A DNA stretch of 64,000 bases from Bdellovibrionaceae bacterium UBA6502 (GCA_002436415.1 DJMA01000041.1:36410-100409); one strand, 5' to 3'. Positions 1-64,000 are shown, numbered from the stretch's first letter. Numbers and translations: made by a program. The notes: a model not told the origin generated them from the sequence alone.

Positions 1-971
1 GTGTTGCAACTGTTGTCTATCACGAGCAAATCATTGAAGAGTATGACAAAAGATTTGGCGAGAAAGACGATCGCCAAGTGGTTGCTGAAGTTCTTTCCAG
101 TTCAGGAAACGTTCGTTACAAATTACCAAAAACTCTGATTTACAAAAAGGTTCGCAAAGATTTAGATCTAAAGCTTCGAGACACCATTACAACGGATTCA
201 GGTGCGAACGCAAAGCTTAGGTTTTCTGATGGTTTGGAGCTTGAAATTGGAGAGAACTCCTTTTTGGTTTTAGATCAAAATGAAGAGGCCAATGCTAAGG
301 GGATTAAAATTTCCTTCCTTCGTGGTAACTTTAAGGTGCTAAAGCGTGGTAAGGCCGGTAATGCGACCTTAATTAAAAACACGAACAAACTAAAACAAGA
401 TATCGTAATTGATCCTTCTGCTGATAAAAGCGCTAAACCTATCGTGATTCGTTCTCAACAAAGTAAAGACTTCAAGCGTCTTCTGAGTCAAAAGCAAAAT
501 GAAGCCGCGAGGAAAGCTAGTGTTCCTGAGGAAATGAATGAAGCTCCTGAAATGAATGAGAAAAGTGCCATGATAGATCCTGTGGCGCCTAAGGCAGTGA
601 ACTCTGATTTAAGGTCAAGAGACTTGCAAAGAAAAGAAAAGAAAGCGGTCATTAAAAAGAGTGTTTTTGAACTAAGAGAAGAGAAAGAAACTCTTCCAGA
701 ATCTTATATTGTTGGAATCATCAAAAAACAAAAACCGTTTTTTAATCGCTGCTACGCTCAACATTTAAGGTTAAATCCAGAGGCTGAAGGTAGAATTGAT
801 TTTAGTTTTACGATCAATCCTAAGGGGGATGTGATTGATGTTCGAGTATTGCGAGCTACGATCAATGATCCAAGGCTTCATCGTTGTAGTATTAATGTCA
901 TCGAGAGAGCGAAATTTAAGGCCTTTAATGGCGATCCAGTTGTGGTGAACTACCCATTCTATTTTGAATAA
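1..971 (+). CDS. FecR-like / TonB-C-like (AgmX-PglI type C-terminal domain) envelope protein, 5' end probably outside the window
   Basis: The frame is open from nt 3 to the TAA at 969-971, so GTG 78 in the ORF track is only the first in-window start. The N-terminal part is FecR-like (LRFSDGLELEIGENSFLVL), followed by a K/E-rich linker. The last ~80 aa (FFNRCYAQHL...GRIDFSFTINPKGDV...VVVNYPFYFE) resemble the TonB-C-like AgmX/PglI C-terminal domain. Confidence 0.55.
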   Translation, partial: VATVVYHEQIIEEYDKRFGEKDDRQVVAEVLSSSGNVRYKLPKTLIYKKVRKDLDLKLRDTITTDSGANAKLRFSDGLELEIGENSFLVLDQNEEANAKGIKISFLRGNFKVLKRGKAGNATLIKNTNKLKQDIVIDPSADKSAKPIVIRSQQSKDFKRLLSQKQNEAARKASVPEEMNEAPEMNEKSAMIDPVAPKAVNSDLRSRDLQRKEKKAVIKKSVFELREEKETLPESYIVGIIKKQKPFFNRCYAQHLRLNPEAEGRIDFSFTINPKGDVIDVRVLRATINDPRLHRCSINVIERAKFKAFNGDPVVVNYPFYFE

Positions 972-1092
972 CTAAAAAATGAATCCTTCTTTAGCAGATT
1001 GGTGTTGTGCGTGGCGACATCTTTGCATTACTTCATGATTTAAATCCCTCACTCCATTAAAATCAATTTTTAAAAAAATAAGGAGTCATTCC

Positions 1093-2215
1093 ATGGCGAT
1101 GGCAACAGAACAATTAGAAGTTAAAAACCAATTAAAAACTCTGCAAAGCGATATTTCCGATTTGCGGGGGTATCTTTGACATAGATGGTAAAAAGCGGCA
1201 GTTAGATAAAATTGCCATGGATATGGAAAATCCTGAGGTCTGGAATCAGCCAGATAAAATGCAAAGCCTCAATCAAGAAAAATCTTATTTAGAAAAATCC
1301 TTAGCGGATTATGATTTAGTGAAAACTAGCTTGGATGATGCCTTTGTATTGTTGGATATGGCTGTGGAAGCCAATGATGAAGATAGTTTTCAAGAGGTAA
1401 AGCAGGAGCTATTAAAGCTGCAAGAAACCTATCAAGCCCTAGAGTTAAAAACCATGATGACTGGGGAGACAGACCCAAACTCTTGCTTCTTATCCATTAA
1501 CTCGGGAGCAGGTGGTACAGAGGCTTGTGATTGGGCCAATATGCTACTGCGTATGTACACGCGCTTTGCTGAAAAGTCAGACTATAAAGTAGAAATGATC
1601 GAGTTTACCGATGGTGACTCTGCTGGTATTAAATCCGCTACCATTCAAATTTCGGGGCCATATGCTTATGGAAACCTAAAGGCAGAAAGCGGTGTTCATC
1701 GTTTGGTGAGAATCAGTCCATTTGATAGTAATGCAAGAAGACACACTTCCTTTGCTAGTATTTTTGTGTGGCCTGAAATTGATGACAATATAGAAGTGCA
1801 AATTAAAGATGAAGATGTTCGTGTTGATACTTATCGTGCCAGTGGAGCTGGAGGACAGCATATTAACAAAACGGATTCTGCTGTTAGGATGACTCACGTT
1901 CCAACCGGAATTGTAGTTCAGTGTCAAAACCAAAGGTCGCAACACGCTAACCGTGATCAGGCGATGAAGATGTTGCGTGCCGCGCTTTATGAAAAAGAAC
2001 TAGAAGAGCGAAACAAAGAAAAAGATGCATTAAATTCTAGTAAAATGGCAAATGAATGGGGATCACAAATTCGATCGTATGTGATGCATCCTTATCAAAT
2101 GGTAAAAGACCATCGTACTAGTTATGAGACTAGTCAGGTGGACTCTGTAATGGACGGTGCCTTGGATGAGTTTTTATACCACTTCTTAAAATGGCAGGCG
2201 GGTAAGAATGCTTGA
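1093..2215 (+). CDS. prfB: Peptide chain release factor 2, made by programmed +1 frameshift
   Basis: ATG at 1093 is preceded by AGGAG. After 28 codons there is an in-frame TGA at 1177-1179 inside the canonical cassette GGGGG TAT CTT TGA C (1166-1180). A +1 shift joins the 1217..2215 ORF-track frame, which carries the SPF (RISPFDS) and GGQ (SGAGGQHINKT) motifs. Confidence 0.95.
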
Positions 2216-3410
2216 GTTTTGGCTGAGTATGCGTTTTTTGAAAGGTGCCGGTAAATTCATTGGCATTAGTTCCAAGTTATCCATTGCTGGGTTAATTATT
2301 GGAGTGGGTGTTTTACTTGCTGCTATGGCTGTGGTGGAGGGCTTTCAAAAAACCATTAAAGACTCGGTGATTGATCTTTCTGGGCATATCGTTTTGATTA
2401 AACGTGGAACCTATTTATCTGGTATCGATGAGCTTAAGAAAAAAATCAATAACACCATCCCTAAATACACAGCAAGTCCATTTATTCACGCCGAAGCAAT
2501 GTTGCCACACAATGGCCAGGTTCGAGGGATCATGGTTCAGGGAATGGCTAAAGACGGAGTTCGAGCGCCGAGCTTAAAAAAACGACTTATTAAAGGAAAG
2601 TGGCCGAGTAGCTCTGAGCACATTCTTATTGGTAAAGAGTTGGCAAAGCAAATGGATATTAAAATTGGCGATACTTTAAAAGTGGTAGTACCCATGCCTT
2701 CAAAGGTAAATAGCAATCAGTTTCAACCTAAGCTCACTGAGGTTAGATTGAGCGGAATAATGGACTTTGGAAAATATGAGTACAATGAGAGGATGTTGGT
2801 TGCACACAATGAGCTTGTGCAAAAAATGTTAGGTTTAAACGCAAAGGCTTTTTCTGGTTTGCGAATTATGCTACCAGATTCTGAGACGGCGGTGGTAGAC
2901 GCCTCTAAAATTTCTCAAGCACTAGGTTACCCTTATTACACTCGCAGTTGGTATGAGTTGAATCTTAATTTTTTTGAGGCCCTAAAGTTAGAAAAAATGG
3001 TCTTGTTTATAGTGCTTTCTGTAATGGTTATTGCTGCGAGTTTTAACACTTGTAGTTCTCTTTTTATTTCAGTGGTAAAGCGCTATCGTAACATTTCAAT
3101 TTTAAAAGCATTGGGGGCTGGACCAGATGTGATATTAAAAATCTTTAGTATCCAAGGCCTTTTGATTGGATTTGTAGGGACTTTTTTAGGAGTCTTGTTC
3201 GGTTTGTTTTTGGTTTATATAATTGCCAATTATTCATTGGTGGATATGCCTGCGGATATTTATAAAATCGATCGATTGCCAATTTCGTTGGACTGGTTGG
3301 ATATTGCAAAGGTTTCTTGTTTTTCATTTTTAATTAGTTTTCTTGCAAGTATTTTACCGGCAATGAAGGCATCTAAAACTTTACCAGTGGAAGGTTTACG
3401 ATATGAGTAG
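2208..3410 (+). CDS. Lipoprotein-releasing ABC transporter permease, LolC/LolE family (FtsX/MacB type)
   Basis: 400 aa with one N-terminal TM, a large periplasmic domain and three C-terminal TMs. It overlaps the prfB stop by 8 nt and the following lolD-like ATPase start by 8 nt. Confidence 0.8.
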   Translation: MLEFWLSMRFLKGAGKFIGISSKLSIAGLIIGVGVLLAAMAVVEGFQKTIKDSVIDLSGHIVLIKRGTYLSGIDELKKKINNTIPKYTASPFIHAEAMLPHNGQVRGIMVQGMAKDGVRAPSLKKRLIKGKWPSSSEHILIGKELAKQMDIKIGDTLKVVVPMPSKVNSNQFQPKLTEVRLSGIMDFGKYEYNERMLVAHNELVQKMLGLNAKAFSGLRIMLPDSETAVVDASKISQALGYPYYTRSWYELNLNFFEALKLEKMVLFIVLSVMVIAASFNTCSSLFISVVKRYRNISILKALGAGPDVILKIFSIQGLLIGFVGTFLGVLFGLFLVYIIANYSLVDMPADIYKIDRLPISLDWLDIAKVSCFSFLISFLASILPAMKASKTLPVEGLRYE

Positions 3411-4110
3411 TAAAGACGCCTTGATCAAAGCAAGTGGAATTAAAAAATCTTTCAAAACTAGAGAGAGTTCATTGGATGTTTTGAAGGGAGTGGATTTAGA
3501 GGTAATGCCTGGAGATATGCTTTGCATTCAGGGTTCGAGTGGTGCGGGGAAAAGCACGCTCTTACAAATTCTTGGTACTTTGGATCGTCCTACCGATGGG
3601 GATTTGCGTTTTGAAGATAAGAATCTTTTAAATATGAAAGAAGATGAGTTGGCGAAATTTCGCTTAGAAAACTTAGGCTTTGTATTTCAATTTCATCAAT
3701 TGATGGCTGAGTTTAGTGCTTATGAAAACGTTGAGCTTCCTTGTCGAATCGCCGGGCTCGGTAAATCGGAAACCAAAGAGCGAGTAGAGTATTGGGCGGA
3801 AGCATTAGGTGTGGCACATCGACTTAAGCATTTTCCATCAGAGTTAAGTGGTGGAGAGCAGCAGCGAATTGCCATTGCCAGAGCTCTAGTTATGAAGCCA
3901 AAATTGCTTCTGGCGGATGAACCTACGGGAAATCTGGACTCTGAGAATACCGCAAATACTGCTGAACTTTTAATCAAGCTCCATGAGGAGTATGGAATCA
4001 GTATAGTGGCTGTTAGTCACGATGATGACTTCGCAAAGCGCTTTCCTCGCAGAAAAAGACTAATTGATGGTCATTGGGAGAAGATCGACCGCAATTTGCT
4101 TTTTCAATAG
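3403..4110 (+). CDS. lolD: Lipoprotein-releasing ABC transporter ATP-binding protein
   Basis: Walker A GSSGAGKST, signature LSGGEQQR, Walker B LLLADEPT. Translationally coupled to the upstream LolC/E-type permease. Confidence 0.85.
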   Translation: MSSKDALIKASGIKKSFKTRESSLDVLKGVDLEVMPGDMLCIQGSSGAGKSTLLQILGTLDRPTDGDLRFEDKNLLNMKEDELAKFRLENLGFVFQFHQLMAEFSAYENVELPCRIAGLGKSETKERVEYWAEALGVAHRLKHFPSELSGGEQQRIAIARALVMKPKLLLADEPTGNLDSENTANTAELLIKLHEEYGISIVAVSHDDDFAKRFPRRKRLIDGHWEKIDRNLLFQ

Positions 4111-4241
4111 GCATAAAAGCTTCTTGTCGCACTGCTGGATGTTAGTCTTGTTTTTGACAAGAAGTAGCACCGCCTATAAGCTCCTAAGGAAGTTTTATAA
4201 GTGTTCAAAACCATTCATTTTTTGTAGGACAGCATCGGTAT

Positions 4242-6593
4242 ATGACAGGCAACATTTTTCAGTTCTTCTTTCGTTCAAAGCTTATGTTTTTTTGCCTATT
4301 TTTATTGGTGGGTAGTTTTATAGATTTAAGCAATCAACAGGTATCCATTTTTTCTAGTGCTTATGCGCAAGCAAGATTTAAAGCTGGGAAGATTTCAATT
4401 ACAGGAAATAAAAAAATTGAAGCAGAGGCGATTAAAAAACGTCTTGCTATCGAAGAGGGAATGAGTCTTGATTCAGCGAGAGTTCGGGAAGCCATTTCTA
4501 ATGTTTTTGAAATGAATTACTTTTATGACGTAAAAGTGATTCGTACAAAAAGAGCTTCTTCCTACGACCTGCAATTTGAAGTGGTAGAGAAGCCTGCCAT
4601 TATGAAGATTGACTTCGTTGACAACTCTGAGTTGGATGACGAAGAGTTAATGGAGGCCATTGATCTAAAGCAATACTCCATTTTGGATCGACAAAAGATT
4701 CGTGAAAGTGCAGAGAAGATTCAAAAGCTTTATGAGGACAAAGGTTATTTCTTAGCCAAGGTAAAAACTGAGGTGATTGAAGCCAGCGATCCTGAGCAAG
4801 GTGCTGCTTTAAACTTTATCGTAGGAGAAAATGAAAAAGTAGTTGTGCGTAAGGTAAACCTTATCGGTAACGAGCATCTGAGCGACTCAAATTTAAAATC
4901 CTTGATGCTAACTCAAGAGGGCGGCTTTTTTAGCTTTTTTTCTGATTCTGGTGGTTTCAAAGAAGAGATGTTTGATCGAGACTTACAAGTCTTAAATCTT
5001 AGTTATTTTAACGAGGGTTTTATCCAGGTTAAGATTGATCGACCAGAAGTCTATGTAACTCCAGACAAGAAAAGCATTTATATCACCATTCGTATTGAAG
5101 AAGGCATTCAATATAATGTAGGTAACATCGATTTCTCAGGGGATTTAATCTTTGATCGAGAAGACTTACTAAAAGAAGTAAATATCAAAGATCGCGAAGT
5201 GTTTTCTTACCAAGTTTTACAGGATGATTTGCGAGCTTTACAGGCGAAGTATGGTGATTTGGGTTATGCATTTGCCAATATAATTCCTCGCACAAGATAC
5301 CGTGTTGAAGAAAAAAAAGTAGATATCGTTTTCGAAGTAGACAAAGGCAATAAGGTTTACTTTGGAGAGTTTAGTATCACTGGAAACACAAAAACTCGCG
5401 ACAAAGTGGTTCGCCGTGAATTAGTGGTTTTAGAAGGTGAGCTATATAACGAGACTAGAAAACGAGAGTCGGTAGCTAATATTCGACGTTTGGGATTCTT
5501 TGATGATGTGGTTTTTAAACAAAAATCCCGACCAGAATCTCCTGAAATTTTAGATGTTGAAATCATCGTAAAAGAGCGTAACACCGGAAGTTTGCAGGTT
5601 GGAGCGGGTTATTCCAATCGTGATAGTTTCATTTTTAATGCTAACGTAACTGAGCAAAACTTGTTTGGTCGCGGTCAAAAGTTTGGTCTAAACATTCAGT
5701 ACGCAAAGACGACCAACACTTTCAAATTAAGCATGACTGAGCCTTACTGGAATGACTCTCAGTGGTCTGTGGGTGGAGAAATTTTCCAAATCGATAACCG
5801 TGAAAACGATTTTAGACCGTATAAAGATTTAACTCGCGGTTTGGCTTTGAGGCTTGGTTATCCAATCGCAAAGTACTTACGAATCTATGGCGGTTATCGC
5901 TTTGAAGACGTAGTAAATTTCTCAGTAGACTCCGAGGTAGATCCAAGTCTTTACCCGAGTGAATCTGTTTTGGGTGTAACCAATATTTTAACTGGTTCTA
6001 TTGAATATGATTCAAGAAATGATCGTTTTTCACCAAGTGATGGACAGTTTGCAAGTTTAGGAATTTCGCATGCTGGTTTAGGTGGAGATCACGCCTACAA
6101 CTCGGTAAACATTAAATACCAATACTTCAAAAATGTTTTTTGGGACGTAGTTTGGAGAAACAACTTAGTTCTTGGTTACATCTGGAATGATGGTGATGAA
6201 GAGATCCCATTTAATAAGCTTTTCTTATTAGGTGGTGCTTATACACTTAAAGGTTATGACTACGGTAGCGTAGGTGAGAGACTGTTTGACTCTATTAAAG
6301 GTGAGGATGTTCCTTTTGGTGGGGAAAGACAGGCCTATTATAACCTTGAGTTTGAATTTCCTTTAGTTAAGGAAGCAAACATTAAAGGTGTTGTTTTCTA
6401 TGACATGGGATTTGCTTATACAGATTTAGACCCAGGTGAGAGCCTGAGTGATATTTTACAGAAAGATTATGGTTTTGGTTTTAGATGGTTTTCACCGATT
6501 GGTCCGCTTCGTTTCGAATGGGGTACTGCGATCAATCCAAAAGACTATCATGACGATCGAAACTTTGAGTTTTCCATTGGTGCACCTTTCTAA
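4242..6593 (+). CDS. bamA: Outer membrane protein assembly factor BamA (Omp85)
   Basis: 783 aa with a signal-like N-terminus, repeated POTRA-like units and a C-terminal beta-barrel region ending FEFSIGAPF. It is followed by skp as in the canonical locus. The start may be the downstream Met (MFFCLFLL). Confidence 0.93.
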   Translation: MTGNIFQFFFRSKLMFFCLFLLVGSFIDLSNQQVSIFSSAYAQARFKAGKISITGNKKIEAEAIKKRLAIEEGMSLDSARVREAISNVFEMNYFYDVKVIRTKRASSYDLQFEVVEKPAIMKIDFVDNSELDDEELMEAIDLKQYSILDRQKIRESAEKIQKLYEDKGYFLAKVKTEVIEASDPEQGAALNFIVGENEKVVVRKVNLIGNEHLSDSNLKSLMLTQEGGFFSFFSDSGGFKEEMFDRDLQVLNLSYFNEGFIQVKIDRPEVYVTPDKKSIYITIRIEEGIQYNVGNIDFSGDLIFDREDLLKEVNIKDREVFSYQVLQDDLRALQAKYGDLGYAFANIIPRTRYRVEEKKVDIVFEVDKGNKVYFGEFSITGNTKTRDKVVRRELVVLEGELYNETRKRESVANIRRLGFFDDVVFKQKSRPESPEILDVEIIVKERNTGSLQVGAGYSNRDSFIFNANVTEQNLFGRGQKFGLNIQYAKTTNTFKLSMTEPYWNDSQWSVGGEIFQIDNRENDFRPYKDLTRGLALRLGYPIAKYLRIYGGYRFEDVVNFSVDSEVDPSLYPSESVLGVTNILTGSIEYDSRNDRFSPSDGQFASLGISHAGLGGDHAYNSVNIKYQYFKNVFWDVVWRNNLVLGYIWNDGDEEIPFNKLFLLGGAYTLKGYDYGSVGERLFDSIKGEDVPFGGERQAYYNLEFEFPLVKEANIKGVVFYDMGFAYTDLDPGESLSDILQKDYGFGFRWFSPIGPLRFEWGTAINPKDYHDDRNFEFSIGAPF

Positions 6594-6610
6594 GAATAAG
6601 GAGAAAGAGA

Positions 6611-7126
6611 ATGAAGAAAATAATTGGAATTTTTTTGGTATGTTTGATCGGGCTTCCTGCTTTTGCTGAAATGAAAATGGGAGTTGTAGATATTCGTAAA
6701 GCCATTTCTACAGTGACAGCTGGTAAAGCTGCTATGGAAAAAATCAAAAAAGAGTTCAAAGCGAAAGAAAAAGAGTTTCAAGCAAAAGAGAAGAAACTTT
6801 TAGATATGAAAAAAGACATCGAGAAAAAAGCAGTTGCTTTAAGCGATGATCAAAAAAGAGCGAAAGCAATGGAGTTTCAACAAAAAATGGTGGCTTTCCA
6901 AAACGAAGTTAGAAAAAGCCAAGAGGCAATTGCTCTTCGTGAACGTGAATTAACTGCGCCAATTTTGCAAGAGTTAGAAAAGCAAATCGCTGTTTTGGCT
7001 AAAGAAAAAGGTTTGGCAATGGTTTTTCAAAAAGCAGAGCAAAACATTGTGTATGTGGATAAAAAACACGATTACACAGATTCATTGGTTGAAAAATTCA
7101 ATGCTAGCTACAAAGCAAAGAAGTAG
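6611..7126 (+). CDS. skp: Periplasmic chaperone Skp/OmpH
   Basis: 171 aa with a signal peptide (LVCLIGLPAFA) and a K/E/Q-rich coiled-coil body. It lies directly downstream of bamA behind a GGAGAAAGAG RBS. Confidence 0.85.
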   Translation: MKKIIGIFLVCLIGLPAFAEMKMGVVDIRKAISTVTAGKAAMEKIKKEFKAKEKEFQAKEKKLLDMKKDIEKKAVALSDDQKRAKAMEFQQKMVAFQNEVRKSQEAIALRERELTAPILQELEKQIAVLAKEKGLAMVFQKAEQNIVYVDKKHDYTDSLVEKFNASYKAKK

Positions 7127-7164
7127 TCTTAGATCAAATTTTAAAGATCTAGTTAAAAACAAAT

Positions 7165-7195
7165 GGTTTAGGGGGTAAAAGCCTTAAACCTTTTT
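7165..7195 (+). terminator. Rho-independent terminator candidate after skp
   Basis: GGTTTAGGG / CCTTAAACC form a 9-bp stem (one G-U pair) with an 8-nt loop, followed by TTTTT. Confidence 0.55.
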
Positions 7196-7227
7196 GTGTT
7201 TCAAGGCTTTGAAAAAAGGGGCTTAAT

Positions 7228-7725
7228 ATGTCGACTGAAATTAATTTAGATTTGGAACTACCTGTGTTTTCTTCACAACTCGAAAAAATACTACCACATC
7301 GATATCCATTTTTGTTAATCGATCGTTGGTTGGAAGTTTCTGGGGGAAGTGTTGAAAACAGAACGGGGAGAAAAGTGAAGGCTTTGAAAAACCTAACCAA
7401 TAACGAAGCTTTTTTTCAAGGACACTTTCCAGGGAATCCAATTATGCCAGGTGTTTTGAGTTTGGAGGCATTGGCACAAACTTCTGCATTGTGTGCCTAC
7501 ATTCCTTTGGCGGATAAAAACTATGAGTTTTATATTGTTTCAGCAGATAAAGTACGTTTTCGTCGACAAATTGTTCCTGGGGATCAGTTAGAGTTAGAAG
7601 TAGAAGTTTTAAAGGATCGTAAAAGAATGATTCTTTTTCAAGGTAAGGCCTTTGTAGATGGTGAGTTGGCCACAGAAGCGCAGTTCATGGCTCAGGTTTT
7701 AGTGAAAGATAAGAAAGTAAATTAA
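7228..7725 (+). CDS. fabZ: 3-hydroxyacyl-ACP dehydratase FabZ
   Basis: LPHRYPFLLIDR and FFQGHFPGNPIMPGVL hot-dog dehydratase motifs, 165 aa, with lpxA downstream. Confidence 0.95.
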   Translation: MSTEINLDLELPVFSSQLEKILPHRYPFLLIDRWLEVSGGSVENRTGRKVKALKNLTNNEAFFQGHFPGNPIMPGVLSLEALAQTSALCAYIPLADKNYEFYIVSADKVRFRRQIVPGDQLELEVEVLKDRKRMILFQGKAFVDGELATEAQFMAQVLVKDKKVN

Positions 7726-7737
7726 AGGAGAAGGTTC

Positions 7738-8517
7738 TTGATTCACAGTAGTAGTATTATTTCTGATCAAGCGGAAATTGGAGAAGGCGTAGAGATTGGC
7801 CCATTTTGTATTGTACGTGGAAAGGTTAAGATTGGTGCTGGTAGTAAATTATTGAGCCACTGTATTTTAGGAAATGATCACGGCTATATAGAGATTGGTA
7901 AAAACAATGTTCTCTACCCACATTCCGTAATTGGTGAGGTTCCTCAAGATTTAACTTATGATGGTCAAGAAACTAAGTTGATCATTGGTGATAATAATAA
8001 AATTCGTGAAGGCTCAAACATCAATACCGGTACGGTAAAAGGTGGTGGTCTTACAAAAATTGGTTCTGATAATTTAATTATGTCTATGGTCCATATTGGT
8101 CACGATTGTCATATTGGTGATGATGTTGTTATAGCTTCTTCTTCCAATTTAGCAGGTCACTGTGAAATCGGTGACCATGTGAAAATTGGTGGAATGGTTG
8201 GAGTGACGCAGTTTTGTCGCTTGGGAGAACATGCTTTTATTGCTGGTGTGACAGCCATCAATAAAGACATTCTCCCATACACAATCGCTCAAGGAAGTTG
8301 GGCGACTATGAGAGCACCGAATCGTGTAGGGATGGAAAGATCTGGTTTTTCGAAAGAAGAAATTCAAGAAGTAACCAGAGCCATACGAATCCTGACTCGT
8401 GGTGGACATACAAGAGAAGAGTCTTTAGAGAGAATTAAAAAAGAATGTAAAATGCTTCGTACCGTGGAGCGTGTGATTGAGTTTATTGACTCAAGTGAAA
8501 GAGGCTTAGCTATATGA
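7738..8517 (+). CDS. lpxA: Acyl-ACP--UDP-N-acetylglucosamine O-acyltransferase LpxA
   Basis: TTG start behind AGGAGAAGG. 259 aa of left-handed beta-helix hexapeptide repeats plus a helical C-terminal domain. Sits in the canonical fabZ-lpxA position. Confidence 0.92.
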   Translation: MIHSSSIISDQAEIGEGVEIGPFCIVRGKVKIGAGSKLLSHCILGNDHGYIEIGKNNVLYPHSVIGEVPQDLTYDGQETKLIIGDNNKIREGSNINTGTVKGGGLTKIGSDNLIMSMVHIGHDCHIGDDVVIASSSNLAGHCEIGDHVKIGGMVGVTQFCRLGEHAFIAGVTAINKDILPYTIAQGSWATMRAPNRVGMERSGFSKEEIQEVTRAIRILTRGGHTREESLERIKKECKMLRTVERVIEFIDSSERGLAI

Positions 8518-9461
8518 AAAAATTAAGAACCGCCGTTGTCGGAGTAGGTTATCTGGGAAGGTTCCATGCGCAAAAGCATGCGGCCAGTGAGCACAGTGAT
8601 TTGATAGCTGTTGTTGATAGTAACGAAGCTCGTGCAAAGGAAGTTGCAGAGGAGTTGGGCTGTGCCTGGTTTCGAGATGCTTCCGAGCTAATTGGTAAGG
8701 TAGATGCAGTTAGCATCGCTGCTGTTACTCAAATGCATTATGACTTGGCCAAGTTATTTTTAGAAAACAATATCCATGTTTTGGTTGAAAAACCAATAAC
8801 CGCAGATTCTAGCCAAGGCCAAGAATTATGTGAGTTAGCTAAGAAAAATTCATTGAAGCTGCAGGTTGGACATATCGAGCGTTTCAACCCAGCTCTACAG
8901 TCTGTGAAAGAAAAGTTACGTGCAAAGCCGCTTTTTATTGAGGTGCATAGACTTGCTCCTTTTAAGCCCAGAGCTACTGATGTAGATGTGGTTTTGGATT
9001 TAATGATTCATGATTTAGACGTAATTTTATCTTTAGTAGATAGCCCTGTGAAAGAGGTTAAAGCGGTTGGTGTGCCTGTCTTAACGAAAGCGGTAGATAT
9101 TGCAAATGCGCGTTTGGAGTTTGAGTCTGGTACAATTTGTAATTTGACAGCCAGTCGTGTTTCGCAGTCGGCGCAAAGAAAGTTTAGAGTATTTCAAGAG
9201 GCTCAATATCTATCCATTGATTTTGGAAATGGTGAAGTTGGTTTGAGTACCAAAAAAGAACCTGAAAATGAGGGTAGTCTCGCGATCGATCATGAAACTT
9301 GGAATCTTGAAAAAGAAGACGCTTTGTTTTTAGAAACAGAAAGTTTTTTCAAGGCCATTTTACAAGATAAAGAAGTAGAAGTGAGTGGAGAAGATGGCTT
9401 AGAAGCTTTAGCTTTGGCCGAAAAAATTAGTCAATTAGCTAGAGAGTCGAGTGCAAAATAA
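8514..9461 (+). CDS. Gfo/Idh/MocA family NAD(P)-dependent oxidoreductase (GnnA-like candidate)
   Basis: N-terminal Rossmann motif VVGVGYLGRFH and the EKP motif (VLVEKPIT) typical of the family. ATGA overlap with lpxA and 11-nt overlap with lpxB. Confidence 0.85.
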   Translation: MKKLRTAVVGVGYLGRFHAQKHAASEHSDLIAVVDSNEARAKEVAEELGCAWFRDASELIGKVDAVSIAAVTQMHYDLAKLFLENNIHVLVEKPITADSSQGQELCELAKKNSLKLQVGHIERFNPALQSVKEKLRAKPLFIEVHRLAPFKPRATDVDVVLDLMIHDLDVILSLVDSPVKEVKAVGVPVLTKAVDIANARLEFESGTICNLTASRVSQSAQRKFRVFQEAQYLSIDFGNGEVGLSTKKEPENEGSLAIDHETWNLEKEDALFLETESFFKAILQDKEVEVSGEDGLEALALAEKISQLARESSAK

Positions 9462-10605
9462 AAACGAAGTTTTAGTCATTTCCGCCGAAGCCTCCAGTAA
9501 CCTTTATGCTCAAAGATTACTGGAGCTGTCTGCTAGCGAAGAAGCTCCCATTCATTATTGGGGTGTTGGTAACCAAGATATGATTGATCTTGGTTTTGAG
9601 GCTCTAGGTCGTGCCGAAGATATGGCAGTGATGGGTTTTCAAGAGGTGTTAAAACACTATCCTTTTATAAAAGGAATCTATAACAATATTCTAGAGCAAG
9701 TTGATAAACGTCAAACCAAAGTGGCTCTTTTAATGGACTATGCTGAGTTTAATATGAAGTTGGCAGGGGAGCTTAAAAAACGTGGAGTGAAGGTGTTGTT
9801 TTATATTGCTCCACAGATTTGGGCTTGGCGCCAGGGACGAGTTAAAAAACTAAAGGCGAGCATTGAAGATTTATTGTGTATTTTTCCTTTTGAAGAAAAG
9901 TTTTACCAAGAGCACGGAGTGCCTACTAATTTTGTAGGACATCCTTTGTTGGATGAAATTGAAGATAAGTTTTTTGATTTGCAGGAGAGAAATATCTACC
10001 GTATGCAATTGGGCTTGACCGAAAACCAAAGGGTTCTTGCCTTGATGCCTGGTAGTCGAAAGTCTGAAATTTCTTTGAACTTTAGAACACAATTAGACAC
10101 AGCCAAACTTTTAAAGAAACAAGATCCTAGTGTAGCCGTCGTGGTTTTAGCTGCACCAGGTATGAATTTAGATCTTTTAAAAGAATATGTTCGATCGGAT
10201 GATCCAGAGTTTCTTTTTATTCAAGATCGTCCCTTTAGAATGTTAAGTGTTTGTGATTTTGCATTGGTTTCTTCTGGAACGGCTACTTTAGTAACTGGTT
10301 TGATGAAAAAACCAATGGTAGTCATGTACAAAATGAAACCTGTGAGTGCTTGGCTTGCTAAGAAGTTGGTGAGTAAGAACAATCCATATTTTGCCATGGT
10401 GAATTTAATTTTTGGTAAAGAGCTAATGCCAGAGTTCTTTCAAGAAAAAGCAAATCCAAAGGATCTAGCAAAAAGCATTAGTGCTTCTTGGTTTGATTCA
10501 TCAGTCTATCAAAACACCCTAGAAGAACTAGAAAAGCTTCCAGCCCTTTTAGGTAAAAAAGGTGCCACCAAAAGAGTGTTAGATGTGTTGAGGGAAAAGT
10601 TGTGA
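9451..10605 (+). CDS. lpxB: Lipid-A-disaccharide synthase LpxB
   Basis: GTG start, 384 aa of GT19-like sequence (VLVISAEASSNLYAQRLL..., ALMPGSRKSEI). Located between the lpxA-side genes and lpxK. Confidence 0.9.
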   Translation: MQNKNEVLVISAEASSNLYAQRLLELSASEEAPIHYWGVGNQDMIDLGFEALGRAEDMAVMGFQEVLKHYPFIKGIYNNILEQVDKRQTKVALLMDYAEFNMKLAGELKKRGVKVLFYIAPQIWAWRQGRVKKLKASIEDLLCIFPFEEKFYQEHGVPTNFVGHPLLDEIEDKFFDLQERNIYRMQLGLTENQRVLALMPGSRKSEISLNFRTQLDTAKLLKKQDPSVAVVVLAAPGMNLDLLKEYVRSDDPEFLFIQDRPFRMLSVCDFALVSSGTATLVTGLMKKPMVVMYKMKPVSAWLAKKLVSKNNPYFAMVNLIFGKELMPEFFQEKANPKDLAKSISASWFDSSVYQNTLEELEKLPALLGKKGATKRVLDVLREKL

Positions 10606-11621
10606 AGCTTCTTCTAAAGGGATTGAGCCCAATTTACTATTCAGCCACGAAACTACGTAATAAGCTTTATGATAAGCAAATACTCGAAACCGTAAAGTTA
10701 AATACTCCTGTGGTTTGTATTGGTAACATTTCCTTTGGTGGTAGTGGCAAGACTCCTTTTACTCGTTGGTTGTGTTTGCAAGATGCACTTGTAGATAAAA
10801 ACATCGCAATAGTAAGTCGTGCTTACCGAGCAAAGTATTCTGGTGATTTTTTAAAGTTAGAAGAAAAACATTTTCAGCAACCAGAGAATTACGGTGATGA
10901 AGCATGTATGTTAGCTTCTAGTTTGCCCAATGTGGATGTTTATATAACCAATAACAAATCTAAGGCTTGTGAAAAATTAGTGGCCAATAGCTCTTATGAT
11001 ATCATATTGGTTGATGATGGCTTTCAGCATCGACGTTTAGAGAGAGACTTAGATATAGTTTTGCTGGATACCAGTGTAGGCATTGAGAGTTATAACCGAT
11101 TTCCCAAAGGAGAGTTAAGAGAGGATCTTTCTGGATTAGAAAGAGCAGATGTCTTGGTCTACAGTAAGGCCACAACAGCAACTCCTTCTTTAATGGATCG
11201 TTTAGTTAACTACACCCATGATAAAGCACAGATGGTTATGGGTTTTGATTTAGGATCACCAAGTAGAGTGACGCCTAATGATAGCCTTGAAATTTTGGAA
11301 AAGAGTTTTTTAAACTATATATTGGTGACAGCGGTAGGGAATCCAAAGCAAGTTGAGGAAAGCTTTAAAAAATCATTTGGTGAGGCCAAAGATAAATTAA
11401 TTTTTAAAGACCACCATTCTTTTTCTTCCTTAGACATCGACATGATTCTACATGTAATGGAGAAGAAAAAGGCCAAGTACATTTTGTGTACAGAAAAAGA
11501 TTATTTAAAAATCCGTAATAAAATGAAAAACAGTAGCAGTCTTTATTTCGTACCTCAGGATTATAAATTACTCGCTGGAAAAGAGGAATTGGATGAAAAG
11601 CTTAGGGCTCTTTTTTCTTAA
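10602..11621 (+). CDS. lpxK: Tetraacyldisaccharide 4'-kinase LpxK
   Basis: P-loop GNISFGGSGKTP and DDGFQH motif. GTGA overlap with lpxB. Confidence 0.9.
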   Translation: MKLLLKGLSPIYYSATKLRNKLYDKQILETVKLNTPVVCIGNISFGGSGKTPFTRWLCLQDALVDKNIAIVSRAYRAKYSGDFLKLEEKHFQQPENYGDEACMLASSLPNVDVYITNNKSKACEKLVANSSYDIILVDDGFQHRRLERDLDIVLLDTSVGIESYNRFPKGELREDLSGLERADVLVYSKATTATPSLMDRLVNYTHDKAQMVMGFDLGSPSRVTPNDSLEILEKSFLNYILVTAVGNPKQVEESFKKSFGEAKDKLIFKDHHSFSSLDIDMILHVMEKKKAKYILCTEKDYLKIRNKMKNSSSLYFVPQDYKLLAGKEELDEKLRALFS

Positions 11622-12468
11622 ATCGATCAGTTATTTAATTTATTTAATGTCTAGAAAACTCCGCTTAGCCTTGGGGAGTTTTTTTGGAATTTTGTGGTTT
11701 GATATTTTAAGACTGCGAAGGGATGTGTTGGATGAAAATATTCAAATCGCATTTCCTGAAATGCCGTATCCTGAGAGGAAGAGAATTGCCAGAGAATCTT
11801 GTAAAGGAATGGGGAAGGCGCTGATTGAGTATTTTTTATTTCCTCATGTAAATGCTGATAATATCGATGACTATTTTGTCTGTAAGAACTGGCATGTTTA
11901 TGAAGACTTGAAAAAGCAGAATAAAGGCGTCTTGGTTTTGTCTCTACATTTGGGCTCTTATGACTTTTTATCCGTTTTCTTAGCCTTGAAGGGAATGGAT
12001 TTACATTTGATTTCTAAAGAGATGAAAGTGCAGTGGTTAAATGATCTTTGGTTTGGTTTAAGAAAGTCCAAGGGATTAAAATATATTTCTGATCGAAAAG
12101 CTAAATTTGATATCATCAAAGCACTCAAAAAGAAGGCCGCCGTTGCTTTTATTATAGATCAGTTTACCGGACCACCCATTGGCATCGAATCAACCTTCTT
12201 TGGTAAGAAAACGGGAAGTGCTCGCGGCCTGGCTTTGTTTCATGCTTGGACAAAGGCACCTGTATTGCCAATCTATAACTTTCGTCGAGATGATGGAAAG
12301 ATTGAAGTGGTCTTTGGGGAGCCAGTTTCTCTAGAAGAAGCAGAGGATAGAGATCAAACGGTTGCTTTGATGACGCAAAAGTACAATACTGTTTTAGAGA
12401 ACATAATTCGAGAACATCCCGAACAGTGGTTGTGGGTTCATCGCCGCTGGAAGGAATTTAAGTACTAG
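11593..12468 (+). CDS. Lipid A biosynthesis (Kdo2-lipid IVA) late acyltransferase, LpxL/HtrB family
   Basis: 291 aa with an N-terminal TM, the HX4D motif HLGSYD and a C-terminal PEQWLWVHRRWK typical of the LpxL/LpxM/LpxP family. Sits in the lpx cluster. Confidence 0.8.
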   Translation: MKSLGLFFLKSISYLIYLMSRKLRLALGSFFGILWFDILRLRRDVLDENIQIAFPEMPYPERKRIARESCKGMGKALIEYFLFPHVNADNIDDYFVCKNWHVYEDLKKQNKGVLVLSLHLGSYDFLSVFLALKGMDLHLISKEMKVQWLNDLWFGLRKSKGLKYISDRKAKFDIIKALKKKAAVAFIIDQFTGPPIGIESTFFGKKTGSARGLALFHAWTKAPVLPIYNFRRDDGKIEVVFGEPVSLEEAEDRDQTVALMTQKYNTVLENIIREHPEQWLWVHRRWKEFKY

Positions 12469-12476
12469 TTGGTGAT

Positions 12477-13661
12477 ATGAAACTTTCTTTGAAGCAAAAA
12501 TTCTTAAGTTTTAGTCTTAGTTTGCTTTTACTTTTGTTGGCCTCTTGTGCCACTTCAAAAGATTATATGAAGGTTTTAGACGATATCTATATGGAAGAGG
12601 AGTACGACTCTGTCATTCAGGTCGAGGATGCTTCTAAGCCAAAAGAGGATAGTGCTGAGCCTAATCCTGAAAAAAAAGCTGAAAGCCAAACAGCGGATTC
12701 TAAAAAAACAATAGAAAGTCCAAAGAAAAAAGAAGAGGCTAAAGCGGTAAAGGCTAACAAAAAAGCAAAAGAAAAAACTCCTAAAAAGGCGATTGCAAAG
12801 AAGAAGACTGATTCTGAAAAACAAAAGCCAAATACCAGCAAAGAGCTTCCTAAAAAGACAGCTGAAGATATCAAAAAAGACCTTTTGCGAAAATCGGTAA
12901 ATGCCAAAGGAAGAAAGCTTCCAGACATTGAAGATGCAGAGGGCTTTGTAGGTAGAAGGCCAGTGGTTGACCCATTTAGAGTGGGTGAAGAAGTGGTTAT
13001 GGCTGTTGAGTATTTTGGGGTTAAGGCTGGCGAATTAAGTCTAAAAGTTTTACCTTTTAAAAAAGTAAACGGAAGAAAGGCTTATCATTTTAGATCCGAG
13101 GTTAGGTCTAATTCTTCATTTTCAATGATTTATGAAGTGGATGATTGGTCGGAAACATTCGTTGATTACGAAACTATGCTGCCATTTAATTACACGGTTC
13201 ATGTCGATCATAGTAACGAAAAAAAACAGATTCGAAGTATTTTTGAGCACGCAGAAAATCACGTTAAAGTCTGGGAAAAAAAGATCGATGACGATGGTAA
13301 AGTAAAAAAGAAAATCTATGAATGGGAGATGTATCCTTTTTCTCAGAATGTGATTTCGGTGTTTTTTTACATAAGAAACTTTCAGTTAAAAGTCGGTAAA
13401 ACCATCAAGTTCCCGCTTACAGATGAAAACAACAATATGATTCTAGAGGCTGAGGTTTTGCGTAAAGAAAAGCTGAGTATTCCTGGAGATAAAGAAGTGG
13501 AAGCCTTTGTGATTAAACCAAAGGTAAGCATCGAAGGAAACTTTAAGCCTGTGGGAGATATTTTCCTTTGGCTAACCGCCGATGAGCGAAAACAAATCGT
13601 TCAAGTTAAGTCAGCCCTAAAAATTGGTACCCTAAAGTTTGTACCGGTTCGTTTAAAGTAG
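12477..13661 (+). CDS. DUF3108-like lipoprotein with Lys-rich low-complexity linker
   Basis: Lipobox LLLLASC, then a ~100-aa K/E/A/P-rich linker, then a C-terminal beta-rich domain (GEELSLKVLPFKKVNGRKAYHF...) that resembles DUF3108. Confidence 0.65.
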   Translation: MKLSLKQKFLSFSLSLLLLLLASCATSKDYMKVLDDIYMEEEYDSVIQVEDASKPKEDSAEPNPEKKAESQTADSKKTIESPKKKEEAKAVKANKKAKEKTPKKAIAKKKTDSEKQKPNTSKELPKKTAEDIKKDLLRKSVNAKGRKLPDIEDAEGFVGRRPVVDPFRVGEEVVMAVEYFGVKAGELSLKVLPFKKVNGRKAYHFRSEVRSNSSFSMIYEVDDWSETFVDYETMLPFNYTVHVDHSNEKKQIRSIFEHAENHVKVWEKKIDDDGKVKKKIYEWEMYPFSQNVISVFFYIRNFQLKVGKTIKFPLTDENNNMILEAEVLRKEKLSIPGDKEVEAFVIKPKVSIEGNFKPVGDIFLWLTADERKQIVQVKSALKIGTLKFVPVRLK

Positions 13662-13762
13662 TTCGCTAAAAGTCTAGCGATCAAAGTTTAGTTTTAGTCC
13701 ATCTTTGTCTCAAGCTGCATATGCCATCCTGCTTTAGCAAAAATCTTTGCTAGACTAAGTCT

Positions 13763-14914
13763 ATGGCGAGAACCAATTGTCGAAATTTTAATGGATACAA
13801 GCCCTGTGGCCTTAATGCAAACTGTGACGAGCTTTGTTCCCATTTTCAGGCTTCAGGAATGAATATAGTGATCATTCACTTAGGGGCCTTGGGTGCGGTT
13901 TTGCGTGCGACTTGTTTACTAAAGCCTATTAAAAGAGCCTATCCTAATTCGCAAATTACCTGGGTAACAGATGCCCCGGCTCAGCATCTATTGGCGAACA
14001 ACCCACTCATTGATAATGTCTACACATCTAGTCCTGAAAGCATTCAATCCTTATTGAGTTATGATTTTGACCTTGGCTATTGCCTTGATAAAGCGACCAA
14101 GGCGGTGGGGATTTCTCGGCAGTTAAATATTGATGAACTGAAGGGATTTTCTTCTGATTCAAAAGCTTCTATTTTGCCAATCAATCAAGAGGCAAGAGAG
14201 CTTTGGGAGCTTGGTTTAAATGATCATAAAAAGTTTTTTGTGAATCAAAAACCTGAAACACAGTTAATGACAGAAGCTCTGGGTTTGGATTACCAGAGGG
14301 ATGATTATTTGTTGGCTTTAACTGCGGATGAACTAAACCTAGGCTTTTTAAGAAGATCGTCTTGGTCTGAGCAGGGAAAATATCCAATCATAGGGATAAA
14401 CACAGGTTGTTCCAATGCCTTGCCTTATAAAAAAATGAGCGTCGAAAAAAACATAGAACTAGTAAAGGCTTTGTACAGAAACTTTTCTGTGAGGGTAGTT
14501 TTGTTGGGCGGGCCAGAGGACTCTGAAAGAAATCAAAAAATTGCAGAAATGACTGATGCAATTGTTTCTCCAAGTCGAAATGGGATTCGTGATGGACTTT
14601 GCTCGGTAGCAGCTTGTGATATGATTATTACTGGTGATAGTTTAGGTATGCATATGGCAATTGCTTTGAAAAAGCACACAATTGCATGGTTTGGAAGTAC
14701 CTGTGCCCATGAAATTGACTTGTATGATCGTGGTGAAAAAATCCTTAGTCGAGTGAGTTGTGGCCCTTGTTGGAAGAGATCTTGCGATAAAGAAGTGATG
14801 TGCCACGAAATGCTAAGCTTAAAAGCCATTTTGCTCGCGACAAAGGATTTTCTGGCTCCAAGCCATGAAGAAAGTTCTGCTTTTGAGATCAGTTTAGACC
14901 TTAATTTAGCGTGA
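13763..14914 (+). CDS. Glycosyltransferase family 9 (heptosyltransferase-like) with N- and C-terminal Cys clusters
   Basis: GT9 core (IVIIHLGALGAVLRATCLLKPIKRAYP, ITGDSLGMHMAIAL). N-terminal C-x8-C-x6-C-x3-C and C-terminal CGPCWKRSCDKEVMC. Confidence 0.8.
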   Translation: MARTNCRNFNGYKPCGLNANCDELCSHFQASGMNIVIIHLGALGAVLRATCLLKPIKRAYPNSQITWVTDAPAQHLLANNPLIDNVYTSSPESIQSLLSYDFDLGYCLDKATKAVGISRQLNIDELKGFSSDSKASILPINQEARELWELGLNDHKKFFVNQKPETQLMTEALGLDYQRDDYLLALTADELNLGFLRRSSWSEQGKYPIIGINTGCSNALPYKKMSVEKNIELVKALYRNFSVRVVLLGGPEDSERNQKIAEMTDAIVSPSRNGIRDGLCSVAACDMIITGDSLGMHMAIALKKHTIAWFGSTCAHEIDLYDRGEKILSRVSCGPCWKRSCDKEVMCHEMLSLKAILLATKDFLAPSHEESSAFEISLDLNLA

Positions 14915-14945
14915 TTTTTTCTCAAAATTTGTTACAACTAAAATC

Positions 14946-16019
14946 ATGAAAATTCTATTTTTCCAAACCGCATTTCTAGGTGATTTGCTTCTTTCTAGCG
15001 TATTCTTAAAGAATCTGAGATTGGCATATCCTGATGCTGAGATTCATTTGGCTGCACGGGGAAAATTTGCAGAATTTTTCAAAGAATTTTCTTTGGTTGA
15101 TAGAGCTTGGTCCGTAAATAAAAAAGATAAAAAGTCTTTGGCTATTTTGATTTCTAGTTTAAAGAAAGAAAATTTTGATTTGGTATTTTGTCCTCACGAG
15201 TCTTTTCGTTCGGCCAGCATTTGTGGAAAATTAAATGCGGCTCAGTCTTTTTCATTTCGCCGTTGGTTTTCAAGTTTCTTTTTTAATCGTTTGGTAACTC
15301 GTCCAATGGATTTACCTGATGTACTACGACAAACCGCTTTATTGGCGGCAGCCAATCAAGAATTTGGTGTGAAGTGGGTCGATTTTGTTTCAAAGTATCG
15401 AGGGAGTGAGTCGCAAGTTTTAAGTGATTTTTCTGAGTCTCGTGTACAAATCCCTGAGTTTCTAAAAATGCACTTAAAGCTTCCTGATGAACGTATAAGT
15501 CTTTTGTTAAAAAACTTTGATTTGCCTTCGGAGTACATTTGCATCGCTCCGGGGAGTGTCTGGGAAACAAAAAAATGGCGTGAGGAGCACTATGTGCAGT
15601 TTGCAAAAAACCGATCCGAGAAAATAATTGTATTGGGTGGCCCAGGGGAGGAGAGTCTGTGTGAGAGAATTTCTCAACAAATTCCTGGAAGCCTTAATCT
15701 TGCTGCCAAAACCAGCCTAGTAGAACTTTATGCTATTTTAACCAAAGCGAAGTTTTTGGTGTGTAATGATAGTGGCACCATGCATATGGCAAGTTGCGCT
15801 AATTGCCCAAGTATTGCTAATTTTGGTCCAACGACTTTAGACATTGGCTATCGTCCCTGGAGTAATAATAGTCTTGTAAATCAAATTGAACTTTCCTGTA
15901 GGCCTTGTGGAAAGCATGGACATGATAAGTGTCCCATTGGTACACACCAGTGTATGAAAGATCTTTTACCGTCTCAGGTTGAAGCGAAAAGCCAGCTATT
16001 TCAAAGCCTTAATTCCTAA
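14946..16019 (+). CDS. Glycosyltransferase family 9, ADP-heptose:LPS heptosyltransferase-like
   Basis: KILFFQTAFLGDLLL, CNDSGTMHMA and a C-terminal CRPCGKHGHDKCPIGTHQC motif. 357 aa. Confidence 0.8.
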   Translation: MKILFFQTAFLGDLLLSSVFLKNLRLAYPDAEIHLAARGKFAEFFKEFSLVDRAWSVNKKDKKSLAILISSLKKENFDLVFCPHESFRSASICGKLNAAQSFSFRRWFSSFFFNRLVTRPMDLPDVLRQTALLAAANQEFGVKWVDFVSKYRGSESQVLSDFSESRVQIPEFLKMHLKLPDERISLLLKNFDLPSEYICIAPGSVWETKKWREEHYVQFAKNRSEKIIVLGGPGEESLCERISQQIPGSLNLAAKTSLVELYAILTKAKFLVCNDSGTMHMASCANCPSIANFGPTTLDIGYRPWSNNSLVNQIELSCRPCGKHGHDKCPIGTHQCMKDLLPSQVEAKSQLFQSLNS

Positions 16020-16135
16020 TTTTCTAGTTTTTGTCGAAATTATGATATTCTTAAGCTGCCCTGTATTGTTGTACGTTTACTAAATTAAAACGGCTTAGTT
16101 ACCGATAGATTAAGGCGTTTTGTGAAGGGAATATT

Positions 16136-16831
16136 ATGAATGCCAAAAATGTTCTAATTCTCAGTGAAGAATTAGAAGACGCGGATCGAATTGAGGAAAT
16201 CTATGCCTCCTCCGAGAGCATTGATTATAAAACCAACATGGTTTTTAAGGCAGATGAAGCTGTGGAGCTTCTTAAAAATAAAGACACGGATCTATTGGTC
16301 TTTAACTTAAGAGACTTTTCTAAGAAAAAATTAAATGCAGTTCTAAATTTACGTCAGCTTGGCGTTAAATTTCCTTTGTTAAGTATTTCTGATACTTATG
16401 ATGAGGATGCTTATAATTTTGTGCGTAAGCTTGAAAACTCTGTAATGTTAAATCGTCCCTTTAAAGACTCACAGTTGCTAACCATGAGCGAAAAAATCAC
16501 TAATGGTGTTGATGTGATGCAAAGGCGCTTTCCGCGTTTCTTAACCGAAGAAAATGCTTATCTAAGTCTTTATCCTAATGGCAGTCCAACCGAGTGCTCG
16601 GTAAAAGATATTTCTAAAGGCGGGGCTTGTGTTATAGCTCCAGTGGATGTGGGGATTAAGGTTGGCGAAATTGTTCGAATGAAGTTGTTCTTAGAGGATG
16701 TAGGTAAAAATCACAATTTCTTTGGTCGAGTGCTATGGATGGATTTAATTGTGGATGAAGGCAATTACTATATAGGAATCCAGTTTATTAGCGAGGCTCA
16801 AATATTTAAAAGTTTACTTTCCAATCGATAA
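16136..16831 (+). CDS. Pseudo-receiver + PilZ domain protein (c-di-GMP effector candidate)
   Basis: The C-terminal PilZ motifs RRFPRF (RxxxR) and DISKGGA (DxSxxG) are present. The N-terminal CheY-like fold has Asn at the phospho-acceptor position (DLLVFNL) and EE instead of the acidic DD pair. Confidence 0.8.
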   Translation: MNAKNVLILSEELEDADRIEEIYASSESIDYKTNMVFKADEAVELLKNKDTDLLVFNLRDFSKKKLNAVLNLRQLGVKFPLLSISDTYDEDAYNFVRKLENSVMLNRPFKDSQLLTMSEKITNGVDVMQRRFPRFLTEENAYLSLYPNGSPTECSVKDISKGGACVIAPVDVGIKVGEIVRMKLFLEDVGKNHNFFGRVLWMDLIVDEGNYYIGIQFISEAQIFKSLLSNR

Positions 16832-16872
16832 TTCGTATTTTATTTGCAACTTAGTCTTTCGGAGGAAGTATT

Positions 16873-17826
16873 TTGCAACTTTTTGAAGGTGTAGATAAAA
16901 TCAATCAGCACGATTTTCGATCGGTCGTTACCATTGGTAATTTTGATGGAGTTCACTTGGGGCATCAAGCTCTCATACAAAAGTGCATTTCAGAGGCGAA
17001 GAAAAAGTCGCAAAAGGCTGTTGTATTGAGTTTTCGTCCTCATCCTATAAAGGTATTGTTTCCTGAAAAAAACATCAAAAAACTTTTTAGTTATGCGGAT
17101 CAAGAAAAGAGATTGCAAGAGTTTGGAGTGGACTTTTTTGTTCGCCAACCATTTTCTAGGGATTTATCCGACCTTTCCGCTGAGCGTTTTTTAAATGAAA
17201 TTGTTATCAAGCCTTTGAATCCCAGTATGTTAGTCGTGGGCTACGATTTTGCATTTGGTGCAAATCGAGAAGGAACCATTGAATACTTAAAAGAATATTG
17301 TAAGACCAATGAAATTGAGTTGCATGTACAAAGCCCGGTGCGTATCGAAGGGGAGATAGTTTCTTCTAGTTTACTTCGAAGTCTCGTGGCTGAAGGACGT
17401 ATGGCTCTTGCTGCAAAGTGCTTAGGTAGAAACTTTTATTTACAAGGTGTGGTCGAAAAAGGTGCTGGTAGAGGAAAACAAATTGGTTTTCCAACGGCAA
17501 ATATTTTTACTAGCTCTGAGTGTTTTCCTAAGAATGGGGTTTACACTTCAAAGGTGCTTTTGAATGGCCGAAGTTTTGCTTCAATAACCAATGTGGGGGA
17601 AAATCCTACCTTCGAAGACAAGACGAGAAGGCCGGTTCAGGTGGAAACTCATATTCTTGACTTTGACCAGGATATTTATGGTGATATTCTAAGGGTAGAG
17701 TTTGTAGAATTCTTGAGGGCTGAGAAAAAGTTTTCAGGAGTAGATCAACTTGTGGAACAGATCAAAGAAGATGTGATTAAGGCTAGGGAGTATCATGAAA
17801 AAATGGGGAGTGATTTCAAAATTTGA
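16873..17826 (+). CDS. ribF: Bifunctional riboflavin kinase / FAD synthetase
   Basis: TTG start behind GGAGGAAG. Motifs VTIGNFDGVHLGHQ, GFPTAN and the C-terminal kinase domain (ETHILDF...YG). 317 aa. Confidence 0.92.
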   Translation: MQLFEGVDKINQHDFRSVVTIGNFDGVHLGHQALIQKCISEAKKKSQKAVVLSFRPHPIKVLFPEKNIKKLFSYADQEKRLQEFGVDFFVRQPFSRDLSDLSAERFLNEIVIKPLNPSMLVVGYDFAFGANREGTIEYLKEYCKTNEIELHVQSPVRIEGEIVSSSLLRSLVAEGRMALAAKCLGRNFYLQGVVEKGAGRGKQIGFPTANIFTSSECFPKNGVYTSKVLLNGRSFASITNVGENPTFEDKTRRPVQVETHILDFDQDIYGDILRVEFVEFLRAEKKFSGVDQLVEQIKEDVIKAREYHEKMGSDFKI

Positions 17827-18634
17827 ATTTTTCCCTCGTTTTGAATTTCTGTCAGATTATCTTAAATCCAAACACTCCTTTGAGAATGAGTTTAGCGCAT
17901 TAGATTGCGAGCCCGAAAATTTTTTTGAAAAATTAGAAGAGTGGAAGACTGAGTTTGATCAATTTAGAGTGGGCGCTCCTTTTGGTAGTTTATTAGCTGA
18001 AAATTTAGACTTATCTAATGCCTTAACTCTTACTTTAAAAACTGCCGATTGTTTGCATCATTTAGACTCTCGGTGGTGGCCACGCTCATTGATGGATGAA
18101 TGTCTCTTGCGAGCTGTGATCCAGAAAGATCTTAATATAGATATTCACAATAGCGCGATGATCATTGGTACAGGCGCGGCTGCTAAGGCTTGTGTGATGT
18201 CTTTGGTAAAGCTTGGTTTTTTAAATATTTCTTTTACTGATACCAACTCAGAGAGTGGTTACGAATTTGTTTCGCAATTGAAGCGCCGAGTGTTTGGAGC
18301 TAATTTTAACTTTATTGAGCAAAGAGACATTGCCTTGTTGCCAGGAGTTTTTAGTTTAGCAATCAATACGACTCCCGATATGGTGGAGAATACCTTGGTT
18401 GATGACTTGTCGTTTTTTAATTACCTGAGACATGAGGGGATCGTGATAGACCTTAGTGTGAAAGCAGCGAAGACAAAGTTTATAAAGCAGGCTGAGTTAG
18501 TAACGAGTCAGGTTTTACATGGAATCGATGTTGCGAGCCTTGTAGATGCCTATTGGGTTGAGATGTGCTTTGATATTGAGCTAAATGAATCTGATTATAA
18601 GTCTGAATTAACCAGCTTTTTAAGTACTCACTAA
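17795..18634 (+). CDS. Shikimate 5-dehydrogenase family protein (AroE-like, divergent)
   Basis: NAD(P) site IIGTGAAAKA and LAINTTPDMV resemble the AroE GAGGAARA and INATPxGM motifs. The N-terminal substrate domain is divergent. The start is uncertain because the ORF overlaps ribF by 32 nt. Confidence 0.55.
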   Translation: MKKWGVISKFEFFPRFEFLSDYLKSKHSFENEFSALDCEPENFFEKLEEWKTEFDQFRVGAPFGSLLAENLDLSNALTLTLKTADCLHHLDSRWWPRSLMDECLLRAVIQKDLNIDIHNSAMIIGTGAAAKACVMSLVKLGFLNISFTDTNSESGYEFVSQLKRRVFGANFNFIEQRDIALLPGVFSLAINTTPDMVENTLVDDLSFFNYLRHEGIVIDLSVKAAKTKFIKQAELVTSQVLHGIDVASLVDAYWVEMCFDIELNESDYKSELTSFLSTH

Positions 18635-18712
18635 AAACCGGACTCTCGACTAGTTACAATTTACGTCACCCCATATTAAGCTAATGATAATAGATGTTTG
18701 TAGGGGGGTACA

Positions 18713-20413
18713 TTGGCTGCGAAACGTCTTGGCGAGTTACTCGTAACAAAAGAACTAATCAATATTGATCAATTGAATCAAGCAAAGATTGAACAGAAAA
18801 ACCATGGCGGCAGGCTTGGAACTGCGTTGGTGAAGTTAGGATTCATGAATGAATCTGAGCTAACTGAGTTTTTGGCGGAGCAGTATTCGGTTCCAGCCAT
18901 TGATTTAGAAACTTTTGAAATCGATCCTAAGGCTCTCGAAAAAATTCCAAAACAAATTTGTGACAAATACGTTTGTATTCCAATCTCCTTGTCGGGCACA
19001 ACCCTCGTCGTGGCAATGAGTGACCCTTCAAACATATTTGTGATTGATGATTTAACCTATATTACAAAGTGTAAAATTCAAACTGTGGTGGCATCAGAAA
19101 CCGCGATTGCAAAAGCCATTGAGTTTTACTTAACGAAAGCCATTTCCTACGAAAAAGTTATGTCGGAAATGGAGAACGAAACGGTTGTAACGGATGCAAC
19201 TGCGAGTGACGAAGGTGACGAAATTGTCGACCTTGAGGCCTCAGGTGATGATGCTCCTGTGGTGCAATTTATCAACTTACTACTTGCTGAGGCCATTCGC
19301 TTAAAGGCTTCCGATATTCACATTGAGCCTTACGAGAAAAAGTTTCGAGTCAGGTTTCGTGTTGATGGAACTTTGTCGGAGCGAATTCAACCACCAGCGG
19401 GAATGGCCCTTGCGATTACTTCTCGTATTAAAATCATGAGTAAACTAGATATTTCTGAGCGAAGAAAGCCGCAGGATGGACGATTAAAGTTGAGACTTAA
19501 AAATGGTCAAGAGGTGGATTTTCGTGTGAGTTGCTTGCCGGTAATTTTTGGTGAGAAAATTGTATTGCGTTTACTAGATAAATCAAATCTTCAGTTAGAT
19601 ATGACGAAATTAGGTTTTGAACCTGGTCAGTTGGCTTTGTTTAAAGATAATATTCATCGTCCTTATGGCATGGTTTTGATTACCGGTCCTACAGGTTCTG
19701 GTAAATCAACCACAATTTATTCTGCTTTGTCTGAGTTAAATAGTGTGGATGTAAATATATCTACGGCGGAAGATCCTGTGGAATTCAACTTAGAAGGTAT
19801 TAATCAGGTTCAAATGAATGCCGACGTTGGTTTAACCTTTGCGACTGCACTAAGATCTTTCTTAAGACAAGATCCTGATGTGATTTTGGTGGGGGAGATT
19901 CGTGATTTAGAGACGGCAAATGTTGGATTTAAGGCAGCCTTAACCGGTCACTTAGTTGTAAGTACGCTTCATACTAATGATGCACCAGGTACAGTGAATC
20001 GTCTAATTAATATGGATGTAGAGCCTTTTATGATTACCTCTGCCATCAACTGCGTTGTAGCGCAAAGGTTGGCGAGGCGTATTTGCTCTAACTGTGCAAG
20101 GCCATACAAAGTGACTCCAGAGCAATTAAAAGACTTAGGTGTTCCTGATGAATTAATTGATGGGGCTGAGATTTTAAAAGGCGAAGGCTGCGATCGTTGT
20201 AATCAATCGGGTTACAAAGGACGTATTGCTGTACATGAAGTAATGACTTTCACTGATCCTTTGAAGCAAGGGGTTTTTGATCGTCTTAGTCCGGTAGAGT
20301 TTAAAGCTTTGGCGATACGTGAGGGTATGCAGACAATGCGTATGAGTGCGATTCGAAAAATGTTACGTGGTGAAACTACAATGGAAGAAGTGTTTAATGT
20401 TTCAGTGGGATAA
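18713..20413 (+). CDS. pilB: Type IV pilus assembly ATPase PilB
   Basis: TTG start behind GGGGGG. GspE/MshE-type N-terminal domain, Walker A GPTGSGKST, Asp and His boxes, and a tetracysteine CSNC...CDRC motif. Confidence 0.92.
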   Translation: MAAKRLGELLVTKELINIDQLNQAKIEQKNHGGRLGTALVKLGFMNESELTEFLAEQYSVPAIDLETFEIDPKALEKIPKQICDKYVCIPISLSGTTLVVAMSDPSNIFVIDDLTYITKCKIQTVVASETAIAKAIEFYLTKAISYEKVMSEMENETVVTDATASDEGDEIVDLEASGDDAPVVQFINLLLAEAIRLKASDIHIEPYEKKFRVRFRVDGTLSERIQPPAGMALAITSRIKIMSKLDISERRKPQDGRLKLRLKNGQEVDFRVSCLPVIFGEKIVLRLLDKSNLQLDMTKLGFEPGQLALFKDNIHRPYGMVLITGPTGSGKSTTIYSALSELNSVDVNISTAEDPVEFNLEGINQVQMNADVGLTFATALRSFLRQDPDVILVGEIRDLETANVGFKAALTGHLVVSTLHTNDAPGTVNRLINMDVEPFMITSAINCVVAQRLARRICSNCARPYKVTPEQLKDLGVPDELIDGAEILKGEGCDRCNQSGYKGRIAVHEVMTFTDPLKQGVFDRLSPVEFKALAIREGMQTMRMSAIRKMLRGETTMEEVFNVSVG

Positions 20414-20416
20414 TGT

Positions 20417-21487
20417 ATGGGTGTAAGTTTAAATCAGTTGTTAAAAGCAGTAGTGGACCAGAATGCATCCGATTTACATTTAGTTGTAGGTAGTGTTCCT
20501 TGTATTCGTGTCTCGGGGCGAGTGGTTCGAGTTAAAACTGATAGGCTAGATTCGAAAACAATTAAAGAAATGTGTTATAGTCTTTTGTCAGATAGGCAAA
20601 AAGCTCTTTTTGAAGAACATAAAGAATTAGATTTCTCATTTGGAGTAAAAAAGTTGGCAAGATTTCGTTGCAACTTAAGTTACCATATGGGAACGGTAAC
20701 AGGAGTTTTTCGAAAGATTGCTCATAAAATACCAAGCTTTGAAGAGTTAGAGTTACCACCAAGTATTCGTGATCTTACGAAAGTGCAAAATGGTTTGGTT
20801 TTGGTTACGGGAGCTACCGGTTCTGGTAAGAGTACTACTTTGGCTGCCTTGGTGGATAAAATCAATCAAGAAGAGCATGGCACGATTTTCACCATTGAAG
20901 ATCCTGTTGAGTATGTTCATCCTCATAAAAATTGCATCGTTCGTCAAAGAGAGTTGGGGGCTGATACCAAAGGTTTTGGTCCGGCGATGAGAGCTCTGTT
21001 ACGTCAAGATCCAGATTATTGTTTGGTGGGTGAGATGCGGGACCTTGAAACCATTGAAGCGGCCATGACTGTGGCGGAGACAGGGCATTTGGTTTTTGGA
21101 ACACTTCATACCAACTCTGCTATTCAAACCATGAACCGTATTATTACCGTATTTCCAGCCGCGCAACAGGAACGTGTTAGGACTCAGTTGAGTTTTGTGT
21201 TGCAAGCAGTGATTGCCCAGCAACTGATCCCAAAGATTAATGGCGGTGTTGCTCTTGCGGTTGAAATCTTGATTCCCAATCAAGGGATTCGAAATTTGAT
21301 TCGAGAAAATAAATTACACCAAATTAAATCTATGATGCAAACCGGTCAGTCCAGCTCTGGAATGGTCACTATGAATCAAAGTATTTTAAGCTTATTGGTG
21401 AAACGTAAAATTGATTTGAACAATGCATTCAGAGCGAGTCCTGATCCTGATGAATTGGATGGAATGCTAAGAAAGGCTGGAGTTTAA
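20417..21487 (+). CDS. pilT: Type IV pilus retraction ATPase PilT
   Basis: ASDLHL, Walker A GATGSGKST, and the size (356 aa) and motifs of the PilT/PilU family. Confidence 0.92.
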   Translation: MGVSLNQLLKAVVDQNASDLHLVVGSVPCIRVSGRVVRVKTDRLDSKTIKEMCYSLLSDRQKALFEEHKELDFSFGVKKLARFRCNLSYHMGTVTGVFRKIAHKIPSFEELELPPSIRDLTKVQNGLVLVTGATGSGKSTTLAALVDKINQEEHGTIFTIEDPVEYVHPHKNCIVRQRELGADTKGFGPAMRALLRQDPDYCLVGEMRDLETIEAAMTVAETGHLVFGTLHTNSAIQTMNRIITVFPAAQQERVRTQLSFVLQAVIAQQLIPKINGGVALAVEILIPNQGIRNLIRENKLHQIKSMMQTGQSSSGMVTMNQSILSLLVKRKIDLNNAFRASPDPDELDGMLRKAGV

Positions 21488-22692
21488 TGGCTGTTTATTT
21501 GTATCAAGCGAAACAACCTGGTGGTAAGGTGGTTCGAGGTGAGGTGCAGGCCACTTCTGAGGTTGAGGCGCGAGTAAAAATTCGTTCTCAACAACTGATT
21601 CCTATTCGGGTTATGCCAAAAAGCGGTGCTAAAGGTGTAAAGAAAACTGGGATCGGAAAAATTAAACCTAAAGAACTGCAGGTTTTTACTAGGCAGTTTG
21701 CTACCATGATTGATTCGGGGATTCCTATTTCTCAGGCCCTGCAAATATTGGCGGATGGAACTCAATCTCCTCCTCTGAAAAAAGTCTTATCTGGTGTGAA
21801 AGAAGATCTTAACTCAGGTAAGCGTCTTGCAGAGTCTATGCAATCATTCCCAGGTGCCTTTGATAAGCTTTATGTAAACTTGGTACGAGCGGGTGAAGAA
21901 GGTGGTGTGCTTGATACTATCTTGGATCGTTTGGCCATGTATATTGAAAAAGCCGCTAAAATCAGAGGACAGATCAAAAGTGCGATGACCTATCCGGCCA
22001 TTATTCTATTGGTGTCGGCCTTGGTTATTGGAGTTATTTTAGGTTTCGTTATTCCAAAATTTATGGAGCTTTTTCGTAGTACAGGTCAAGAACTTCCAGA
22101 GATTACTCAAATGGTTGTGGATTGGTCAGACTTTTTAAGAGAGAAATGGTACGTTGTTTTAATTGGTGGAGCAGCAGTTTTTACTAGTGTAAAAGTCTTT
22201 GTGGGAACACCAGCGGGAAAAACCTATATGGATAACCTGGTGATTCGTATACCAGTTTTAGGGACACTTGTGCAAAAGGCGGAGATTGCAAGATTTTCTA
22301 GAACTATGTCTACCTTAATTGCTTCAGGGGTTCCTTTGTTGGATGGTTTAGATATTTGTGCTCAAACCATTGGGAACCAGGTGATTGCTGAATCCATTGT
22401 GGAGGCAAGAGCTGTTGTTTCCGAAGGTAAATCGATCATTAGTCCATTGGCAAAAAATCCATTTATTCCCGATATGGTTGTGCAGATGATTGGTGTGGGG
22501 GAGCAGACAGGTGCTCTTGATACCATGTTAGAAAAAATCGCAGATTTTTATGAAGATGAAGTAGATGAAGCAGTTAGTGCTTTGACTAGTATTATGGAGC
22601 CATTAATGATGGTATTTTTAGGTGGTATTATTGCCTTCCTGGTTATTGCGATGTATATGCCAATTTTCAATATGGCTGGAGGAATTACTTGA
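21487..22692 (+). CDS. pilC: Type IV pilus platform protein PilC (GspF family)
   Basis: 401 aa with duplicated GspF domains, three TMs and the characteristic C-terminal PIFNMAGGI. ATG overlaps the pilT stop. Confidence 0.92.
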   Translation: MAVYLYQAKQPGGKVVRGEVQATSEVEARVKIRSQQLIPIRVMPKSGAKGVKKTGIGKIKPKELQVFTRQFATMIDSGIPISQALQILADGTQSPPLKKVLSGVKEDLNSGKRLAESMQSFPGAFDKLYVNLVRAGEEGGVLDTILDRLAMYIEKAAKIRGQIKSAMTYPAIILLVSALVIGVILGFVIPKFMELFRSTGQELPEITQMVVDWSDFLREKWYVVLIGGAAVFTSVKVFVGTPAGKTYMDNLVIRIPVLGTLVQKAEIARFSRTMSTLIASGVPLLDGLDICAQTIGNQVIAESIVEARAVVSEGKSIISPLAKNPFIPDMVVQMIGVGEQTGALDTMLEKIADFYEDEVDEAVSALTSIMEPLMMVFLGGIIAFLVIAMYMPIFNMAGGIT

Positions 22693-24299
22693 GTCTGGCC
22701 CATGAAATCAAAAAAAGGCTAATGATGGCGGAGGCATTTAAACTATTGTGCCTCAGTGTTATCTTAGCGCTTCTGATGTTTTCACGATTGTTTCAATCTC
22801 AATTTGTTCATAGAGACTTATTGTTACCGAGTCTGATCGTATTGAGCATTGGTTTTGTTTTTCATTTGGTTTTTATTCTTCAATGTAAATTTCGCAAACC
22901 GAGTGAGATTTCTGTATACAGTTCTTTTGTTTTTGATGCTGTTTTGATAACGGCTTTGATTCATTTTATTGGCAATACGCAATCCCTAATGGTGATTTTG
23001 TACTTAATCAATATCATGTTAACTGGTTGGTTATTGGATAAACGAGCAGCCTATTATATGGCTTTGTTTAGCTCCATTTGTTTCAGTTTTCTCTTAGCCA
23101 TTAGCCCGCAAGTCGGTGGCAATGGTTTGGTACTAGCTTTTGTGTGGAATAACTTCGGTTTTTTTGCGGTAGCGGCCTTTAGTGCTTACGTGGGTGATTA
23201 TGCAAAGCAAGTGCAGGATAAATTAGAAGAAACTAGAGAGGATCTAGGTTTATTAAAAGATTTAAATCATTTGATCATTGAGAGCATGCCCAGTGGGTTT
23301 ATCTCTGTGGATATGTTAGGTCGAGTTTTGGTTATGAATCATGCCGCTCAAAAGATTGTAGGCATGATGGACTATGTAGGTCGTCGTTTTGAAGAATTGC
23401 TTCCTGGTGTTGAAAAAAAATATAAAGTCTTAAAAGAAGAGTTAGAGGCAGAAAACTACAGTGCTGAGGTCGTGCAGTTTGACTATGAAGTAAATGAAGG
23501 CGATGACTTTAAAGTCTTTCGTGTAGTTGGTTCTGAAATCTACGGTAAAAACTCCATGCAAATCGGTACTATGTATCTTTTGGCTGATCAAACTAGAGAG
23601 CGTGAACTTGAGAATCAAGCTCGGAGAAAAGAAAAGTTAGCCGCCGTTGGTCAACTGGCAGCGGGAATTGCCCATGAAATTAGAAATCCATTGGCAAGTA
23701 TGTCTGGTAGCATTCAGTTTATGAAAGAAAGTTTACCGAGTCTTGATGAAGACAGCCAGAAGTTGATGGAAATAGTCTTAAAAGAAACAGATCGCTTAAA
23801 TGATTTGATTAGCGACTTTATGGATTATGTAAAAGAAGAGCCAAAGGTAAACGATAAAATTGATCTAGAGGCCTTGATTGAAGAGTGTGTTGAACAATTG
23901 CGTTTTAACAAAGATCTAAAAAAGAGTGTAGAGATACATTTGGACTTGCAAGCAGGTAAAGAAATCTGGGGTAGTGAAGCGAAGCTAAGGCAGGTATTGT
24001 TAAACTTAATCATTAATGCCCACCACGCCCTAGAAAAAGTAAACCCTGCCCATATTTACATTTCTACTAAATATGAAATTGGACATTTCTTTTTGAGTAT
24101 CAAAGACAATGGTTGTGGCATGGATGAAAAGACCAAAGAGAAACTTTTTGAGCCATTCCATACGACAAAAGCAAAAGGCACCGGCTTAGGTTTAGCTACG
24201 GTACATAAAATATTAGAAACCCATCATGCTGGAGTGAGTGTTCATTCTGTTAAAGATGAGGGTACAGAGTTTATCATCGATTTTACACGATTGGTATAG
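22689..24299 (+). CDS. pilS: PilS-like sensor histidine kinase
   Basis: About six N-terminal TMs, a PAS-like middle region, H-box AHEIRNPL, N-box LLNLIINAHHAL and G-boxes DNGCGMD / GTGLGLA. Upstream of the pilR-like gene. Confidence 0.75.
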   Translation: MSLAHEIKKRLMMAEAFKLLCLSVILALLMFSRLFQSQFVHRDLLLPSLIVLSIGFVFHLVFILQCKFRKPSEISVYSSFVFDAVLITALIHFIGNTQSLMVILYLINIMLTGWLLDKRAAYYMALFSSICFSFLLAISPQVGGNGLVLAFVWNNFGFFAVAAFSAYVGDYAKQVQDKLEETREDLGLLKDLNHLIIESMPSGFISVDMLGRVLVMNHAAQKIVGMMDYVGRRFEELLPGVEKKYKVLKEELEAENYSAEVVQFDYEVNEGDDFKVFRVVGSEIYGKNSMQIGTMYLLADQTRERELENQARRKEKLAAVGQLAAGIAHEIRNPLASMSGSIQFMKESLPSLDEDSQKLMEIVLKETDRLNDLISDFMDYVKEEPKVNDKIDLEALIEECVEQLRFNKDLKKSVEIHLDLQAGKEIWGSEAKLRQVLLNLIINAHHALEKVNPAHIYISTKYEIGHFFLSIKDNGCGMDEKTKEKLFEPFHTTKAKGTGLGLATVHKILETHHAGVSVHSVKDEGTEFIIDFTRLV

Positions 24300-24314
24300 A
24301 AGAAGGGGAGCGAT

Positions 24315-25724
24315 ATGAAACCGAAAATTTTGGTTGTCGACGATGAAGAAAGCATCCGCGAGTTTTTAAACATCATGTTAAAAAAAGAAGGCTATGAAAT
24401 TAGCCTTGCGGAAGATGGAGAGCAGGCTAAGGAGCTTTTGAAAAACAAAAGCTTTCATATGGTTATCTCGGATTTACAAATGCCAAACGTTACTGGGATG
24501 GAGCTCTTAGAGCATGTTAAGGCTAATTATCCAGAAACTACATTTATGATGATCACAGCTTTTGGATCTACAGAAAATGCGGTTGAGGCGATGAAGTTGG
24601 GTGCTTATGATTACCTAACAAAGCCTTTTAAAATCGATGAAGTTCGAATTTTAATTAATAACGCATTGAAGGCTAAATCTCTTGAGAGAGAGAACAAACA
24701 ATTAAAGCGTGAATTAGGGGTTAGCAATAGCTTTCAAAATATCATTGGTAACTCGGATGCTATGCACCAGATTTTTCATTTGATTGAGCGAGTTTCCCAG
24801 TCGCCAACCAATGTATTAGTCACTGGTGAGAGTGGTACGGGTAAAGAGGTAGTGGCTAAAGCAATTCACTACAATGGCCCAATTAAAGAAAAGCCTTTTG
24901 TAACGGTTAACTGTGGTGCGATTCCTGAAAACTTAATGGAATCAGAGATGTTTGGTCACAAAAAAGGTTCCTTTACAGGAGCTGTTGCTGACAAGGTTGG
25001 TTTGTTTGAAGCGGCTGACGAGGGAACTTTGTTTTTAGATGAGGTGGGTGAGTTACCTCTAAATATCCAGGTAAAACTACTCCGTGCAATTCAGGAAAGA
25101 ATCATTCGAAAAGTTGGTGCTACTGAGGACCAAAAGGTAAACGTAAGAATTATTGCTGCTACCAATAGAGATCTTCAGAGCATGGTTAACGAAGGGAGCT
25201 TTCGAGAAGACCTATTTTATCGTTTAAATGTGATCAATATTAATACACCAGCTCTTCGAGAAAGAACAGATGATATTCCATTGTTAGCCAAACACTTTTT
25301 AAAGAAGTACTCAGAGAGAATGGGGAAGGGGATTGGTGCCATAAGTGATGAGGCTATGGAGATTTTAAAATCATACAATTATCCTGGTAACGTTAGGGAG
25401 TTAGAAAATATCATTGAGCGAACGGTAGCCTTAGAGGCAGGTGGCAGTATTTTGCCGGAAAGTTTACCGCCTTTAGTTTCAGTGAGTCGTAAAGGGGCTT
25501 CAGAAAGACGCCTGGCTAGTGCTCATGAAATCGAAATTACGGACGATGGAGTGGATTTAGATAAGATTCTTGGACAAATTGAAAAAGAATTGATCGTTAA
25601 GGCGATTCACCATACTGATGGTGTTAAGAAAAAAGCCGCAAAATTATTAGGAATTACATTTCGTTCGATGAGATACCGAGTAGATAAATACGGCTTGGGT
25701 TCTTCGGAAGAGGATGAGGATTAG
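24315..25724 (+). CDS. pilR: Sigma-54-dependent response regulator PilR-like (NtrC family)
   Basis: Receiver domain (ILVVDDEE...ISDLQMP), AAA+ domain (GESGTGKE, GSFTGA loop, ESELFGH-like) and a C-terminal Fis-type HTH. Confidence 0.85.
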   Translation: MKPKILVVDDEESIREFLNIMLKKEGYEISLAEDGEQAKELLKNKSFHMVISDLQMPNVTGMELLEHVKANYPETTFMMITAFGSTENAVEAMKLGAYDYLTKPFKIDEVRILINNALKAKSLERENKQLKRELGVSNSFQNIIGNSDAMHQIFHLIERVSQSPTNVLVTGESGTGKEVVAKAIHYNGPIKEKPFVTVNCGAIPENLMESEMFGHKKGSFTGAVADKVGLFEAADEGTLFLDEVGELPLNIQVKLLRAIQERIIRKVGATEDQKVNVRIIAATNRDLQSMVNEGSFREDLFYRLNVININTPALRERTDDIPLLAKHFLKKYSERMGKGIGAISDEAMEILKSYNYPGNVRELENIIERTVALEAGGSILPESLPPLVSVSRKGASERRLASAHEIEITDDGVDLDKILGQIEKELIVKAIHHTDGVKKKAAKLLGITFRSMRYRVDKYGLGSSEEDED

Positions 25725-25726
25725 GC

Positions 25727-25763
25727 TTAAGAATACTTAAAGTAAAACTTTAAGTGTTCTTAA
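25727..25763 (+). terminator. AT-rich 16-bp hairpin immediately after the pilR stop (weak terminator or protein-binding palindrome)
   Basis: TTAAGAATACTTAAAG / CTTTAAGTGTTCTTAA arms with a TAAAA loop and one G-U pair. There is no clean U-tract. Confidence 0.35.
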
Positions 25764-25955
25764 AATGAGATTTTTGCCTAGCCCCTTCGGTAGTGTTTTG
25801 TTTGAATATGATACTTTTTTTAAAAAAAACTTAAATAATATTTATACAAGGTATACACTTTCCGATAAGGGTACAGGTTTAAGAAAGATTTGACTAAATT
25901 AGAATATTAAATTTAGTTAACATATTTAAAGAACGTTAATCACTGGAGGGTATGA

Positions 25956-26492
25956 ATGAAACGTCTTTTAACTAAAAACAATAAGGGTTTTTCCCTAATT
26001 GAGCTAATGATCGTTGTTGCGATTATCGGAATTCTTGCTGCTATCGCAGTGCCAAACTACCAAAAATTTACTCGTAAAGCAAAGCAAGCTGGTGGTAAGT
26101 CACTCCTTAGTGGTTACTATACTGCTGCAAAAGCTACTATGGCTGAAATGGGTATCCATGGTGGTAACTTTCCACAAATTGGATTCAAGCCAGAGGGTGA
26201 GTTGATCTATCGTTTAGATGCGGCTGATTCTTCTACAGCATTGCCGGCTACTTTTGCTTCAATGAACTCTGATAATTCATGCATCAGTACTGTGGGTTCA
26301 GGTTGTACTGCGGCATACATTACCTGGAACAATCATCCGGTATCAACTGCTACTGCAGCTGGTGGTACTGCGGCTGCTACAAACAGACTTTTTACTGTTT
26401 ACGCTGCGGCTGACTTAGACGGCTCACAAGCTGATAGATGGGTTATTGATCAAAACAAAAACCTAACTATCGTTCAAGACGGTACCGAGTAA
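25956..26492 (+). CDS. pilA: Type IV major pilin
   Basis: Class III signal [35 protein letters not shown] with Gly-1, Phe+1 and Glu+5. RBS GGAGGG. Single Cys pair CISTVGSGC and a Thr/Ala-rich stretch. Confidence 0.9.
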
Positions 26493-26519
26493 AAAAATAT
26501 TTTACTTAAAACCTAAAGA

Positions 26520-26548
26520 GTGTACTATTTTTATAGTACACTTTTTTT
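26520..26548 (+). terminator. Rho-independent terminator after pilA
   Basis: GTGTACTA / TAGTACAC form a perfect 8-bp stem with a 6-nt loop, followed by TTTTTTT. It abuts the next ATG (26549). Confidence 0.8.
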
Positions 26549-27286
26549 ATGTTCAAATTAATTTTTCTCGCCCTATTTTTTTACGGAATGATTGTTTCTA
26601 GCGTTCAGACTAGATATGAGAAGCCTATTGTCGAACCAAAAATTTATCCCTTAAAAGAGCAAAAACGTTTTTCATTAGGCTTTAATGATATTATGGCCGA
26701 TCTTTATTGGCTAAGGGTGATTCAAAATATCGATTATTGTGAGAATGCAAACTACGGTAGAAAATCATCTAATCCAGGCTTAGGCATGGATGAGATTTTA
26801 TCAGCTAATCTCAGAAATAGTAGGTGCCACAAAGGCTGGGTCTATCAAATGTTAAACTTAGTTACAGATTTGGCTCCCAAATTTCGTAAAGTATATCGAG
26901 TTGGCGGAGAACTCTTGAGTGTTGCGGTGGATGATCGTGAAGGTGCTAGGTTGATTTTTGATAAGGGAATAAAGCAGTTTCCAGCCTATTGGGAGCTTCT
27001 TTATTCAGCTTCCTATCATTATCTTTTTGAGTATCAAAATCCAGAGAAGGCCGCAGATCTTTTGATTCAGGCAGCAGAAAATGGTGGTCCATTCTGGTTT
27101 CGGCAAATGGCTGGTACCTTGTATACGAAAGCTGGTCGTTTTGTGATGGCAGAGGTAACTCTCAGGTCTTACGTAGAAAACTACGAAGGAAAACGTGGTG
27201 TAGAACAAGCTAAAAAACGTTTAGAGGAGTTGCAAGTTGCGAAACAAAAAGAAAAAGAACGTGTACAAAAAATAAAAGAAAAATAG
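26549..27286 (+). CDS. Membrane-anchored helical-repeat (TPR-like?) hypothetical protein with K/E-rich tail
   Basis: N-terminal TM (LIFLALFFYGMIVSS), a helical body (ADLYWLRVIQNIDY...) and a coiled-coil tail (EELQVAKQKEKERVQKIKEK). No SD is visible and the start is uncertain. Confidence 0.55.
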   Translation: MFKLIFLALFFYGMIVSSVQTRYEKPIVEPKIYPLKEQKRFSLGFNDIMADLYWLRVIQNIDYCENANYGRKSSNPGLGMDEILSANLRNSRCHKGWVYQMLNLVTDLAPKFRKVYRVGGELLSVAVDDREGARLIFDKGIKQFPAYWELLYSASYHYLFEYQNPEKAADLLIQAAENGGPFWFRQMAGTLYTKAGRFVMAEVTLRSYVENYEGKRGVEQAKKRLEELQVAKQKEKERVQKIKEK

Positions 27287-27289
27287 GTT

Positions 27290-28966
27290 TTACTCAATGC
27301 CGGAGTAGCTTGATATTTGGTCTGGCTTTTGATACTTATCGTATTCACGATAAAAATCCGGAATCATAGGGAACCACTGAAGGCTTACCAGTTTGTCCAC
27401 TTGGATAGAGATTGATTTTTTAATAAAAACATAGTCTCCGTCTTTATATTCCAGGCCATCTATTTTTAGATTTTCATTCCCATTTAGGAAGCGTATTTTA
27501 TAGCGTCCTTTTTTGGGTTTAAAATTCTGTATATTTCTATTAATAATAAAAGTCCTCGTATAAAGAGCAGACCAGTAGTGAGAAAAATTTTGTTTCAAGT
27601 AATCATGAAAACCAGATGGGGTATTTCGGATCAATCGGTCACAGTTGACTACTAAATAAGGTCCAATATTTTCTACTTTCTGAAGGTATTCGTTGAGTTG
27701 TTCGTCAGACCAATTTTGACTTCTTATTTTAAACTTACTATCAATCCAGTGATTTGGTAAGGATGTTTTCTTTTTAAACAAATAGTTCGAAGCGGCGATG
27801 TAGGAGTCATTTGAATTTAGAATTTCGTCAGCTAAACTTAAATTGAGTCTCTCTTTTTCATTGTAATTATAAAAAAGAAATCGAAGTTGGAAGCAGGGGA
27901 CTAGGAGGCCAGTGAATAAAATGGCATAAACAAAAACTTTCCTAGATTTTTTTTTCGGCAAATACTCTGAAGCAGTATACATGCTTATGCCAATAAGCAA
28001 AATGCTTGCAGGTAAAAAGTTTAAAAATGTATAAGGCCAGGCTGATGGGTTGATAAACATAAAAATGGCCAGGAAGGTAGCGAAACCCCTCAGCTCACTG
28101 TATTGTGATTTAGATTCTTTAATATGGAAAATTAATGAATATAGGCTGGCACTAAATATTAGAAGCCATTGGATGGGATTTGTCTTTAAAGAGGTTTTCC
28201 AGAAAAGGAATGTTTCCTTGAGATACATCAAGCTGCCGCCCATTTTTAAAGGGCTTTGCAAACTGTCTTGAGCAATTTTCCCGGCATCTGAGATAGACCA
28301 TGCCCAGCTATAATAAACAATAACGGGCAATAGCATAAGAGCGTAGAATTTTAGTAAACGAACTAAGCTTGATTGAGTTCGGTCAGATTTGGATTTCAAT
28401 AAAGTAACCAAATGCGATAGGCCGATAGCAAAAACCCAAAAAGCTGCCTTTTGAGAAATAAGGAAGGACAAGGAAATGAGAAAGCCTGCCCAGTAAAGTC
28501 TATTTTTTAAGAGAAAAATAGAAATGATACACAGAATTGACGCGCTAAGGCTGTCTTGCCTGTATTGGGCTGTGTTTGCGCTTAAGAATATTAAAGAAAA
28601 ATAACAAAAATGACTAAGAAAAGCGGCCAAGTTGCCAAAAACTTTTCTAAATTCTCTTATTAACAAAAAGAAACAGAGAGTAAAAATACTGCTCAAAAAA
28701 AATCTAAAAAAGATTATTGTATCGACGCTTGTTTCGAAGTTTTTTTGAAAGAAACTTAAAAAATAATAGCCGAGAACATTTTTGTATGGTGAATAGTCTC
28801 GATAGGGGACTAAGCCCTGAACAATATTTTCTACAAAATGTCCGACTTGAAACTCATCAGGTATAAGGCCTGTGTTGAATCCAGCCATCCAATAAATAAT
28901 CAACTGAATAAGGCTCAGAAAAATAAAAGAATAGTCCCAAATTTTTTTCTTATACAAGTCTTGCAT
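27290..28966 (-). CDS. GT-C fold (GT39/GT83, PMT/ArnT-like) polytopic glycosyltransferase candidate, paralog 1
   Basis: 558 aa with ~10-11 TMs. The first loop GLIPDEFQVGHFVENIVQGLVPYRDYSPYKNV matches the DE...PY.D...K signature of PMT_2/ArnT-like enzymes. C-terminal ~170-aa soluble domain. Clear paralog of the next gene. Confidence 0.7.
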   Translation of the reverse strand: MQDLYKKKIWDYSFIFLSLIQLIIYWMAGFNTGLIPDEFQVGHFVENIVQGLVPYRDYSPYKNVLGYYFLSFFQKNFETSVDTIIFFRFFLSSIFTLCFFLLIREFRKVFGNLAAFLSHFCYFSLIFLSANTAQYRQDSLSASILCIISIFLLKNRLYWAGFLISLSFLISQKAAFWVFAIGLSHLVTLLKSKSDRTQSSLVRLLKFYALMLLPVIVYYSWAWSISDAGKIAQDSLQSPLKMGGSLMYLKETFLFWKTSLKTNPIQWLLIFSASLYSLIFHIKESKSQYSELRGFATFLAIFMFINPSAWPYTFLNFLPASILLIGISMYTASEYLPKKKSRKVFVYAILFTGLLVPCFQLRFLFYNYNEKERLNLSLADEILNSNDSYIAASNYLFKKKTSLPNHWIDSKFKIRSQNWSDEQLNEYLQKVENIGPYLVVNCDRLIRNTPSGFHDYLKQNFSHYWSALYTRTFIINRNIQNFKPKKGRYKIRFLNGNENLKIDGLEYKDGDYVFIKKSISIQVDKLVSLQWFPMIPDFYREYDKYQKPDQISSYSGIE

Positions 28967-28975
28967 TGCGGCCTC

Positions 28976-30670
28976 TTAAAAAGGGTAGTCTTTCATATGT
29001 ACTTCGTCTAGATAATTTTTGTATAAGCTTGGCTTTCTTTTTTTTGGCTCTAGTAAACTCATAGAAAGCTCTGGTATAAGCTGAATTTTCCATTCCGTAT
29101 CAGCTTGGGCGTTATAAACGGAGTCCTTAAAAAGTCTTTTAATTTTTCCAATTGAGTCCCCATTGATTGAAAGTTGTCCTCGAGGGTTTTTAAGTAAAAC
29201 CCTATAATTCCCATCGTGAGCAACTCTAAATTCTGTAGCTGAACCTTTAAATTGATAGGTTCTTGTGTAGACAGATGCCCAAAAATGCATAAAGTTCTTA
29301 TCATAATACTCTTTTAAGAAAGGGGGACTGTTGCCAAGAAGGGCACTGTCTAGTAAAAGACTTTTGGGCTTGTTTAAATCGATTTTGTCTAGAAAACTGT
29401 CTTTTTCCTGTTTAGTCCAATGATTAGAGGCCTTTGTGATATCGTAGTTTAACCAGGACCAATTTTCTAATGCATTTTTTCTTGTAAAAATATAATTTGC
29501 ACTAGCGATATAAGAATCTTCTTTTTGTAATGTAGCTTCTAAAAGGCTTAAGTCATAGCTTTCCGATTGATTTAGTTCTTCTCCTAGTCTCAAGTAATTT
29601 TGCGATTGAAGGACTGTGGCCAGGATAATCACTATGGGAAGGATTTGACTGAGTTTCGTGTTTTTTAATGAGTGAAGGCTAAAAAGGTAATTAATGCCAA
29701 AAAGGCATAATACGAACAGAGCTGGGGCGAAATTTGTGAAACTATAGATCCAAACAGTAGACTTTGTGAGTAAAAAGAGGCCTAAAAAGAAAGAGAATAA
29801 AAATAGTTTTTGTGTTTCTTTTTGCAGGTTTTTTATTTGTCTCAAACCGCCGTAGCAACCTATGGCTAATGCTAACCAAAAGATTGGTGCCTGCATTAAA
29901 GTTTTTTTCCAATTTGCTAAGCTAAAGACCGAGTAAGTTGTTTCTGTTGCCATTTTTACTGAGTATTGTAGGTTTGAGCTGACAGTGCTTTCGGGTTCAA
30001 ATAATCCATAGTAGTAGTAGTAGGCAAATAAAGGTAAGCAGATACAACAGAGTAATAGTGTTCCGCGGATCAAGAATTGTTTTATTTTAAAGTTATTGTT
30101 TAAGAAAATCTCATAAGTAATGTAAGAAAAACCAAAGGCTAGAATGAAATAGGCTGACTTTTGAGAGATTAAAAATGAAAGAGCTATTAAGATGCATGAT
30201 AGCAAGTCTTTTTGGTATCGAACGGCAATAAATATGAAAAATAGAGAGCTGGCGGTTAGGCTATCAATTCGAAAGTTGCTTGAGTAAATCTGAACTGCAT
30301 TAAGGCTTATGAACAATATGGAGGCTAAAATTAGAGCTTTTTGGGAGAACAGCTCTTTTAAGCTGTAGAGAAAAAAGTAAAAACTTGAAACGAAAATAAG
30401 ACCTAAGGTACTACGTGCTGAGATTACACTGTATACAACCCCATTCTCAGGCGAAAAAAAACTAGAGATAAAATAGTAACCAAAAACATTTTTGTAAGGG
30501 TTGAAGTCTTGGTAGGGAGTAAGTCCATCTAGTATGTTTTGAACGGATTTTGCTAATTGAAACTCATCTGGAATAAGGCCCGTGTTCCAGGATGCTAAGA
30601 TTATTATTAGTAAATGCAACATGGCTATAGCGATAAATGTCAATTTGAAGATTTTCTTTTTTTGTTGCAA
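28976..30670 (-). CDS. GT-C fold (GT39/GT83, PMT/ArnT-like) polytopic glycosyltransferase candidate, paralog 2
   Basis: 564 aa. Motifs GLIPDEFQLAKSVQNILDGLTPYQDFNPYKNV, shared R(I/Q)DSL(T/S)AS and SFLISQK(S/A)A, and the same architecture as paralog 1. Confidence 0.7.
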   Translation of the reverse strand: MQQKKKIFKLTFIAIAMLHLLIIILASWNTGLIPDEFQLAKSVQNILDGLTPYQDFNPYKNVFGYYFISSFFSPENGVVYSVISARSTLGLIFVSSFYFFLYSLKELFSQKALILASILFISLNAVQIYSSNFRIDSLTASSLFFIFIAVRYQKDLLSCILIALSFLISQKSAYFILAFGFSYITYEIFLNNNFKIKQFLIRGTLLLCCICLPLFAYYYYYGLFEPESTVSSNLQYSVKMATETTYSVFSLANWKKTLMQAPIFWLALAIGCYGGLRQIKNLQKETQKLFLFSFFLGLFLLTKSTVWIYSFTNFAPALFVLCLFGINYLFSLHSLKNTKLSQILPIVIILATVLQSQNYLRLGEELNQSESYDLSLLEATLQKEDSYIASANYIFTRKNALENWSWLNYDITKASNHWTKQEKDSFLDKIDLNKPKSLLLDSALLGNSPPFLKEYYDKNFMHFWASVYTRTYQFKGSATEFRVAHDGNYRVLLKNPRGQLSINGDSIGKIKRLFKDSVYNAQADTEWKIQLIPELSMSLLEPKKRKPSLYKNYLDEVHMKDYPF

Positions 30671-30680
30671 AATAATCCCT

Positions 30681-32129
30681 CTATTTTATTTCAAACATAC
30701 CAAGTTGAAGTTTCTCGTCGATAGGTATTATGGCCTTGTTTTTAATTCGTTTTGATTCTACGAGTTGATGAAAAAGTTGTCGTTTTGAGCTGCATATTAC
30801 TAGGTCTGTATTGAAAACCTCTTTGAGCTTTTGTTCAGGTTGCTCGGTGAATCCTCTTTTTATGTTATAAGAGTTTATAAAGAAGTCTTTAGAAATCATC
30901 AATAAGGATGGGTCGAGAACATCTAGAACTTTAAGCTGCGAATAGTAAAGGGCGTATTGTCCTTGCCACCAATCGCAATTGTAGATTCGTCGAGTATCGG
31001 TTTTAGGGGGCAGCTGTAGTAACGTTTTATAGGCTTCCTCCTGTTTTTTAAAATACGAAATATCTTCTTGAAATTTTATAAAACTGAAGTTAGCCAAGGT
31101 AAAAAGCCCGCAAAGTAAAACGCTAAATAGATGTTTTTTTCCGGTGTGGATAGGAAATTTACTTAGGCTGATGATGAAAGCAAAAATTGATGGGGTGTAT
31201 TCCAAAAAACGAATGGAAATAAATAGGCTTAAAAAGCAAATTAAGCTGGCGATGAGTAGGAATTTAAAATAGCCTTCTTTCAGCTCTCTCCAGCAGGCTC
31301 TGATGCATAAAGCTCCCAAAACCAAGAAAGGCAGAAAAAGTTTTATGGTGGTAAAGGGAGACTGCATTGCTAATTCAGGTCCGTAGGCTAAATCTGGAGC
31401 TCCTAATTGTTGAAGGGCAATCCATAGATGCTTGAGGCTCATTTCTAAACTTTCAGGGAAATAGGGATTTAAGAATAGGCCGGTAATAATTCCTGCTGTA
31501 CCATACTTGATCGCCTTCACATTTAACTTTTTTTCGTAAAGGCTTAGACTAATGCTTAAGAGTATGAAGAATGCAATTGGGATATAAATTGTATGGTAAG
31601 ATAGGCTAAATATTATTGAGAATACAAATAGGTTTTTCCACTTTCGGCCTCTTCCCGCAAGGCAGATTAGGGCGAAGACAAAAATTGCTAGAGTGTGTGG
31701 GCGGATTAGTAAAAGTCTTAGGAGGAATTGAGGGCAGACGAGTAAGCTTACGATCAAGGTGAAAGACATGCTAGGGCTAAGTCTTTTTCGTAGTAAGGCG
31801 TACCAGATATTGATTGTACCAATTCCCAGAAGTAAACTAAGGCTTTGTAGAGCGCTTTCTGAGCCAAAGCGAAGAAAAAGACTACTTAAGACGTGGTAAA
31901 GAAACTCTTTTTCAGGGAAGGATTTGTCCCAGTTTAGACCATAGATTCTATCGATAAAATCGGGTGCAAAATTTTTTAAATATTCTTGTGAGATAAAATA
32001 GTGATAAAAACGATCTGGGTCAGTGTAAATGCTATCTCTAAAAAGATGTGCTAATAGTAGGAAAGCCAAATTGAGAATGAATATGAAAATGTATTCACGC
32101 TTGACTTGTCTACTAAAGGGCCAGACCAT
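30681..32129 (-). CDS. Polytopic membrane protein with STT3/PglB/AglB-like motifs (compact GT-C candidate)
   Basis: 482 aa with at least 10 TMs. The first loop carries TDPDRFYHYF. About 35 aa after the last TM comes DWWQGQYALYYSQLKVLD, reminiscent of [19 protein letters not shown] in PglB (recalled from memory). RBS AGGAG. Confidence 0.55.
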   Translation of the reverse strand: MVWPFSRQVKREYIFIFILNLAFLLLAHLFRDSIYTDPDRFYHYFISQEYLKNFAPDFIDRIYGLNWDKSFPEKEFLYHVLSSLFLRFGSESALQSLSLLLGIGTINIWYALLRKRLSPSMSFTLIVSLLVCPQFLLRLLLIRPHTLAIFVFALICLAGRGRKWKNLFVFSIIFSLSYHTIYIPIAFFILLSISLSLYEKKLNVKAIKYGTAGIITGLFLNPYFPESLEMSLKHLWIALQQLGAPDLAYGPELAMQSPFTTIKLFLPFLVLGALCIRACWRELKEGYFKFLLIASLICFLSLFISIRFLEYTPSIFAFIISLSKFPIHTGKKHLFSVLLCGLFTLANFSFIKFQEDISYFKKQEEAYKTLLQLPPKTDTRRIYNCDWWQGQYALYYSQLKVLDVLDPSLLMISKDFFINSYNIKRGFTEQPEQKLKEVFNTDLVICSSKRQLFHQLVESKRIKNKAIIPIDEKLQLGMFEIK

Positions 32130-32152
32130 TGCTATATACTCCTAGGGGCGAA

Positions 32153-32896
32153 ATGCATTTAAGTGTCGTAATTCCAGTATTTAATGAAGAGGAACATATT
32201 GCAAGTGTTCTTGCGCGGGTGGAAACTGCGTTGTTGTCCCTAAAAGCTTCGTCACTGCTTGAAGCTTATGAGATCCTTGTGATTGATGATGGGTCGAGTG
32301 ATAATAGTCCTCAAGTTTTGAGTGCGTTGAAGCACAGCAAAGATTTAAAAATTGTACTTTGCGAAACGAACAAAGGTAAGGGGGCTGCGTTGCAGATAGG
32401 CTTTCAGATGGCTATAGGGGATTTTGTAATTATCCAAGATGCCGATCACGAATATGAACCGGAAGACTACCTTCACTTAATTCGAGAGCAAAAAAATCTA
32501 GATGCCGATTTTGTATTAGGGTCTAGAATTTTATCAAAAAAAAATAAGTTTGGATTTTTTAGGCAGAAGTTTGCCAATCAACTGCTTAGTTTTTTAGCTA
32601 GTTTAATGTTGGGGAGAAAAATCACTGATATCGAAACCTGCTATAAGCTAGTTCGAAGAGATATGTTGTTGTTGTGTGATTTTAATGCCAACCGATTCGA
32701 TATTGAAATCGAAATTGCATTTGAATTGTTTAGATTTAAAGCGCTTAAATTTTCAGAAGTTGCAATTTCTTATAATCCTAGATCTTATTCTGAGGGAAAA
32801 AAGATTGGTTGGAAAGACGGGGTTCAGGCTTTGGTTAAAATTTTTTCGATGGGATTGAGAAATCTATTTCTAGCAAAAAGGGTTTATAATACTTAA
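32153..32896 (+). CDS. GT2 polyprenol-phosphate glycosyltransferase-like enzyme (Dpm1/ArnC/GtrB type)
   Basis: LSVVIPVFNEEEHI, VIDDGSSDNS, NKGKGAAL, IIQDADHEYEPEDY. The preferred start is ATG 32153 behind AGGGG; the ORF-track TTG at 32129 would abut the divergent gene's start codon. Confidence 0.8.
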   Translation: MHLSVVIPVFNEEEHIASVLARVETALLSLKASSLLEAYEILVIDDGSSDNSPQVLSALKHSKDLKIVLCETNKGKGAALQIGFQMAIGDFVIIQDADHEYEPEDYLHLIREQKNLDADFVLGSRILSKKNKFGFFRQKFANQLLSFLASLMLGRKITDIETCYKLVRRDMLLLCDFNANRFDIEIEIAFELFRFKALKFSEVAISYNPRSYSEGKKIGWKDGVQALVKIFSMGLRNLFLAKRVYNT

Positions 32897-33094
32897 AATC
32901 TATTGGAAGGGGCTAAATTGCTTGAATTACTACATTAGTTTTCTATGTGGTTCTATGCGTTTTTATTTCTTTATTGACCTTGCTTAAAAGAAAAATAGTT
33001 ACGATCCTTGCTTTGAGTGATTTGTTTTTCTTTTTTATTAAAAAATAGACTCACTCCACTTGCATAATCCTTTTTAAACAGAGAGAATTTAGAT

Positions 33095-33787
33095 GTGCGT
33101 AAGAATGAAAAACTACATTTTATAGTTCCATTTTATAATGAATCTGAGGTTTTGAAGAAAACCATTCAAAAACTCGTCTCAGCAGGTTTTGTCGTGATAG
33201 CTGTTGATGATGGTTCCAGTGATAGTTCTATAGACTCTATCATTGATTTACCGATCGTAACTTTGAGGCATGCTTTTAATCTAGGGCAGGGTGCTGCTTT
33301 AAATACTGGCTTAGAATACTGTCGAAGAAATAATATCCAATACGCAGTGACTTTCGATGGTGATGGTCAGCATCGTTTGGAAGATGCTGTGGCGATGTTT
33401 GAGGAATTAAAGCTTAATTCTTCTGATATTGTCCTTGGTTCAAGGTTTTTAAAGTCAGAGTCTATACAAAGTTTGCCGTCGGGGCGAAAGCTTTTACTGC
33501 GACTGGCGACTTCATTTACAAGGCTTCAATTTGGCTTAAAGATTTCAGATACGCATAATGGATTAAGGGTTTTGGGGCGTCGTGCAATAGAAAGTATTGA
33601 TTTTCAATCCAACCGAATGGCACACGCATCAGAAATTTATTGGTTTATAAAAAAATATAAACTCAAATACAAAGAGTATCCGGTTGTGATCGATTATCAT
33701 GAGTATAGTTTAAATAAGGGGCAAAGTTTTTTATCTGCCCCTGGTATATTAATAGAATATTTTTTCACAAGGATTTTAAGAAAATGA
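33095..33787 (+). CDS. GT2 glycosyltransferase (GtrB/ArnC-like, DUF2304-associated type)
   Basis: GTG start. Motifs HFIVPFYNESE, AVDDGSSDSS, NLGQGAAL, TFDGDGQH. ATGA overlap with the following small membrane protein. Confidence 0.8.
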   Translation: MRKNEKLHFIVPFYNESEVLKKTIQKLVSAGFVVIAVDDGSSDSSIDSIIDLPIVTLRHAFNLGQGAALNTGLEYCRRNNIQYAVTFDGDGQHRLEDAVAMFEELKLNSSDIVLGSRFLKSESIQSLPSGRKLLLRLATSFTRLQFGLKISDTHNGLRVLGRRAIESIDFQSNRMAHASEIYWFIKKYKLKYKEYPVVIDYHEYSLNKGQSFLSAPGILIEYFFTRILRK

Positions 33788-34116
33788 GCTTTCAAATTAT
33801 AGCCAGTATTTTTTCTATAATTGGTTTTCTATGGGGAATTAGATTAATTTTTAAGTTCAGAAATAAGCTTGGCTACGGGCTCTTTGTTTCTATTACGTTT
33901 TTGATTGGTTTTTTGTTTCTGCAAAATCCAGATTTAACTAGTGTAGTTGCTCATTATCTAGGTATCGACCGTGGAGCTGATCTTTTAAGTTATATCCATT
34001 TGTTGGTCTTTGTTTTTTCTGTGTTTATGTTTTATTTGAAGTTAGAAAAACAAAAAAGACAAATTAGTATTTTAACTAGAGAGTTGGCAATCAAAAATTC
34101 TCAAACTAAATCTTGA
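33784..34116 (+). CDS. DUF2304-like small membrane protein
   Basis: 110 aa with 3-4 TMs, a conserved-looking LGIDRGADLL segment and a charged C-terminal helix. Its position right after a GT2 gene is typical for DUF2304. Confidence 0.6.
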   Translation: MSFQIIASIFSIIGFLWGIRLIFKFRNKLGYGLFVSITFLIGFLFLQNPDLTSVVAHYLGIDRGADLLSYIHLLVFVFSVFMFYLKLEKQKRQISILTRELAIKNSQTKS

Positions 34117-34122
34117 GGTTTT

Positions 34123-34944
34123 ATGGCGTACCAGATTGCTGTTTTAACGATTTCTTACAACTCCCTTGAGCTTTTAAAAAAAGCGGTGGCCTCAATTCAA
34201 AAACAAAGCTTCACTAACTGGATTCATATCATAGTCAATGATGGATCGGTGGACGATACTGCTGACTACCTGGATGAATTAGCTCAGACATCTGACCAGT
34301 ATATAGTTAAAAATCTTTCTCAAAATGCTGGTATTGCTAATGCTCGTAACCATTGTTTAGAGCTGATTCCAAGTGGGGTCGAGTACGTGTGTATCTTAGA
34401 CGCTGACGATTTAGCTAGAGAGGATAGATTGGAGAAGCAACTTGCTTTTTTGGCGAAACACAGTGAGCTTGGAGTTTTAGGCTCTAATTGTGTTTTTATC
34501 GATGATTCAGGTCAGCAGATTGGAGAAAGGGCCTATCCTGAGTCTCCGGCTAATATAGAAAAAAGTAAGTTGATCGAAAATCCTTTTGCGAATTCTTGTG
34601 TTATGTACCGATGGAATATTGCTCGCAACTTACGATATAGTTTGGAGTTTCCGCCTTGTGAGGATTATGATTATTGGCTTAGTCTTCTAGCAAAAACGAA
34701 AGGGGCAAATCTTCCTGAGGCTTTAGTTTATTATCGTATAAGTGACAAGCAAGCGGTTGCAAGGAATGTCAGGAAAATGCTTCGTTTAACGGTGAAAATT
34801 AAATTAAAACACATTTTTAAGAGCAAGGATTTTTCTTTAAGTTATTTGTATAGAATAGCTATTGAACTTGGTCTTTTAATGATTCCAAGTAAATTGGTAT
34901 TGAAGCTTGCAAGAGCTCGTCAGTTGGGGAAGAAACTAGTTTAA
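34123..34944 (+). CDS. GT2 family glycosyltransferase
   Basis: IAVLTISYNSLELL, IVNDGSVDDT and DADD motifs. 273 aa. Confidence 0.85.
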   Translation: MAYQIAVLTISYNSLELLKKAVASIQKQSFTNWIHIIVNDGSVDDTADYLDELAQTSDQYIVKNLSQNAGIANARNHCLELIPSGVEYVCILDADDLAREDRLEKQLAFLAKHSELGVLGSNCVFIDDSGQQIGERAYPESPANIEKSKLIENPFANSCVMYRWNIARNLRYSLEFPPCEDYDYWLSLLAKTKGANLPEALVYYRISDKQAVARNVRKMLRLTVKIKLKHIFKSKDFSLSYLYRIAIELGLLMIPSKLVLKLARARQLGKKLV

Positions 34945-35065
34945 TGTTTAGAGGACTGAAAAAGGAATGCTATGGTGTTGATTCTAAATCTAGTTATTCT
35001 TTATTCTATAGAAAAAATGAAAGCTGATGTTGGAAGTTTCTAGCTTTTTCAAGATTGAGGTTGAA

Positions 35066-35782
35066 ATGAACAAGGATTTTATTTTATTGAATGCAATAGA
35101 ACTAGCTCTTGTCGAGCCTCCAAAGTCTTTTTTAGGAAAGCAGTCGAAGTTTCGGTCTAAAATTGAAGAAATATGGGAAATTGAAAAAAATAAGAATCCC
35201 AATCTATTCAATGGGCCACTTTTTTCAGTTGTGGAATTTCGGATTGATGAAGTTAGAAAAGACCAGGTTTTGTATGTCTTTGAAACCGATTACAAAAGTT
35301 TTTTAGCTGAACAAAGTGGTGTCGATTTGGGACTCCAGCCTCTTGGTGTTACAGGGGCTATATCAAAAAATTATTTCGGTGAAGAGAAGCTTTTATTTGC
35401 ACAGAGGTCTAAAAACAATTCTATATACGGAGGCTTCTGGGAGCTAGTTCCATCAGGTGGGCTAGAGTTTTTTGAATCAGACTCAAAAGAAGCTTTGCCA
35501 ATTCGTCAGCTGTTGATCGAATTTGAAGAAGAGTTAGGGGCATCAAGGGAGTTAATCGAATCCAGTGAGCTTGTTGCATTGTCCTTTGATTCAAATATCA
35601 AAGTTTACGACTTAATTTATGTCCTAAAAGTGTCCACGAATTTTACTTGGAAGCTTTCTTTAGAGCACGATGATTACGTATTTCTATCTGAACAAGAATT
35701 TGTAGATTCTTATTTAGATAGAAGTTTGCCCAATTGCAAAAATGTTTTTGCTAGCCTTAGAAAATCAGAGAGAGGTATATGA
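35066..35782 (+). CDS. Nudix-like hydrolase (degenerate Nudix box)
   Basis: GGLEFFE...IRQLLIEFEEELGA approximates GX5EX7REUXEEXGU with a longer spacer. The preferred start is ATG 35066 behind GAGG; the ORF track begins at 35027. Confidence 0.5.
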   Translation: MNKDFILLNAIELALVEPPKSFLGKQSKFRSKIEEIWEIEKNKNPNLFNGPLFSVVEFRIDEVRKDQVLYVFETDYKSFLAEQSGVDLGLQPLGVTGAISKNYFGEEKLLFAQRSKNNSIYGGFWELVPSGGLEFFESDSKEALPIRQLLIEFEEELGASRELIESSELVALSFDSNIKVYDLIYVLKVSTNFTWKLSLEHDDYVFLSEQEFVDSYLDRSLPNCKNVFASLRKSERGI

Positions 35783-36381
35783 CAAAACGAAAGATTGTGG
35801 GATTACTAGCAAGAGAGCATGGTTTGTTTGCTCTGAAGGCATTGGTAGATTCAGACAGCTTTGAGATTGACCTGGTATTTACGCATCGTTACGAGCCGAA
35901 ATCTAAGGGTGGCCAGGAAAGGTCTGAGTTTAAACAGTATTTGGACTACTGTTCTGCAAATGGAATTGAACTTGTGGAAGTAAACTCAAAAAAAGAGGCG
36001 AAGGATATAATCAATAAGCTGAACCCGCTCGATAATCTTGATATTTTACTTTCGGTAAGTTGGAGATATTTGGTGGGAGTGGATATTTTGGCTCTATTTC
36101 CATTTGGAGGCATTAATCTTCACAGAGGCCTATTGCCCAATTATCCTGGTGCTGAACCTATTTTACAGGCTCTAAAAAATGGAGATGATAAGGTCTATAT
36201 TACAGCGCATAAAATGATAGAAGAAATTGACCAAGGCGAGCTTATAAAAACTTATGAACACTCTATTAATCACCTGAATTTCGAAAAAATAGATGATAAG
36301 GTGGAATGTATTAAGAAAGAATTGGGGCCACACTTTGGTGTTTTGAGTTTAGAGGCCTTAGCTTTGCGGATGGAGAAGTAA
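35779..36381 (+). CDS. Formyltransferase-fold protein (candidate sugar N-formyltransferase)
   Basis: 200 aa. GGINLHRGLLPNYPGAEP (Asn/His of the formyltransferase catalytic set, compare HxSLLPxxRG) and EEIDQGELI (catalytic Asp). ATGA overlap with the upstream gene. Confidence 0.7.
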   Translation: MTKRKIVGLLAREHGLFALKALVDSDSFEIDLVFTHRYEPKSKGGQERSEFKQYLDYCSANGIELVEVNSKKEAKDIINKLNPLDNLDILLSVSWRYLVGVDILALFPFGGINLHRGLLPNYPGAEPILQALKNGDDKVYITAHKMIEEIDQGELIKTYEHSINHLNFEKIDDKVECIKKELGPHFGVLSLEALALRMEK

Positions 36382-36382
36382 T

Positions 36383-37423
36383 ATGAAAACAAAGTCTTAT
36401 TTTGCCGAAGATCAAGCTCCATACATCGTGGCAGAAATGTCTGGCAACCATAACCAGTCCATGGATATGGCTCTTAAGATTGTTGATGCAGCCGCTGATT
36501 GTGGAGTGGATGCCTTAAAAGTTCAGACTTATACCGCGGATTCTATGACTTTGGATTCTAATAAAGAAGATTTTTTGGTTAATTCAAAAGAGTCCCTCTG
36601 GAAAGGCGAAAGCTTATTTTCACTTTATCAAAAAGCCTACACGCCATGGGATTGGCATAAGCCAATTCAAGAAAGATGTAAGCAGAAAGGAATTGAGTTT
36701 TTTAGTTCACCTTTTTCCAGTGAAGCTGTTGATTTTCTTGAGGAATTAGATGTACCTTTTTATAAAATTGCATCCTTTGAAAATACCGATTTAGAACTTA
36801 TCAAAAAGGTTGCATCTCAAAAGAAACCTATGATCATTTCTACCGGCATGGCGAGTATTGCCGATTTAGAATTAAGCGTTAAAACGGCGCTCGAAAACTC
36901 TTGTCCCGAACTTGTTTTATTGAAGTGTACTAGTTCTTACCCAGCTTCACCTGAAAATACCAACCTAAAGACGATTGAGCATCTTCGAGAGATGTTTGGC
37001 GTCAAAGTTGGTCTTTCGGATCATACTTTAGGAATAGGAGCGGCTTGTGCAAGTGTTGCCTTCGGTGCTTGTTTAATAGAAAAGCATTTTGTTTTAGATC
37101 GTAAGGCAGGTGGTGTGGATGCTGCTTTTTCGCTGGAGCCTTCAGAGATGAAAGCTTTGGTGGATGAAACCAAAAGGGCATTTCAGGCAATTGGAAATGT
37201 TCACTATGGCCCCACAGAGCAAGAGGAAGCCTCCAGAGTTTTCCGTCGTTCTATCTATGTTACTAAGAAAATTTGTGTCGGAGAGGAACTTAGCAGAGAT
37301 AATGTTCGTGTGATGCGTCCAGGTTACGCTCTAGAGCCTAAGTACCTAGATGTCGTATTAGGAAAAAAGGTCAGTCGTGAATTAGATGTGGGTGATCGAA
37401 TTGATTGGGATGTTTTTGGGTGA
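36383..37423 (+). CDS. pseI: Pseudaminic acid synthase (NeuB family)
   Basis: APYIVAEMSGNHNQS and KVQTY motifs, TIM-barrel NeuB core plus a C-terminal SAF domain (VRVMRPG). 346 aa, with pseB/C/F nearby. Confidence 0.8.
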   Translation: MKTKSYFAEDQAPYIVAEMSGNHNQSMDMALKIVDAAADCGVDALKVQTYTADSMTLDSNKEDFLVNSKESLWKGESLFSLYQKAYTPWDWHKPIQERCKQKGIEFFSSPFSSEAVDFLEELDVPFYKIASFENTDLELIKKVASQKKPMIISTGMASIADLELSVKTALENSCPELVLLKCTSSYPASPENTNLKTIEHLREMFGVKVGLSDHTLGIGAACASVAFGACLIEKHFVLDRKAGGVDAAFSLEPSEMKALVDETKRAFQAIGNVHYGPTEQEEASRVFRRSIYVTKKICVGEELSRDNVRVMRPGYALEPKYLDVVLGKKVSRELDVGDRIDWDVFG

Positions 37424-38091
37424 AAAAATATAAGGCTCTTTTTCTTGATTTTGATGGTACATTGGTAGACTCAGAAAGTTTATTGTTCGATGCTTACCGT
37501 CAGTTACTTGCTAGTTTTGCTAAGCCAGCAAGTCAGCAAGAGTTTCAAGGCTATATTGGGCCAAGTCTTTATGAGATATCCAATTTAATAAAAAAACGAC
37601 ATAGCTTAGATTTAGATGTTGATCAAATTTATCAAAGATACATTCAGTTTGTAGAGCTTTCTTATGACACTGTACTTTTGATGCCTGGAGCACAGGACTT
37701 TCTTGATTATGTAGTCGCCAAAGGTTTCCGTTTGTATGTAGTTAGTTCCGCACCATTGTCCATTGTAAGACGGGTCTTGCATAGATTCGGAGTACTAGGA
37801 TGTTTTGAGGATTTTTTTACCTGTGAGTCAGTTGAAAAGATGAAGCCTGATCCTAGTATTTATATTCATGCAATGGAAGAGACCAGGCTTTCCGTTCAAG
37901 ATGTTTTATGTTTTGAAGACTCTGTTGCAGGGGTAAAATCAGCTCTTGGTGCTGGTCTTAAAGTGATTTATTTAAATAAAGACTTTGATAAAGTAATTGA
38001 GATCCCAAAGAGCGAAAACTTAAGGCTGTATTCAAGTTTCTTAGAAATTTTAGATAATGATGTGGCAAGCAGTATTTTGGGGGAAGAATGA
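37405..38091 (+). CDS. HAD-superfamily hydrolase (phosphatase / beta-PGM-like)
   Basis: Motif I LFLDFDGTLVDSE, motif II VVSSAP and a later K...EDSxxG motif. The start is uncertain; an alternative is GTG near 37421. Confidence 0.8.
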   Translation: MGCFWVKKYKALFLDFDGTLVDSESLLFDAYRQLLASFAKPASQQEFQGYIGPSLYEISNLIKKRHSLDLDVDQIYQRYIQFVELSYDTVLLMPGAQDFLDYVVAKGFRLYVVSSAPLSIVRRVLHRFGVLGCFEDFFTCESVEKMKPDPSIYIHAMEETRLSVQDVLCFEDSVAGVKSALGAGLKVIYLNKDFDKVIEIPKSENLRLYSSFLEILDNDVASSILGEE

Positions 38092-38936
38092 GTCAAATTG
38101 TTAGTGTTATAATCCCAACTTATAATCGCCCAGAATTTTTGGGTAGGGCTTTGGATAGTGTTTTGTCTCAATCATATACCGAGCTAGAAGTATTAGTGGT
38201 TAATGATGGGTCAGAGCAAAGCTATGATGAACTTAAGGCTCACTATAAAGACGAACGTATTATATGGATTGATCTTGAAAAAAACGCAGGCGTTTGTGGA
38301 GCAAGAAATGCCGGAATCGATGCTGCCAAAGGAGATTTTGTCTGTTTTCTAGATGATGACGACGAGTTTTTAGAAGATAAACTGAAACTTCAAGTGGAGC
38401 ATTTTATAAAGTTTCCAGAAATTGACATTGTAGTGGGGGATGTCATATTTCGAAGGGAAGATATTTCTAAAGTAATCCTGAATCGTCATGAGGGAAATCA
38501 GTATAAAGAGTTTATCAAAAGATATTCCCTGTGGGGCACCGCGATACCTCTAATTAGACGAGAAATTCTTGAAAAAGGTGTTCGCTTTGATGGTCGGTTT
38601 TGGATGAATGAAGATTATGACTTTTTAATTCAGCTAGCAAAATATGCTAATTTTGGATTTGTTCCGCAGCCCTTAGCAATTCATCATGAAAGCAAAGACC
38701 AATTCTCATACAATTTTATGAGGCGTTTTAAGGGGACACTGCAATTATTTTTCAAATATTGGCGACAGTCTCTTTCCTTTGGTTTTTTATTTTTTCTAGA
38801 TCAGTTTATTAAAACCATTGTTCTATGTTCAGTGTTTTTACTAGCGCACTATTTTGGAAAGTCTTGTTATGTGGCATTTACTAGGCTTGAGAACTGGATT
38901 CGCTTTGATCTTCTTGGGAAAACTTCAAATAGCTAA
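38088..38936 (+). CDS. GT2 family glycosyltransferase
   Basis: VSVIIPTYNRPEFL, VVNDGSEQ and LDDDDE motifs. 282 aa. Confidence 0.85.
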   Translation: MSQIVSVIIPTYNRPEFLGRALDSVLSQSYTELEVLVVNDGSEQSYDELKAHYKDERIIWIDLEKNAGVCGARNAGIDAAKGDFVCFLDDDDEFLEDKLKLQVEHFIKFPEIDIVVGDVIFRREDISKVILNRHEGNQYKEFIKRYSLWGTAIPLIRREILEKGVRFDGRFWMNEDYDFLIQLAKYANFGFVPQPLAIHHESKDQFSYNFMRRFKGTLQLFFKYWRQSLSFGFLFFLDQFIKTIVLCSVFLLAHYFGKSCYVAFTRLENWIRFDLLGKTSNS

Positions 38937-39026
38937 TTGCACAAGTAAATCCATCAAATCAGAAGCTGTTTTTAGCTAACTGATTTGTACTTGCCTCTTT
39001 CTCACATCTTGATAACATCTTAAGTA

Positions 39027-39866
39027 GTGAAGAACCAGGTAGTTATCGATGCACAAAATCAAGACATATATCTTTTGGAGAAATCCAAAGAGCTTTTTCG
39101 TTATAGTGATTTATTGAAAAGCATTGTTCGAAGAGAGTTTAAGGTCTTGTACCGTAGAACTGTACTAGGGCCAATCTGGTATTTGCTTCAGCCTTTGCTA
39201 GCATCCCTTATTTATGTGGTGGTGTTTAATAAAGTTGCTAATATCTCTACCGATGGATTACCGAGTATCCTGTTTTATTTGCTAGGAACCTCACTTTGGG
39301 GACTGTTTTCTGATAGTTTGGTGAAAAGCTCTGATGTATTTGTTATGAACCAACTACTATTTGAGAAGGTATATTTTCCTAGATTAATTATGCCCATCGC
39401 TATGGTGATTTCCACTTTCCCTAAGTTTATAATGCAAATGTTACTGTTTTGCTTGGTATGGATCTACTACTTTGCGATGGGAGAAATTTCACCTTCGATT
39501 CATCTGGTTTATTTTCCTTTTTTAGTGGGGCTTACCGCTCTATTTGGTTTTAGTATAGGTTTGATTGTGTCTGCTATTACTGTGAAGTTTAGAGACCTTT
39601 TGTATGTATTAAATTATTTAATAAATATTTTGATGTATTTGAGTCCAGTGATTTACCCGGTTTCAATTGTCGCTGAAAAATACAGATGGATGACCTGGGC
39701 AAATCCTTTAACTGGTTTTTTCGAGCTGTCTAGATTAGGGGTTTTGGGGAAGGGTGAGATGAACCTTGAAGGCCTTGGGGCGGGGGTTTTGTTCGTTTTT
39801 GTTGTTCTGTATATAGGCTTAAAAGTCTTTTTTAAGGTGGAAAAAAGTTTTATTGATACAATATGA
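39027..39866 (+). CDS. wzm: ABC-2 type polysaccharide export permease (Wzm/TagG-like)
   Basis: GTG start, 279 aa with six TMs. Conserved REFKVLYRRTVLGPIWYLLQP start of ABC-2 polysaccharide exporters. ATGA overlap with the ATPase gene. Confidence 0.85.
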   Translation: MKNQVVIDAQNQDIYLLEKSKELFRYSDLLKSIVRREFKVLYRRTVLGPIWYLLQPLLASLIYVVVFNKVANISTDGLPSILFYLLGTSLWGLFSDSLVKSSDVFVMNQLLFEKVYFPRLIMPIAMVISTFPKFIMQMLLFCLVWIYYFAMGEISPSIHLVYFPFLVGLTALFGFSIGLIVSAITVKFRDLLYVLNYLINILMYLSPVIYPVSIVAEKYRWMTWANPLTGFFELSRLGVLGKGEMNLEGLGAGVLFVFVVLYIGLKVFFKVEKSFIDTI

Positions 39867-40630
39867 GTAATGTAGTTTTAGAAATAGAAAATCTATCGAA
39901 AGAATTTTATGTAGAAAACCCGCTATTAGGTGGGCTCTATGCTACCTATGAGCTAATGTTCAAAGATCTTAGCGAAGTGGATTCTAGTCGAAAACTCTTG
40001 GCGGTAAACTCTGTGAATTTAAGACTAAAGAAATCTCAAATTTTAGGAGTAATTGGTAAAAATGGTTCCGGGAAATCAACCTTATTAAAACTAATTTCTA
40101 GAATCACTTACCCAACGGGCGGAAAAATTTCTTATACGGGAAGTTTAACCCCAATGCTTGAGGTCGGAACGGGTTTTCATCCTGAATTGTCTGGTAGAGA
40201 GAATATAACTTTAAATGCAACTATTCATGGAATGAAACTAAAGGACATTGAACCTTTGATGGACCAGATCCTTGAGTTTTCAGAAATAGGACGACAAATT
40301 GATAGTCCTATAAAAAGGTATTCTTCAGGTATGGTTGTAAAGCTAGGTTTCGCTATTGCTAGTTATATTAAGACTGATATTTTACTTTTGGATGAAACTC
40401 TTTCCGTTGGAGATCACGCTTTCAAAAGAAAGTGTATTCATGCTTTGAAAGCTTTGGTGAAAAGAGAAGGACGTTCTATATTAGTGGTTAGTCACGATAT
40501 GGATATGGTACGAGAAATTTGTGATGAAGTTTGTGTTATGAAAAAAGGTGTGTTGAGCGCGCCTATGGAGGCCGAAGCGGCCATTTCTAAGTACATCCAG
40601 GATGATGAAATTGAAGCCTGGTCTTTCTAG
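39863..40630 (+). CDS. wzt: Polysaccharide export ABC transporter ATP-binding protein (Wzt/TagH-like, short form)
   Basis: Walker A GKNGSGKST, signature YSSGMVVKL, Walker B ILLLDE. 255 aa, so no C-terminal carbohydrate-binding extension. Confidence 0.85.
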   Translation: MSNVVLEIENLSKEFYVENPLLGGLYATYELMFKDLSEVDSSRKLLAVNSVNLRLKKSQILGVIGKNGSGKSTLLKLISRITYPTGGKISYTGSLTPMLEVGTGFHPELSGRENITLNATIHGMKLKDIEPLMDQILEFSEIGRQIDSPIKRYSSGMVVKLGFAIASYIKTDILLLDETLSVGDHAFKRKCIHALKALVKREGRSILVVSHDMDMVREICDEVCVMKKGVLSAPMEAEAAISKYIQDDEIEAWSF

Positions 40631-42125
40631 AAAAGTTCTATTTGTAAATATAATGTCCTCTTTCACTCCTCATTTTGAAACAGAATTGGAGTTGATGGAG
40701 GAGCGAAGTCAACAGGCAGCGGAAATTCATTTTGTACGTTGTAAATCAAAAATCCCATGCTGCTTTGCCAATCCAAAGCATTTAAAGGCTTATTGTGATT
40801 ATTGCGTACATCGTAGTTCTCGGGTGAATGATTTTTTCCCTCGGGCCATAGAAAAAGATGTAGACCAATTTTGGAAGCAAGAAGATAAAGTTTTTTTTAA
40901 TTCATTAAGGACTCAGTTTTCTAGTCTTAAAGAGTTGTATGACTATAAAATTAAATATTGTGATATCGACTTTGACATAGGACAGGCGGTTTGTTGTAGT
41001 TTGGTTTCGATATGTAGAGATAGTTCTGAAAGTCTCTTGAAAGAGCAGAACTTGATCGACTCCTTGTTTTTGACCGCCTTTTATCAGCTGGTGAGCTTAA
41101 GCAGACTGATAGAAAGTGAGCAATACGATGAAGTGATTATTTTCAATGGTCGCTTTGCAAGCGTTCGCGGAGTACTTCGTTATTGTCAAAGTAAAAATAT
41201 AGACATCTACTGCCATGAAAGAGGTGGTGATTTCTATCGCTACGCCATCGTAAAACAAGATACAATACATTCGTTGGCAACACATAAAAACAAATTGGAG
41301 TCTTTAAAGAAGAGCTTTACCAAAAAATCTGAGTTGTATAAAATGGGTGAAGACTTCTTTGAAAATCAAAGAAAGGGAAAAGTCTATTCTTGGAAATCCT
41401 ATATTACCGAGCAAGAGCATGGAAAGTTGCCTGATAGCTTTCAAGAAAGTCTAAGGAAAGTCTCCATTTTTATTTCTAGCGAAGATGAGTTTTTTGCTCT
41501 AGATGATTTTAAGGTTTACTTTTTTGAAGACCAGGTGGAGGCCATTCGCTATATGGTTTCTAAATTGAAAGATGTTTTAGGAAAGAGTATTTCGCTATTT
41601 ATTCGAATGCACCCTAACTTGGCTGGTATTGATAATCATTTTATAAGGTCCATCAAGGCTTTAGAGCAAGAAGGTCTTAATGTAATAGACGCTGATTCTA
41701 ATGTTAGTTCCTATGCTCTGGTAGATCAGTCAGATCTAATTATAACTTTTGGATCTACGGTTGGTGTGGAGGCCTGTTATGTTGGGAAACCAGTAATATT
41801 GATGGGAACCACATGGTATGAAGATTTAGACATTTGCTCTATCCCTAAAAGTCCTGAAGACCTTATCGAAAAAATAAAAAATGAAAATGAAACCAGAGAT
41901 AAAAGTGATGCCATTTTATATGGCGCCTATATCTCTAGTTTTGGTGAGAAGTTTAAATACTTCCAAGCCGAAGGCCTTTTTAAAGGAAGATTTAAATCAA
42001 TTCGCATTGGACATAGATTTTTTAATTTCCTGCAGAGAGTGATAGAGGAAAAAGTCTTTCCTTCTTTTTTTACAAGGCGTAGCGAAGAACGTCGAAGAAT
42101 GGCCTTTAAGAATTTGTTGGATTAG
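40602..42125 (+). CDS. Capsule-synthesis (KpsC/KpsS, PF05159-like) family protein with N-terminal Cys cluster
   Basis: IIFNGRFASVRG, LFIRMHPN and LIITFGSTVGVEACYVGKPVILMG match Capsule_synth family motifs as I recall them. N-terminal C-x6-CC...C-x2-C. An alternative start is ATG 40653, just after the wzt stop. Confidence 0.6.
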   Translation: MMKLKPGLSRKVLFVNIMSSFTPHFETELELMEERSQQAAEIHFVRCKSKIPCCFANPKHLKAYCDYCVHRSSRVNDFFPRAIEKDVDQFWKQEDKVFFNSLRTQFSSLKELYDYKIKYCDIDFDIGQAVCCSLVSICRDSSESLLKEQNLIDSLFLTAFYQLVSLSRLIESEQYDEVIIFNGRFASVRGVLRYCQSKNIDIYCHERGGDFYRYAIVKQDTIHSLATHKNKLESLKKSFTKKSELYKMGEDFFENQRKGKVYSWKSYITEQEHGKLPDSFQESLRKVSIFISSEDEFFALDDFKVYFFEDQVEAIRYMVSKLKDVLGKSISLFIRMHPNLAGIDNHFIRSIKALEQEGLNVIDADSNVSSYALVDQSDLIITFGSTVGVEACYVGKPVILMGTTWYEDLDICSIPKSPEDLIEKIKNENETRDKSDAILYGAYISSFGEKFKYFQAEGLFKGRFKSIRIGHRFFNFLQRVIEEKVFPSFFTRRSEERRRMAFKNLLD

Positions 42126-42804
42126 AGCATCTGAGTTTAAATTTCAATCTAGCCAGTTCAAGGTCTGTTGTTGTATTGATATCCTGTGCTTCTAGTTCTG
42201 ATACTTCATAACCAATGATTTTACCACCATAGATAGACTTAAACTTTTCTAGACTGGAGACCTTTCCCCAATAAAACTCACCGATATCAAAATAATGTGG
42301 ATCGAGATCTTGGCTTCTGCTCCAAAGGTATTTTTGGCCAGGCATTTGAATAGCATTTTCTTTTTTTATAAAAGCCCTTTGTGGCGGTGAAGAAAACTTA
42401 CATATCGGGTAGCAGAAGTCCGCATCTTCTGCGGAAAAATTTTTGTATGCTTCAGTAATTCTTTTACTTTGAATCAATGGACTTGAGGCGTAAATACAGC
42501 AAAAATGCTCATAAGTTTCTGGCAGTTGCTTAAGGCTGTAGTTCAAGGCAGAGTAAGTGGAGGCTTCGTCGTTCGAGACTTCTTCTGTTCTTAGAAAAGG
42601 AGCTTCAGCTCCTAAAGCTATTGCAAGCTCTGCTATTTGAGGCTTGTCAGTTGAAACGATTACTCGATCAAAAAGCTTTGATTCAAGAGCTGCTTCGATA
42701 GGATAATGTAGGATTGGATTTCCTTCAAATTCAATTAGGTTTTTATTGGGTAGGCGTTTACTGTTTCCTCTGCCAAGAATTATTGCGACCTTTGAATTAG
42801 ACAT
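42106..42804 (-). CDS. pseF: Pseudaminic acid cytidylyltransferase (CMP-NeuAc synthetase family)
   Basis: KVAIILGRGNSKRLPNKN and the CTP_transf_3 core. The preferred start is ATG 42804 behind GGGAG (232 aa); the ORF-track start at 42909 adds 35 unlikely residues. Confidence 0.8.
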   Translation of the reverse strand: MSNSKVAIILGRGNSKRLPNKNLIEFEGNPILHYPIEAALESKLFDRVIVSTDKPQIAELAIALGAEAPFLRTEEVSNDEASTYSALNYSLKQLPETYEHFCCIYASSPLIQSKRITEAYKNFSAEDADFCYPICKFSSPPQRAFIKKENAIQMPGQKYLWSRSQDLDPHYFDIGEFYWGKVSSLEKFKSIYGGKIIGYEVSELEAQDINTTTDLELARLKFKLRCSNPTNS

Positions 42805-42954
42805 GATATCTCCCTTGGCATAGTTTCTCATTTTAAAGTGAAAATGCCTAGAATAGCTTCGATCTAACTGGTAAGTGACTTTAGGCGTTAAGCGTTTTAT
42901 CAAATACAAAAAATACTTCTGTTGTAATAAAATCTGAACGTGCTTGGGGGTAAG

Positions 42955-43980
42955 ATGCTAGATGACAAGTCGATTTTAATAACAGGTGGTACAGGCTCAT
43001 TTGGGAAGGCCTTTGTGAAACGACTTTTAACGGAACATCCTAAAATCAAAAAAATCATCATTTATTCTAGAGATGAATTTAAGCAATCAGAGATGTCGCA
43101 AATTGAATTATTTCAAGAACATGCGTCTAAGCTTCGATTTTTTATTGGCGATGTTCGCGATGCAAAGCGATTACGCAGAGCCTGTGAAGGTGTAGATATA
43201 ATTATTCATGCAGCGGCCCTTAAGCAGGTGCCGGCGGCCGAATACAATCCAATGGAGTTCGTCAAAACCAATGTCTTAGGTGCTGAAAATGTGATTGAGG
43301 CTGCTTTCGACTCGGGAGTAACTAATGTGGTTGCTCTTTCTACAGATAAAGCTGCTGCTCCTATTAATCTTTATGGGGCAACCAAGCTCTGTTCGGATAA
43401 ACTGTTTGTTGCGGCCAATAACATGAAAGGAAGTCGGGAGTTGTCATTGTCTGTGGTTCGATATGGCAATGTAATTGGCTCCCGTGGCTCGGTGGTACCT
43501 TTGTATTTAAACTTTTTAAAACAAGGGCTCTCAGAGCTTCCCGTTACCGATACTAGAATGACTAGATTCAATATTTCTTTAGATGAAGGAGTGGATATGG
43601 TATTTCATGCCATTGAAAACTCTTGGGGCGGAGAAGTCTTTGTGCCTAAGATACCATCTTTTAAAATTACAGATTTAGCAGAAGCAGTTGCCCCTAAATT
43701 CTCCATTAAAGAAATCGGGATTCGTCCTGGGGAGAAACTTCATGAAGAGATGATTACAGAGACAGACTCTTTCAATACATTAGATTGTGGAAAGTATTAT
43801 GTGATTTTACCAAGTATGCCCACTTGGAATCTCGACGAGTATCAAAATGCCTTTTCAGCCTCCTTCGTAGAGCATGGATTTAAATACAGTTCAGATAGAA
43901 ACTCACAGTGGTTAAGTGTTGAAGAGTTGAGAGACTTGGTAAAACAACATGTTGACCCTAGTTTTCAAGTGGTAAAATAG
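42955..43980 (+). CDS. pseB: UDP-N-acetylglucosamine 4,6-dehydratase (inverting)
   Basis: ILITGGTGSFGKAF, YGATKLCSDK (YxxxK) and overall FlaA1/CapD-like short form. The preferred start is ATG 42955 behind GGGGG. Confidence 0.9.
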   Translation: MLDDKSILITGGTGSFGKAFVKRLLTEHPKIKKIIIYSRDEFKQSEMSQIELFQEHASKLRFFIGDVRDAKRLRRACEGVDIIIHAAALKQVPAAEYNPMEFVKTNVLGAENVIEAAFDSGVTNVVALSTDKAAAPINLYGATKLCSDKLFVAANNMKGSRELSLSVVRYGNVIGSRGSVVPLYLNFLKQGLSELPVTDTRMTRFNISLDEGVDMVFHAIENSWGGEVFVPKIPSFKITDLAEAVAPKFSIKEIGIRPGEKLHEEMITETDSFNTLDCGKYYVILPSMPTWNLDEYQNAFSASFVEHGFKYSSDRNSQWLSVEELRDLVKQHVDPSFQVVK

Positions 43981-45141
43981 ATGAAAGAGTTTATTCCTTA
44001 TGGCTGCCAGGATATTAGTGAAAAAGACATTGAAGCGGTTATCAAGGTCTTAAAGTCAGATTTTATCACTCAGGGGCCTTATGTTGAAAGATTTGAACAA
44101 GACATATCCAACTATGTAGGGTCCAAGCACTCCGTTAGTTTTAATTCAGCAACATCAGCTTTGCATAGTTTGTGTTTGGCAATGAACTTAGGTGCAGGTG
44201 ACTTTTTATGGACCAGCCCTATCTCCTTTGTGGCTAGTTCAAACTGTGCATTGTATTGTGGCGCTGAGGTAGATTTCGTAGATATAGATCCTCTTAGTTT
44301 CAATTTATGCCCCGATAAGTTAGAGGTAAAATTACAGCTAGCTGAAAAGTCAAATTGCTTACCAAAAATTTTGGTAGTGGTACATATGGGTGGGGCTAGT
44401 GCGGAAATGCTAAAAATTTCTAGGTTGGCAAAAAAATATAATTTTAAAGTCATTGAAGATGCCTCCCATGCCTTAGGAGGGGAGTACGAATCTAAAAAGA
44501 TCGGGGCTTGTCAGTATTCTGATGCTTGTGTCTTTAGTTTTCATCCTGTGAAAATGATTACTTCTGGGGAGGGTGGGCTTTGTACAACGAATGATACTGA
44601 ATTGTTCGAAGCTATGCAACTCTTTAGGAGTCACGGAATTACTAAAGATCTCTCTAAATTTATAAAAGAGCCAGGAGGGGCTTGGTATTACGAGCAACAA
44701 AAACTTGGCTTTAATTATAGAATGACGGATATACATGCTGCCTTGGGAAGCTCTCAGTTGCAGCGTTTGGATCAATTTTTAAAAATACGTAACGAGTGGG
44801 CCTTACGATACAAAGAAGAACTTGGCGACTTAGGCATAGGAATGCAAAGTTTTTCGGATGAACTTTACTCTAGTTATCATCTATTTTTGATACAGCTAAA
44901 GTCTCAAGAGCAAAGGGATAGTATCTTTGCTGCTATGAGAGCGGAGAGGATTGGTGTAAATGTTCATTACATCCCAATATTTCTACAGCCTTATTACCAA
45001 AGAATGGGGAAATATTCTGAACAAGATTTTCCCAATGCCATGAATTACTACAAGCATTGCTTGAGTTTACCGATGCATACAAAATTAGATGATGAAAAAT
45101 TCTCTAGAGTCCTAGATAGTTTAAAAATCAATCTAAGTTAA
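43981..45141 (+). CDS. pseC: UDP-4-amino-4,6-dideoxy-N-acetyl-beta-L-altrosamine transaminase (DegT family)
   Basis: IPYGCQDISEKDI start typical of PseC. PLP-Lys context FSFHPVKMITSGEGG. The ATG directly follows the pseB stop. Confidence 0.88.
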   Translation: MKEFIPYGCQDISEKDIEAVIKVLKSDFITQGPYVERFEQDISNYVGSKHSVSFNSATSALHSLCLAMNLGAGDFLWTSPISFVASSNCALYCGAEVDFVDIDPLSFNLCPDKLEVKLQLAEKSNCLPKILVVVHMGGASAEMLKISRLAKKYNFKVIEDASHALGGEYESKKIGACQYSDACVFSFHPVKMITSGEGGLCTTNDTELFEAMQLFRSHGITKDLSKFIKEPGGAWYYEQQKLGFNYRMTDIHAALGSSQLQRLDQFLKIRNEWALRYKEELGDLGIGMQSFSDELYSSYHLFLIQLKSQEQRDSIFAAMRAERIGVNVHYIPIFLQPYYQRMGKYSEQDFPNAMNYYKHCLSLPMHTKLDDEKFSRVLDSLKINLS

Positions 45142-45143
45142 AT

Positions 45144-46463
45144 CTATTCTTCAATTTTCTTTAAAAGCTTTGCATCTACTAGAGCTTTAATGAAAGGCAA
45201 TAGCTCATATAGAGAGATTTTCATTTTATTAGCGATGTCGACCAGATCATGCTCTCCATCTGAAAAGCTCAACAGATATAAAAATGCATTTTGTGATAGC
45301 TTGGTTTTGTTGGCGGCACCAATGCTGTGATATAGGTTTCTTTTGCCAAGCATTGGTTCGCAGTGTGGGTTTAAATTTTCATACTTACCAAAACTTTCAA
45401 AGCATAGAATCACTTTCATATAAAATTCAATGCTTTCCTGAAAAGCTTCGAAAGAGATGAAGTCTTTGTTATCAAGTGAGGTGTGGTATTCTTTGTAGTG
45501 AGTGTACATGGATCTAGTTATTGATCCAACGGGAAGATCGAAGGCTGGGGAGCAAAACTGCCGTTCATCACTTCCCGTGGGGAAAAAGTCATGTATTTTG
45601 TAGTTTTTAAGCCCTGAAAAATTCATCAAGTTCATACAGATTTTATCAATAGCACTATCGCCTTGCTTTGATTTTTTGTAATTCCACGCGTGTTCATCTG
45701 CAACGCAAGTAGCTACGAGTCCACCGACGCAATTGTCTTTTATCTCTTCACCATATTTAGAAAGGTAGCTAATGCTACCGATAGTTTCGGGAACAATCAT
45801 AAGGCGATAGTTAAAATTTCTTTCAGGCAGTTGACTAATTAGTTTACCAAGAAAGCTAAGGAGGATTGGGCCGGAGAGTTCGTTGTTTGCCATGCTTGGG
45901 TGGCAAAGGTAAGAACTAAGAAGGAACTCTTTTTTGGAGGAGTTTGTTGCAGGAATCACTTTGTGACCCCAATTTAACTGACCATCAAAATGTTCGGCCT
46001 CAATTTTTACTAGATATTCTTCGTCGCATAGCTGAATTCTTTGGTTGTGGGATAGGCAAAAGCCCCAGCGTCTTTGGTAATATGAGGTCACGTAGGGGAT
46101 GGCCTCCGGAAGATCTTCTAGAGAATAAAGGTGCTCTTGTAAATCTTCAAGTTTAACCAAGCTATCTACGGCTGTACTGTAATTCAATACATGTAGGTTA
46201 TTGTTCTTTATATCGATAACTTTTTCGCCTTCTTTGTTTGCAATAAAGGCCTCAGTAATTTTCCATTCTTGGGGGACAGTCCAATCGAAAACCGATGTGC
46301 CGGAGGCGATGGATTCTATCTCATAAGGCAAAATTTCTTGTAAAATACGGAGAGATTTTCTGAAACCCTCGCCAGTGATACTTCTTAGGATTGGCCAAAG
46401 TCTATCGAAATAGCTCTCTAGGTCATTTGGTTTAATTTGATTTTTTTGAATTTCAACTAACAT
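45144..46463 (-). CDS. DUF4910 / aminopeptidase-like domain protein with C-terminal winged-helix
   Basis: LWPILRSITGEGFRKSLRILQEILP...SGTSVFDWTVPQEWKI matches the family signature as I recall it. 439 aa. Convergent with pseC, with a 2-nt gap between the stops. Confidence 0.75.
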   Translation of the reverse strand: MLVEIQKNQIKPNDLESYFDRLWPILRSITGEGFRKSLRILQEILPYEIESIASGTSVFDWTVPQEWKITEAFIANKEGEKVIDIKNNNLHVLNYSTAVDSLVKLEDLQEHLYSLEDLPEAIPYVTSYYQRRWGFCLSHNQRIQLCDEEYLVKIEAEHFDGQLNWGHKVIPATNSSKKEFLLSSYLCHPSMANNELSGPILLSFLGKLISQLPERNFNYRLMIVPETIGSISYLSKYGEEIKDNCVGGLVATCVADEHAWNYKKSKQGDSAIDKICMNLMNFSGLKNYKIHDFFPTGSDERQFCSPAFDLPVGSITRSMYTHYKEYHTSLDNKDFISFEAFQESIEFYMKVILCFESFGKYENLNPHCEPMLGKRNLYHSIGAANKTKLSQNAFLYLLSFSDGEHDLVDIANKMKISLYELLPFIKALVDAKLLKKIEE

Positions 46464-46486
46464 AGAGATCCTATTTTACAAAAAAA

Positions 46487-47158
46487 TTAAAGCTTAACGA
46501 TAAGGTCCCAAGAGGCAAAAATATTGTTCTCGGTTTTCTTTGGGAAATAGTCTTTTGTTTTGTTTAATTTTAAATTTAAAATCTCACTTTCTTTGAATAT
46601 GTCTTCTATTTCTTCTTTAGAAAAAAAGTGAACAGGGCCAATGCCTTGGAAAGGGCCATCTTTGTAGTTATCTCTCGTATTGCCATTGTCGCCGATAGAT
46701 TCTCCGGATTCTCTCGCTGTATGTTCGGTCGAGTACCAATCTATTCCAATATAATGTGCATCTTCTTTTGCGAAGTCTTTAAGCTGCTGCAAGGTCTTTT
46801 TTACAGCTTCTAACGAGACACAACACATTGCACCTCGGTCAAAAATATAGTCAAACTTCAAATCAAAAGGAATGTCTTTGGTAAAGTCACTCGCTTTTAG
46901 GTTGTCTTTAAGTTCAGGGAAGCGGCCTTTCAGTTTTTCAATGATGTTAGGACTACCATCTATTCCAAAGTACTCAACATTAGGAAGTGATTGGAAAAAC
47001 GGTATATTAGCTCCGGCTCCACAGCCAATTTCTAAAACTTTGACAGAGCTAGTTCTATCATAAGTCTTATAGAAATAGCTGATTAAATTGGGCCATGGCC
47101 AAACGCTAATGTGGCGGTTGTTTTGATAGGTGTCTTCCCAATTTTGTGAAAAGCTCAT
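46487..47158 (-). CDS. Class I SAM-dependent methyltransferase
   Basis: SAM motif I VLEIGCGAGANI and post-I acidic GID. 223 aa. 4-nt overlap with the upstream gene. Confidence 0.8.
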   Translation of the reverse strand: MSFSQNWEDTYQNNRHISVWPWPNLISYFYKTYDRTSSVKVLEIGCGAGANIPFFQSLPNVEYFGIDGSPNIIEKLKGRFPELKDNLKASDFTKDIPFDLKFDYIFDRGAMCCVSLEAVKKTLQQLKDFAKEDAHYIGIDWYSTEHTARESGESIGDNGNTRDNYKDGPFQGIGPVHFFSKEEIEDIFKESEILNLKLNKTKDYFPKKTENNIFASWDLIVKL

Positions 47159-48168
47159 GTTAGCTCCTTAGTTGTCAGGTTATAATATTGGATACGGTAA
47201 TAGGCTATTAGGTCTCCGCCAAAACTCAACTTAAAACGGCCACGTTCAGGGCTGTTAATGCCTTCAAAGTCTAATACTTGAAGTTCAAGCTTTTTTAAGG
47301 ACTCTATAGATTTCCACATGGCGTAACTTCCCATGCCAGCTTCGATGATTTTTTTGTTAGAGGCACCATAAAGAAAGTGTGCCTTCTTAAAGCCAAAAGA
47401 AAAAAGATTCGCTGTAACTAGTTCCTTTTTTTCTGAATAGAGGAAGTACAATTTAAGTTTGTCTTGATAGTTTTCAAAAAGCATTCTAATACTTTGAATC
47501 TCATTCTCAAGCTCATCCATATAGTTTGATGCAGCTTGTTTGTATAACAAAAGAAAGGCTTCAATGTCCTTAGACTCTTCAAAGTGAAAGGAGTTGGCAA
47601 AGCCTTTTCTGATTTCTCGACGTCTTAAAGTACTTAAGTTTTGGGTCCAATCATCGGACTTAGCATTGTATTCGACAAGGCTTTTCAGATTTAAAAAGCT
47701 AGTATACCTAGTTGTGATTTTATATTTTTCATCGATGTTTTTACTGTGGTAATTAAACCACTGAAAAGGGCGAATATCGACGATCTCTGGAATTAGGCAG
47801 AAGTCAATCGTTTCGAAGTAGTTTGGTAACTGTTCGGCGATAAAGTTGGAGATTTCATAAATCTGAGAATTTTTTTTCGATTTGGATTTTAAATTTAAAA
47901 TTTCACCAGAAAAAAGAAAGCCAGAATGTATAGCGCCATTTTTAAAAACAAGATTCTTCCCGGCGTTTTCTGTTAAACCAAAAAAGATGGCCTTTATGCT
48001 ATGGTTTTTCTGGATCAAAAAGCATCGGTTTTCTTGGGAAAAGTTTTTAAAAAAATGCGGCTCAAAAAAGCAACTTGCTTGGGGGCTGTTCGCTAAAAAA
48101 TCCATCCAAATGCCCAATTGGCTATGTGTATTCAAATCAATCTCTTTAAAGCTCAAAGCATCAGACAT
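47155..48168 (-). CDS. FemAB-like / Acetyltransf_6 GNAT-fold acyl(aminoacyl)transferase
   Basis: The C-terminal LDFEGINSPERGRFKLSFGG is typical of FemAB/BioF2-like GNAT proteins. The preferred start is ATG 48168 behind AGAGGG; the ORF-track TTG is at 48207. Confidence 0.65.
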   Translation of the reverse strand: MSDALSFKEIDLNTHSQLGIWMDFLANSPQASCFFEPHFFKNFSQENRCFLIQKNHSIKAIFFGLTENAGKNLVFKNGAIHSGFLFSGEILNLKSKSKKNSQIYEISNFIAEQLPNYFETIDFCLIPEIVDIRPFQWFNYHSKNIDEKYKITTRYTSFLNLKSLVEYNAKSDDWTQNLSTLRRREIRKGFANSFHFEESKDIEAFLLLYKQAASNYMDELENEIQSIRMLFENYQDKLKLYFLYSEKKELVTANLFSFGFKKAHFLYGASNKKIIEAGMGSYAMWKSIESLKKLELQVLDFEGINSPERGRFKLSFGGDLIAYYRIQYYNLTTKELT

Positions 48169-48256
48169 TATCCCTCTCGTGCAGTCTATAATACTAAAAT
48201 AACTCAAGTTTAGTGTCTAGGGGCTTTTTAATCTTGCTTGGGTTTCTTTTTTTGGC

Positions 48257-48294
48257 TCTCGGCCCTTGACGCCACCAAATCCAGCCCCATATTT
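48257..48294 (+). promoter_or_regulatory. Sigma-32 (RpoH)-type heat-shock promoter upstream of dnaJ
   Basis: TCTCGGCCCTTGAC - 14 nt - CCCCATATTT compared with the E. coli consensus TCTCNCCCTTGAA N13-17 CCCCATNTA. It lies 38 nt upstream of the dnaJ ATG. Confidence 0.65.
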
Positions 48295-48331
48295 AATAAG
48301 ATGTTAAATTTAAGTGATTTAAGGTGGATCT

Positions 48332-49459
48332 ATGCAACAAGATTACTATGATATTCTAGGTGTTCAGAAAAATTCTGACCAAAGCACCATCAAGAAGGCT
48401 TATCGCAAGCTTGCGATGAAGTACCATCCTGATCAAAATCCTGGCAATCAAGAGGCCGAGGAAAAGTTCAAGGAAGCGGCTGAAGCCTATGAAGTGTTAG
48501 GAAATCCTGAGAAACGTTCAAGGTACGATCAATTTGGTCATAACGCATTTAAGCAGCAAGGTGGCTTTGGTGGCGGTCAAGGTTTTGGCGATATCAATGA
48601 TATCTTTGATAGCTTTGGTGATATTTTCGGCGATATTTTTGGTGGCGGGGGAAGACAGCGTTCCCGTCGTGATGGTCCTCGTCAGGGTGCTAACCTTCGT
48701 TATATGATGCGAGTGGATTTAAAGAATGCCGTGGAAGGTTGCCAAGAAGAAATCGAATTTGATGCCGATAGCTCTTGTGGAACTTGTAGTGGTTCAGGTA
48801 GTGCTCCTGGCTCAAGCCCTGAAACCTGTAAGACTTGTGCTGGTAAAGGACAGGTAGTTCGAACTCAAGGATTTTTTAGTGTAGCTACTACATGTCCTAG
48901 TTGTAATGGGCGCGGACAAACCATTACCAATCCTTGTAAAACTTGTGATGGTTCTGGAAGAGAAAATAAAAAACGTAAAATCAAAGTAAAAGTTCCACCA
49001 GGTGTAGATACTGGAACTCGTTTAAGAATTTCTGGGGAAGGGGAAGGCGGATACCGTGGTGGCCCTGCTGGAGATCTTTATGTAGAGATCATTGTAAACG
49101 AAGATCCATTATTTACTCGAGAAGGAAATGACTTGGTAGGACAAGTTGAGATTTCTTATTTGCAAGCCATTTTAGGAGCAAAACTTGAGGTGGAAACTTT
49201 CCGTGGAAAAGAAACGGTAGAAATTCCTGCTGGAACGCAACCCAATGATCAGATCGTACTAAAAAGTAAGGGTGCCCCAAGCATCCGTGGCTATGGCCGA
49301 GGGGATATGATTTTTATCGCTAAGGTAAAAATTCCGAACAAATTAGATAAAGAAGAAGAAAAAGTTTTAAGGAAGCTTGCTGAAGATAAGGGTGAGTCCA
49401 CAAATGGACCTATTGCGGGCTTTTTTAGTAAATTTAAAGATGGTCCATTAAAGCATTAG
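48332..49459 (+). CDS. dnaJ: Molecular chaperone DnaJ
   Basis: J domain with HPD (KYHPDQN), a G/F-rich region, four CxxCxGxG zinc-finger repeats and a C-terminal substrate-binding domain. Confidence 0.97.
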
Positions 49460-49477
49460 AAAAAGATTAGCTTTGGG

Positions 49478-49508
49478 CCTTGACGAATCAAAAATTGAAA
49501 CCAAATTA
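49478..49508 (+). promoter_or_regulatory. Weak sigma-32-like promoter candidate upstream of dnaK
   Basis: CCTTGAC - 16 nt - CCAAATTA. The -35 is good and the -10 is poor compared with CCCCATNT. Confidence 0.3.
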
Positions 49509-49543
49509 ATTAAGATTTTTAAACATATTTAAGGAGACGAGTA

Positions 49544-51436
49544 ATGGGTAAAATTATAGGAATCGACTTAGGAACTACAAACTCAGTAGTTTCAGTAATG
49601 GAGAACGGAGAAGCAAAGATTCTTTCCAACGAAGAAGGAACTCGCACAACTCCATCTGTAGTGGCATTTACAAAAGACGGGGAAAGACTAGTTGGTCAAA
49701 TTGCAAAAAACCAAGCGGTTACAAACCCAGTAAATACAATCTTTTCTTCAAAGCGTTTTATTGGGCGTTTATTTTCTGAAGTAAAAGAAGAAACAACAAA
49801 TATTCCATACAAAGTAGTAGAGAGAAACAAAGAATGTGCTTTTGATGTGGATGGAGAGACTTACACTCCAGAGCAGATCGGTGCTTTTGTACTACAAAAA
49901 TTGAAAAAAACGGCGGAAGACTATCTTGGACAAGAAGTGACTGAAGCGGTGATTACAGTTCCAGCTTACTTTAACGATGCGCAAAGACAGGCTACAAAAG
50001 ATGCAGGTAAAATCGCAGGTCTTGAAGTAAAACGTATTATCAATGAGCCAACAGCAGCAGCGCTTGCTTATGGTCTTGATAAAAAGAACGATCAAAAAAT
50101 CGTAATTTATGACTTCGGTGGAGGTACTTTTGATGTATCTGTACTTGAAGTTGGTGATAATGTTGTAGAAGTGAAATCAACTAACGGTGATACTCACTTA
50201 GGTGGTGATAACTTTGACCAAGTGATTTTAAACTGGTTAATCGCTGAGTTCAAATCTACCAATGGTGTAGACCTATCGAATGATAAACTAGCTCTTCAAC
50301 GTTTGAAAGAAGCGGCTGAAAAAGCGAAGATTGAACTTTCTTCTCGTGTAGAGTCTGACATCAACCTTCCATTCATCACTGCTGACCAAACTGGGCCTAA
50401 GCACTTACAAGTAAAATTGACTCGTTCTAAGTTTGAACAAATGTCAGAAGAATTAGTGAAACGTGCTTTAGAGCCTTGTAAAAAAGCTCTTCAAGACGCT
50501 GGTTTAAGTGCCGGTGAAATTGACGAAGTAGTTTTAGTTGGTGGTACGACTCGTATCCCTGCAATCCAAGAATCTGTGAAAGGATTTTTTGGAAAAGAGC
50601 CTAACCGTTCTGTAAACCCTGATGAAGTTGTGGCAATTGGTGCTGCGGTTCAAGGTGGTGTATTGGGTGGTGAAGTGAAAGACGTTCTTCTTTTAGACGT
50701 AACACCTTTATCTTTAGGTATCGAAACTATGGGTGGAGTGTTCACGAAATTAATCGAAAGAAACACTACAATTCCATCGAAGAAATCTCAGATTTTTTCT
50801 ACGGCGGCAGATAACCAACCAAGTGTTGACGTTCATGTATTGCAAGGTGAGCGAGAGATGGCTGAGTTTAACAAAACTTTGGGTCGTTTCGAGCTAAGTG
50901 ATATTCCAAGTGCTCCTCGCGGTGTACCGCAAATTGAAGTAACTTTCGACATTGATGCTAATGGTATCTTAAGTGTTGGAGCGAAAGATTTAGGAACTGG
51001 TAAAGAGCAAAGCATTAAGATCACTGCCAAGTCTGGTTTAACAGACCAAGACATTGAGCAAATGGTTGCTGATGCAGAGGCAAATGCTGAGGAAGATAAA
51101 AAACGTAAAGAAGAAGTGACTCTAAAAAATAATCTAGACACTTTAGTTTACCAAACTGAAAAAACCTTGAAGGACAATGCCGATGCAGTGGCTGAAGCTG
51201 AAAAGAAAACAGCTGAAGAAGCAATTGCTGAATCTAAGAAAGCTCTTGAAGCTGGTGATTTAGACGCTATGAAGGGCGCTTACGAGAGATTGACCAATGC
51301 ATCTCATGCAGTTAGTACTGCTCTTTATAATAAAGAGGGTGCAGCTCAGGGAGGTCCACAGGCAGAGCAACAACAGCAACAAGCTGGTGGTGATGACGAA
51401 GTGATCGATGCTGAATTTAAAGATGTAAACGATTAA
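49544..51436 (+). CDS. dnaK: Molecular chaperone DnaK (Hsp70)
   Basis: [17 protein letters not shown] and [10 protein letters not shown] motifs. 630 aa. RBS AAGGAG. Confidence 0.98.
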
Positions 51437-51457
51437 CTTTAATTTAAATTTAAAGTA

Positions 51458-51488
51458 GAAAAGGCCAGGCATTAGCTTGGCCTTTTTT
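51458..51488 (+). terminator. Rho-independent terminator after dnaK
   Basis: GAAAAGGCCA / TGGCCTTTT stem with a 10-nt loop and a T-run. Confidence 0.75.
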
Positions 51489-51690
51489 GTGTCTTTTATT
51501 TACATGCAAAGGCTTCTTGTTTTATTTCATTTCCTATTAAGTGTTTCAATTTAGCTCGTAAAACTTTTATTTAAAAATGAAACAAATTTAAACTCAAGTA
51601 GCTCTTAAATGTGATTTCCACACGAAATACAAGAAAATGTTGAAGAACTCGTAAAATATTACCGATGAAATAGGCAGGAGTGAGTGTAAG

Positions 51691-53664
51691 TTGAAACGAG
51701 TTTATTTAATCTGTTCAGAAGAAGATTGTCCACCAGGCTTAAGTTCTTTTATGAAAAGGCTTAGGGGCTTTGGTTATATTTTTGAAAGAATTCGCAGTGT
51801 CGAAGAAGTGAATGCCATTGAGAAAATGAATGCCAAAATCGTGATGGCAGGGGTAGATGTTGAGAAGATAGAGCATCCAACTATGGAAGTGGTATCTGCT
51901 TTTAAACGACGCTTTCCTGAATCCGATTGCATTGCAGTTTATGCTGGGAAATTGAAATACGACCAACAAATTTTTTACAAGGCAGAAGTGAGCGCAGTTT
52001 ACCAATATCCGTTTGAGGATGAACTTTTAATCAATTACTTTTTTGAGAGCGATCCGACGGATTTAGCGAACCATCAGTTAAGTTATGATATTTTAGCAAG
52101 AGTAAGTGTAATGGAGTTGAAGGCAGGTGATCGTTTGCCATTTGCTTTGTATGTACATTTGCCAGCCAACCAAAAAATTATTCCTTACAACCATGTGAAT
52201 CAACCACTTGATGAAGAGGTGTTGGCAAAGTTTAAAAATAATGCGCATTACAATTTATATATTAAGAAGTCAGATTTGCAAATTTATTACGATTATTGCG
52301 CAGTTAGAATTACCGCATCCCAGGAAGGAAAAACGAGAGAAGAGCGACGCCTTGAAATGCAAAAGGAATTACGCTCTTTAATGTCTGGTTTTTTCCATGA
52401 AGGAGACAACTTAAAAGAACAAGCACAGATGATAGAACATTTAGGTAAGATTGTTTCTCGTATAGAGGATGAGTCTGGTTCAAAGCTGAATCTGGTAACT
52501 GAAGTAAATAAAATTGCAGCTCAACAACTTACAAATTATTCTCATGCTAAAAACATGGCAACCTACTGTGCTTTGTTTGGAATGATGGCAGGTCTTTACG
52601 AAACCGAGAGTTTAAGAATGGGTGGCCTACTCCATGATTTAGGGATGATGGATCTACCACTTTCAATGCTTCATAAAGACATATCTGAGATGGATGAAGT
52701 GGAAATTGCTCAATTTAAACTTCACCCCAATTTTGCTAAATTTACAGTTCAAGAGAAGGGGATCAATCTACCACAAATCGTGGAAAATATGATACTGCAA
52801 CACCATGAAAATATGGATGGAAGTGGTTTTCCATATGGCTTAACGAAAAATGATATTGATCCTTATGCAAAAGTGTGTGCTTTTGCTGATGCCTTTGATA
52901 CTTTGACCAGTGTCCGCGAGGGCTATCGTCAACTGAGTCCGAGGGATGCAATGTTAAAAATTGCAGGGGTAGGAGAAAAAGCTCCTTTGCCATTTTTTGA
53001 TTCTGAATTTCATGGAAAAATTGTCACAGCTTTTATGGAAGAAGATTTTGTCGTCGGAAGCGTTGAGCCTTATGTACAAGTAGAGAAAAAGGGGATAGTG
53101 TCAGAACCAGAGGAGAATACAAGATCTCGTATTAAAAGTTTTGATGAATTCTCAAAAGAACAATCCGCCAATATTGGTAGTGTAAAGACAAGTGAAGGCA
53201 AAGAAGTATTTGGTAAAATAAAAAATGATTCAGAAGTAAAAGAGAAAAAACAACTCAATTATGTCGTGAGTCAGTTGGTTGAAAATGAGGCCCAAGAATC
53301 AGATTTACAAGATCAGGCCGAGCCGAAATCGGTTGAGGAAGAAAGCTTTTCTGACGAGTCGATGATTCATGATCTAGAATCAGCTTTAGAGCCGAGTGAA
53401 GAGAGATTAAATAAAAAAACGGCAGAGTCTCCTAAGGCTCGATCTAAAAATGAAGCATCAATCCTTGAAGAAGATTTAGAAGATGATGATGAGATTCTTG
53501 GAGCTCCACAGATCGAAGAAGAGCTTGAAAATGATATGGATGATTTTATGAATCATTTCGAAAATCAGATGCGAGAGTTTAATGGTGGTAATGAAGAGAT
53601 GGAAGACATTGATGACTTAGCACAAAATATGCTCGAAGAGGATGGGGCAGGTAAGTCTGCCTAA
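51691..53664 (+). CDS. HD-GYP domain protein (c-di-GMP phosphodiesterase family) with degenerate N-terminal receiver-like domain and acidic tail
   Basis: TTG start. Motifs GGLLHDLGM and HHENMDGSGFPYGL. The last ~170 aa are E/D/S-rich low complexity. Confidence 0.8.
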   Translation: MKRVYLICSEEDCPPGLSSFMKRLRGFGYIFERIRSVEEVNAIEKMNAKIVMAGVDVEKIEHPTMEVVSAFKRRFPESDCIAVYAGKLKYDQQIFYKAEVSAVYQYPFEDELLINYFFESDPTDLANHQLSYDILARVSVMELKAGDRLPFALYVHLPANQKIIPYNHVNQPLDEEVLAKFKNNAHYNLYIKKSDLQIYYDYCAVRITASQEGKTREERRLEMQKELRSLMSGFFHEGDNLKEQAQMIEHLGKIVSRIEDESGSKLNLVTEVNKIAAQQLTNYSHAKNMATYCALFGMMAGLYETESLRMGGLLHDLGMMDLPLSMLHKDISEMDEVEIAQFKLHPNFAKFTVQEKGINLPQIVENMILQHHENMDGSGFPYGLTKNDIDPYAKVCAFADAFDTLTSVREGYRQLSPRDAMLKIAGVGEKAPLPFFDSEFHGKIVTAFMEEDFVVGSVEPYVQVEKKGIVSEPEENTRSRIKSFDEFSKEQSANIGSVKTSEGKEVFGKIKNDSEVKEKKQLNYVVSQLVENEAQESDLQDQAEPKSVEEESFSDESMIHDLESALEPSEERLNKKTAESPKARSKNEASILEEDLEDDDEILGAPQIEEELENDMDDFMNHFENQMREFNGGNEEMEDIDDLAQNMLEEDGAGKSA

Positions 53665-53920
53665 AAAGAGTCTCTCGGCCTATTCTTACAATAAAATTTT
53701 TAACGTGAATAAAGGTATCTTTGCAAAGGATTATCTTTATAGTTTCATCTGATCCAATCGAGTAATGTGGGTTGGCATTTACGTGCTTTTTCTTTTTTTT
53801 CGAATGATTTAACCTGTGCTAGACCGAAAAAGGATTTTTGCTGATGGATTAAAAGCAGGTTTTAAGCAAGGTTCTGAAAATTATCTTTGTAGCTTCTTTG
53901 TTACTTCGATAAGCTTAGGT

Positions 53921-54418
53921 ATGGCTAAGCATGATTTTAATTTCCAAAAATTTTCATTAAGAAACTTTGTTGATGGCCAAGATGAAGAGGCCTTGTTTCA
54001 AGCCTTGAAAGATCCAGAAGTGGTAAAACATATGGCGAGTTCAGGGATTTCAAGAGCTGATTGCGATGTAATTGTTAAAGAATCAAATTCTCATTGGCAG
54101 GAACATGGAATTGGTTCTTGGGCCGTTGTTAATAACGATGAAGTAATTGGTTGGGCTGGCTTTAAGATTTGGCAAGGCTCTAGCTTTGAGCTTTTAGTTG
54201 TACTAGGAAAAAGTTCATGGGGCTTAGGAAAAGAAATTTATTCCGAACTCATAAAGCTAGGCCGAGAGTGCTATGACCTTAAAAGTGTTTTAGTGGTTCT
54301 GCCGGAGACCCGTAAAAGCTTTCAATACATCGTAAAAAAAGCTGGTTTCGCTCCAGTGGGTAGGGTGGAGTTTAATGGAGAGTTTTTCCAGAAGTTTGAA
54401 TTGAAATTTAAAGATTAA
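53921..54418 (+). CDS. GNAT family N-acetyltransferase (RimJ/RimL-like)
   Basis: 165 aa from ATG 53921 is typical GNAT size (FSLRNF...WAVVNNDEVIGWAGF...). The ORF-track GTG at 53816 would add 35 aa. Confidence 0.7.
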   Translation: MAKHDFNFQKFSLRNFVDGQDEEALFQALKDPEVVKHMASSGISRADCDVIVKESNSHWQEHGIGSWAVVNNDEVIGWAGFKIWQGSSFELLVVLGKSSWGLGKEIYSELIKLGRECYDLKSVLVVLPETRKSFQYIVKKAGFAPVGRVEFNGEFFQKFELKFKD

Positions 54419-54444
54419 AAAAAATAAAGGCTTTATAGTTAGAT

Positions 54445-54531
54445 TGGTGCCCGGGACTGGATTTGAACCAGCACGGGCTTTCGCCCACCACCCCCTCAAG
54501 ATGGCGTGTCTACCAATTTCACCACCCGGGC
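54445..54531 (-). tRNA. tRNA-Leu (anticodon GAG), CCA encoded
   Basis: The reverse complement folds by hand as a type II tRNA. Acceptor GCCCGGG/CCCGGGC, anticodon stem CCATC/GGTGG with loop TTGAGGG, long variable arm TGGGCGAAAGCCCGT, T-loop TTCAAAT, then A + CCA. 87 nt. Confidence 0.93.
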
Positions 54532-54775
54532 ATTCCTGAGTAATAGTTATAGAAATATTTTGAAGCGCGGTCAAAAGGCTTCTTTTTGGAAGTTAAAAAA
54601 TGCTGAAAAACATGACAGCTTGAGGCCACTTAAACTCATTTTAAGAAGAACCAGATCTGATGTGCCCTTAGGAAATGATTTCTTCGGGATATACTTAGTT
54701 CATTTATAAAGAAAAGAAGCTTTCTTCTGAAAAATTAAAAAAGGGTTCGAAGGCTTGTTGAGTTTAATTTTATCT

Positions 54776-55279
54776 TTAGGATTCATCAGAGCCAGAGTCA
54801 GAACCTTCAGTGTATTCACAGCTTCCAACAAACTCGATCAGGTATATCTGATAGATCACATTGTTATCGGTGTCCAATTGAAGCTGGCTGGCAATGACAA
54901 AATCACAACCACCACTTGTGCTGCCACTTTCTTGCTGAATGTCTGACAAAATGGGGTTACTTTCTTGCAAAGTGTAATTCAGACTGTAGTCATCCGAATA
55001 GGCAAAATTAAAAATATCACCTAATCTTGTTAGGCTTTGTAGGTCGGTTTCTAGACTAGCCTTTATCGCACAGTCTGATTTATATTCGCTTTCAAGCTCG
55101 GTAAAGGAAACATTATCTTCGCTAAAATCAGAGCTTATAGAAGACTCAAGCTGGCTGGCAAAAACATAGGTAGAGCTGCAAGAACTGGCGCCGTTAGATG
55201 AGTTTTCATCGTTCGTTAAATCTTTTTCCACGCAGGAAATTAAAAAAATACTAGCCGTAAGTAATAATAATTTAAACAA
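54776..55279 (-). CDS. Small acidic Ser/Asp-rich lipoprotein
   Basis: TTG start behind a perfect AGGAGG. Lipobox FLISC. 167 aa with a low-pI, S/D/E-rich mature part and four further Cys. Confidence 0.6.
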   Translation of the reverse strand: MFKLLLLTASIFLISCVEKDLTNDENSSNGASSCSSTYVFASQLESSISSDFSEDNVSFTELESEYKSDCAIKASLETDLQSLTRLGDIFNFAYSDDYSLNYTLQESNPILSDIQQESGSTSGGCDFVIASQLQLDTDNNVIYQIYLIEFVGSCEYTEGSDSGSDES

Positions 55280-55506
55280 CTTAGCCTCCTTGCTGAAAAA
55301 AACTTCGGCAAAAAAGAAAAAATAATTAACCCTTTTCCCAATTTAGGTGGTCTAGATAATAAGAGCTTAGGGGGATTGGCTCTTAAATAGAAGACAGGAT
55401 GTTTTCTAGACAAAAACCCAAGGATGGGAACTTGGTTTTCAAGGATTGAAAACCGTAAGCACAGGGATAGTGCAGAGGCTGTTTCCAAGCTAAATAGGGA
55501 GGGATT

Positions 55507-55680
55507 ATGGCCTTTAAGAAAAAAACCTCGAAGACTATTACTCTTAGTAAAGAAGAACTGGGAGTGTTATCGAAGGAGCTGGAATTGCTAGAAAATACTC
55601 TAGCGCAGTTCACGGGAAGAACAGAGCGATTCCTGCTTTTTCGAAAACTGAAAAAAGTATTTAAGCAGGCTTCCACCTGA
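55507..55680 (+). CDS. Unlisted 57-aa basic helical protein (below the ORF-track cutoff)
   Basis: ATG behind AGGGAGGG. Clean 58-codon frame (MAFKKKTSKTITLSKEELGVLSKELELLENTLAQFTGRTERFLLFRKLKKVFKQAST). A strong terminator lies 54 nt downstream. Confidence 0.45.
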   Translation: MAFKKKTSKTITLSKEELGVLSKELELLENTLAQFTGRTERFLLFRKLKKVFKQAST

Positions 55681-55733
55681 TTAAATAAATATACAAGTGT
55701 TATTCATTTGTTCCTCTAATTTTTTTGGGCTCC

Positions 55734-55770
55734 GAGGGGCAGGCAATGGGGCCTGCCCCTCAACTTTTTT
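55734..55770 (+). terminator. Strong GC-rich rho-independent terminator
   Basis: GAGGGGCAGGC / GCCTGCCCCTC form a perfect 11-bp stem with a 6-nt loop, followed by AACTTTTTT. Confidence 0.8.
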
Positions 55771-55984
55771 GTAATCTAAAAAATACCTTCTTAATAGAAT
55801 ATGAGATCCATTTAGCTTTTATAGCATTCTCTTTTTGTCTCTAATAAATCTCATTCAAAACAAAACGGCTCTGTAGCATTCAAAGGCAAAGTGAGGGCCT
55901 TTGAGCTGTTTGGTTTGCTCTATTTCTAAGTCCAATTAAGTGCTTTGAATTGATGTTTCATAATTTCTAAAAAAACATGTTCCC

Positions 55985-56013
55985 TTGACCAAACAATTAC
56001 AAGTCTTTAATCT
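55985..56013 (+). promoter_or_regulatory. Sigma-70-type promoter candidate for the riboswitch-btuB transcript
   Basis: TTGACC - 17 nt - TAATCT. Confidence 0.45.
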
Positions 56014-56017
56014 CGCG

Positions 56018-56155
56018 AGACTTCATGGAATCTGGTGAGAGGCCAGAACTGTCCCGCAGCGGTATGATTTACGAGCTCTAAATAAGCACTGGTTATAGAA
56101 ACCGGGAAGCTCCTGAGTGAGATTTGAAAATCTGAGTCCGAATACTTGAAGTTTT
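56018..56155 (+). promoter_or_regulatory. Cobalamin (B12) riboswitch
   Basis: GGAATCTGGTGAGAGGCCAGAACTGTCCCGCAGCGGTA matches the conserved GGTGxGAAxxCC...CCCGCxxCxGTA core. AGCACTGG...CCGGGAAGC matches the GCCACTG...GGGAAG element. The B12-box-like GAGTCCGAATACTTGA is present. GCTCCT (56109-56114) could pair with the GAGGAG RBS at 56164-56169. Confidence 0.8.
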
Positions 56156-56173
56156 TATTTTCCGAGGAGAAGT

Positions 56174-57931
56174 ATGAAGACTGTGGCTCTACTGTTTTTT
56201 TTGTTGTGTTCCCTAAAAGTAATGGCTCAGATGGATGAAAAGATCTTTGTTTTTGGCGAGGATACTTTTCAGAAATCAATGCATAAATCTAGCTCTCTAA
56301 GAAGCTTTGCGCTTCCAGAGATTGAAAGTAAGCAAAGTCTAGAAAAGCTTTTATCTGGCGAGGCTGCTTTTTCTTTTGCGGAAAGTTCTTTTGGTGGTAG
56401 CAAAAGTCTTTTTGTTCGTGGTGCCGACTCAAAGCATACGGCTTTGGTTCTAGATGGAATTCTTTTAAACGATCCTTCTGATCCCAACGATCGTTTTGAC
56501 TTTTCAAATTTGAGTCTAAGTGGCTTAGAAAGAGTTGAGGTCTATAAAGGAAACTATAGCAATATTTATTCACCCTCGAGTATCGGTGGTTTAGTGCTGC
56601 TGTATAGTAGGCAAGAGGCAAAGGATCAAAAAATAAGTCTCGCCAGAGGATCAGATAATCTGTTTCGTTTTAAAAGTTTTAATTCTTTTACCAAAGAGAA
56701 TTGGAACACATGGCTCTCATTGGATCATTTTAGTAGTGATGGAATTTCTGTTAAAGGGGATCGCGACTCTGGTTATGAAAAAGATCCCTTTAGAAAACAG
56801 CAAGTTTTTGCGAGAACAAATTACCGATTTAATGAAGTGACGAGTTTATCTTTTCTTTTTAGGCATTTTGTAAATCAGGCAGAGACAGATAGTAGTGATG
56901 GTGATGATCAATACGACTTTGTCGATTACGATTCTGATCTTTATCATTTGGTGTTTCAAAAAAATCGTTTTCGAGTTGGAACAGGAGTTTATCAAAGTGA
57001 TCGAGAAAGTCTTTTTTCTGCAAGGAAATATACAGTTGCCACAGACAAGACTTATGCTTTTATCGATCAAAAGCTTAGATTTACAGAAACCGCAGATATA
57101 TCTTATCGATTTGAGCTAGATGCTGCTCAGATTAAAATCTCAAGTTTGTCAGAAGACAAAAAACAATCTCATCAAGCCTTTTCTTTTTTATATGAGCAAG
57201 ATCTCAATAATAGTTTATTTGTAAGCTTTGCCCCACGAGTTGATCATTATGAAGATGTTGATACCAATTACACGGCGGCATTTTTGTTTGGAAAAAAGCA
57301 TAGTTTTTGGGAAGTGGGTATTGGTTTAAGACGAGCAGCTAAAGCACCTAGTCTCTACAACCTTTATGATCCAACTTATGGGAATGTGGATTTAAAACCA
57401 GAATTTTCAGAACAAGTCGAAGTTTATATGAACTATAAAATGGCCAGTCAGTGGGAGTGGGCTGCATCTTTCTATAAGACCAATATCAAAGACCGAATTG
57501 ACACTGATTATTCGAATCCTTACGAAAATACGGGTAGCTATTTGCTATTGGGAGGAGAGATAGAAGTGAAAAAATCTTTTTATAACGGAATCAATTTTCG
57601 TCTATCAGAGGCCTATGTAAATGCTGAGAATCTAGAAACAGGGAAAACACTCTATGGAAGACCAAGAGAGGTTCAGAGCTTGTTTGTAGGTCATACTGTT
57701 AATAAACATTACTATTCATTAGGCTTAAGACATGAGAAGGGGATAGTTTCCTATGGCGACATTCTATTAGATGATTTTGTGTTGGTCGATTTTAACTACC
57801 AATACCAGCTGGGAAAAAATGCTAAGTTAAATTTTGAGATAGCTAATCTATTGAACCAACACTATCAACGAGTTGCTAATTTTAACTCTAGGGCCCGTAA
57901 CTATTTGTTGGAATACTCTGTCTCTTATTAG
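56174..57931 (+). CDS. btuB: TonB-dependent outer membrane receptor, BtuB-like (cobalamin/corrinoid)
   Basis: Signal peptide, plug-domain motifs (SLFVRGADSKHTALVLDGILLNDPS, ERVEVYKG) and a beta-barrel ending in an aromatic residue (YSVSY). Directly controlled by the B12 riboswitch. Confidence 0.8.
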   Translation: MKTVALLFFLLCSLKVMAQMDEKIFVFGEDTFQKSMHKSSSLRSFALPEIESKQSLEKLLSGEAAFSFAESSFGGSKSLFVRGADSKHTALVLDGILLNDPSDPNDRFDFSNLSLSGLERVEVYKGNYSNIYSPSSIGGLVLLYSRQEAKDQKISLARGSDNLFRFKSFNSFTKENWNTWLSLDHFSSDGISVKGDRDSGYEKDPFRKQQVFARTNYRFNEVTSLSFLFRHFVNQAETDSSDGDDQYDFVDYDSDLYHLVFQKNRFRVGTGVYQSDRESLFSARKYTVATDKTYAFIDQKLRFTETADISYRFELDAAQIKISSLSEDKKQSHQAFSFLYEQDLNNSLFVSFAPRVDHYEDVDTNYTAAFLFGKKHSFWEVGIGLRRAAKAPSLYNLYDPTYGNVDLKPEFSEQVEVYMNYKMASQWEWAASFYKTNIKDRIDTDYSNPYENTGSYLLLGGEIEVKKSFYNGINFRLSEAYVNAENLETGKTLYGRPREVQSLFVGHTVNKHYYSLGLRHEKGIVSYGDILLDDFVLVDFNYQYQLGKNAKLNFEIANLLNQHYQRVANFNSRARNYLLEYSVSY

Positions 57932-58056
57932 GCGTTAGTCTAGAAATAAAACTAGATCTTAGCTATTACGAGCTAATTGTTTAACAAAGCCTTTAAAAAA
58001 CCTAAAGCGTCTTAATTTAAGTCATAATTTGACCGATATAAAATTGAGGAAAAATT

Positions 58057-58974
58057 ATGGGTGCTGAACAGTATGAAGATGAATTTGATGTAGGAAAATA
58101 CCGGGTCGTAAAGCGAACGATACTGCTGGTTGATGACAGTGAAAAGATCCTTCGGCTTTTGGAACGTTCTCTACGTTCTGATTTTGATATCATTCCCGTA
58201 ATTGACCCCACAGATGCAATTCCTTTGGCAGAAAATTTTGTACCAGACTTGGTATTATTAGATGTCCATATTCCAAACATTGATGGTTTCGAGTTATTAA
58301 AGAGGTTCTCTGAACATCCAGTTACCATGGATGTACCAGTGATTATGTTTTCAGGGGATGACGACCCAAAAGTTAAAGAATTGGCTTATGAATATGGCGC
58401 ATCGGGTTTCTTAACAAAACCATTTAACTACAAAACCATTGGTGCCAGTATTTTTAGTGTGCTCGATGGACTAAACTCTGTGATTGAGAATGAAGATACA
58501 CAAAGGGCTTTTTACACTTACTTTAACTCAAAAATGAAAAACCAATCTTTAAAAAATATTTTGCTACAGCACCAGATTGAAGATGAAAAAGTGATTCTTC
58601 TTTCTTGGCTACCAGCAGATAAAGTCATTGGTGAGTTAGAAGAAGACATGGTGACAGAGAATAAACTAATATTTTTACAGTTTAAATCTAGTCTCATTGT
58701 GAAGTTTCCTTATCTGCAAGATTTATCAATTATTTTGGCCGAGATTGCACTACTAGCCAAAGAAGAGAGTCTTTCAGACTACCAACTGATTATAGATGAG
58801 CCTAGGCATTTGATGAATCTGTATAAATCAGAATCAGCCCTTTCGCAGGCCATGGCCCTATCGAATGTGTTGTATGGAGTGTTTAAAAAAGTTACTTTTT
58901 TAAATTCCAAACTTCATGACCCAGCCTACACCGCTAATCTACAAAAACTAGGGCGGGTGCTGCTTGGATACTAA
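58057..58974 (+). CDS. Response regulator receiver protein with uncharacterised ~180-aa C-terminal domain
   Basis: Canonical receiver: LLVDDSE, phospho-acceptor in LVLLDVHIPNIDG, MFSG, LTKPF. No HTH, GGDEF, EAL or PilZ motif is visible in the C-terminal half. Confidence 0.8.
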   Translation: MGAEQYEDEFDVGKYRVVKRTILLVDDSEKILRLLERSLRSDFDIIPVIDPTDAIPLAENFVPDLVLLDVHIPNIDGFELLKRFSEHPVTMDVPVIMFSGDDDPKVKELAYEYGASGFLTKPFNYKTIGASIFSVLDGLNSVIENEDTQRAFYTYFNSKMKNQSLKNILLQHQIEDEKVILLSWLPADKVIGELEEDMVTENKLIFLQFKSSLIVKFPYLQDLSIILAEIALLAKEESLSDYQLIIDEPRHLMNLYKSESALSQAMALSNVLYGVFKKVTFLNSKLHDPAYTANLQKLGRVLLGY

Positions 58975-60271
58975 GGACGAATCCCTCAATAAATATATTA
59001 TTAACATCGTTCTTCTGTTTTTTTTCGGAGTGGTTTTCTCTTTATATCTTTTTTATTCTCCTGAGACCTGGAAGTATAAAGGCTTTGGGAATGTTTTAGT
59101 CACCTTAATGTTAGGCTACTTGGTTTTTACCTTTATTAGAACCGTTGTATATTTGGTTTTTTCTTTTCTAAATTTCATTTATGTAAAACGAATCACAAGG
59201 CCTAAAAATCATCCTTTAATAAGTATTATAGTCCCTGGTTATAATGAGGAAAAAGTAATTTCAACGGCCATCAAGTCCTTAATACAAATGGATTATCCTA
59301 ATTTTGAAATTTTGGTTGTCGACGATGGAAGTAAGGATGATATGTTCCTTGTAGCTAAAGAGTATGAAGATGATCGAAGAGTACGAGTGATCAAAAAAAT
59401 TAATGGTGGTAAATCTTCAGCTCTGAACCGAGGAATAAGCGAGGCTCTAGGGGAGTTTGTGCTTTGTATGGATGCCGATAGTAAACTAGATAAAGGGGTG
59501 TTATTCAAGGCAATGGCCTTTTTTGAAGCAGATCCAAAATTAGCAGCTTTAGCCGGTAATGTGGTGGTTGGAAATGGAAAAAATCTTTTAACCAAGTTTC
59601 AAAAATTAGAATACGTGACAGGACTTAATTTCTACAAATCGGCTCAAAGTTATTTAGGGATTGTTAATATCGTACCCGGGCCAATAGGGGTTTTTCGAAA
59701 AAGTGTTTTACATAAAATTGGTGGTTATAAGGAAGACTCTTTTGCGGAAGATTGTGATTTGACTATGCGAATATTGTTTAATGGTTACTCAGTTAGATAC
59801 TGTCCAGAGCTTTATGCTGTTACTGAGGCACCTGAAGAGTTTCAAGAGTTGGTAAAACAACGCTATCGCTGGAGCAGAGGGGTATTGCAGGCTATCAATT
59901 TACAAATCTCAACAGTATTTAGCGAAAAATTTTCTATTCGTAATTTATTGATTTTGGGAGTGGCCTATATTGAGTCTGTTATAATTCCAATTTTAAATTT
60001 CCTTTTTGCGATCAGTACACTTTTTTACGCTTTGATGTTTGATAGCACACAGTTGATGGGTAGCTATTTTGTTGGACTCACGCTTTTAGATGTGAGCTTG
60101 GCTGCTTATTCTGTTTATACCGAAAAACATGTGGCAAGTTTGGTTCTTTTATCGGTTGTTAATCGCTTGAGTTTTGGTTTATCTATGGAGGTCGTACGCT
60201 TTTTTGCAATGTTAGACGAGCTTTTAAAGGTCCCTATGACTTGGGGTACATTGATTCGAAAGGGGCTTTAG
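58964..60271 (+). CDS. Processive family-2 glycosyltransferase (PgaC/IcaA/BcsA-like exopolysaccharide synthase)
   Basis: TTG start. N-terminal TMs, then ISIIVPGYNEE, VVDDGSKD, CMDAD and QRYRWSRG (D,D,D,QxxRW), then at least three C-terminal TMs. 435 aa. Confidence 0.85.
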   Translation: MDTKDESLNKYIINIVLLFFFGVVFSLYLFYSPETWKYKGFGNVLVTLMLGYLVFTFIRTVVYLVFSFLNFIYVKRITRPKNHPLISIIVPGYNEEKVISTAIKSLIQMDYPNFEILVVDDGSKDDMFLVAKEYEDDRRVRVIKKINGGKSSALNRGISEALGEFVLCMDADSKLDKGVLFKAMAFFEADPKLAALAGNVVVGNGKNLLTKFQKLEYVTGLNFYKSAQSYLGIVNIVPGPIGVFRKSVLHKIGGYKEDSFAEDCDLTMRILFNGYSVRYCPELYAVTEAPEEFQELVKQRYRWSRGVLQAINLQISTVFSEKFSIRNLLILGVAYIESVIIPILNFLFAISTLFYALMFDSTQLMGSYFVGLTLLDVSLAAYSVYTEKHVASLVLLSVVNRLSFGLSMEVVRFFAMLDELLKVPMTWGTLIRKGL

Positions 60272-62362
60272 ATGGAACTCAGGCAGATATTCAATGTATT
60301 CTTATTAGCCTTAATTCTGACAACGGTGATCAGTACCCTGGTGGTTTACTTAGTTTTTAAATTTCGCCAAGGCATACAGGTAGTAAGGCAAAAAGAAGTG
60401 GAGCTTGAGGGAGAGTTTTTCCGACGTCATGCTCCTCACCTTGTTGAAGAGTATTTACGAGAAGAGGCTGAACTAGAAAAAACTAGAGTAAAGAGATACT
60501 TTTCTGCGCATAAATCTAAGTGGTTAGTTGTTTCTTTGTTTCTTTTGATCGTATTGTTTTTAAGCGTTGAAAACTATTTGCATTACCGCAATACCTTAAT
60601 TGAAAGACAAACCAATGCGGAGGAATACTTAGATCTTCTTAAAGGTGGGTTGTTGAAAAAACATCCATTTTTGCCAAATAAGATAGTTAAAACACCATTG
60701 GATAACTTTAGCTACCAAAAAAGTGCATACGCCAAATTTTTAGGGAAAAAATTTAAGTCTAAAAAATTTGTTTTGATAGAAAGCTTTAGAGCAAAAGCGA
60801 ATAAAGCTTCGAAGCACTCTTTGGCTCTAAAAAACTGGCTAGAGTTTTGTAAAAGAAACTCTTTAAACTGTAGCACTGAAAACATTCGACAGTTTGTTCC
60901 GGATAAAACAAAACTTTATATTTTACCAAATGTGGATCAGCTTTCTGAGTTTGAACGAGTACAGATTGTTCCTCTGATGGAAGAAGGACACAAGGTTCTT
61001 TTTACCGGGGCGATTGGTGTTTATAACGGTTTACAAAAAGAGAGTGGAACTTGGTTTTTACAAAGTTACTTACCGGAAACTAGTTTTAAGTTTCGACAAA
61101 GTGACAGAAGTGCTTATTCTAGTAAATTCTCTTTTAGTAATAGGGACTACTATTTCTTACCAGCTGCCTTGCAACTTGATTGGCGACCTTTAAATGAGGA
61201 ATTTTACGTGCTTTCTGAGAGTTTGGGGAAAAGCGTTTTTGCCAGTGACTTTCGAGGAAACAAGTACATTGAGGGAGCGATGTTTGAAATTCGATCTCGG
61301 CGAGTTTCTGCGGATGCTTTGTGGCTGAATCTAGATGCGCTTAGTGATTATCAGCTCGAAAGAAATGAGTTATTAAATTACACCGATGAATTTTTATTAC
61401 AAAGCCTTGCTCAGTTTTATACCGACAAAGTACGTCCAATGAAATGGAAGTATGGCGCAGATGTTGTAGGTTTATTGAATCTTGTCTCAGAGGACCAGTT
61501 TTTAAAAATGAATCCTTTGATTAAAGTATTAAAAGATTTAGACATGCCATTTACTTGGTTTACTCAAGCATTAAGTTATGAGGGACAGTATAGCCAATTA
61601 AAACACGAAGTATTAGATAAGCTAGATTATGAGTTAGCATTGAGTAATTTTGATTCTAGTCGCTTTCAAGATCTTAATTTTACCTCAGCCTTTGATAAAA
61701 TAGAATCGGGCAGATTATTGCTAGAACGCAAGCACAAAAAAGTAATTAATGGTTTTAAACCCTCTGAGTTTTATTTTGATGAAAAACTATTTTCTGCGGC
61801 AGAACAAAACGGTCTTAACTATATAGTTTCTTCTTATTATAACTATACCAGTGAGCCAATTTATATTGAAGCGGATGAAATTAGTCTTCTTAGTACAAAA
61901 GGTCTTTTAGATCTGGATTTAGTAAGAGATCCTAATTTGGTGAAGCCCGAAGATTTAAACTCCATCACTCAAGAATTTTATAACAAATCTATGGCCTCAG
62001 AGGCTCCTTTTCAAATTTACTTTCATACTCACGTTTTTGGTGAAGACAATTATAGACAATTTGCTGAGCATTTAATTCGTAGGGTGAAACTTCTTAAAAA
62101 TGTCTGGTGGACCAAAAACAATAATATGGTGGAATGGCAAAAGAGTCTGTCTTTTGTTGATTATTGGATCGATGAAAGTGGTAATCTTGAGATCGTTAAT
62201 AATTCTTCAAAGGACATCGAGGCTCTTAGTTTTCTTGTGGATCACAAGTGGAAGTCTGAAAAACTCGAAGCTATAGAAATTTCTCCAGGTAAGTACAGCT
62301 TGGATATACCTGTACTTGGTGCCGGAGAGATTATTTTGTTTTCTAGAACGAATGAGAGATAG
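60272..62362 (+). CDS. Membrane-anchored large extracytoplasmic protein (possible divergent polysaccharide-modifying enzyme)
   Basis: The ATG directly follows the synthase stop. Two N-terminal TMs precede a ~600-aa soluble region. Segments around 61.45-62.05 kb (LVSEDQ..., GFKPSEFYFD, YFHTHVFGED) loosely recall NodB-type deacetylase motifs. Function not established. Confidence 0.5.
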   Translation: MELRQIFNVFLLALILTTVISTLVVYLVFKFRQGIQVVRQKEVELEGEFFRRHAPHLVEEYLREEAELEKTRVKRYFSAHKSKWLVVSLFLLIVLFLSVENYLHYRNTLIERQTNAEEYLDLLKGGLLKKHPFLPNKIVKTPLDNFSYQKSAYAKFLGKKFKSKKFVLIESFRAKANKASKHSLALKNWLEFCKRNSLNCSTENIRQFVPDKTKLYILPNVDQLSEFERVQIVPLMEEGHKVLFTGAIGVYNGLQKESGTWFLQSYLPETSFKFRQSDRSAYSSKFSFSNRDYYFLPAALQLDWRPLNEEFYVLSESLGKSVFASDFRGNKYIEGAMFEIRSRRVSADALWLNLDALSDYQLERNELLNYTDEFLLQSLAQFYTDKVRPMKWKYGADVVGLLNLVSEDQFLKMNPLIKVLKDLDMPFTWFTQALSYEGQYSQLKHEVLDKLDYELALSNFDSSRFQDLNFTSAFDKIESGRLLLERKHKKVINGFKPSEFYFDEKLFSAAEQNGLNYIVSSYYNYTSEPIYIEADEISLLSTKGLLDLDLVRDPNLVKPEDLNSITQEFYNKSMASEAPFQIYFHTHVFGEDNYRQFAEHLIRRVKLLKNVWWTKNNNMVEWQKSLSFVDYWIDESGNLEIVNNSSKDIEALSFLVDHKWKSEKLEAIEISPGKYSLDIPVLGAGEIILFSRTNER

Positions 62363-63293
62363 CCAATTGTGTTGAATCCTCATTCCAAGATCGGCTGTTA
62401 AATTTTGAGTGAACCAGTTTGATTTCACTGTGTCCTCTTTTTCCGTAACTCATGTCGAAGTAAAGTCCATTTGACTCTAACCAATCAAGTTCTTCTTCCT
62501 TAGACTGTCCATAGGACATGGCTAAGCTTATACTTACCGGAATACTTTGTAAGTCTTGAGAGGATTCAAAAAACAAACTATGCGATTGTAGTCTTCTTGG
62601 GCTGTAATAGTTTGAACTATTTGTAGAGCTCTCATCATGAGAGAATTCATAACCAAACCAAAACCAACTGATCCACGATTTTAACAAAGGAATCGAGCTA
62701 TTGGCTTGAACAGATTTTTTTTCAACAGAATCACTATAGGAAACATGTTGGAGTTTTAATTTACTTCGACTGGATGAGTTTCTTCTAAAAAGGTTTACTA
62801 AAACTGTATTCTGGGTGATGTTTTGCTCTAGATTATTTTCGCTAGGAATGCTAGCTGATGTGAAGTCTTGTTCAAATACTATTTGATAGCTATAGTCAGA
62901 TTGAAGGCTATGACTTAAAAATAAAGAAGCAAAGTTTTTAGTATTAGATTGTTCAGACTGGTTTTTTAAAGTGGATTGTGTCACTCGCAATTGTGTAAAA
63001 ACATTTTTAAAATACTTACTAATTCCCATACCAAAATTTTCTATGGAAAATGTTTTTTGATTGGCTTTGGATTCAAAATCTTTTTTTGAGTAGATAAACT
63101 GTGGAGAATATTTTGATTTGTCTTCTAATGGGAAGTTCCACAGTGGATCATTGGCTTGACCTTCGATTGTAAAATGAAAGTGCTTTAAATCAAGCTCATC
63201 ATTGAAATTATATTGTTCGTATTTTGAGGAAACATGGCTAGAAAAAAGCTTCAGGGAATAGCTCAGTAAAAGTAAAGCAAAGATAAATTTCAA
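62343..63293 (-). CDS. Secreted beta-barrel-like outer membrane protein candidate
   Basis: The preferred start is TTG 63293 behind GGAGG, giving the signal peptide MKFIFALLLLSYSLKLFS. Alternating-polarity segments and a C-terminal ...LAISHSF (terminal Phe). The 3' end overlaps the convergent gene by 20 nt. Confidence 0.5.
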   Translation of the reverse strand: MKFIFALLLLSYSLKLFSSHVSSKYEQYNFNDELDLKHFHFTIEGQANDPLWNFPLEDKSKYSPQFIYSKKDFESKANQKTFSIENFGMGISKYFKNVFTQLRVTQSTLKNQSEQSNTKNFASLFLSHSLQSDYSYQIVFEQDFTSASIPSENNLEQNITQNTVLVNLFRRNSSSRSKLKLQHVSYSDSVEKKSVQANSSIPLLKSWISWFWFGYEFSHDESSTNSSNYYSPRRLQSHSLFFESSQDLQSIPVSISLAMSYGQSKEEELDWLESNGLYFDMSYGKRGHSEIKLVHSKFNSRSWNEDSTQLAISHSF

Positions 63294-63740
63294 ATTTCCT
63301 CCAAAGTTTCGGTGCTTTGGCTTTATTGTATCGCTCAGGTTTTTGAGGTCTACAAATATCTTTTCTTTATTGGAAACGGATATCAAAATGCTTAGAGTCT
63401 ATACGAAACTGTTTAGAAGAGATTAAAGTTACGAAGTTCAATGAAAACCATAAAGAGCAGGGGATTAACTGATGCCTTAATATCTATGCTTTTTGCGAGT
63501 CTCAGCTTCTGTTTTGAGCCCTTAATCACAGGTCATAGATTTCCTATGATGAGATTGACTTGGCCTCATCTAGGCGATTCTTGTTGCTCCTAGAGGCTGC
63601 AACCTTCTAAGAAAAGACAGCCACTTTAGCTCCCAAATTATTGAAAATGCGTTCGTTAAAACTCTAGACACTGTATCAAATTGAAATCATTAAAATGTAC
63701 GTAATTACAGGTATTTAGACTGTTGGCGCGAAGAAATATC

Positions 63741-63756
63741 TGGCATGAAAATCGCA
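63741..63756 (+). promoter_or_regulatory. Sigma-54 (RpoN) -24/-12 promoter
   Basis: TGGCAT GAAAA TCGCA compared with the consensus TGGCAC N5 TTGCA, with GG and GC correctly spaced. It lies 33 nt upstream of ATG 63789. Confidence 0.65.
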
Positions 63757-63788
63757 ATGAATATATATGAAGTTCTCGGGGGGAGAAT

Positions 63789-64000
63789 ATGAAACAGTCA
63801 AAAATGTTAAGATTTGGAATTTTGTTGGGCTTATTGATTGGCTTAGGAGCTTGTTCGCAAAAAACTGCGATTGATGCTTTAAATGGTGCAGTAGAAGGCT
63901 CTGGGGTTTTCGCCAGTAGAGACGGTGAGGATTTTACCTCGGTTAATCGACCAGATGATAGTGATTGGGGAGCCTATGCTGAGGTTTCAGGAATTGATCA
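63789..64000 (+). CDS. Lipoprotein, 5' part only (runs off the window)
   Basis: ATG behind GGGGGGAG. Signal MKQSKMLRFGILLGLLIGLGAC with lipobox LGAC. The frame is open to nt 64000. It is absent from the ORF track because no stop lies in the window. Confidence 0.6.
   Translation, partial: MKQSKMLRFGILLGLLIGLGACSQKTAIDALNGAVEGSGVFASRDGEDFTSVNRPDDSDWGAYAEVSGID

Follow-up and report, generated by a model that had tools for sequence, protein, structure and literature searches.

DUF4910 proteins have already been linked to modified pseudaminic acid (Pse) in two published systems, Cj1295 and CA_C2195. Cj1295 of C. jejuni NCTC 11168 contains a DUF2172 domain and has been described as a putative M28 zinc peptidase (PMC6321876). 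Its gene adjoins pseB and pseC and is genetically required for the production of Pse5(2,3-di-O-methylglyceroyl)7Ac, and the authors proposed that the protein cleaves the C5 acetamido group (PMC3068675). In addition, the presence of Cj1295 correlates strongly with that of pse genes across 16,130 genomes (PMC13130089). CA_C2195 of C. acetobutylicum lies in a nonulosonate/flagellin glycosylation cluster, next to genes for an ATP-grasp ligase, an ACP and N-acetyltransferases (PMC4000134, Table 2). The 2014 structure paper found a single zinc site (His189/Asp195/His324) and conserved residues that match no known peptidase site, and proposed a role in sugar modification over a peptidase role (PMC4000134). 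The view of the initial annotation that DUF4910 has no assigned function is therefore outdated, given the Cj1295 genetics (PMC3068675) and the 2014 proposal (PMC4000134).

The locus described here encodes a DUF4910 protein (gene 3) together with a FemX-like transferase (gene 1) and a methyltransferase (gene 2). By literature description, Cj1295 and gene 3 belong to the same family, and both are encoded near pseB and pseC. However, the Cj1295 product carries a di-O-methylglyceroyl group at Pse N5, no FemX-like partner has been reported for Cj1295, and the Cj1295 gene is phase-variable via a poly-G tract, whereas gene 3 is not. The Cj1295 locus also carries ACP, FabH and HAD-type genes. CA_C2195 (PDB 3K9T) shares with gene 3 the same three domains, the His ligands and the loss of the M28 catalytic pair, but its neighbourhood contains no FemX-like protein, and its zinc-binding Asp195 corresponds to Asn194, followed by Glu195, in the window protein, which is the commoner form of the family.

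Three known legionaminic acids, Leg5Ac7Ala, Leg5Ac7AcAla and Leg5GluNMe7Ac, carry an aminoacyl, a capped and an N-methyl-aminoacyl group, respectively, which is the product class predicted here; two of them are aminoacylated at N7, where no deacetylation is needed, whereas N5 is proposed here. Leg5GluNMe7Ac is found on the flagellin of C. botulinum. Leg5Ac7Ala occurs in E. coli O161, in which Lea3 has been named an 'alanyltransferase' (PMC7685785). Furthermore, the C. difficile type B flagellin glycan locus includes the FemAB-like CDR20291_0244, with a methyltransferase domain and an ATP-grasp enzyme (PMC5207246). Like gene 1, it is a FemAB-superfamily gene in a glycan modification cluster, but the locus makes another kind of glycan, not a nonulosonate, and has no described DUF4910 partner.

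The cassette and the surrounding pse locus

The window, i.e. the whole stretch of 64,000 nucleotides that was analysed, derives from a marine Bdellovibrio-like bacterium. The relevant features are the following.

47155..48171, minus strand: gene 1, FemX-like tandem-GNAT transferase, 337 aa; predicted to transfer an N-aminoacyl or N-acyl group to a pseudaminic acid amine
46487..47158, minus strand: gene 2, class-I SAM-dependent methyltransferase, 223 aa; start codon overlapping the gene 1 stop
45144..46463, minus strand: gene 3, DUF4910 protein, 439 aa; M28-like, non-peptidase; predicted Zn-dependent N-deacylase freeing a sugar amine
48172..48331, no strand: spacer between the divergently transcribed cassette and dnaJ; probable cassette promoter region, judged by position
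42940..45141, plus strand: pseB and pseC (TIGR03589 PseB, 517 bits, cut-off 408; TIGR03588 PseC, 520 bits, cut-off 424)
42106..42909, minus strand: pseF, CMP-pseudaminic acid synthetase (TIGR03584, 234 bits, cut-off 206)
35027..38091, plus strand: NUDT22-like Nudix hydrolase, formyltransferase-like protein, pseI and HAD phosphatase; remainder of the sugar pathway
38088..42125, plus strand: GT2 glycosyltransferase, Wzm/Wzt ABC exporter and Capsule_synth-like transferase; glycan assembly and export

The three minus-strand genes lie almost where the initial annotation had placed them and are real far beyond chance, with homologues that reach E values of 1e-297 and 9e-221. From the span originally given, 45144-48207, the left end stands and the right end does not. 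The mechanical ORF of gene 1 covers 47155..48207 on the minus strand (350 aa), but the start is most likely ATG 48171 rather than TTG 48207, which puts the earlier end coordinate 36 nt too far. Upstream of this ATG is a GAGGG Shine-Dalgarno-like motif, the Met it encodes is the start of all gene 1 homologues, and the public annotation of an identical contig calls gene 1 as 337 aa. Similarly, the proposed translational coupling of the trio holds for genes 1 and 2, the stop and start of which overlap as ATGA (47155-47158) with AGGAG upstream, but not for genes 2 and 3, which are separated by a 23-nt spacer with its own AGGA. In the intergenic region 48172..48331, one weak sigma-70-like match was found on the minus strand (48219..48191, 9/12); because the number of such matches does not exceed the shuffled expectation, the cassette promoter is placed there by position only.

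The cassette is convergent to pseC, as had been noted. With the last base of the pseC stop codon at 45141 and the stop codon of the DUF4910 gene at 45144-45146, the gap is exactly 2 nt. The junction indeed contains no visible terminator, since neither a consensus scan for intrinsic-terminator-like sites nor a check for G+C-rich inverted repeats returned a candidate. Collision of the two transcripts is an idea drawn solely from this lack of a predicted terminator. The convergent arrangement is kept in a relative (L011; 77-90% identity).

Gene 3 is flanked by pseC, pseB and pseF (241 aa in the public gene call), with pseI 7.7 kb upstream (TIGR03586, 483 bits, cut-off 340). The canonical Pse pathway is incomplete: PseB, PseC, PseI and PseF score above their equivalog cut-offs, and PseH and PseG have no match among the 40 ORFs scanned (roughly the 8.5-48.2 kb part of the window and two further ORFs at 53.8-55.3 kb). 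Judged from these assignments, the locus can make CMP-activated Pse from UDP-GlcNAc via PseB, PseC, PseI and PseF. The formyltransferase-like protein (Formyl_trans_N, 1e-16) probably stands in for PseH by acylating the 4-amine, and the NUDT22-like Nudix hydrolase and the HAD phosphatase (HAD_2, 4e-28) probably replace PseG. The Nudix candidate is a 251-aa ORF that matches no Pfam or NCBIfam model; its AF2 model (pLDDT 82.8) has human NUDT22 as best match (E 5e-14), and it carries an invariant Nudix-box-like motif.

Domain architecture and predicted activities of the three proteins

On its own, gene 1 falls below the Pfam gathering cut-offs for PF13480 and PF02388 (Acetyltransf_6, PF13480: E 0.002, 18.5 bits against a cut-off of 22), and it scores 20 bits with TIGR03019, the cut-off of which is 260. 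Clustered at 50% identity, its family has 476 representatives at E<1e-30; among 44 members, 35 match Acetyltransf_6 at E<=0.01, the strongest at E 5.7e-17, while FemAB (PF02388) is matched by 17. The AF2 model (pLDDT 87.4, pTM 0.86) shows the two-lobed tandem-GNAT fold of FemX, and its top Foldseek matches are Weissella FemX (1ne9; E 6e-13, TM 0.66), Sba18 (9wqy; TM 0.66/0.76) and FemA (1lrz). Ranks 1-10 are all aminoacyl-tRNA-dependent transferases, including the Sbb17/Sba18 peptide synthases, and the same holds for all eight PDB sequences matched by the family profile, such as S. aureus FemX (3e-6) and Sba18 (3e-5). The initial label 'FemAB-like' is thus borne out by the fold, the family profile and the Pfam matches of the homologues. 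Overall, the similarity to FemX/FemABX and to Sba18/Sbb17 of streptothricin-type pathways extends to TM 0.63-0.76 and, with the profile, to E 3e-6 to 1e-2, at an identity of only 12-13%. In the C-terminal FK..FGG motif, F312 is at least 90% conserved and K313 is invariant in the 44 family sequences; the consensus FKlSFGG (RFKLSFGG in gene 1 itself) aligns with RFKLGFGG of Sba18/Sbb17. We take the Phe-Lys motif to be equivalent to K305 of W. viridescens FemX, on the basis of the motif rather than of a direct alignment.

Sba18/Sbb17, which are among the best matches of gene 1, have been solved bound to streptothrisamine, a compound that carries an amino sugar. By analogy, their aminoacylation of an amino-sugar compound represents the reaction type proposed for gene 1, although the predicted acceptor, a nonulosonic acid, differs from those of known FemABX enzymes. 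The acyl donor is most likely an aminoacyl-tRNA, as the best fold and profile matches suggest; however, acyl-CoA-dependent tandem GNATs, such as the clavulanate Orf (2wpw), VipF and Eis found lower in the fold-match list, share the FemX fold, which limits the case for tRNA dependence.

Gene 2 is a class-I SAM methyltransferase, a Rossmann-fold domain with a glycine-rich SAM motif (LEIGCGAG, residues 42-49); across 22 sequences, two of the motif glycines (G45, G47) never vary and the third (G49) is at least 90% conserved. It matches PF08242 (Methyltransf_12; 46 bits, cut-off 30), PF13649 (Methyltransf_25; 41 bits, cut-off 27) and PF13847 (Methyltransf_31; 40 bits, cut-off 27), as well as Methyltransf_23 and Methyltransf_11. 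No match at E<=0.01 was obtained with the NCBIfam pseudaminic-acid-pathway models, including that of the Pse-associated methylase, which we take to be TIGR03587; the best NCBIfam match is the DVU_1556 family (26 bits, cut-off 155). The best solved relatives found with the family profile are phosphoethanolamine N-methyltransferases (E 5e-22 to 1e-16), which act on primary amines, although class-I methyltransferase similarity does not reliably separate N- from O-methylation.

Gene 3 has the complete three-domain architecture of an M28-like domain (PF16254, DUF4910; residues 20-356, E about 1e-87 to 1.4e-86) with an inserted DUF2172 (PF09940; residues 66-156, E about 6e-36) and a C-terminal HTH_47 (PF16221; residues 361-435, E about 2e-21 to 1.8e-20), and it aligns with CA_C2195 at E 1e-112 over residues 13-435. 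H188, E226, D299, E300, H327 and D331 are invariant or nearly so in 182 homologues, with H188 conserved in 180 and H327 in all. The position of the Asp ligand is occupied by N194-E195; the two residues covary, N-E being present in 146/182 homologues and D-[S/N/G] in 35/182, which suggests that the acidic zinc ligand may have moved by one residue, from 194 to 195. True M28 aminopeptidases have a catalytic Asp and Glu plus five ligands for two zinc ions; in gene 3, S190 (conserved in 174/182) and P225 (179/182) take the place of the catalytic pair, as in CA_C2195 (PMC4000134), and it is best not classified as a peptidase. The MH clan also includes the N-deacylases ArgE, DapE and aminoacylase-1.

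Conserved linkage and gene fusions

The co-occurrence of the trio with nonulosonate genes, suggested as a check by the initial annotation, was surveyed in 80 loci with a FemX-like homologue from more than 12 phyla. These homologues are 23-34% identical to the window protein, apart from a closer one at 77% (L011). A DUF4910 gene is present in 67 of the 80 loci, directly upstream of the FemX-like gene and co-oriented with it in 39; a NeuB-family synthase occurs in 36, a DegT aminotransferase in 33, the gene 2 methyltransferase family, mostly adjacent, in 26, and the full trio in 23. NeuB-type synthase and cytidylyltransferase genes are usually near the FemX-like and DUF4910 genes, and NeuB -> DUF4910 -> FemX-like is the common gene order. 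In the 41 loci where each flank spans 8 kb or more, DUF4910 is found in 36, a NeuB- or PseF-like gene in 25 and the methyltransferase in 22. Three further metagenomic FemX-like homologues each directly adjoin DUF4910. Thirteen loci lack a DUF4910 gene, and several Desulfovibrionaceae homologues lie outside glycan loci. The methyltransferase is missing from two thirds of the 80 loci and is therefore accessory. Many cassette loci also hold a separate GNAT or PglD-like N-acetyltransferase, which makes the FemX-like enzyme an extra acyltransferase there.

Gene fusions add to this linkage. Five CTP_transf_3-DUF4910 fusions (two from Pelagibacteraceae, one each from Sulfuritalea and Methylovulum, and one on a Tara contig) tie DUF4910 to the nonulosonate activation step. 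In addition, DUF4910 is fused to an AAC(3)-like Antibiotic_NAT domain in two proteins (P0201 and P0246), and Antibiotic_NAT is fused to a FemX-like domain in another (P0067). Antibiotic_NAT is a neighbour of DUF4910 in two loci (L092, L093) and an ACP in a third (L094), some DUF4910 genes adjoin a MaoC dehydratase, and one locus (L091) has DUF4910 with no acyltransferase nearby. We read this pattern as DUF4910 probably being the common step, with varying acyl-transfer partners (FemX-like, AAC(3)-like or ACP). Linkage in the 80 loci and the fusions, both directly observed, support the earlier suggestion of a tailoring operon for N-acyl or N-aminoacyl and methyl decoration of nonulosonates.

Possible routes to a modified pseudaminic acid

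The reading we favour, tentatively and at a little less than an even chance, is that the trio is a tailoring cassette that exchanges the N-acyl group on Pse. The acetyl group at N5 of Pse comes from GlcNAc, therefore a different group at this position requires its prior removal. The DUF4910 protein, as a single-zinc M28-like hydrolase without the peptidase catalytic pair, would remove an N-acetyl group from Pse, most likely the one at N5, while the sugar is still free or once it is linked to CMP. The FemX-like protein would then place a new acyl on the freed amine, most likely an amino acid from aminoacyl-tRNA, and the methyltransferase would methylate the product, most likely at the new alpha-amino group. 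The modified CMP-sugar would be passed to the glycosyltransferases of the locus and to Wzm/Wzt export, and the glycan assembled by the 38088..42125 genes would bear it. Each chemical step, the modified position, the donor and the step order are what we infer from the families and their linkage. As a precedent for such timing, nonulosonates in de-N-acetylated and in N-formylated form have been observed linked to CMP (bioRxiv 10.64898/2026.04.20.719630).

On the same sugar, the FemX-like enzyme might instead use an acyl-CoA or acyl-ACP donor (hydroxybutyryl, glyceroyl), with the methyltransferase O-methylating that acyl. Tandem-GNAT acetyl-CoA enzymes (2wpw, VipF, Eis) share the fold, the sole product genetically tied to DUF4910 carries an O-methylated hydroxyacyl group (PMC3068675), and other DUF4910 genes lie beside ACP, MaoC dehydratase or AAC(3)-like genes. 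This route is nevertheless rather unlikely: the ten best fold matches and every one of the eight profile matches are aminoacyl-tRNA-dependent transferases, the surroundings of the cassette in the window lack an ACP, acyl-CoA ligase or FkbH-like gene, and among solved structures the methyltransferase is closest to N-methyltransferases.

Because PseH is absent from the locus, with no model match in the 40 ORFs scanned, the FemX-like enzyme could also acylate the 4-amine made by PseC. As a PseH substitute it would aminoacylate the UDP-sugar at the future N7 without any deacetylation, DUF4910 would trim or edit the aminoacyl or peptidyl chain, or deformylate, and the formyltransferase would act on the side-chain amine. 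N7-alanyl legionaminic acids exist, as in E. coli O161 with Lea3 (PMC7685785) and as Leg5Ac7AcAla in V. vulnificus (PMC7371886), and the DUF4910 fold is aminopeptidase-like. Nevertheless, we consider this route unlikely, given the replacement of the M28 catalytic Asp and Glu by S190 and P225 (PMC4000134), the separate GNAT or PglD-like N-acetyltransferase in many cassette loci, the cytidylyltransferase fusions and gene order after NeuB, which point to a late-stage substrate, and the Cj1295 phenotype at N5 (PMC3068675).

A DUF4910-N-acyltransferase fusion could act as a concerted transacylase instead of a hydrolase followed by a transferase. More generally, DUF4910 and the acyltransferase might form one transacylase complex, as Das et al. 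suggested (PMC4000134), or DUF4910 might be a non-catalytic binder of substrate or tRNA via its winged helix, with no free amine in either case. Tight adjacency, the acyltransferase fusions and the C-terminal wHTH domain fit such schemes, yet the invariance of the zinc ligands and of several acidic residues argues for catalysis, DUF4910 occurs with no acyltransferase nearby in L091, and free-amine CMP-nonulosonates exist in nature (bioRxiv 10.64898/2026.04.20.719630), hence we regard them as improbable. That the trio merely neighbours pseC by chance and modifies, for example, peptidoglycan or another metabolite is strongly disfavoured and very improbable: it lies on its own strand, flanked by dnaJ, and some Desulfovibrionaceae homologues have non-glycan contexts, but linkage to DUF4910, NeuB, cytidylyltransferase and DegT recurs across phyla, and fusions exist.

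To return to the N-acyl exchange on Pse, our literature search found no report of a FemAB-type or tRNA-dependent enzyme acting on pseudaminic or other nonulosonic acids, and both the FemX-like partner and the tRNA-dependent step that it implies seem to be new to the literature. It is possible, though less likely than not, that a widespread two-enzyme module, consisting of a DUF4910 N5 de-N-acetylase and a tRNA-using FemX-like family, re-tailors CMP-activated nonulosonic acids. Carriers of the module include Pelagibacteraceae, Prochlorococcus, Campylobacterales, Chlorobi, Pseudoalteromonas, Bdellovibrionota and a Thermoplasmata MAG. If true, DUF4910 would be the long-sought N5 de-N-acetylase and the FemX-like step the first tRNA-dependent modification of a sialic-acid-like sugar, and optional cappers (the methyltransferase, an AAC(3)-like acyltransferase, an FAD amine oxidase and a radical-SAM enzyme) would diversify the product.

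Gene layout and protein families of the cassette

The window originates from a marine metagenome, and an identical contig is present in Tara Oceans assemblies. ORF calls bear out the three minus-strand genes that the initial annotation described as a tailoring operon convergent to pseC, which encode a FemX-like tandem-GNAT protein (gene 1), a SAM methyltransferase (gene 2) and a DUF4910 protein (gene 3).

45144..48207, minus strand, three ORFs (genes 1-3, from ORF calls)

The extent of gene 1 needs revision at its start codon, which is most probably the ATG at 48171, preceded by a GAGGG motif, used in the public gene call and common to all gene 1 homologues, giving a product of 337 aa. The coupling claimed for the whole trio holds for genes 1 and 2, where the stop and start overlap as ATGA with AGGAG upstream, and not for gene 3, which comes 23 nt after gene 2 and has an AGGA of its own in this spacer. 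The stops of gene 3 and pseC do lie 2 nt apart, and scans of this junction for a terminator or hairpin found none, in agreement with the initial annotation. A promoter scan gave no more matches than the shuffled expectation, therefore no promoter is claimed.

Gene 1 alone scores 18.5 bits against Pfam Acetyltransf_6, which is under the cut-off, and as a single sequence it matched nothing useful among PDB sequences, so that its placement came from profile and fold searches. An exhaustive profile search recovered a family of proteins of ~325 aa with 476 representatives of 50%-identity clusters (E<1e-30), and among 44 sampled members Acetyltransf_6 was matched by 35 and FemAB by 17. The family profile finds S. 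aureus FemX (3e-6) and Sba18/Sbb17 (3e-5) with the FK..FGG motif aligned, and the AF2 model (pLDDT 87.4) matches Weissella FemX, Sbb17/Sba18, FemA and MprF-type aminoacyl-phosphatidylglycerol synthases. Sbb17/Sba18 are aminoacyl-tRNA-dependent peptide synthases whose structures were solved with bound streptothrisamine, a compound that has an amino sugar. Family matches, fold and profile thus make the earlier label 'FemAB-like' correct as to superfamily and fold.

Gene 2 is a class-I SAM methyltransferase, and the best solved relatives of a profile built from its 22-member subfamily are phosphoethanolamine N-methyltransferases (E 5e-22 to 1e-16).

Over its full length, the product of gene 3 belongs to the DUF4910/DUF2172/HTH_47 family, and it matches PDB 3K9T (CA_C2195 of Clostridium acetobutylicum) with E 1e-112; to our knowledge, DUF4910 proteins have yet to be assayed. 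Aligned with one another, 182 homologues keep the zinc-binding histidines (H188 in 180, H327 in all 182) and show little or no variation at E226, D299, E300 and D331. Where M28 peptidases have their catalytic Asp and Glu, this alignment has Ser and Pro; gene 3 therefore does not encode a peptidase, and an M28 peptidase assignment is rejected. The third zinc ligand (residues 194-195) shows a two-state covariation at adjacent positions, N-E in 146 of the homologues, the window protein included, and D-[S/N/G] in 35, which suggests that the acidic ligand can occupy either of two neighbouring positions. The 3K9T structure represents the minority state, whereas the window protein belongs to the majority.

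Conservation and rearrangement across genomes

Each of three distant gene 1 homologues from metagenomes (30-38% identity) adjoins a DUF4910 gene, and two of them are also accompanied by the methyltransferase and a NeuB gene. A wider search, with one genome per GTDB species, yielded 80 loci with a gene 1 homologue from Bdellovibrionota, Campylobacterales, Prochlorococcus, Pelagibacteraceae, Pseudoalteromonas, Chlorobi, Bacteroidota, Verrucomicrobiota, Spirochaetales, Fibrobacterales, Myxococcia, Dehalococcoidia, Desulfovibrionaceae, several Beta-/Gammaproteobacteria and one Thermoplasmata MAG.

Partner families in the 80 loci, counted by tblastn with the window proteins, an insensitive single-sequence test
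DUF4910: 67/80
DUF4910 immediately upstream on the same strand: 39/80
NeuB family: 36/80
DegT aminotransferase: 33/80
Same methyltransferase family: 26/80
Full trio: 23/80

The proposed linkage of the trio with pse/leg genes is therefore seen across genomes, and among the loci flanked on either side by 8 kb or more, DUF4910 is found in 36 of 41 and a NeuB- or PseF-like gene in 25 of 41. The methyltransferase, present in about a third of the loci, is an accessory to the cassette.

De novo clustering revealed two recurrent layouts. Layout A consists of Fe-ADH, DegT, cytidylyltransferase, NeuB, DUF4910, FemX-like and radical-SAM/SPASM genes, and one of its cytidylyltransferases is fused to a C-terminal part that is PseG-like on reading by eye. 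Layout B comprises methyltransferase, FemX-like, DUF4910, FAD amine oxidase and GNAT genes, and in Pseudoalteromonas it forms part of flagellin glycosylation islands that also encode Maf, FliD and flagellin. The FAD amine-oxidase-like protein tracks the methyltransferase layout in 16 loci (trio examples are L023, L057, L060, L061, L072, L078 and L082), and in 28 loci of the other layout the gene for the radical-SAM/SPASM protein immediately follows the FemX-like gene (duo examples are L016, L026, L033 and L058). Carbamoyltransferases and B12-radical-SAM proteins likewise recur. These tracking families suggest that the transferred group is processed further.

In five loci from at least three lineages (Pelagibacteraceae, Sulfuritalea, Methylovulum and one Tara contig), a single polypeptide joins a cytidylyltransferase domain to a complete DUF4910/DUF2172/HTH_47 protein.

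CTP_transf_3-DUF4910 fusions (locus and coordinates)
L019:8026-10008
L063:6145-8121
L036:188-2230
L044:6772-8814
L007:1813-3786

In addition, two proteins (P0201, P0246) fuse DUF4910 with an AAC(3)-like N-acyltransferase domain, and a third (P0067) joins a FemX-like domain to such a domain. DUF4910 genes that have no FemX-like neighbour adjoin a separate AAC(3)-like gene, a MaoC dehydratase gene or an ACP gene, and one is found in a polysaccharide locus with cytidylyltransferases and no obvious acyltransferase. DUF4910 is thus the constant element, and an N-acyltransferase of one kind or another is the variable one. An apparent methyltransferase-FemX-like fusion in locus L090 was rejected as an artefact of ORF calling: the N-terminal extension of the ORF runs out of frame across the methyltransferase gene, and the window methyltransferase has no BLASTP match in this ORF.

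Five Desulfovibrionaceae loci (L040, L049, L054, L059, L077) carry a FemX-like homologue with neither DUF4910 nor nonulosonate genes nearby; the neighbours encode regulators (including sigma-54 activators), radical-SAM, PrmA, HAD and FIST proteins. Examination of the DUF4910-less loci for another deacetylase family, as in non-orthologous displacement, found none, and these proteins are possibly a separate orphan subfamily with another acceptor.

The surrounding pseudaminic acid locus

PseB, PseC, PseF and PseI each score above the NCBIfam equivalog cut-off, and the glycan locus also encodes GT2 glycosyltransferases, a Wzm/Wzt ABC exporter and a Capsule_synth-like transferase. PseH and PseG had no match in the 40 window ORFs scanned (~8.5-48.2 kb plus two ORFs at 53.8-55.3 kb). 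A formyltransferase-like gene and an unannotated ORF lie directly upstream of pseI, in an operon with pseI and the HAD phosphatase gene that follows it.

35027..35782, plus strand, unannotated 251-aa ORF (predicted fold)
35779..36381 and 37405..38091, ORFs in operon with the 251-aa ORF

The 251-aa product has no Pfam or NCBIfam match, and the best match of its model is human NUDT22 (E 5e-14), a UDP-sugar pyrophosphatase; the product also has an invariant Nudix-box-like motif. The formyltransferase would replace PseH, giving a 7-N-formyl sugar, and the Nudix and HAD proteins may form a non-orthologous PseG bypass leading from the UDP-sugar through the sugar-1-phosphate to the free sugar. PseG-less Aeromonas flagellin glycosylation islands also carry a 'hypothetical protein + methyltransferase + HAD-IA hydrolase' (PMC7874193).

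The mechanical ORF of pseF (42106..42909, minus strand) has 267 aa from a TTG start, compared with 241 aa in the public call, and would run 20 nt into the end of the Capsule_synth-like gene upstream; the real start codon probably lies further inside the ORF. Directly upstream of the glycan locus lies a type IV pilus cluster (18713..32129) with PilB, PilT, PilC, a sensor kinase, a sigma-54 regulator and a PilA-like pilin (25956..26492), and the locus glycan might be used for pilin glycosylation. The pilus genes are followed by a 245-aa ORF and by three large minus-strand ORFs (27290..32129; 558, 564 and 482 aa) that gave no family match. Further upstream, 8514..16019 contains lipid A/LPS-core genes (lpxB, lpxK, an LpxL-like acyltransferase, two heptosyltransferase-like proteins and a UDP-GlcNAc 3-dehydrogenase-like oxidoreductase), and with LPS-core, pilus and glycan genes in series, the window strings several envelope loci together.

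A candidate route to N5 modification

The acetyl group at N5 of pseudaminic acid comes from UDP-GlcNAc, and the MH clan has N-deacylases such as ArgE, DapE and aminoacylase-1. Cj1295, a DUF4910-family protein of Campylobacter jejuni, is needed precisely for the pseudaminic acid variant with a non-acetyl N5 group (PMC3068675). Given these three points, de-N-acetylation by DUF4910 followed by re-acylation is the most economical reading. The DUF4910 protein would remove the N-acetyl group, the FemX-like enzyme would re-acylate the amine with aminoacyl-tRNA as the implied donor, and the methyltransferase would cap the new amine. The de-N-acetylation half was proposed by Hitchen et al., 2010. Both the fusions to a cytidylyltransferase and the position of the genes after NeuB argue for chemistry at the free or CMP-activated nonulosonate, and the observation of de-N-acetylated and formylated nonulosonates as CMP-sugars (bioRxiv 10.64898/2026.04.20.719630) agrees with such a late-stage substrate.

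Three main rivals must be weighed against this stepwise route. The donor could be acyl-CoA or acyl-ACP, together with O-methylation; the closest characterised relatives of the FemX-like family all use aminoacyl-tRNA, and the profile of gene 2 hints at amine methylation. Alternatively, the FemX-like enzyme could substitute at N7 for PseH, with DUF4910 editing the side chain. Finally, DUF4910 action could be that of a concerted transacylase, and Das et al. 2014 gave transacylation or deacylation as options (PMC4000134). The full chain of deacetylation, tRNA-dependent aminoacylation and methyl capping is tentative, with doubt slightly outweighing belief, and a more modest claim, namely that the N-acyl pattern of the locus nonulosonate is tailored by the trio, is quite likely to be correct.

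The link of DUF4910 to modified pseudaminic acid is already published, and the comparison of the cassette with C. jejuni Cj1295-Cj1300 and E. coli O161 Lea3 is based on the papers' descriptions. The new element is the FemX-like partner family; one flagellin glycan cluster that does not make a nonulosonate is already known to contain FemAB-like genes (PMC5207246). A literature search, which is weak evidence as most subscription journals lay outside it, found no report of a conserved DUF4910/FemX-like pairing, of its breadth including abundant marine lineages, of cytidylyltransferase-DUF4910 fusions, of tRNA-dependent nonulosonate aminoacylation or of FemAB proteins with nonulosonic acids.

Pseudaminic and legionaminic acids are found as decorations on flagella, pili, capsules and LPS, where charge, antigenicity and phage susceptibility depend on the N-acyl groups of these sugars. 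How non-acetyl groups reach N5 has been a standing question for 15 years, since the Cj1295 genetics of 2010. The window locus is a minimal three-gene version of this N-acyl system, and the comparative data show DUF4910 as its constant part, with N-acyltransferases that can replace one another as partners. The specific new reaction predicted, tRNA-dependent aminoacylation of a nonulosonate, is directly testable, since cultured Pseudoalteromonas carry the trio in flagellin glycosylation islands. The cassette is a solid, testable lead, resting entirely on inference, and its enzymes would also serve to make modified CMP-nonulosonates.
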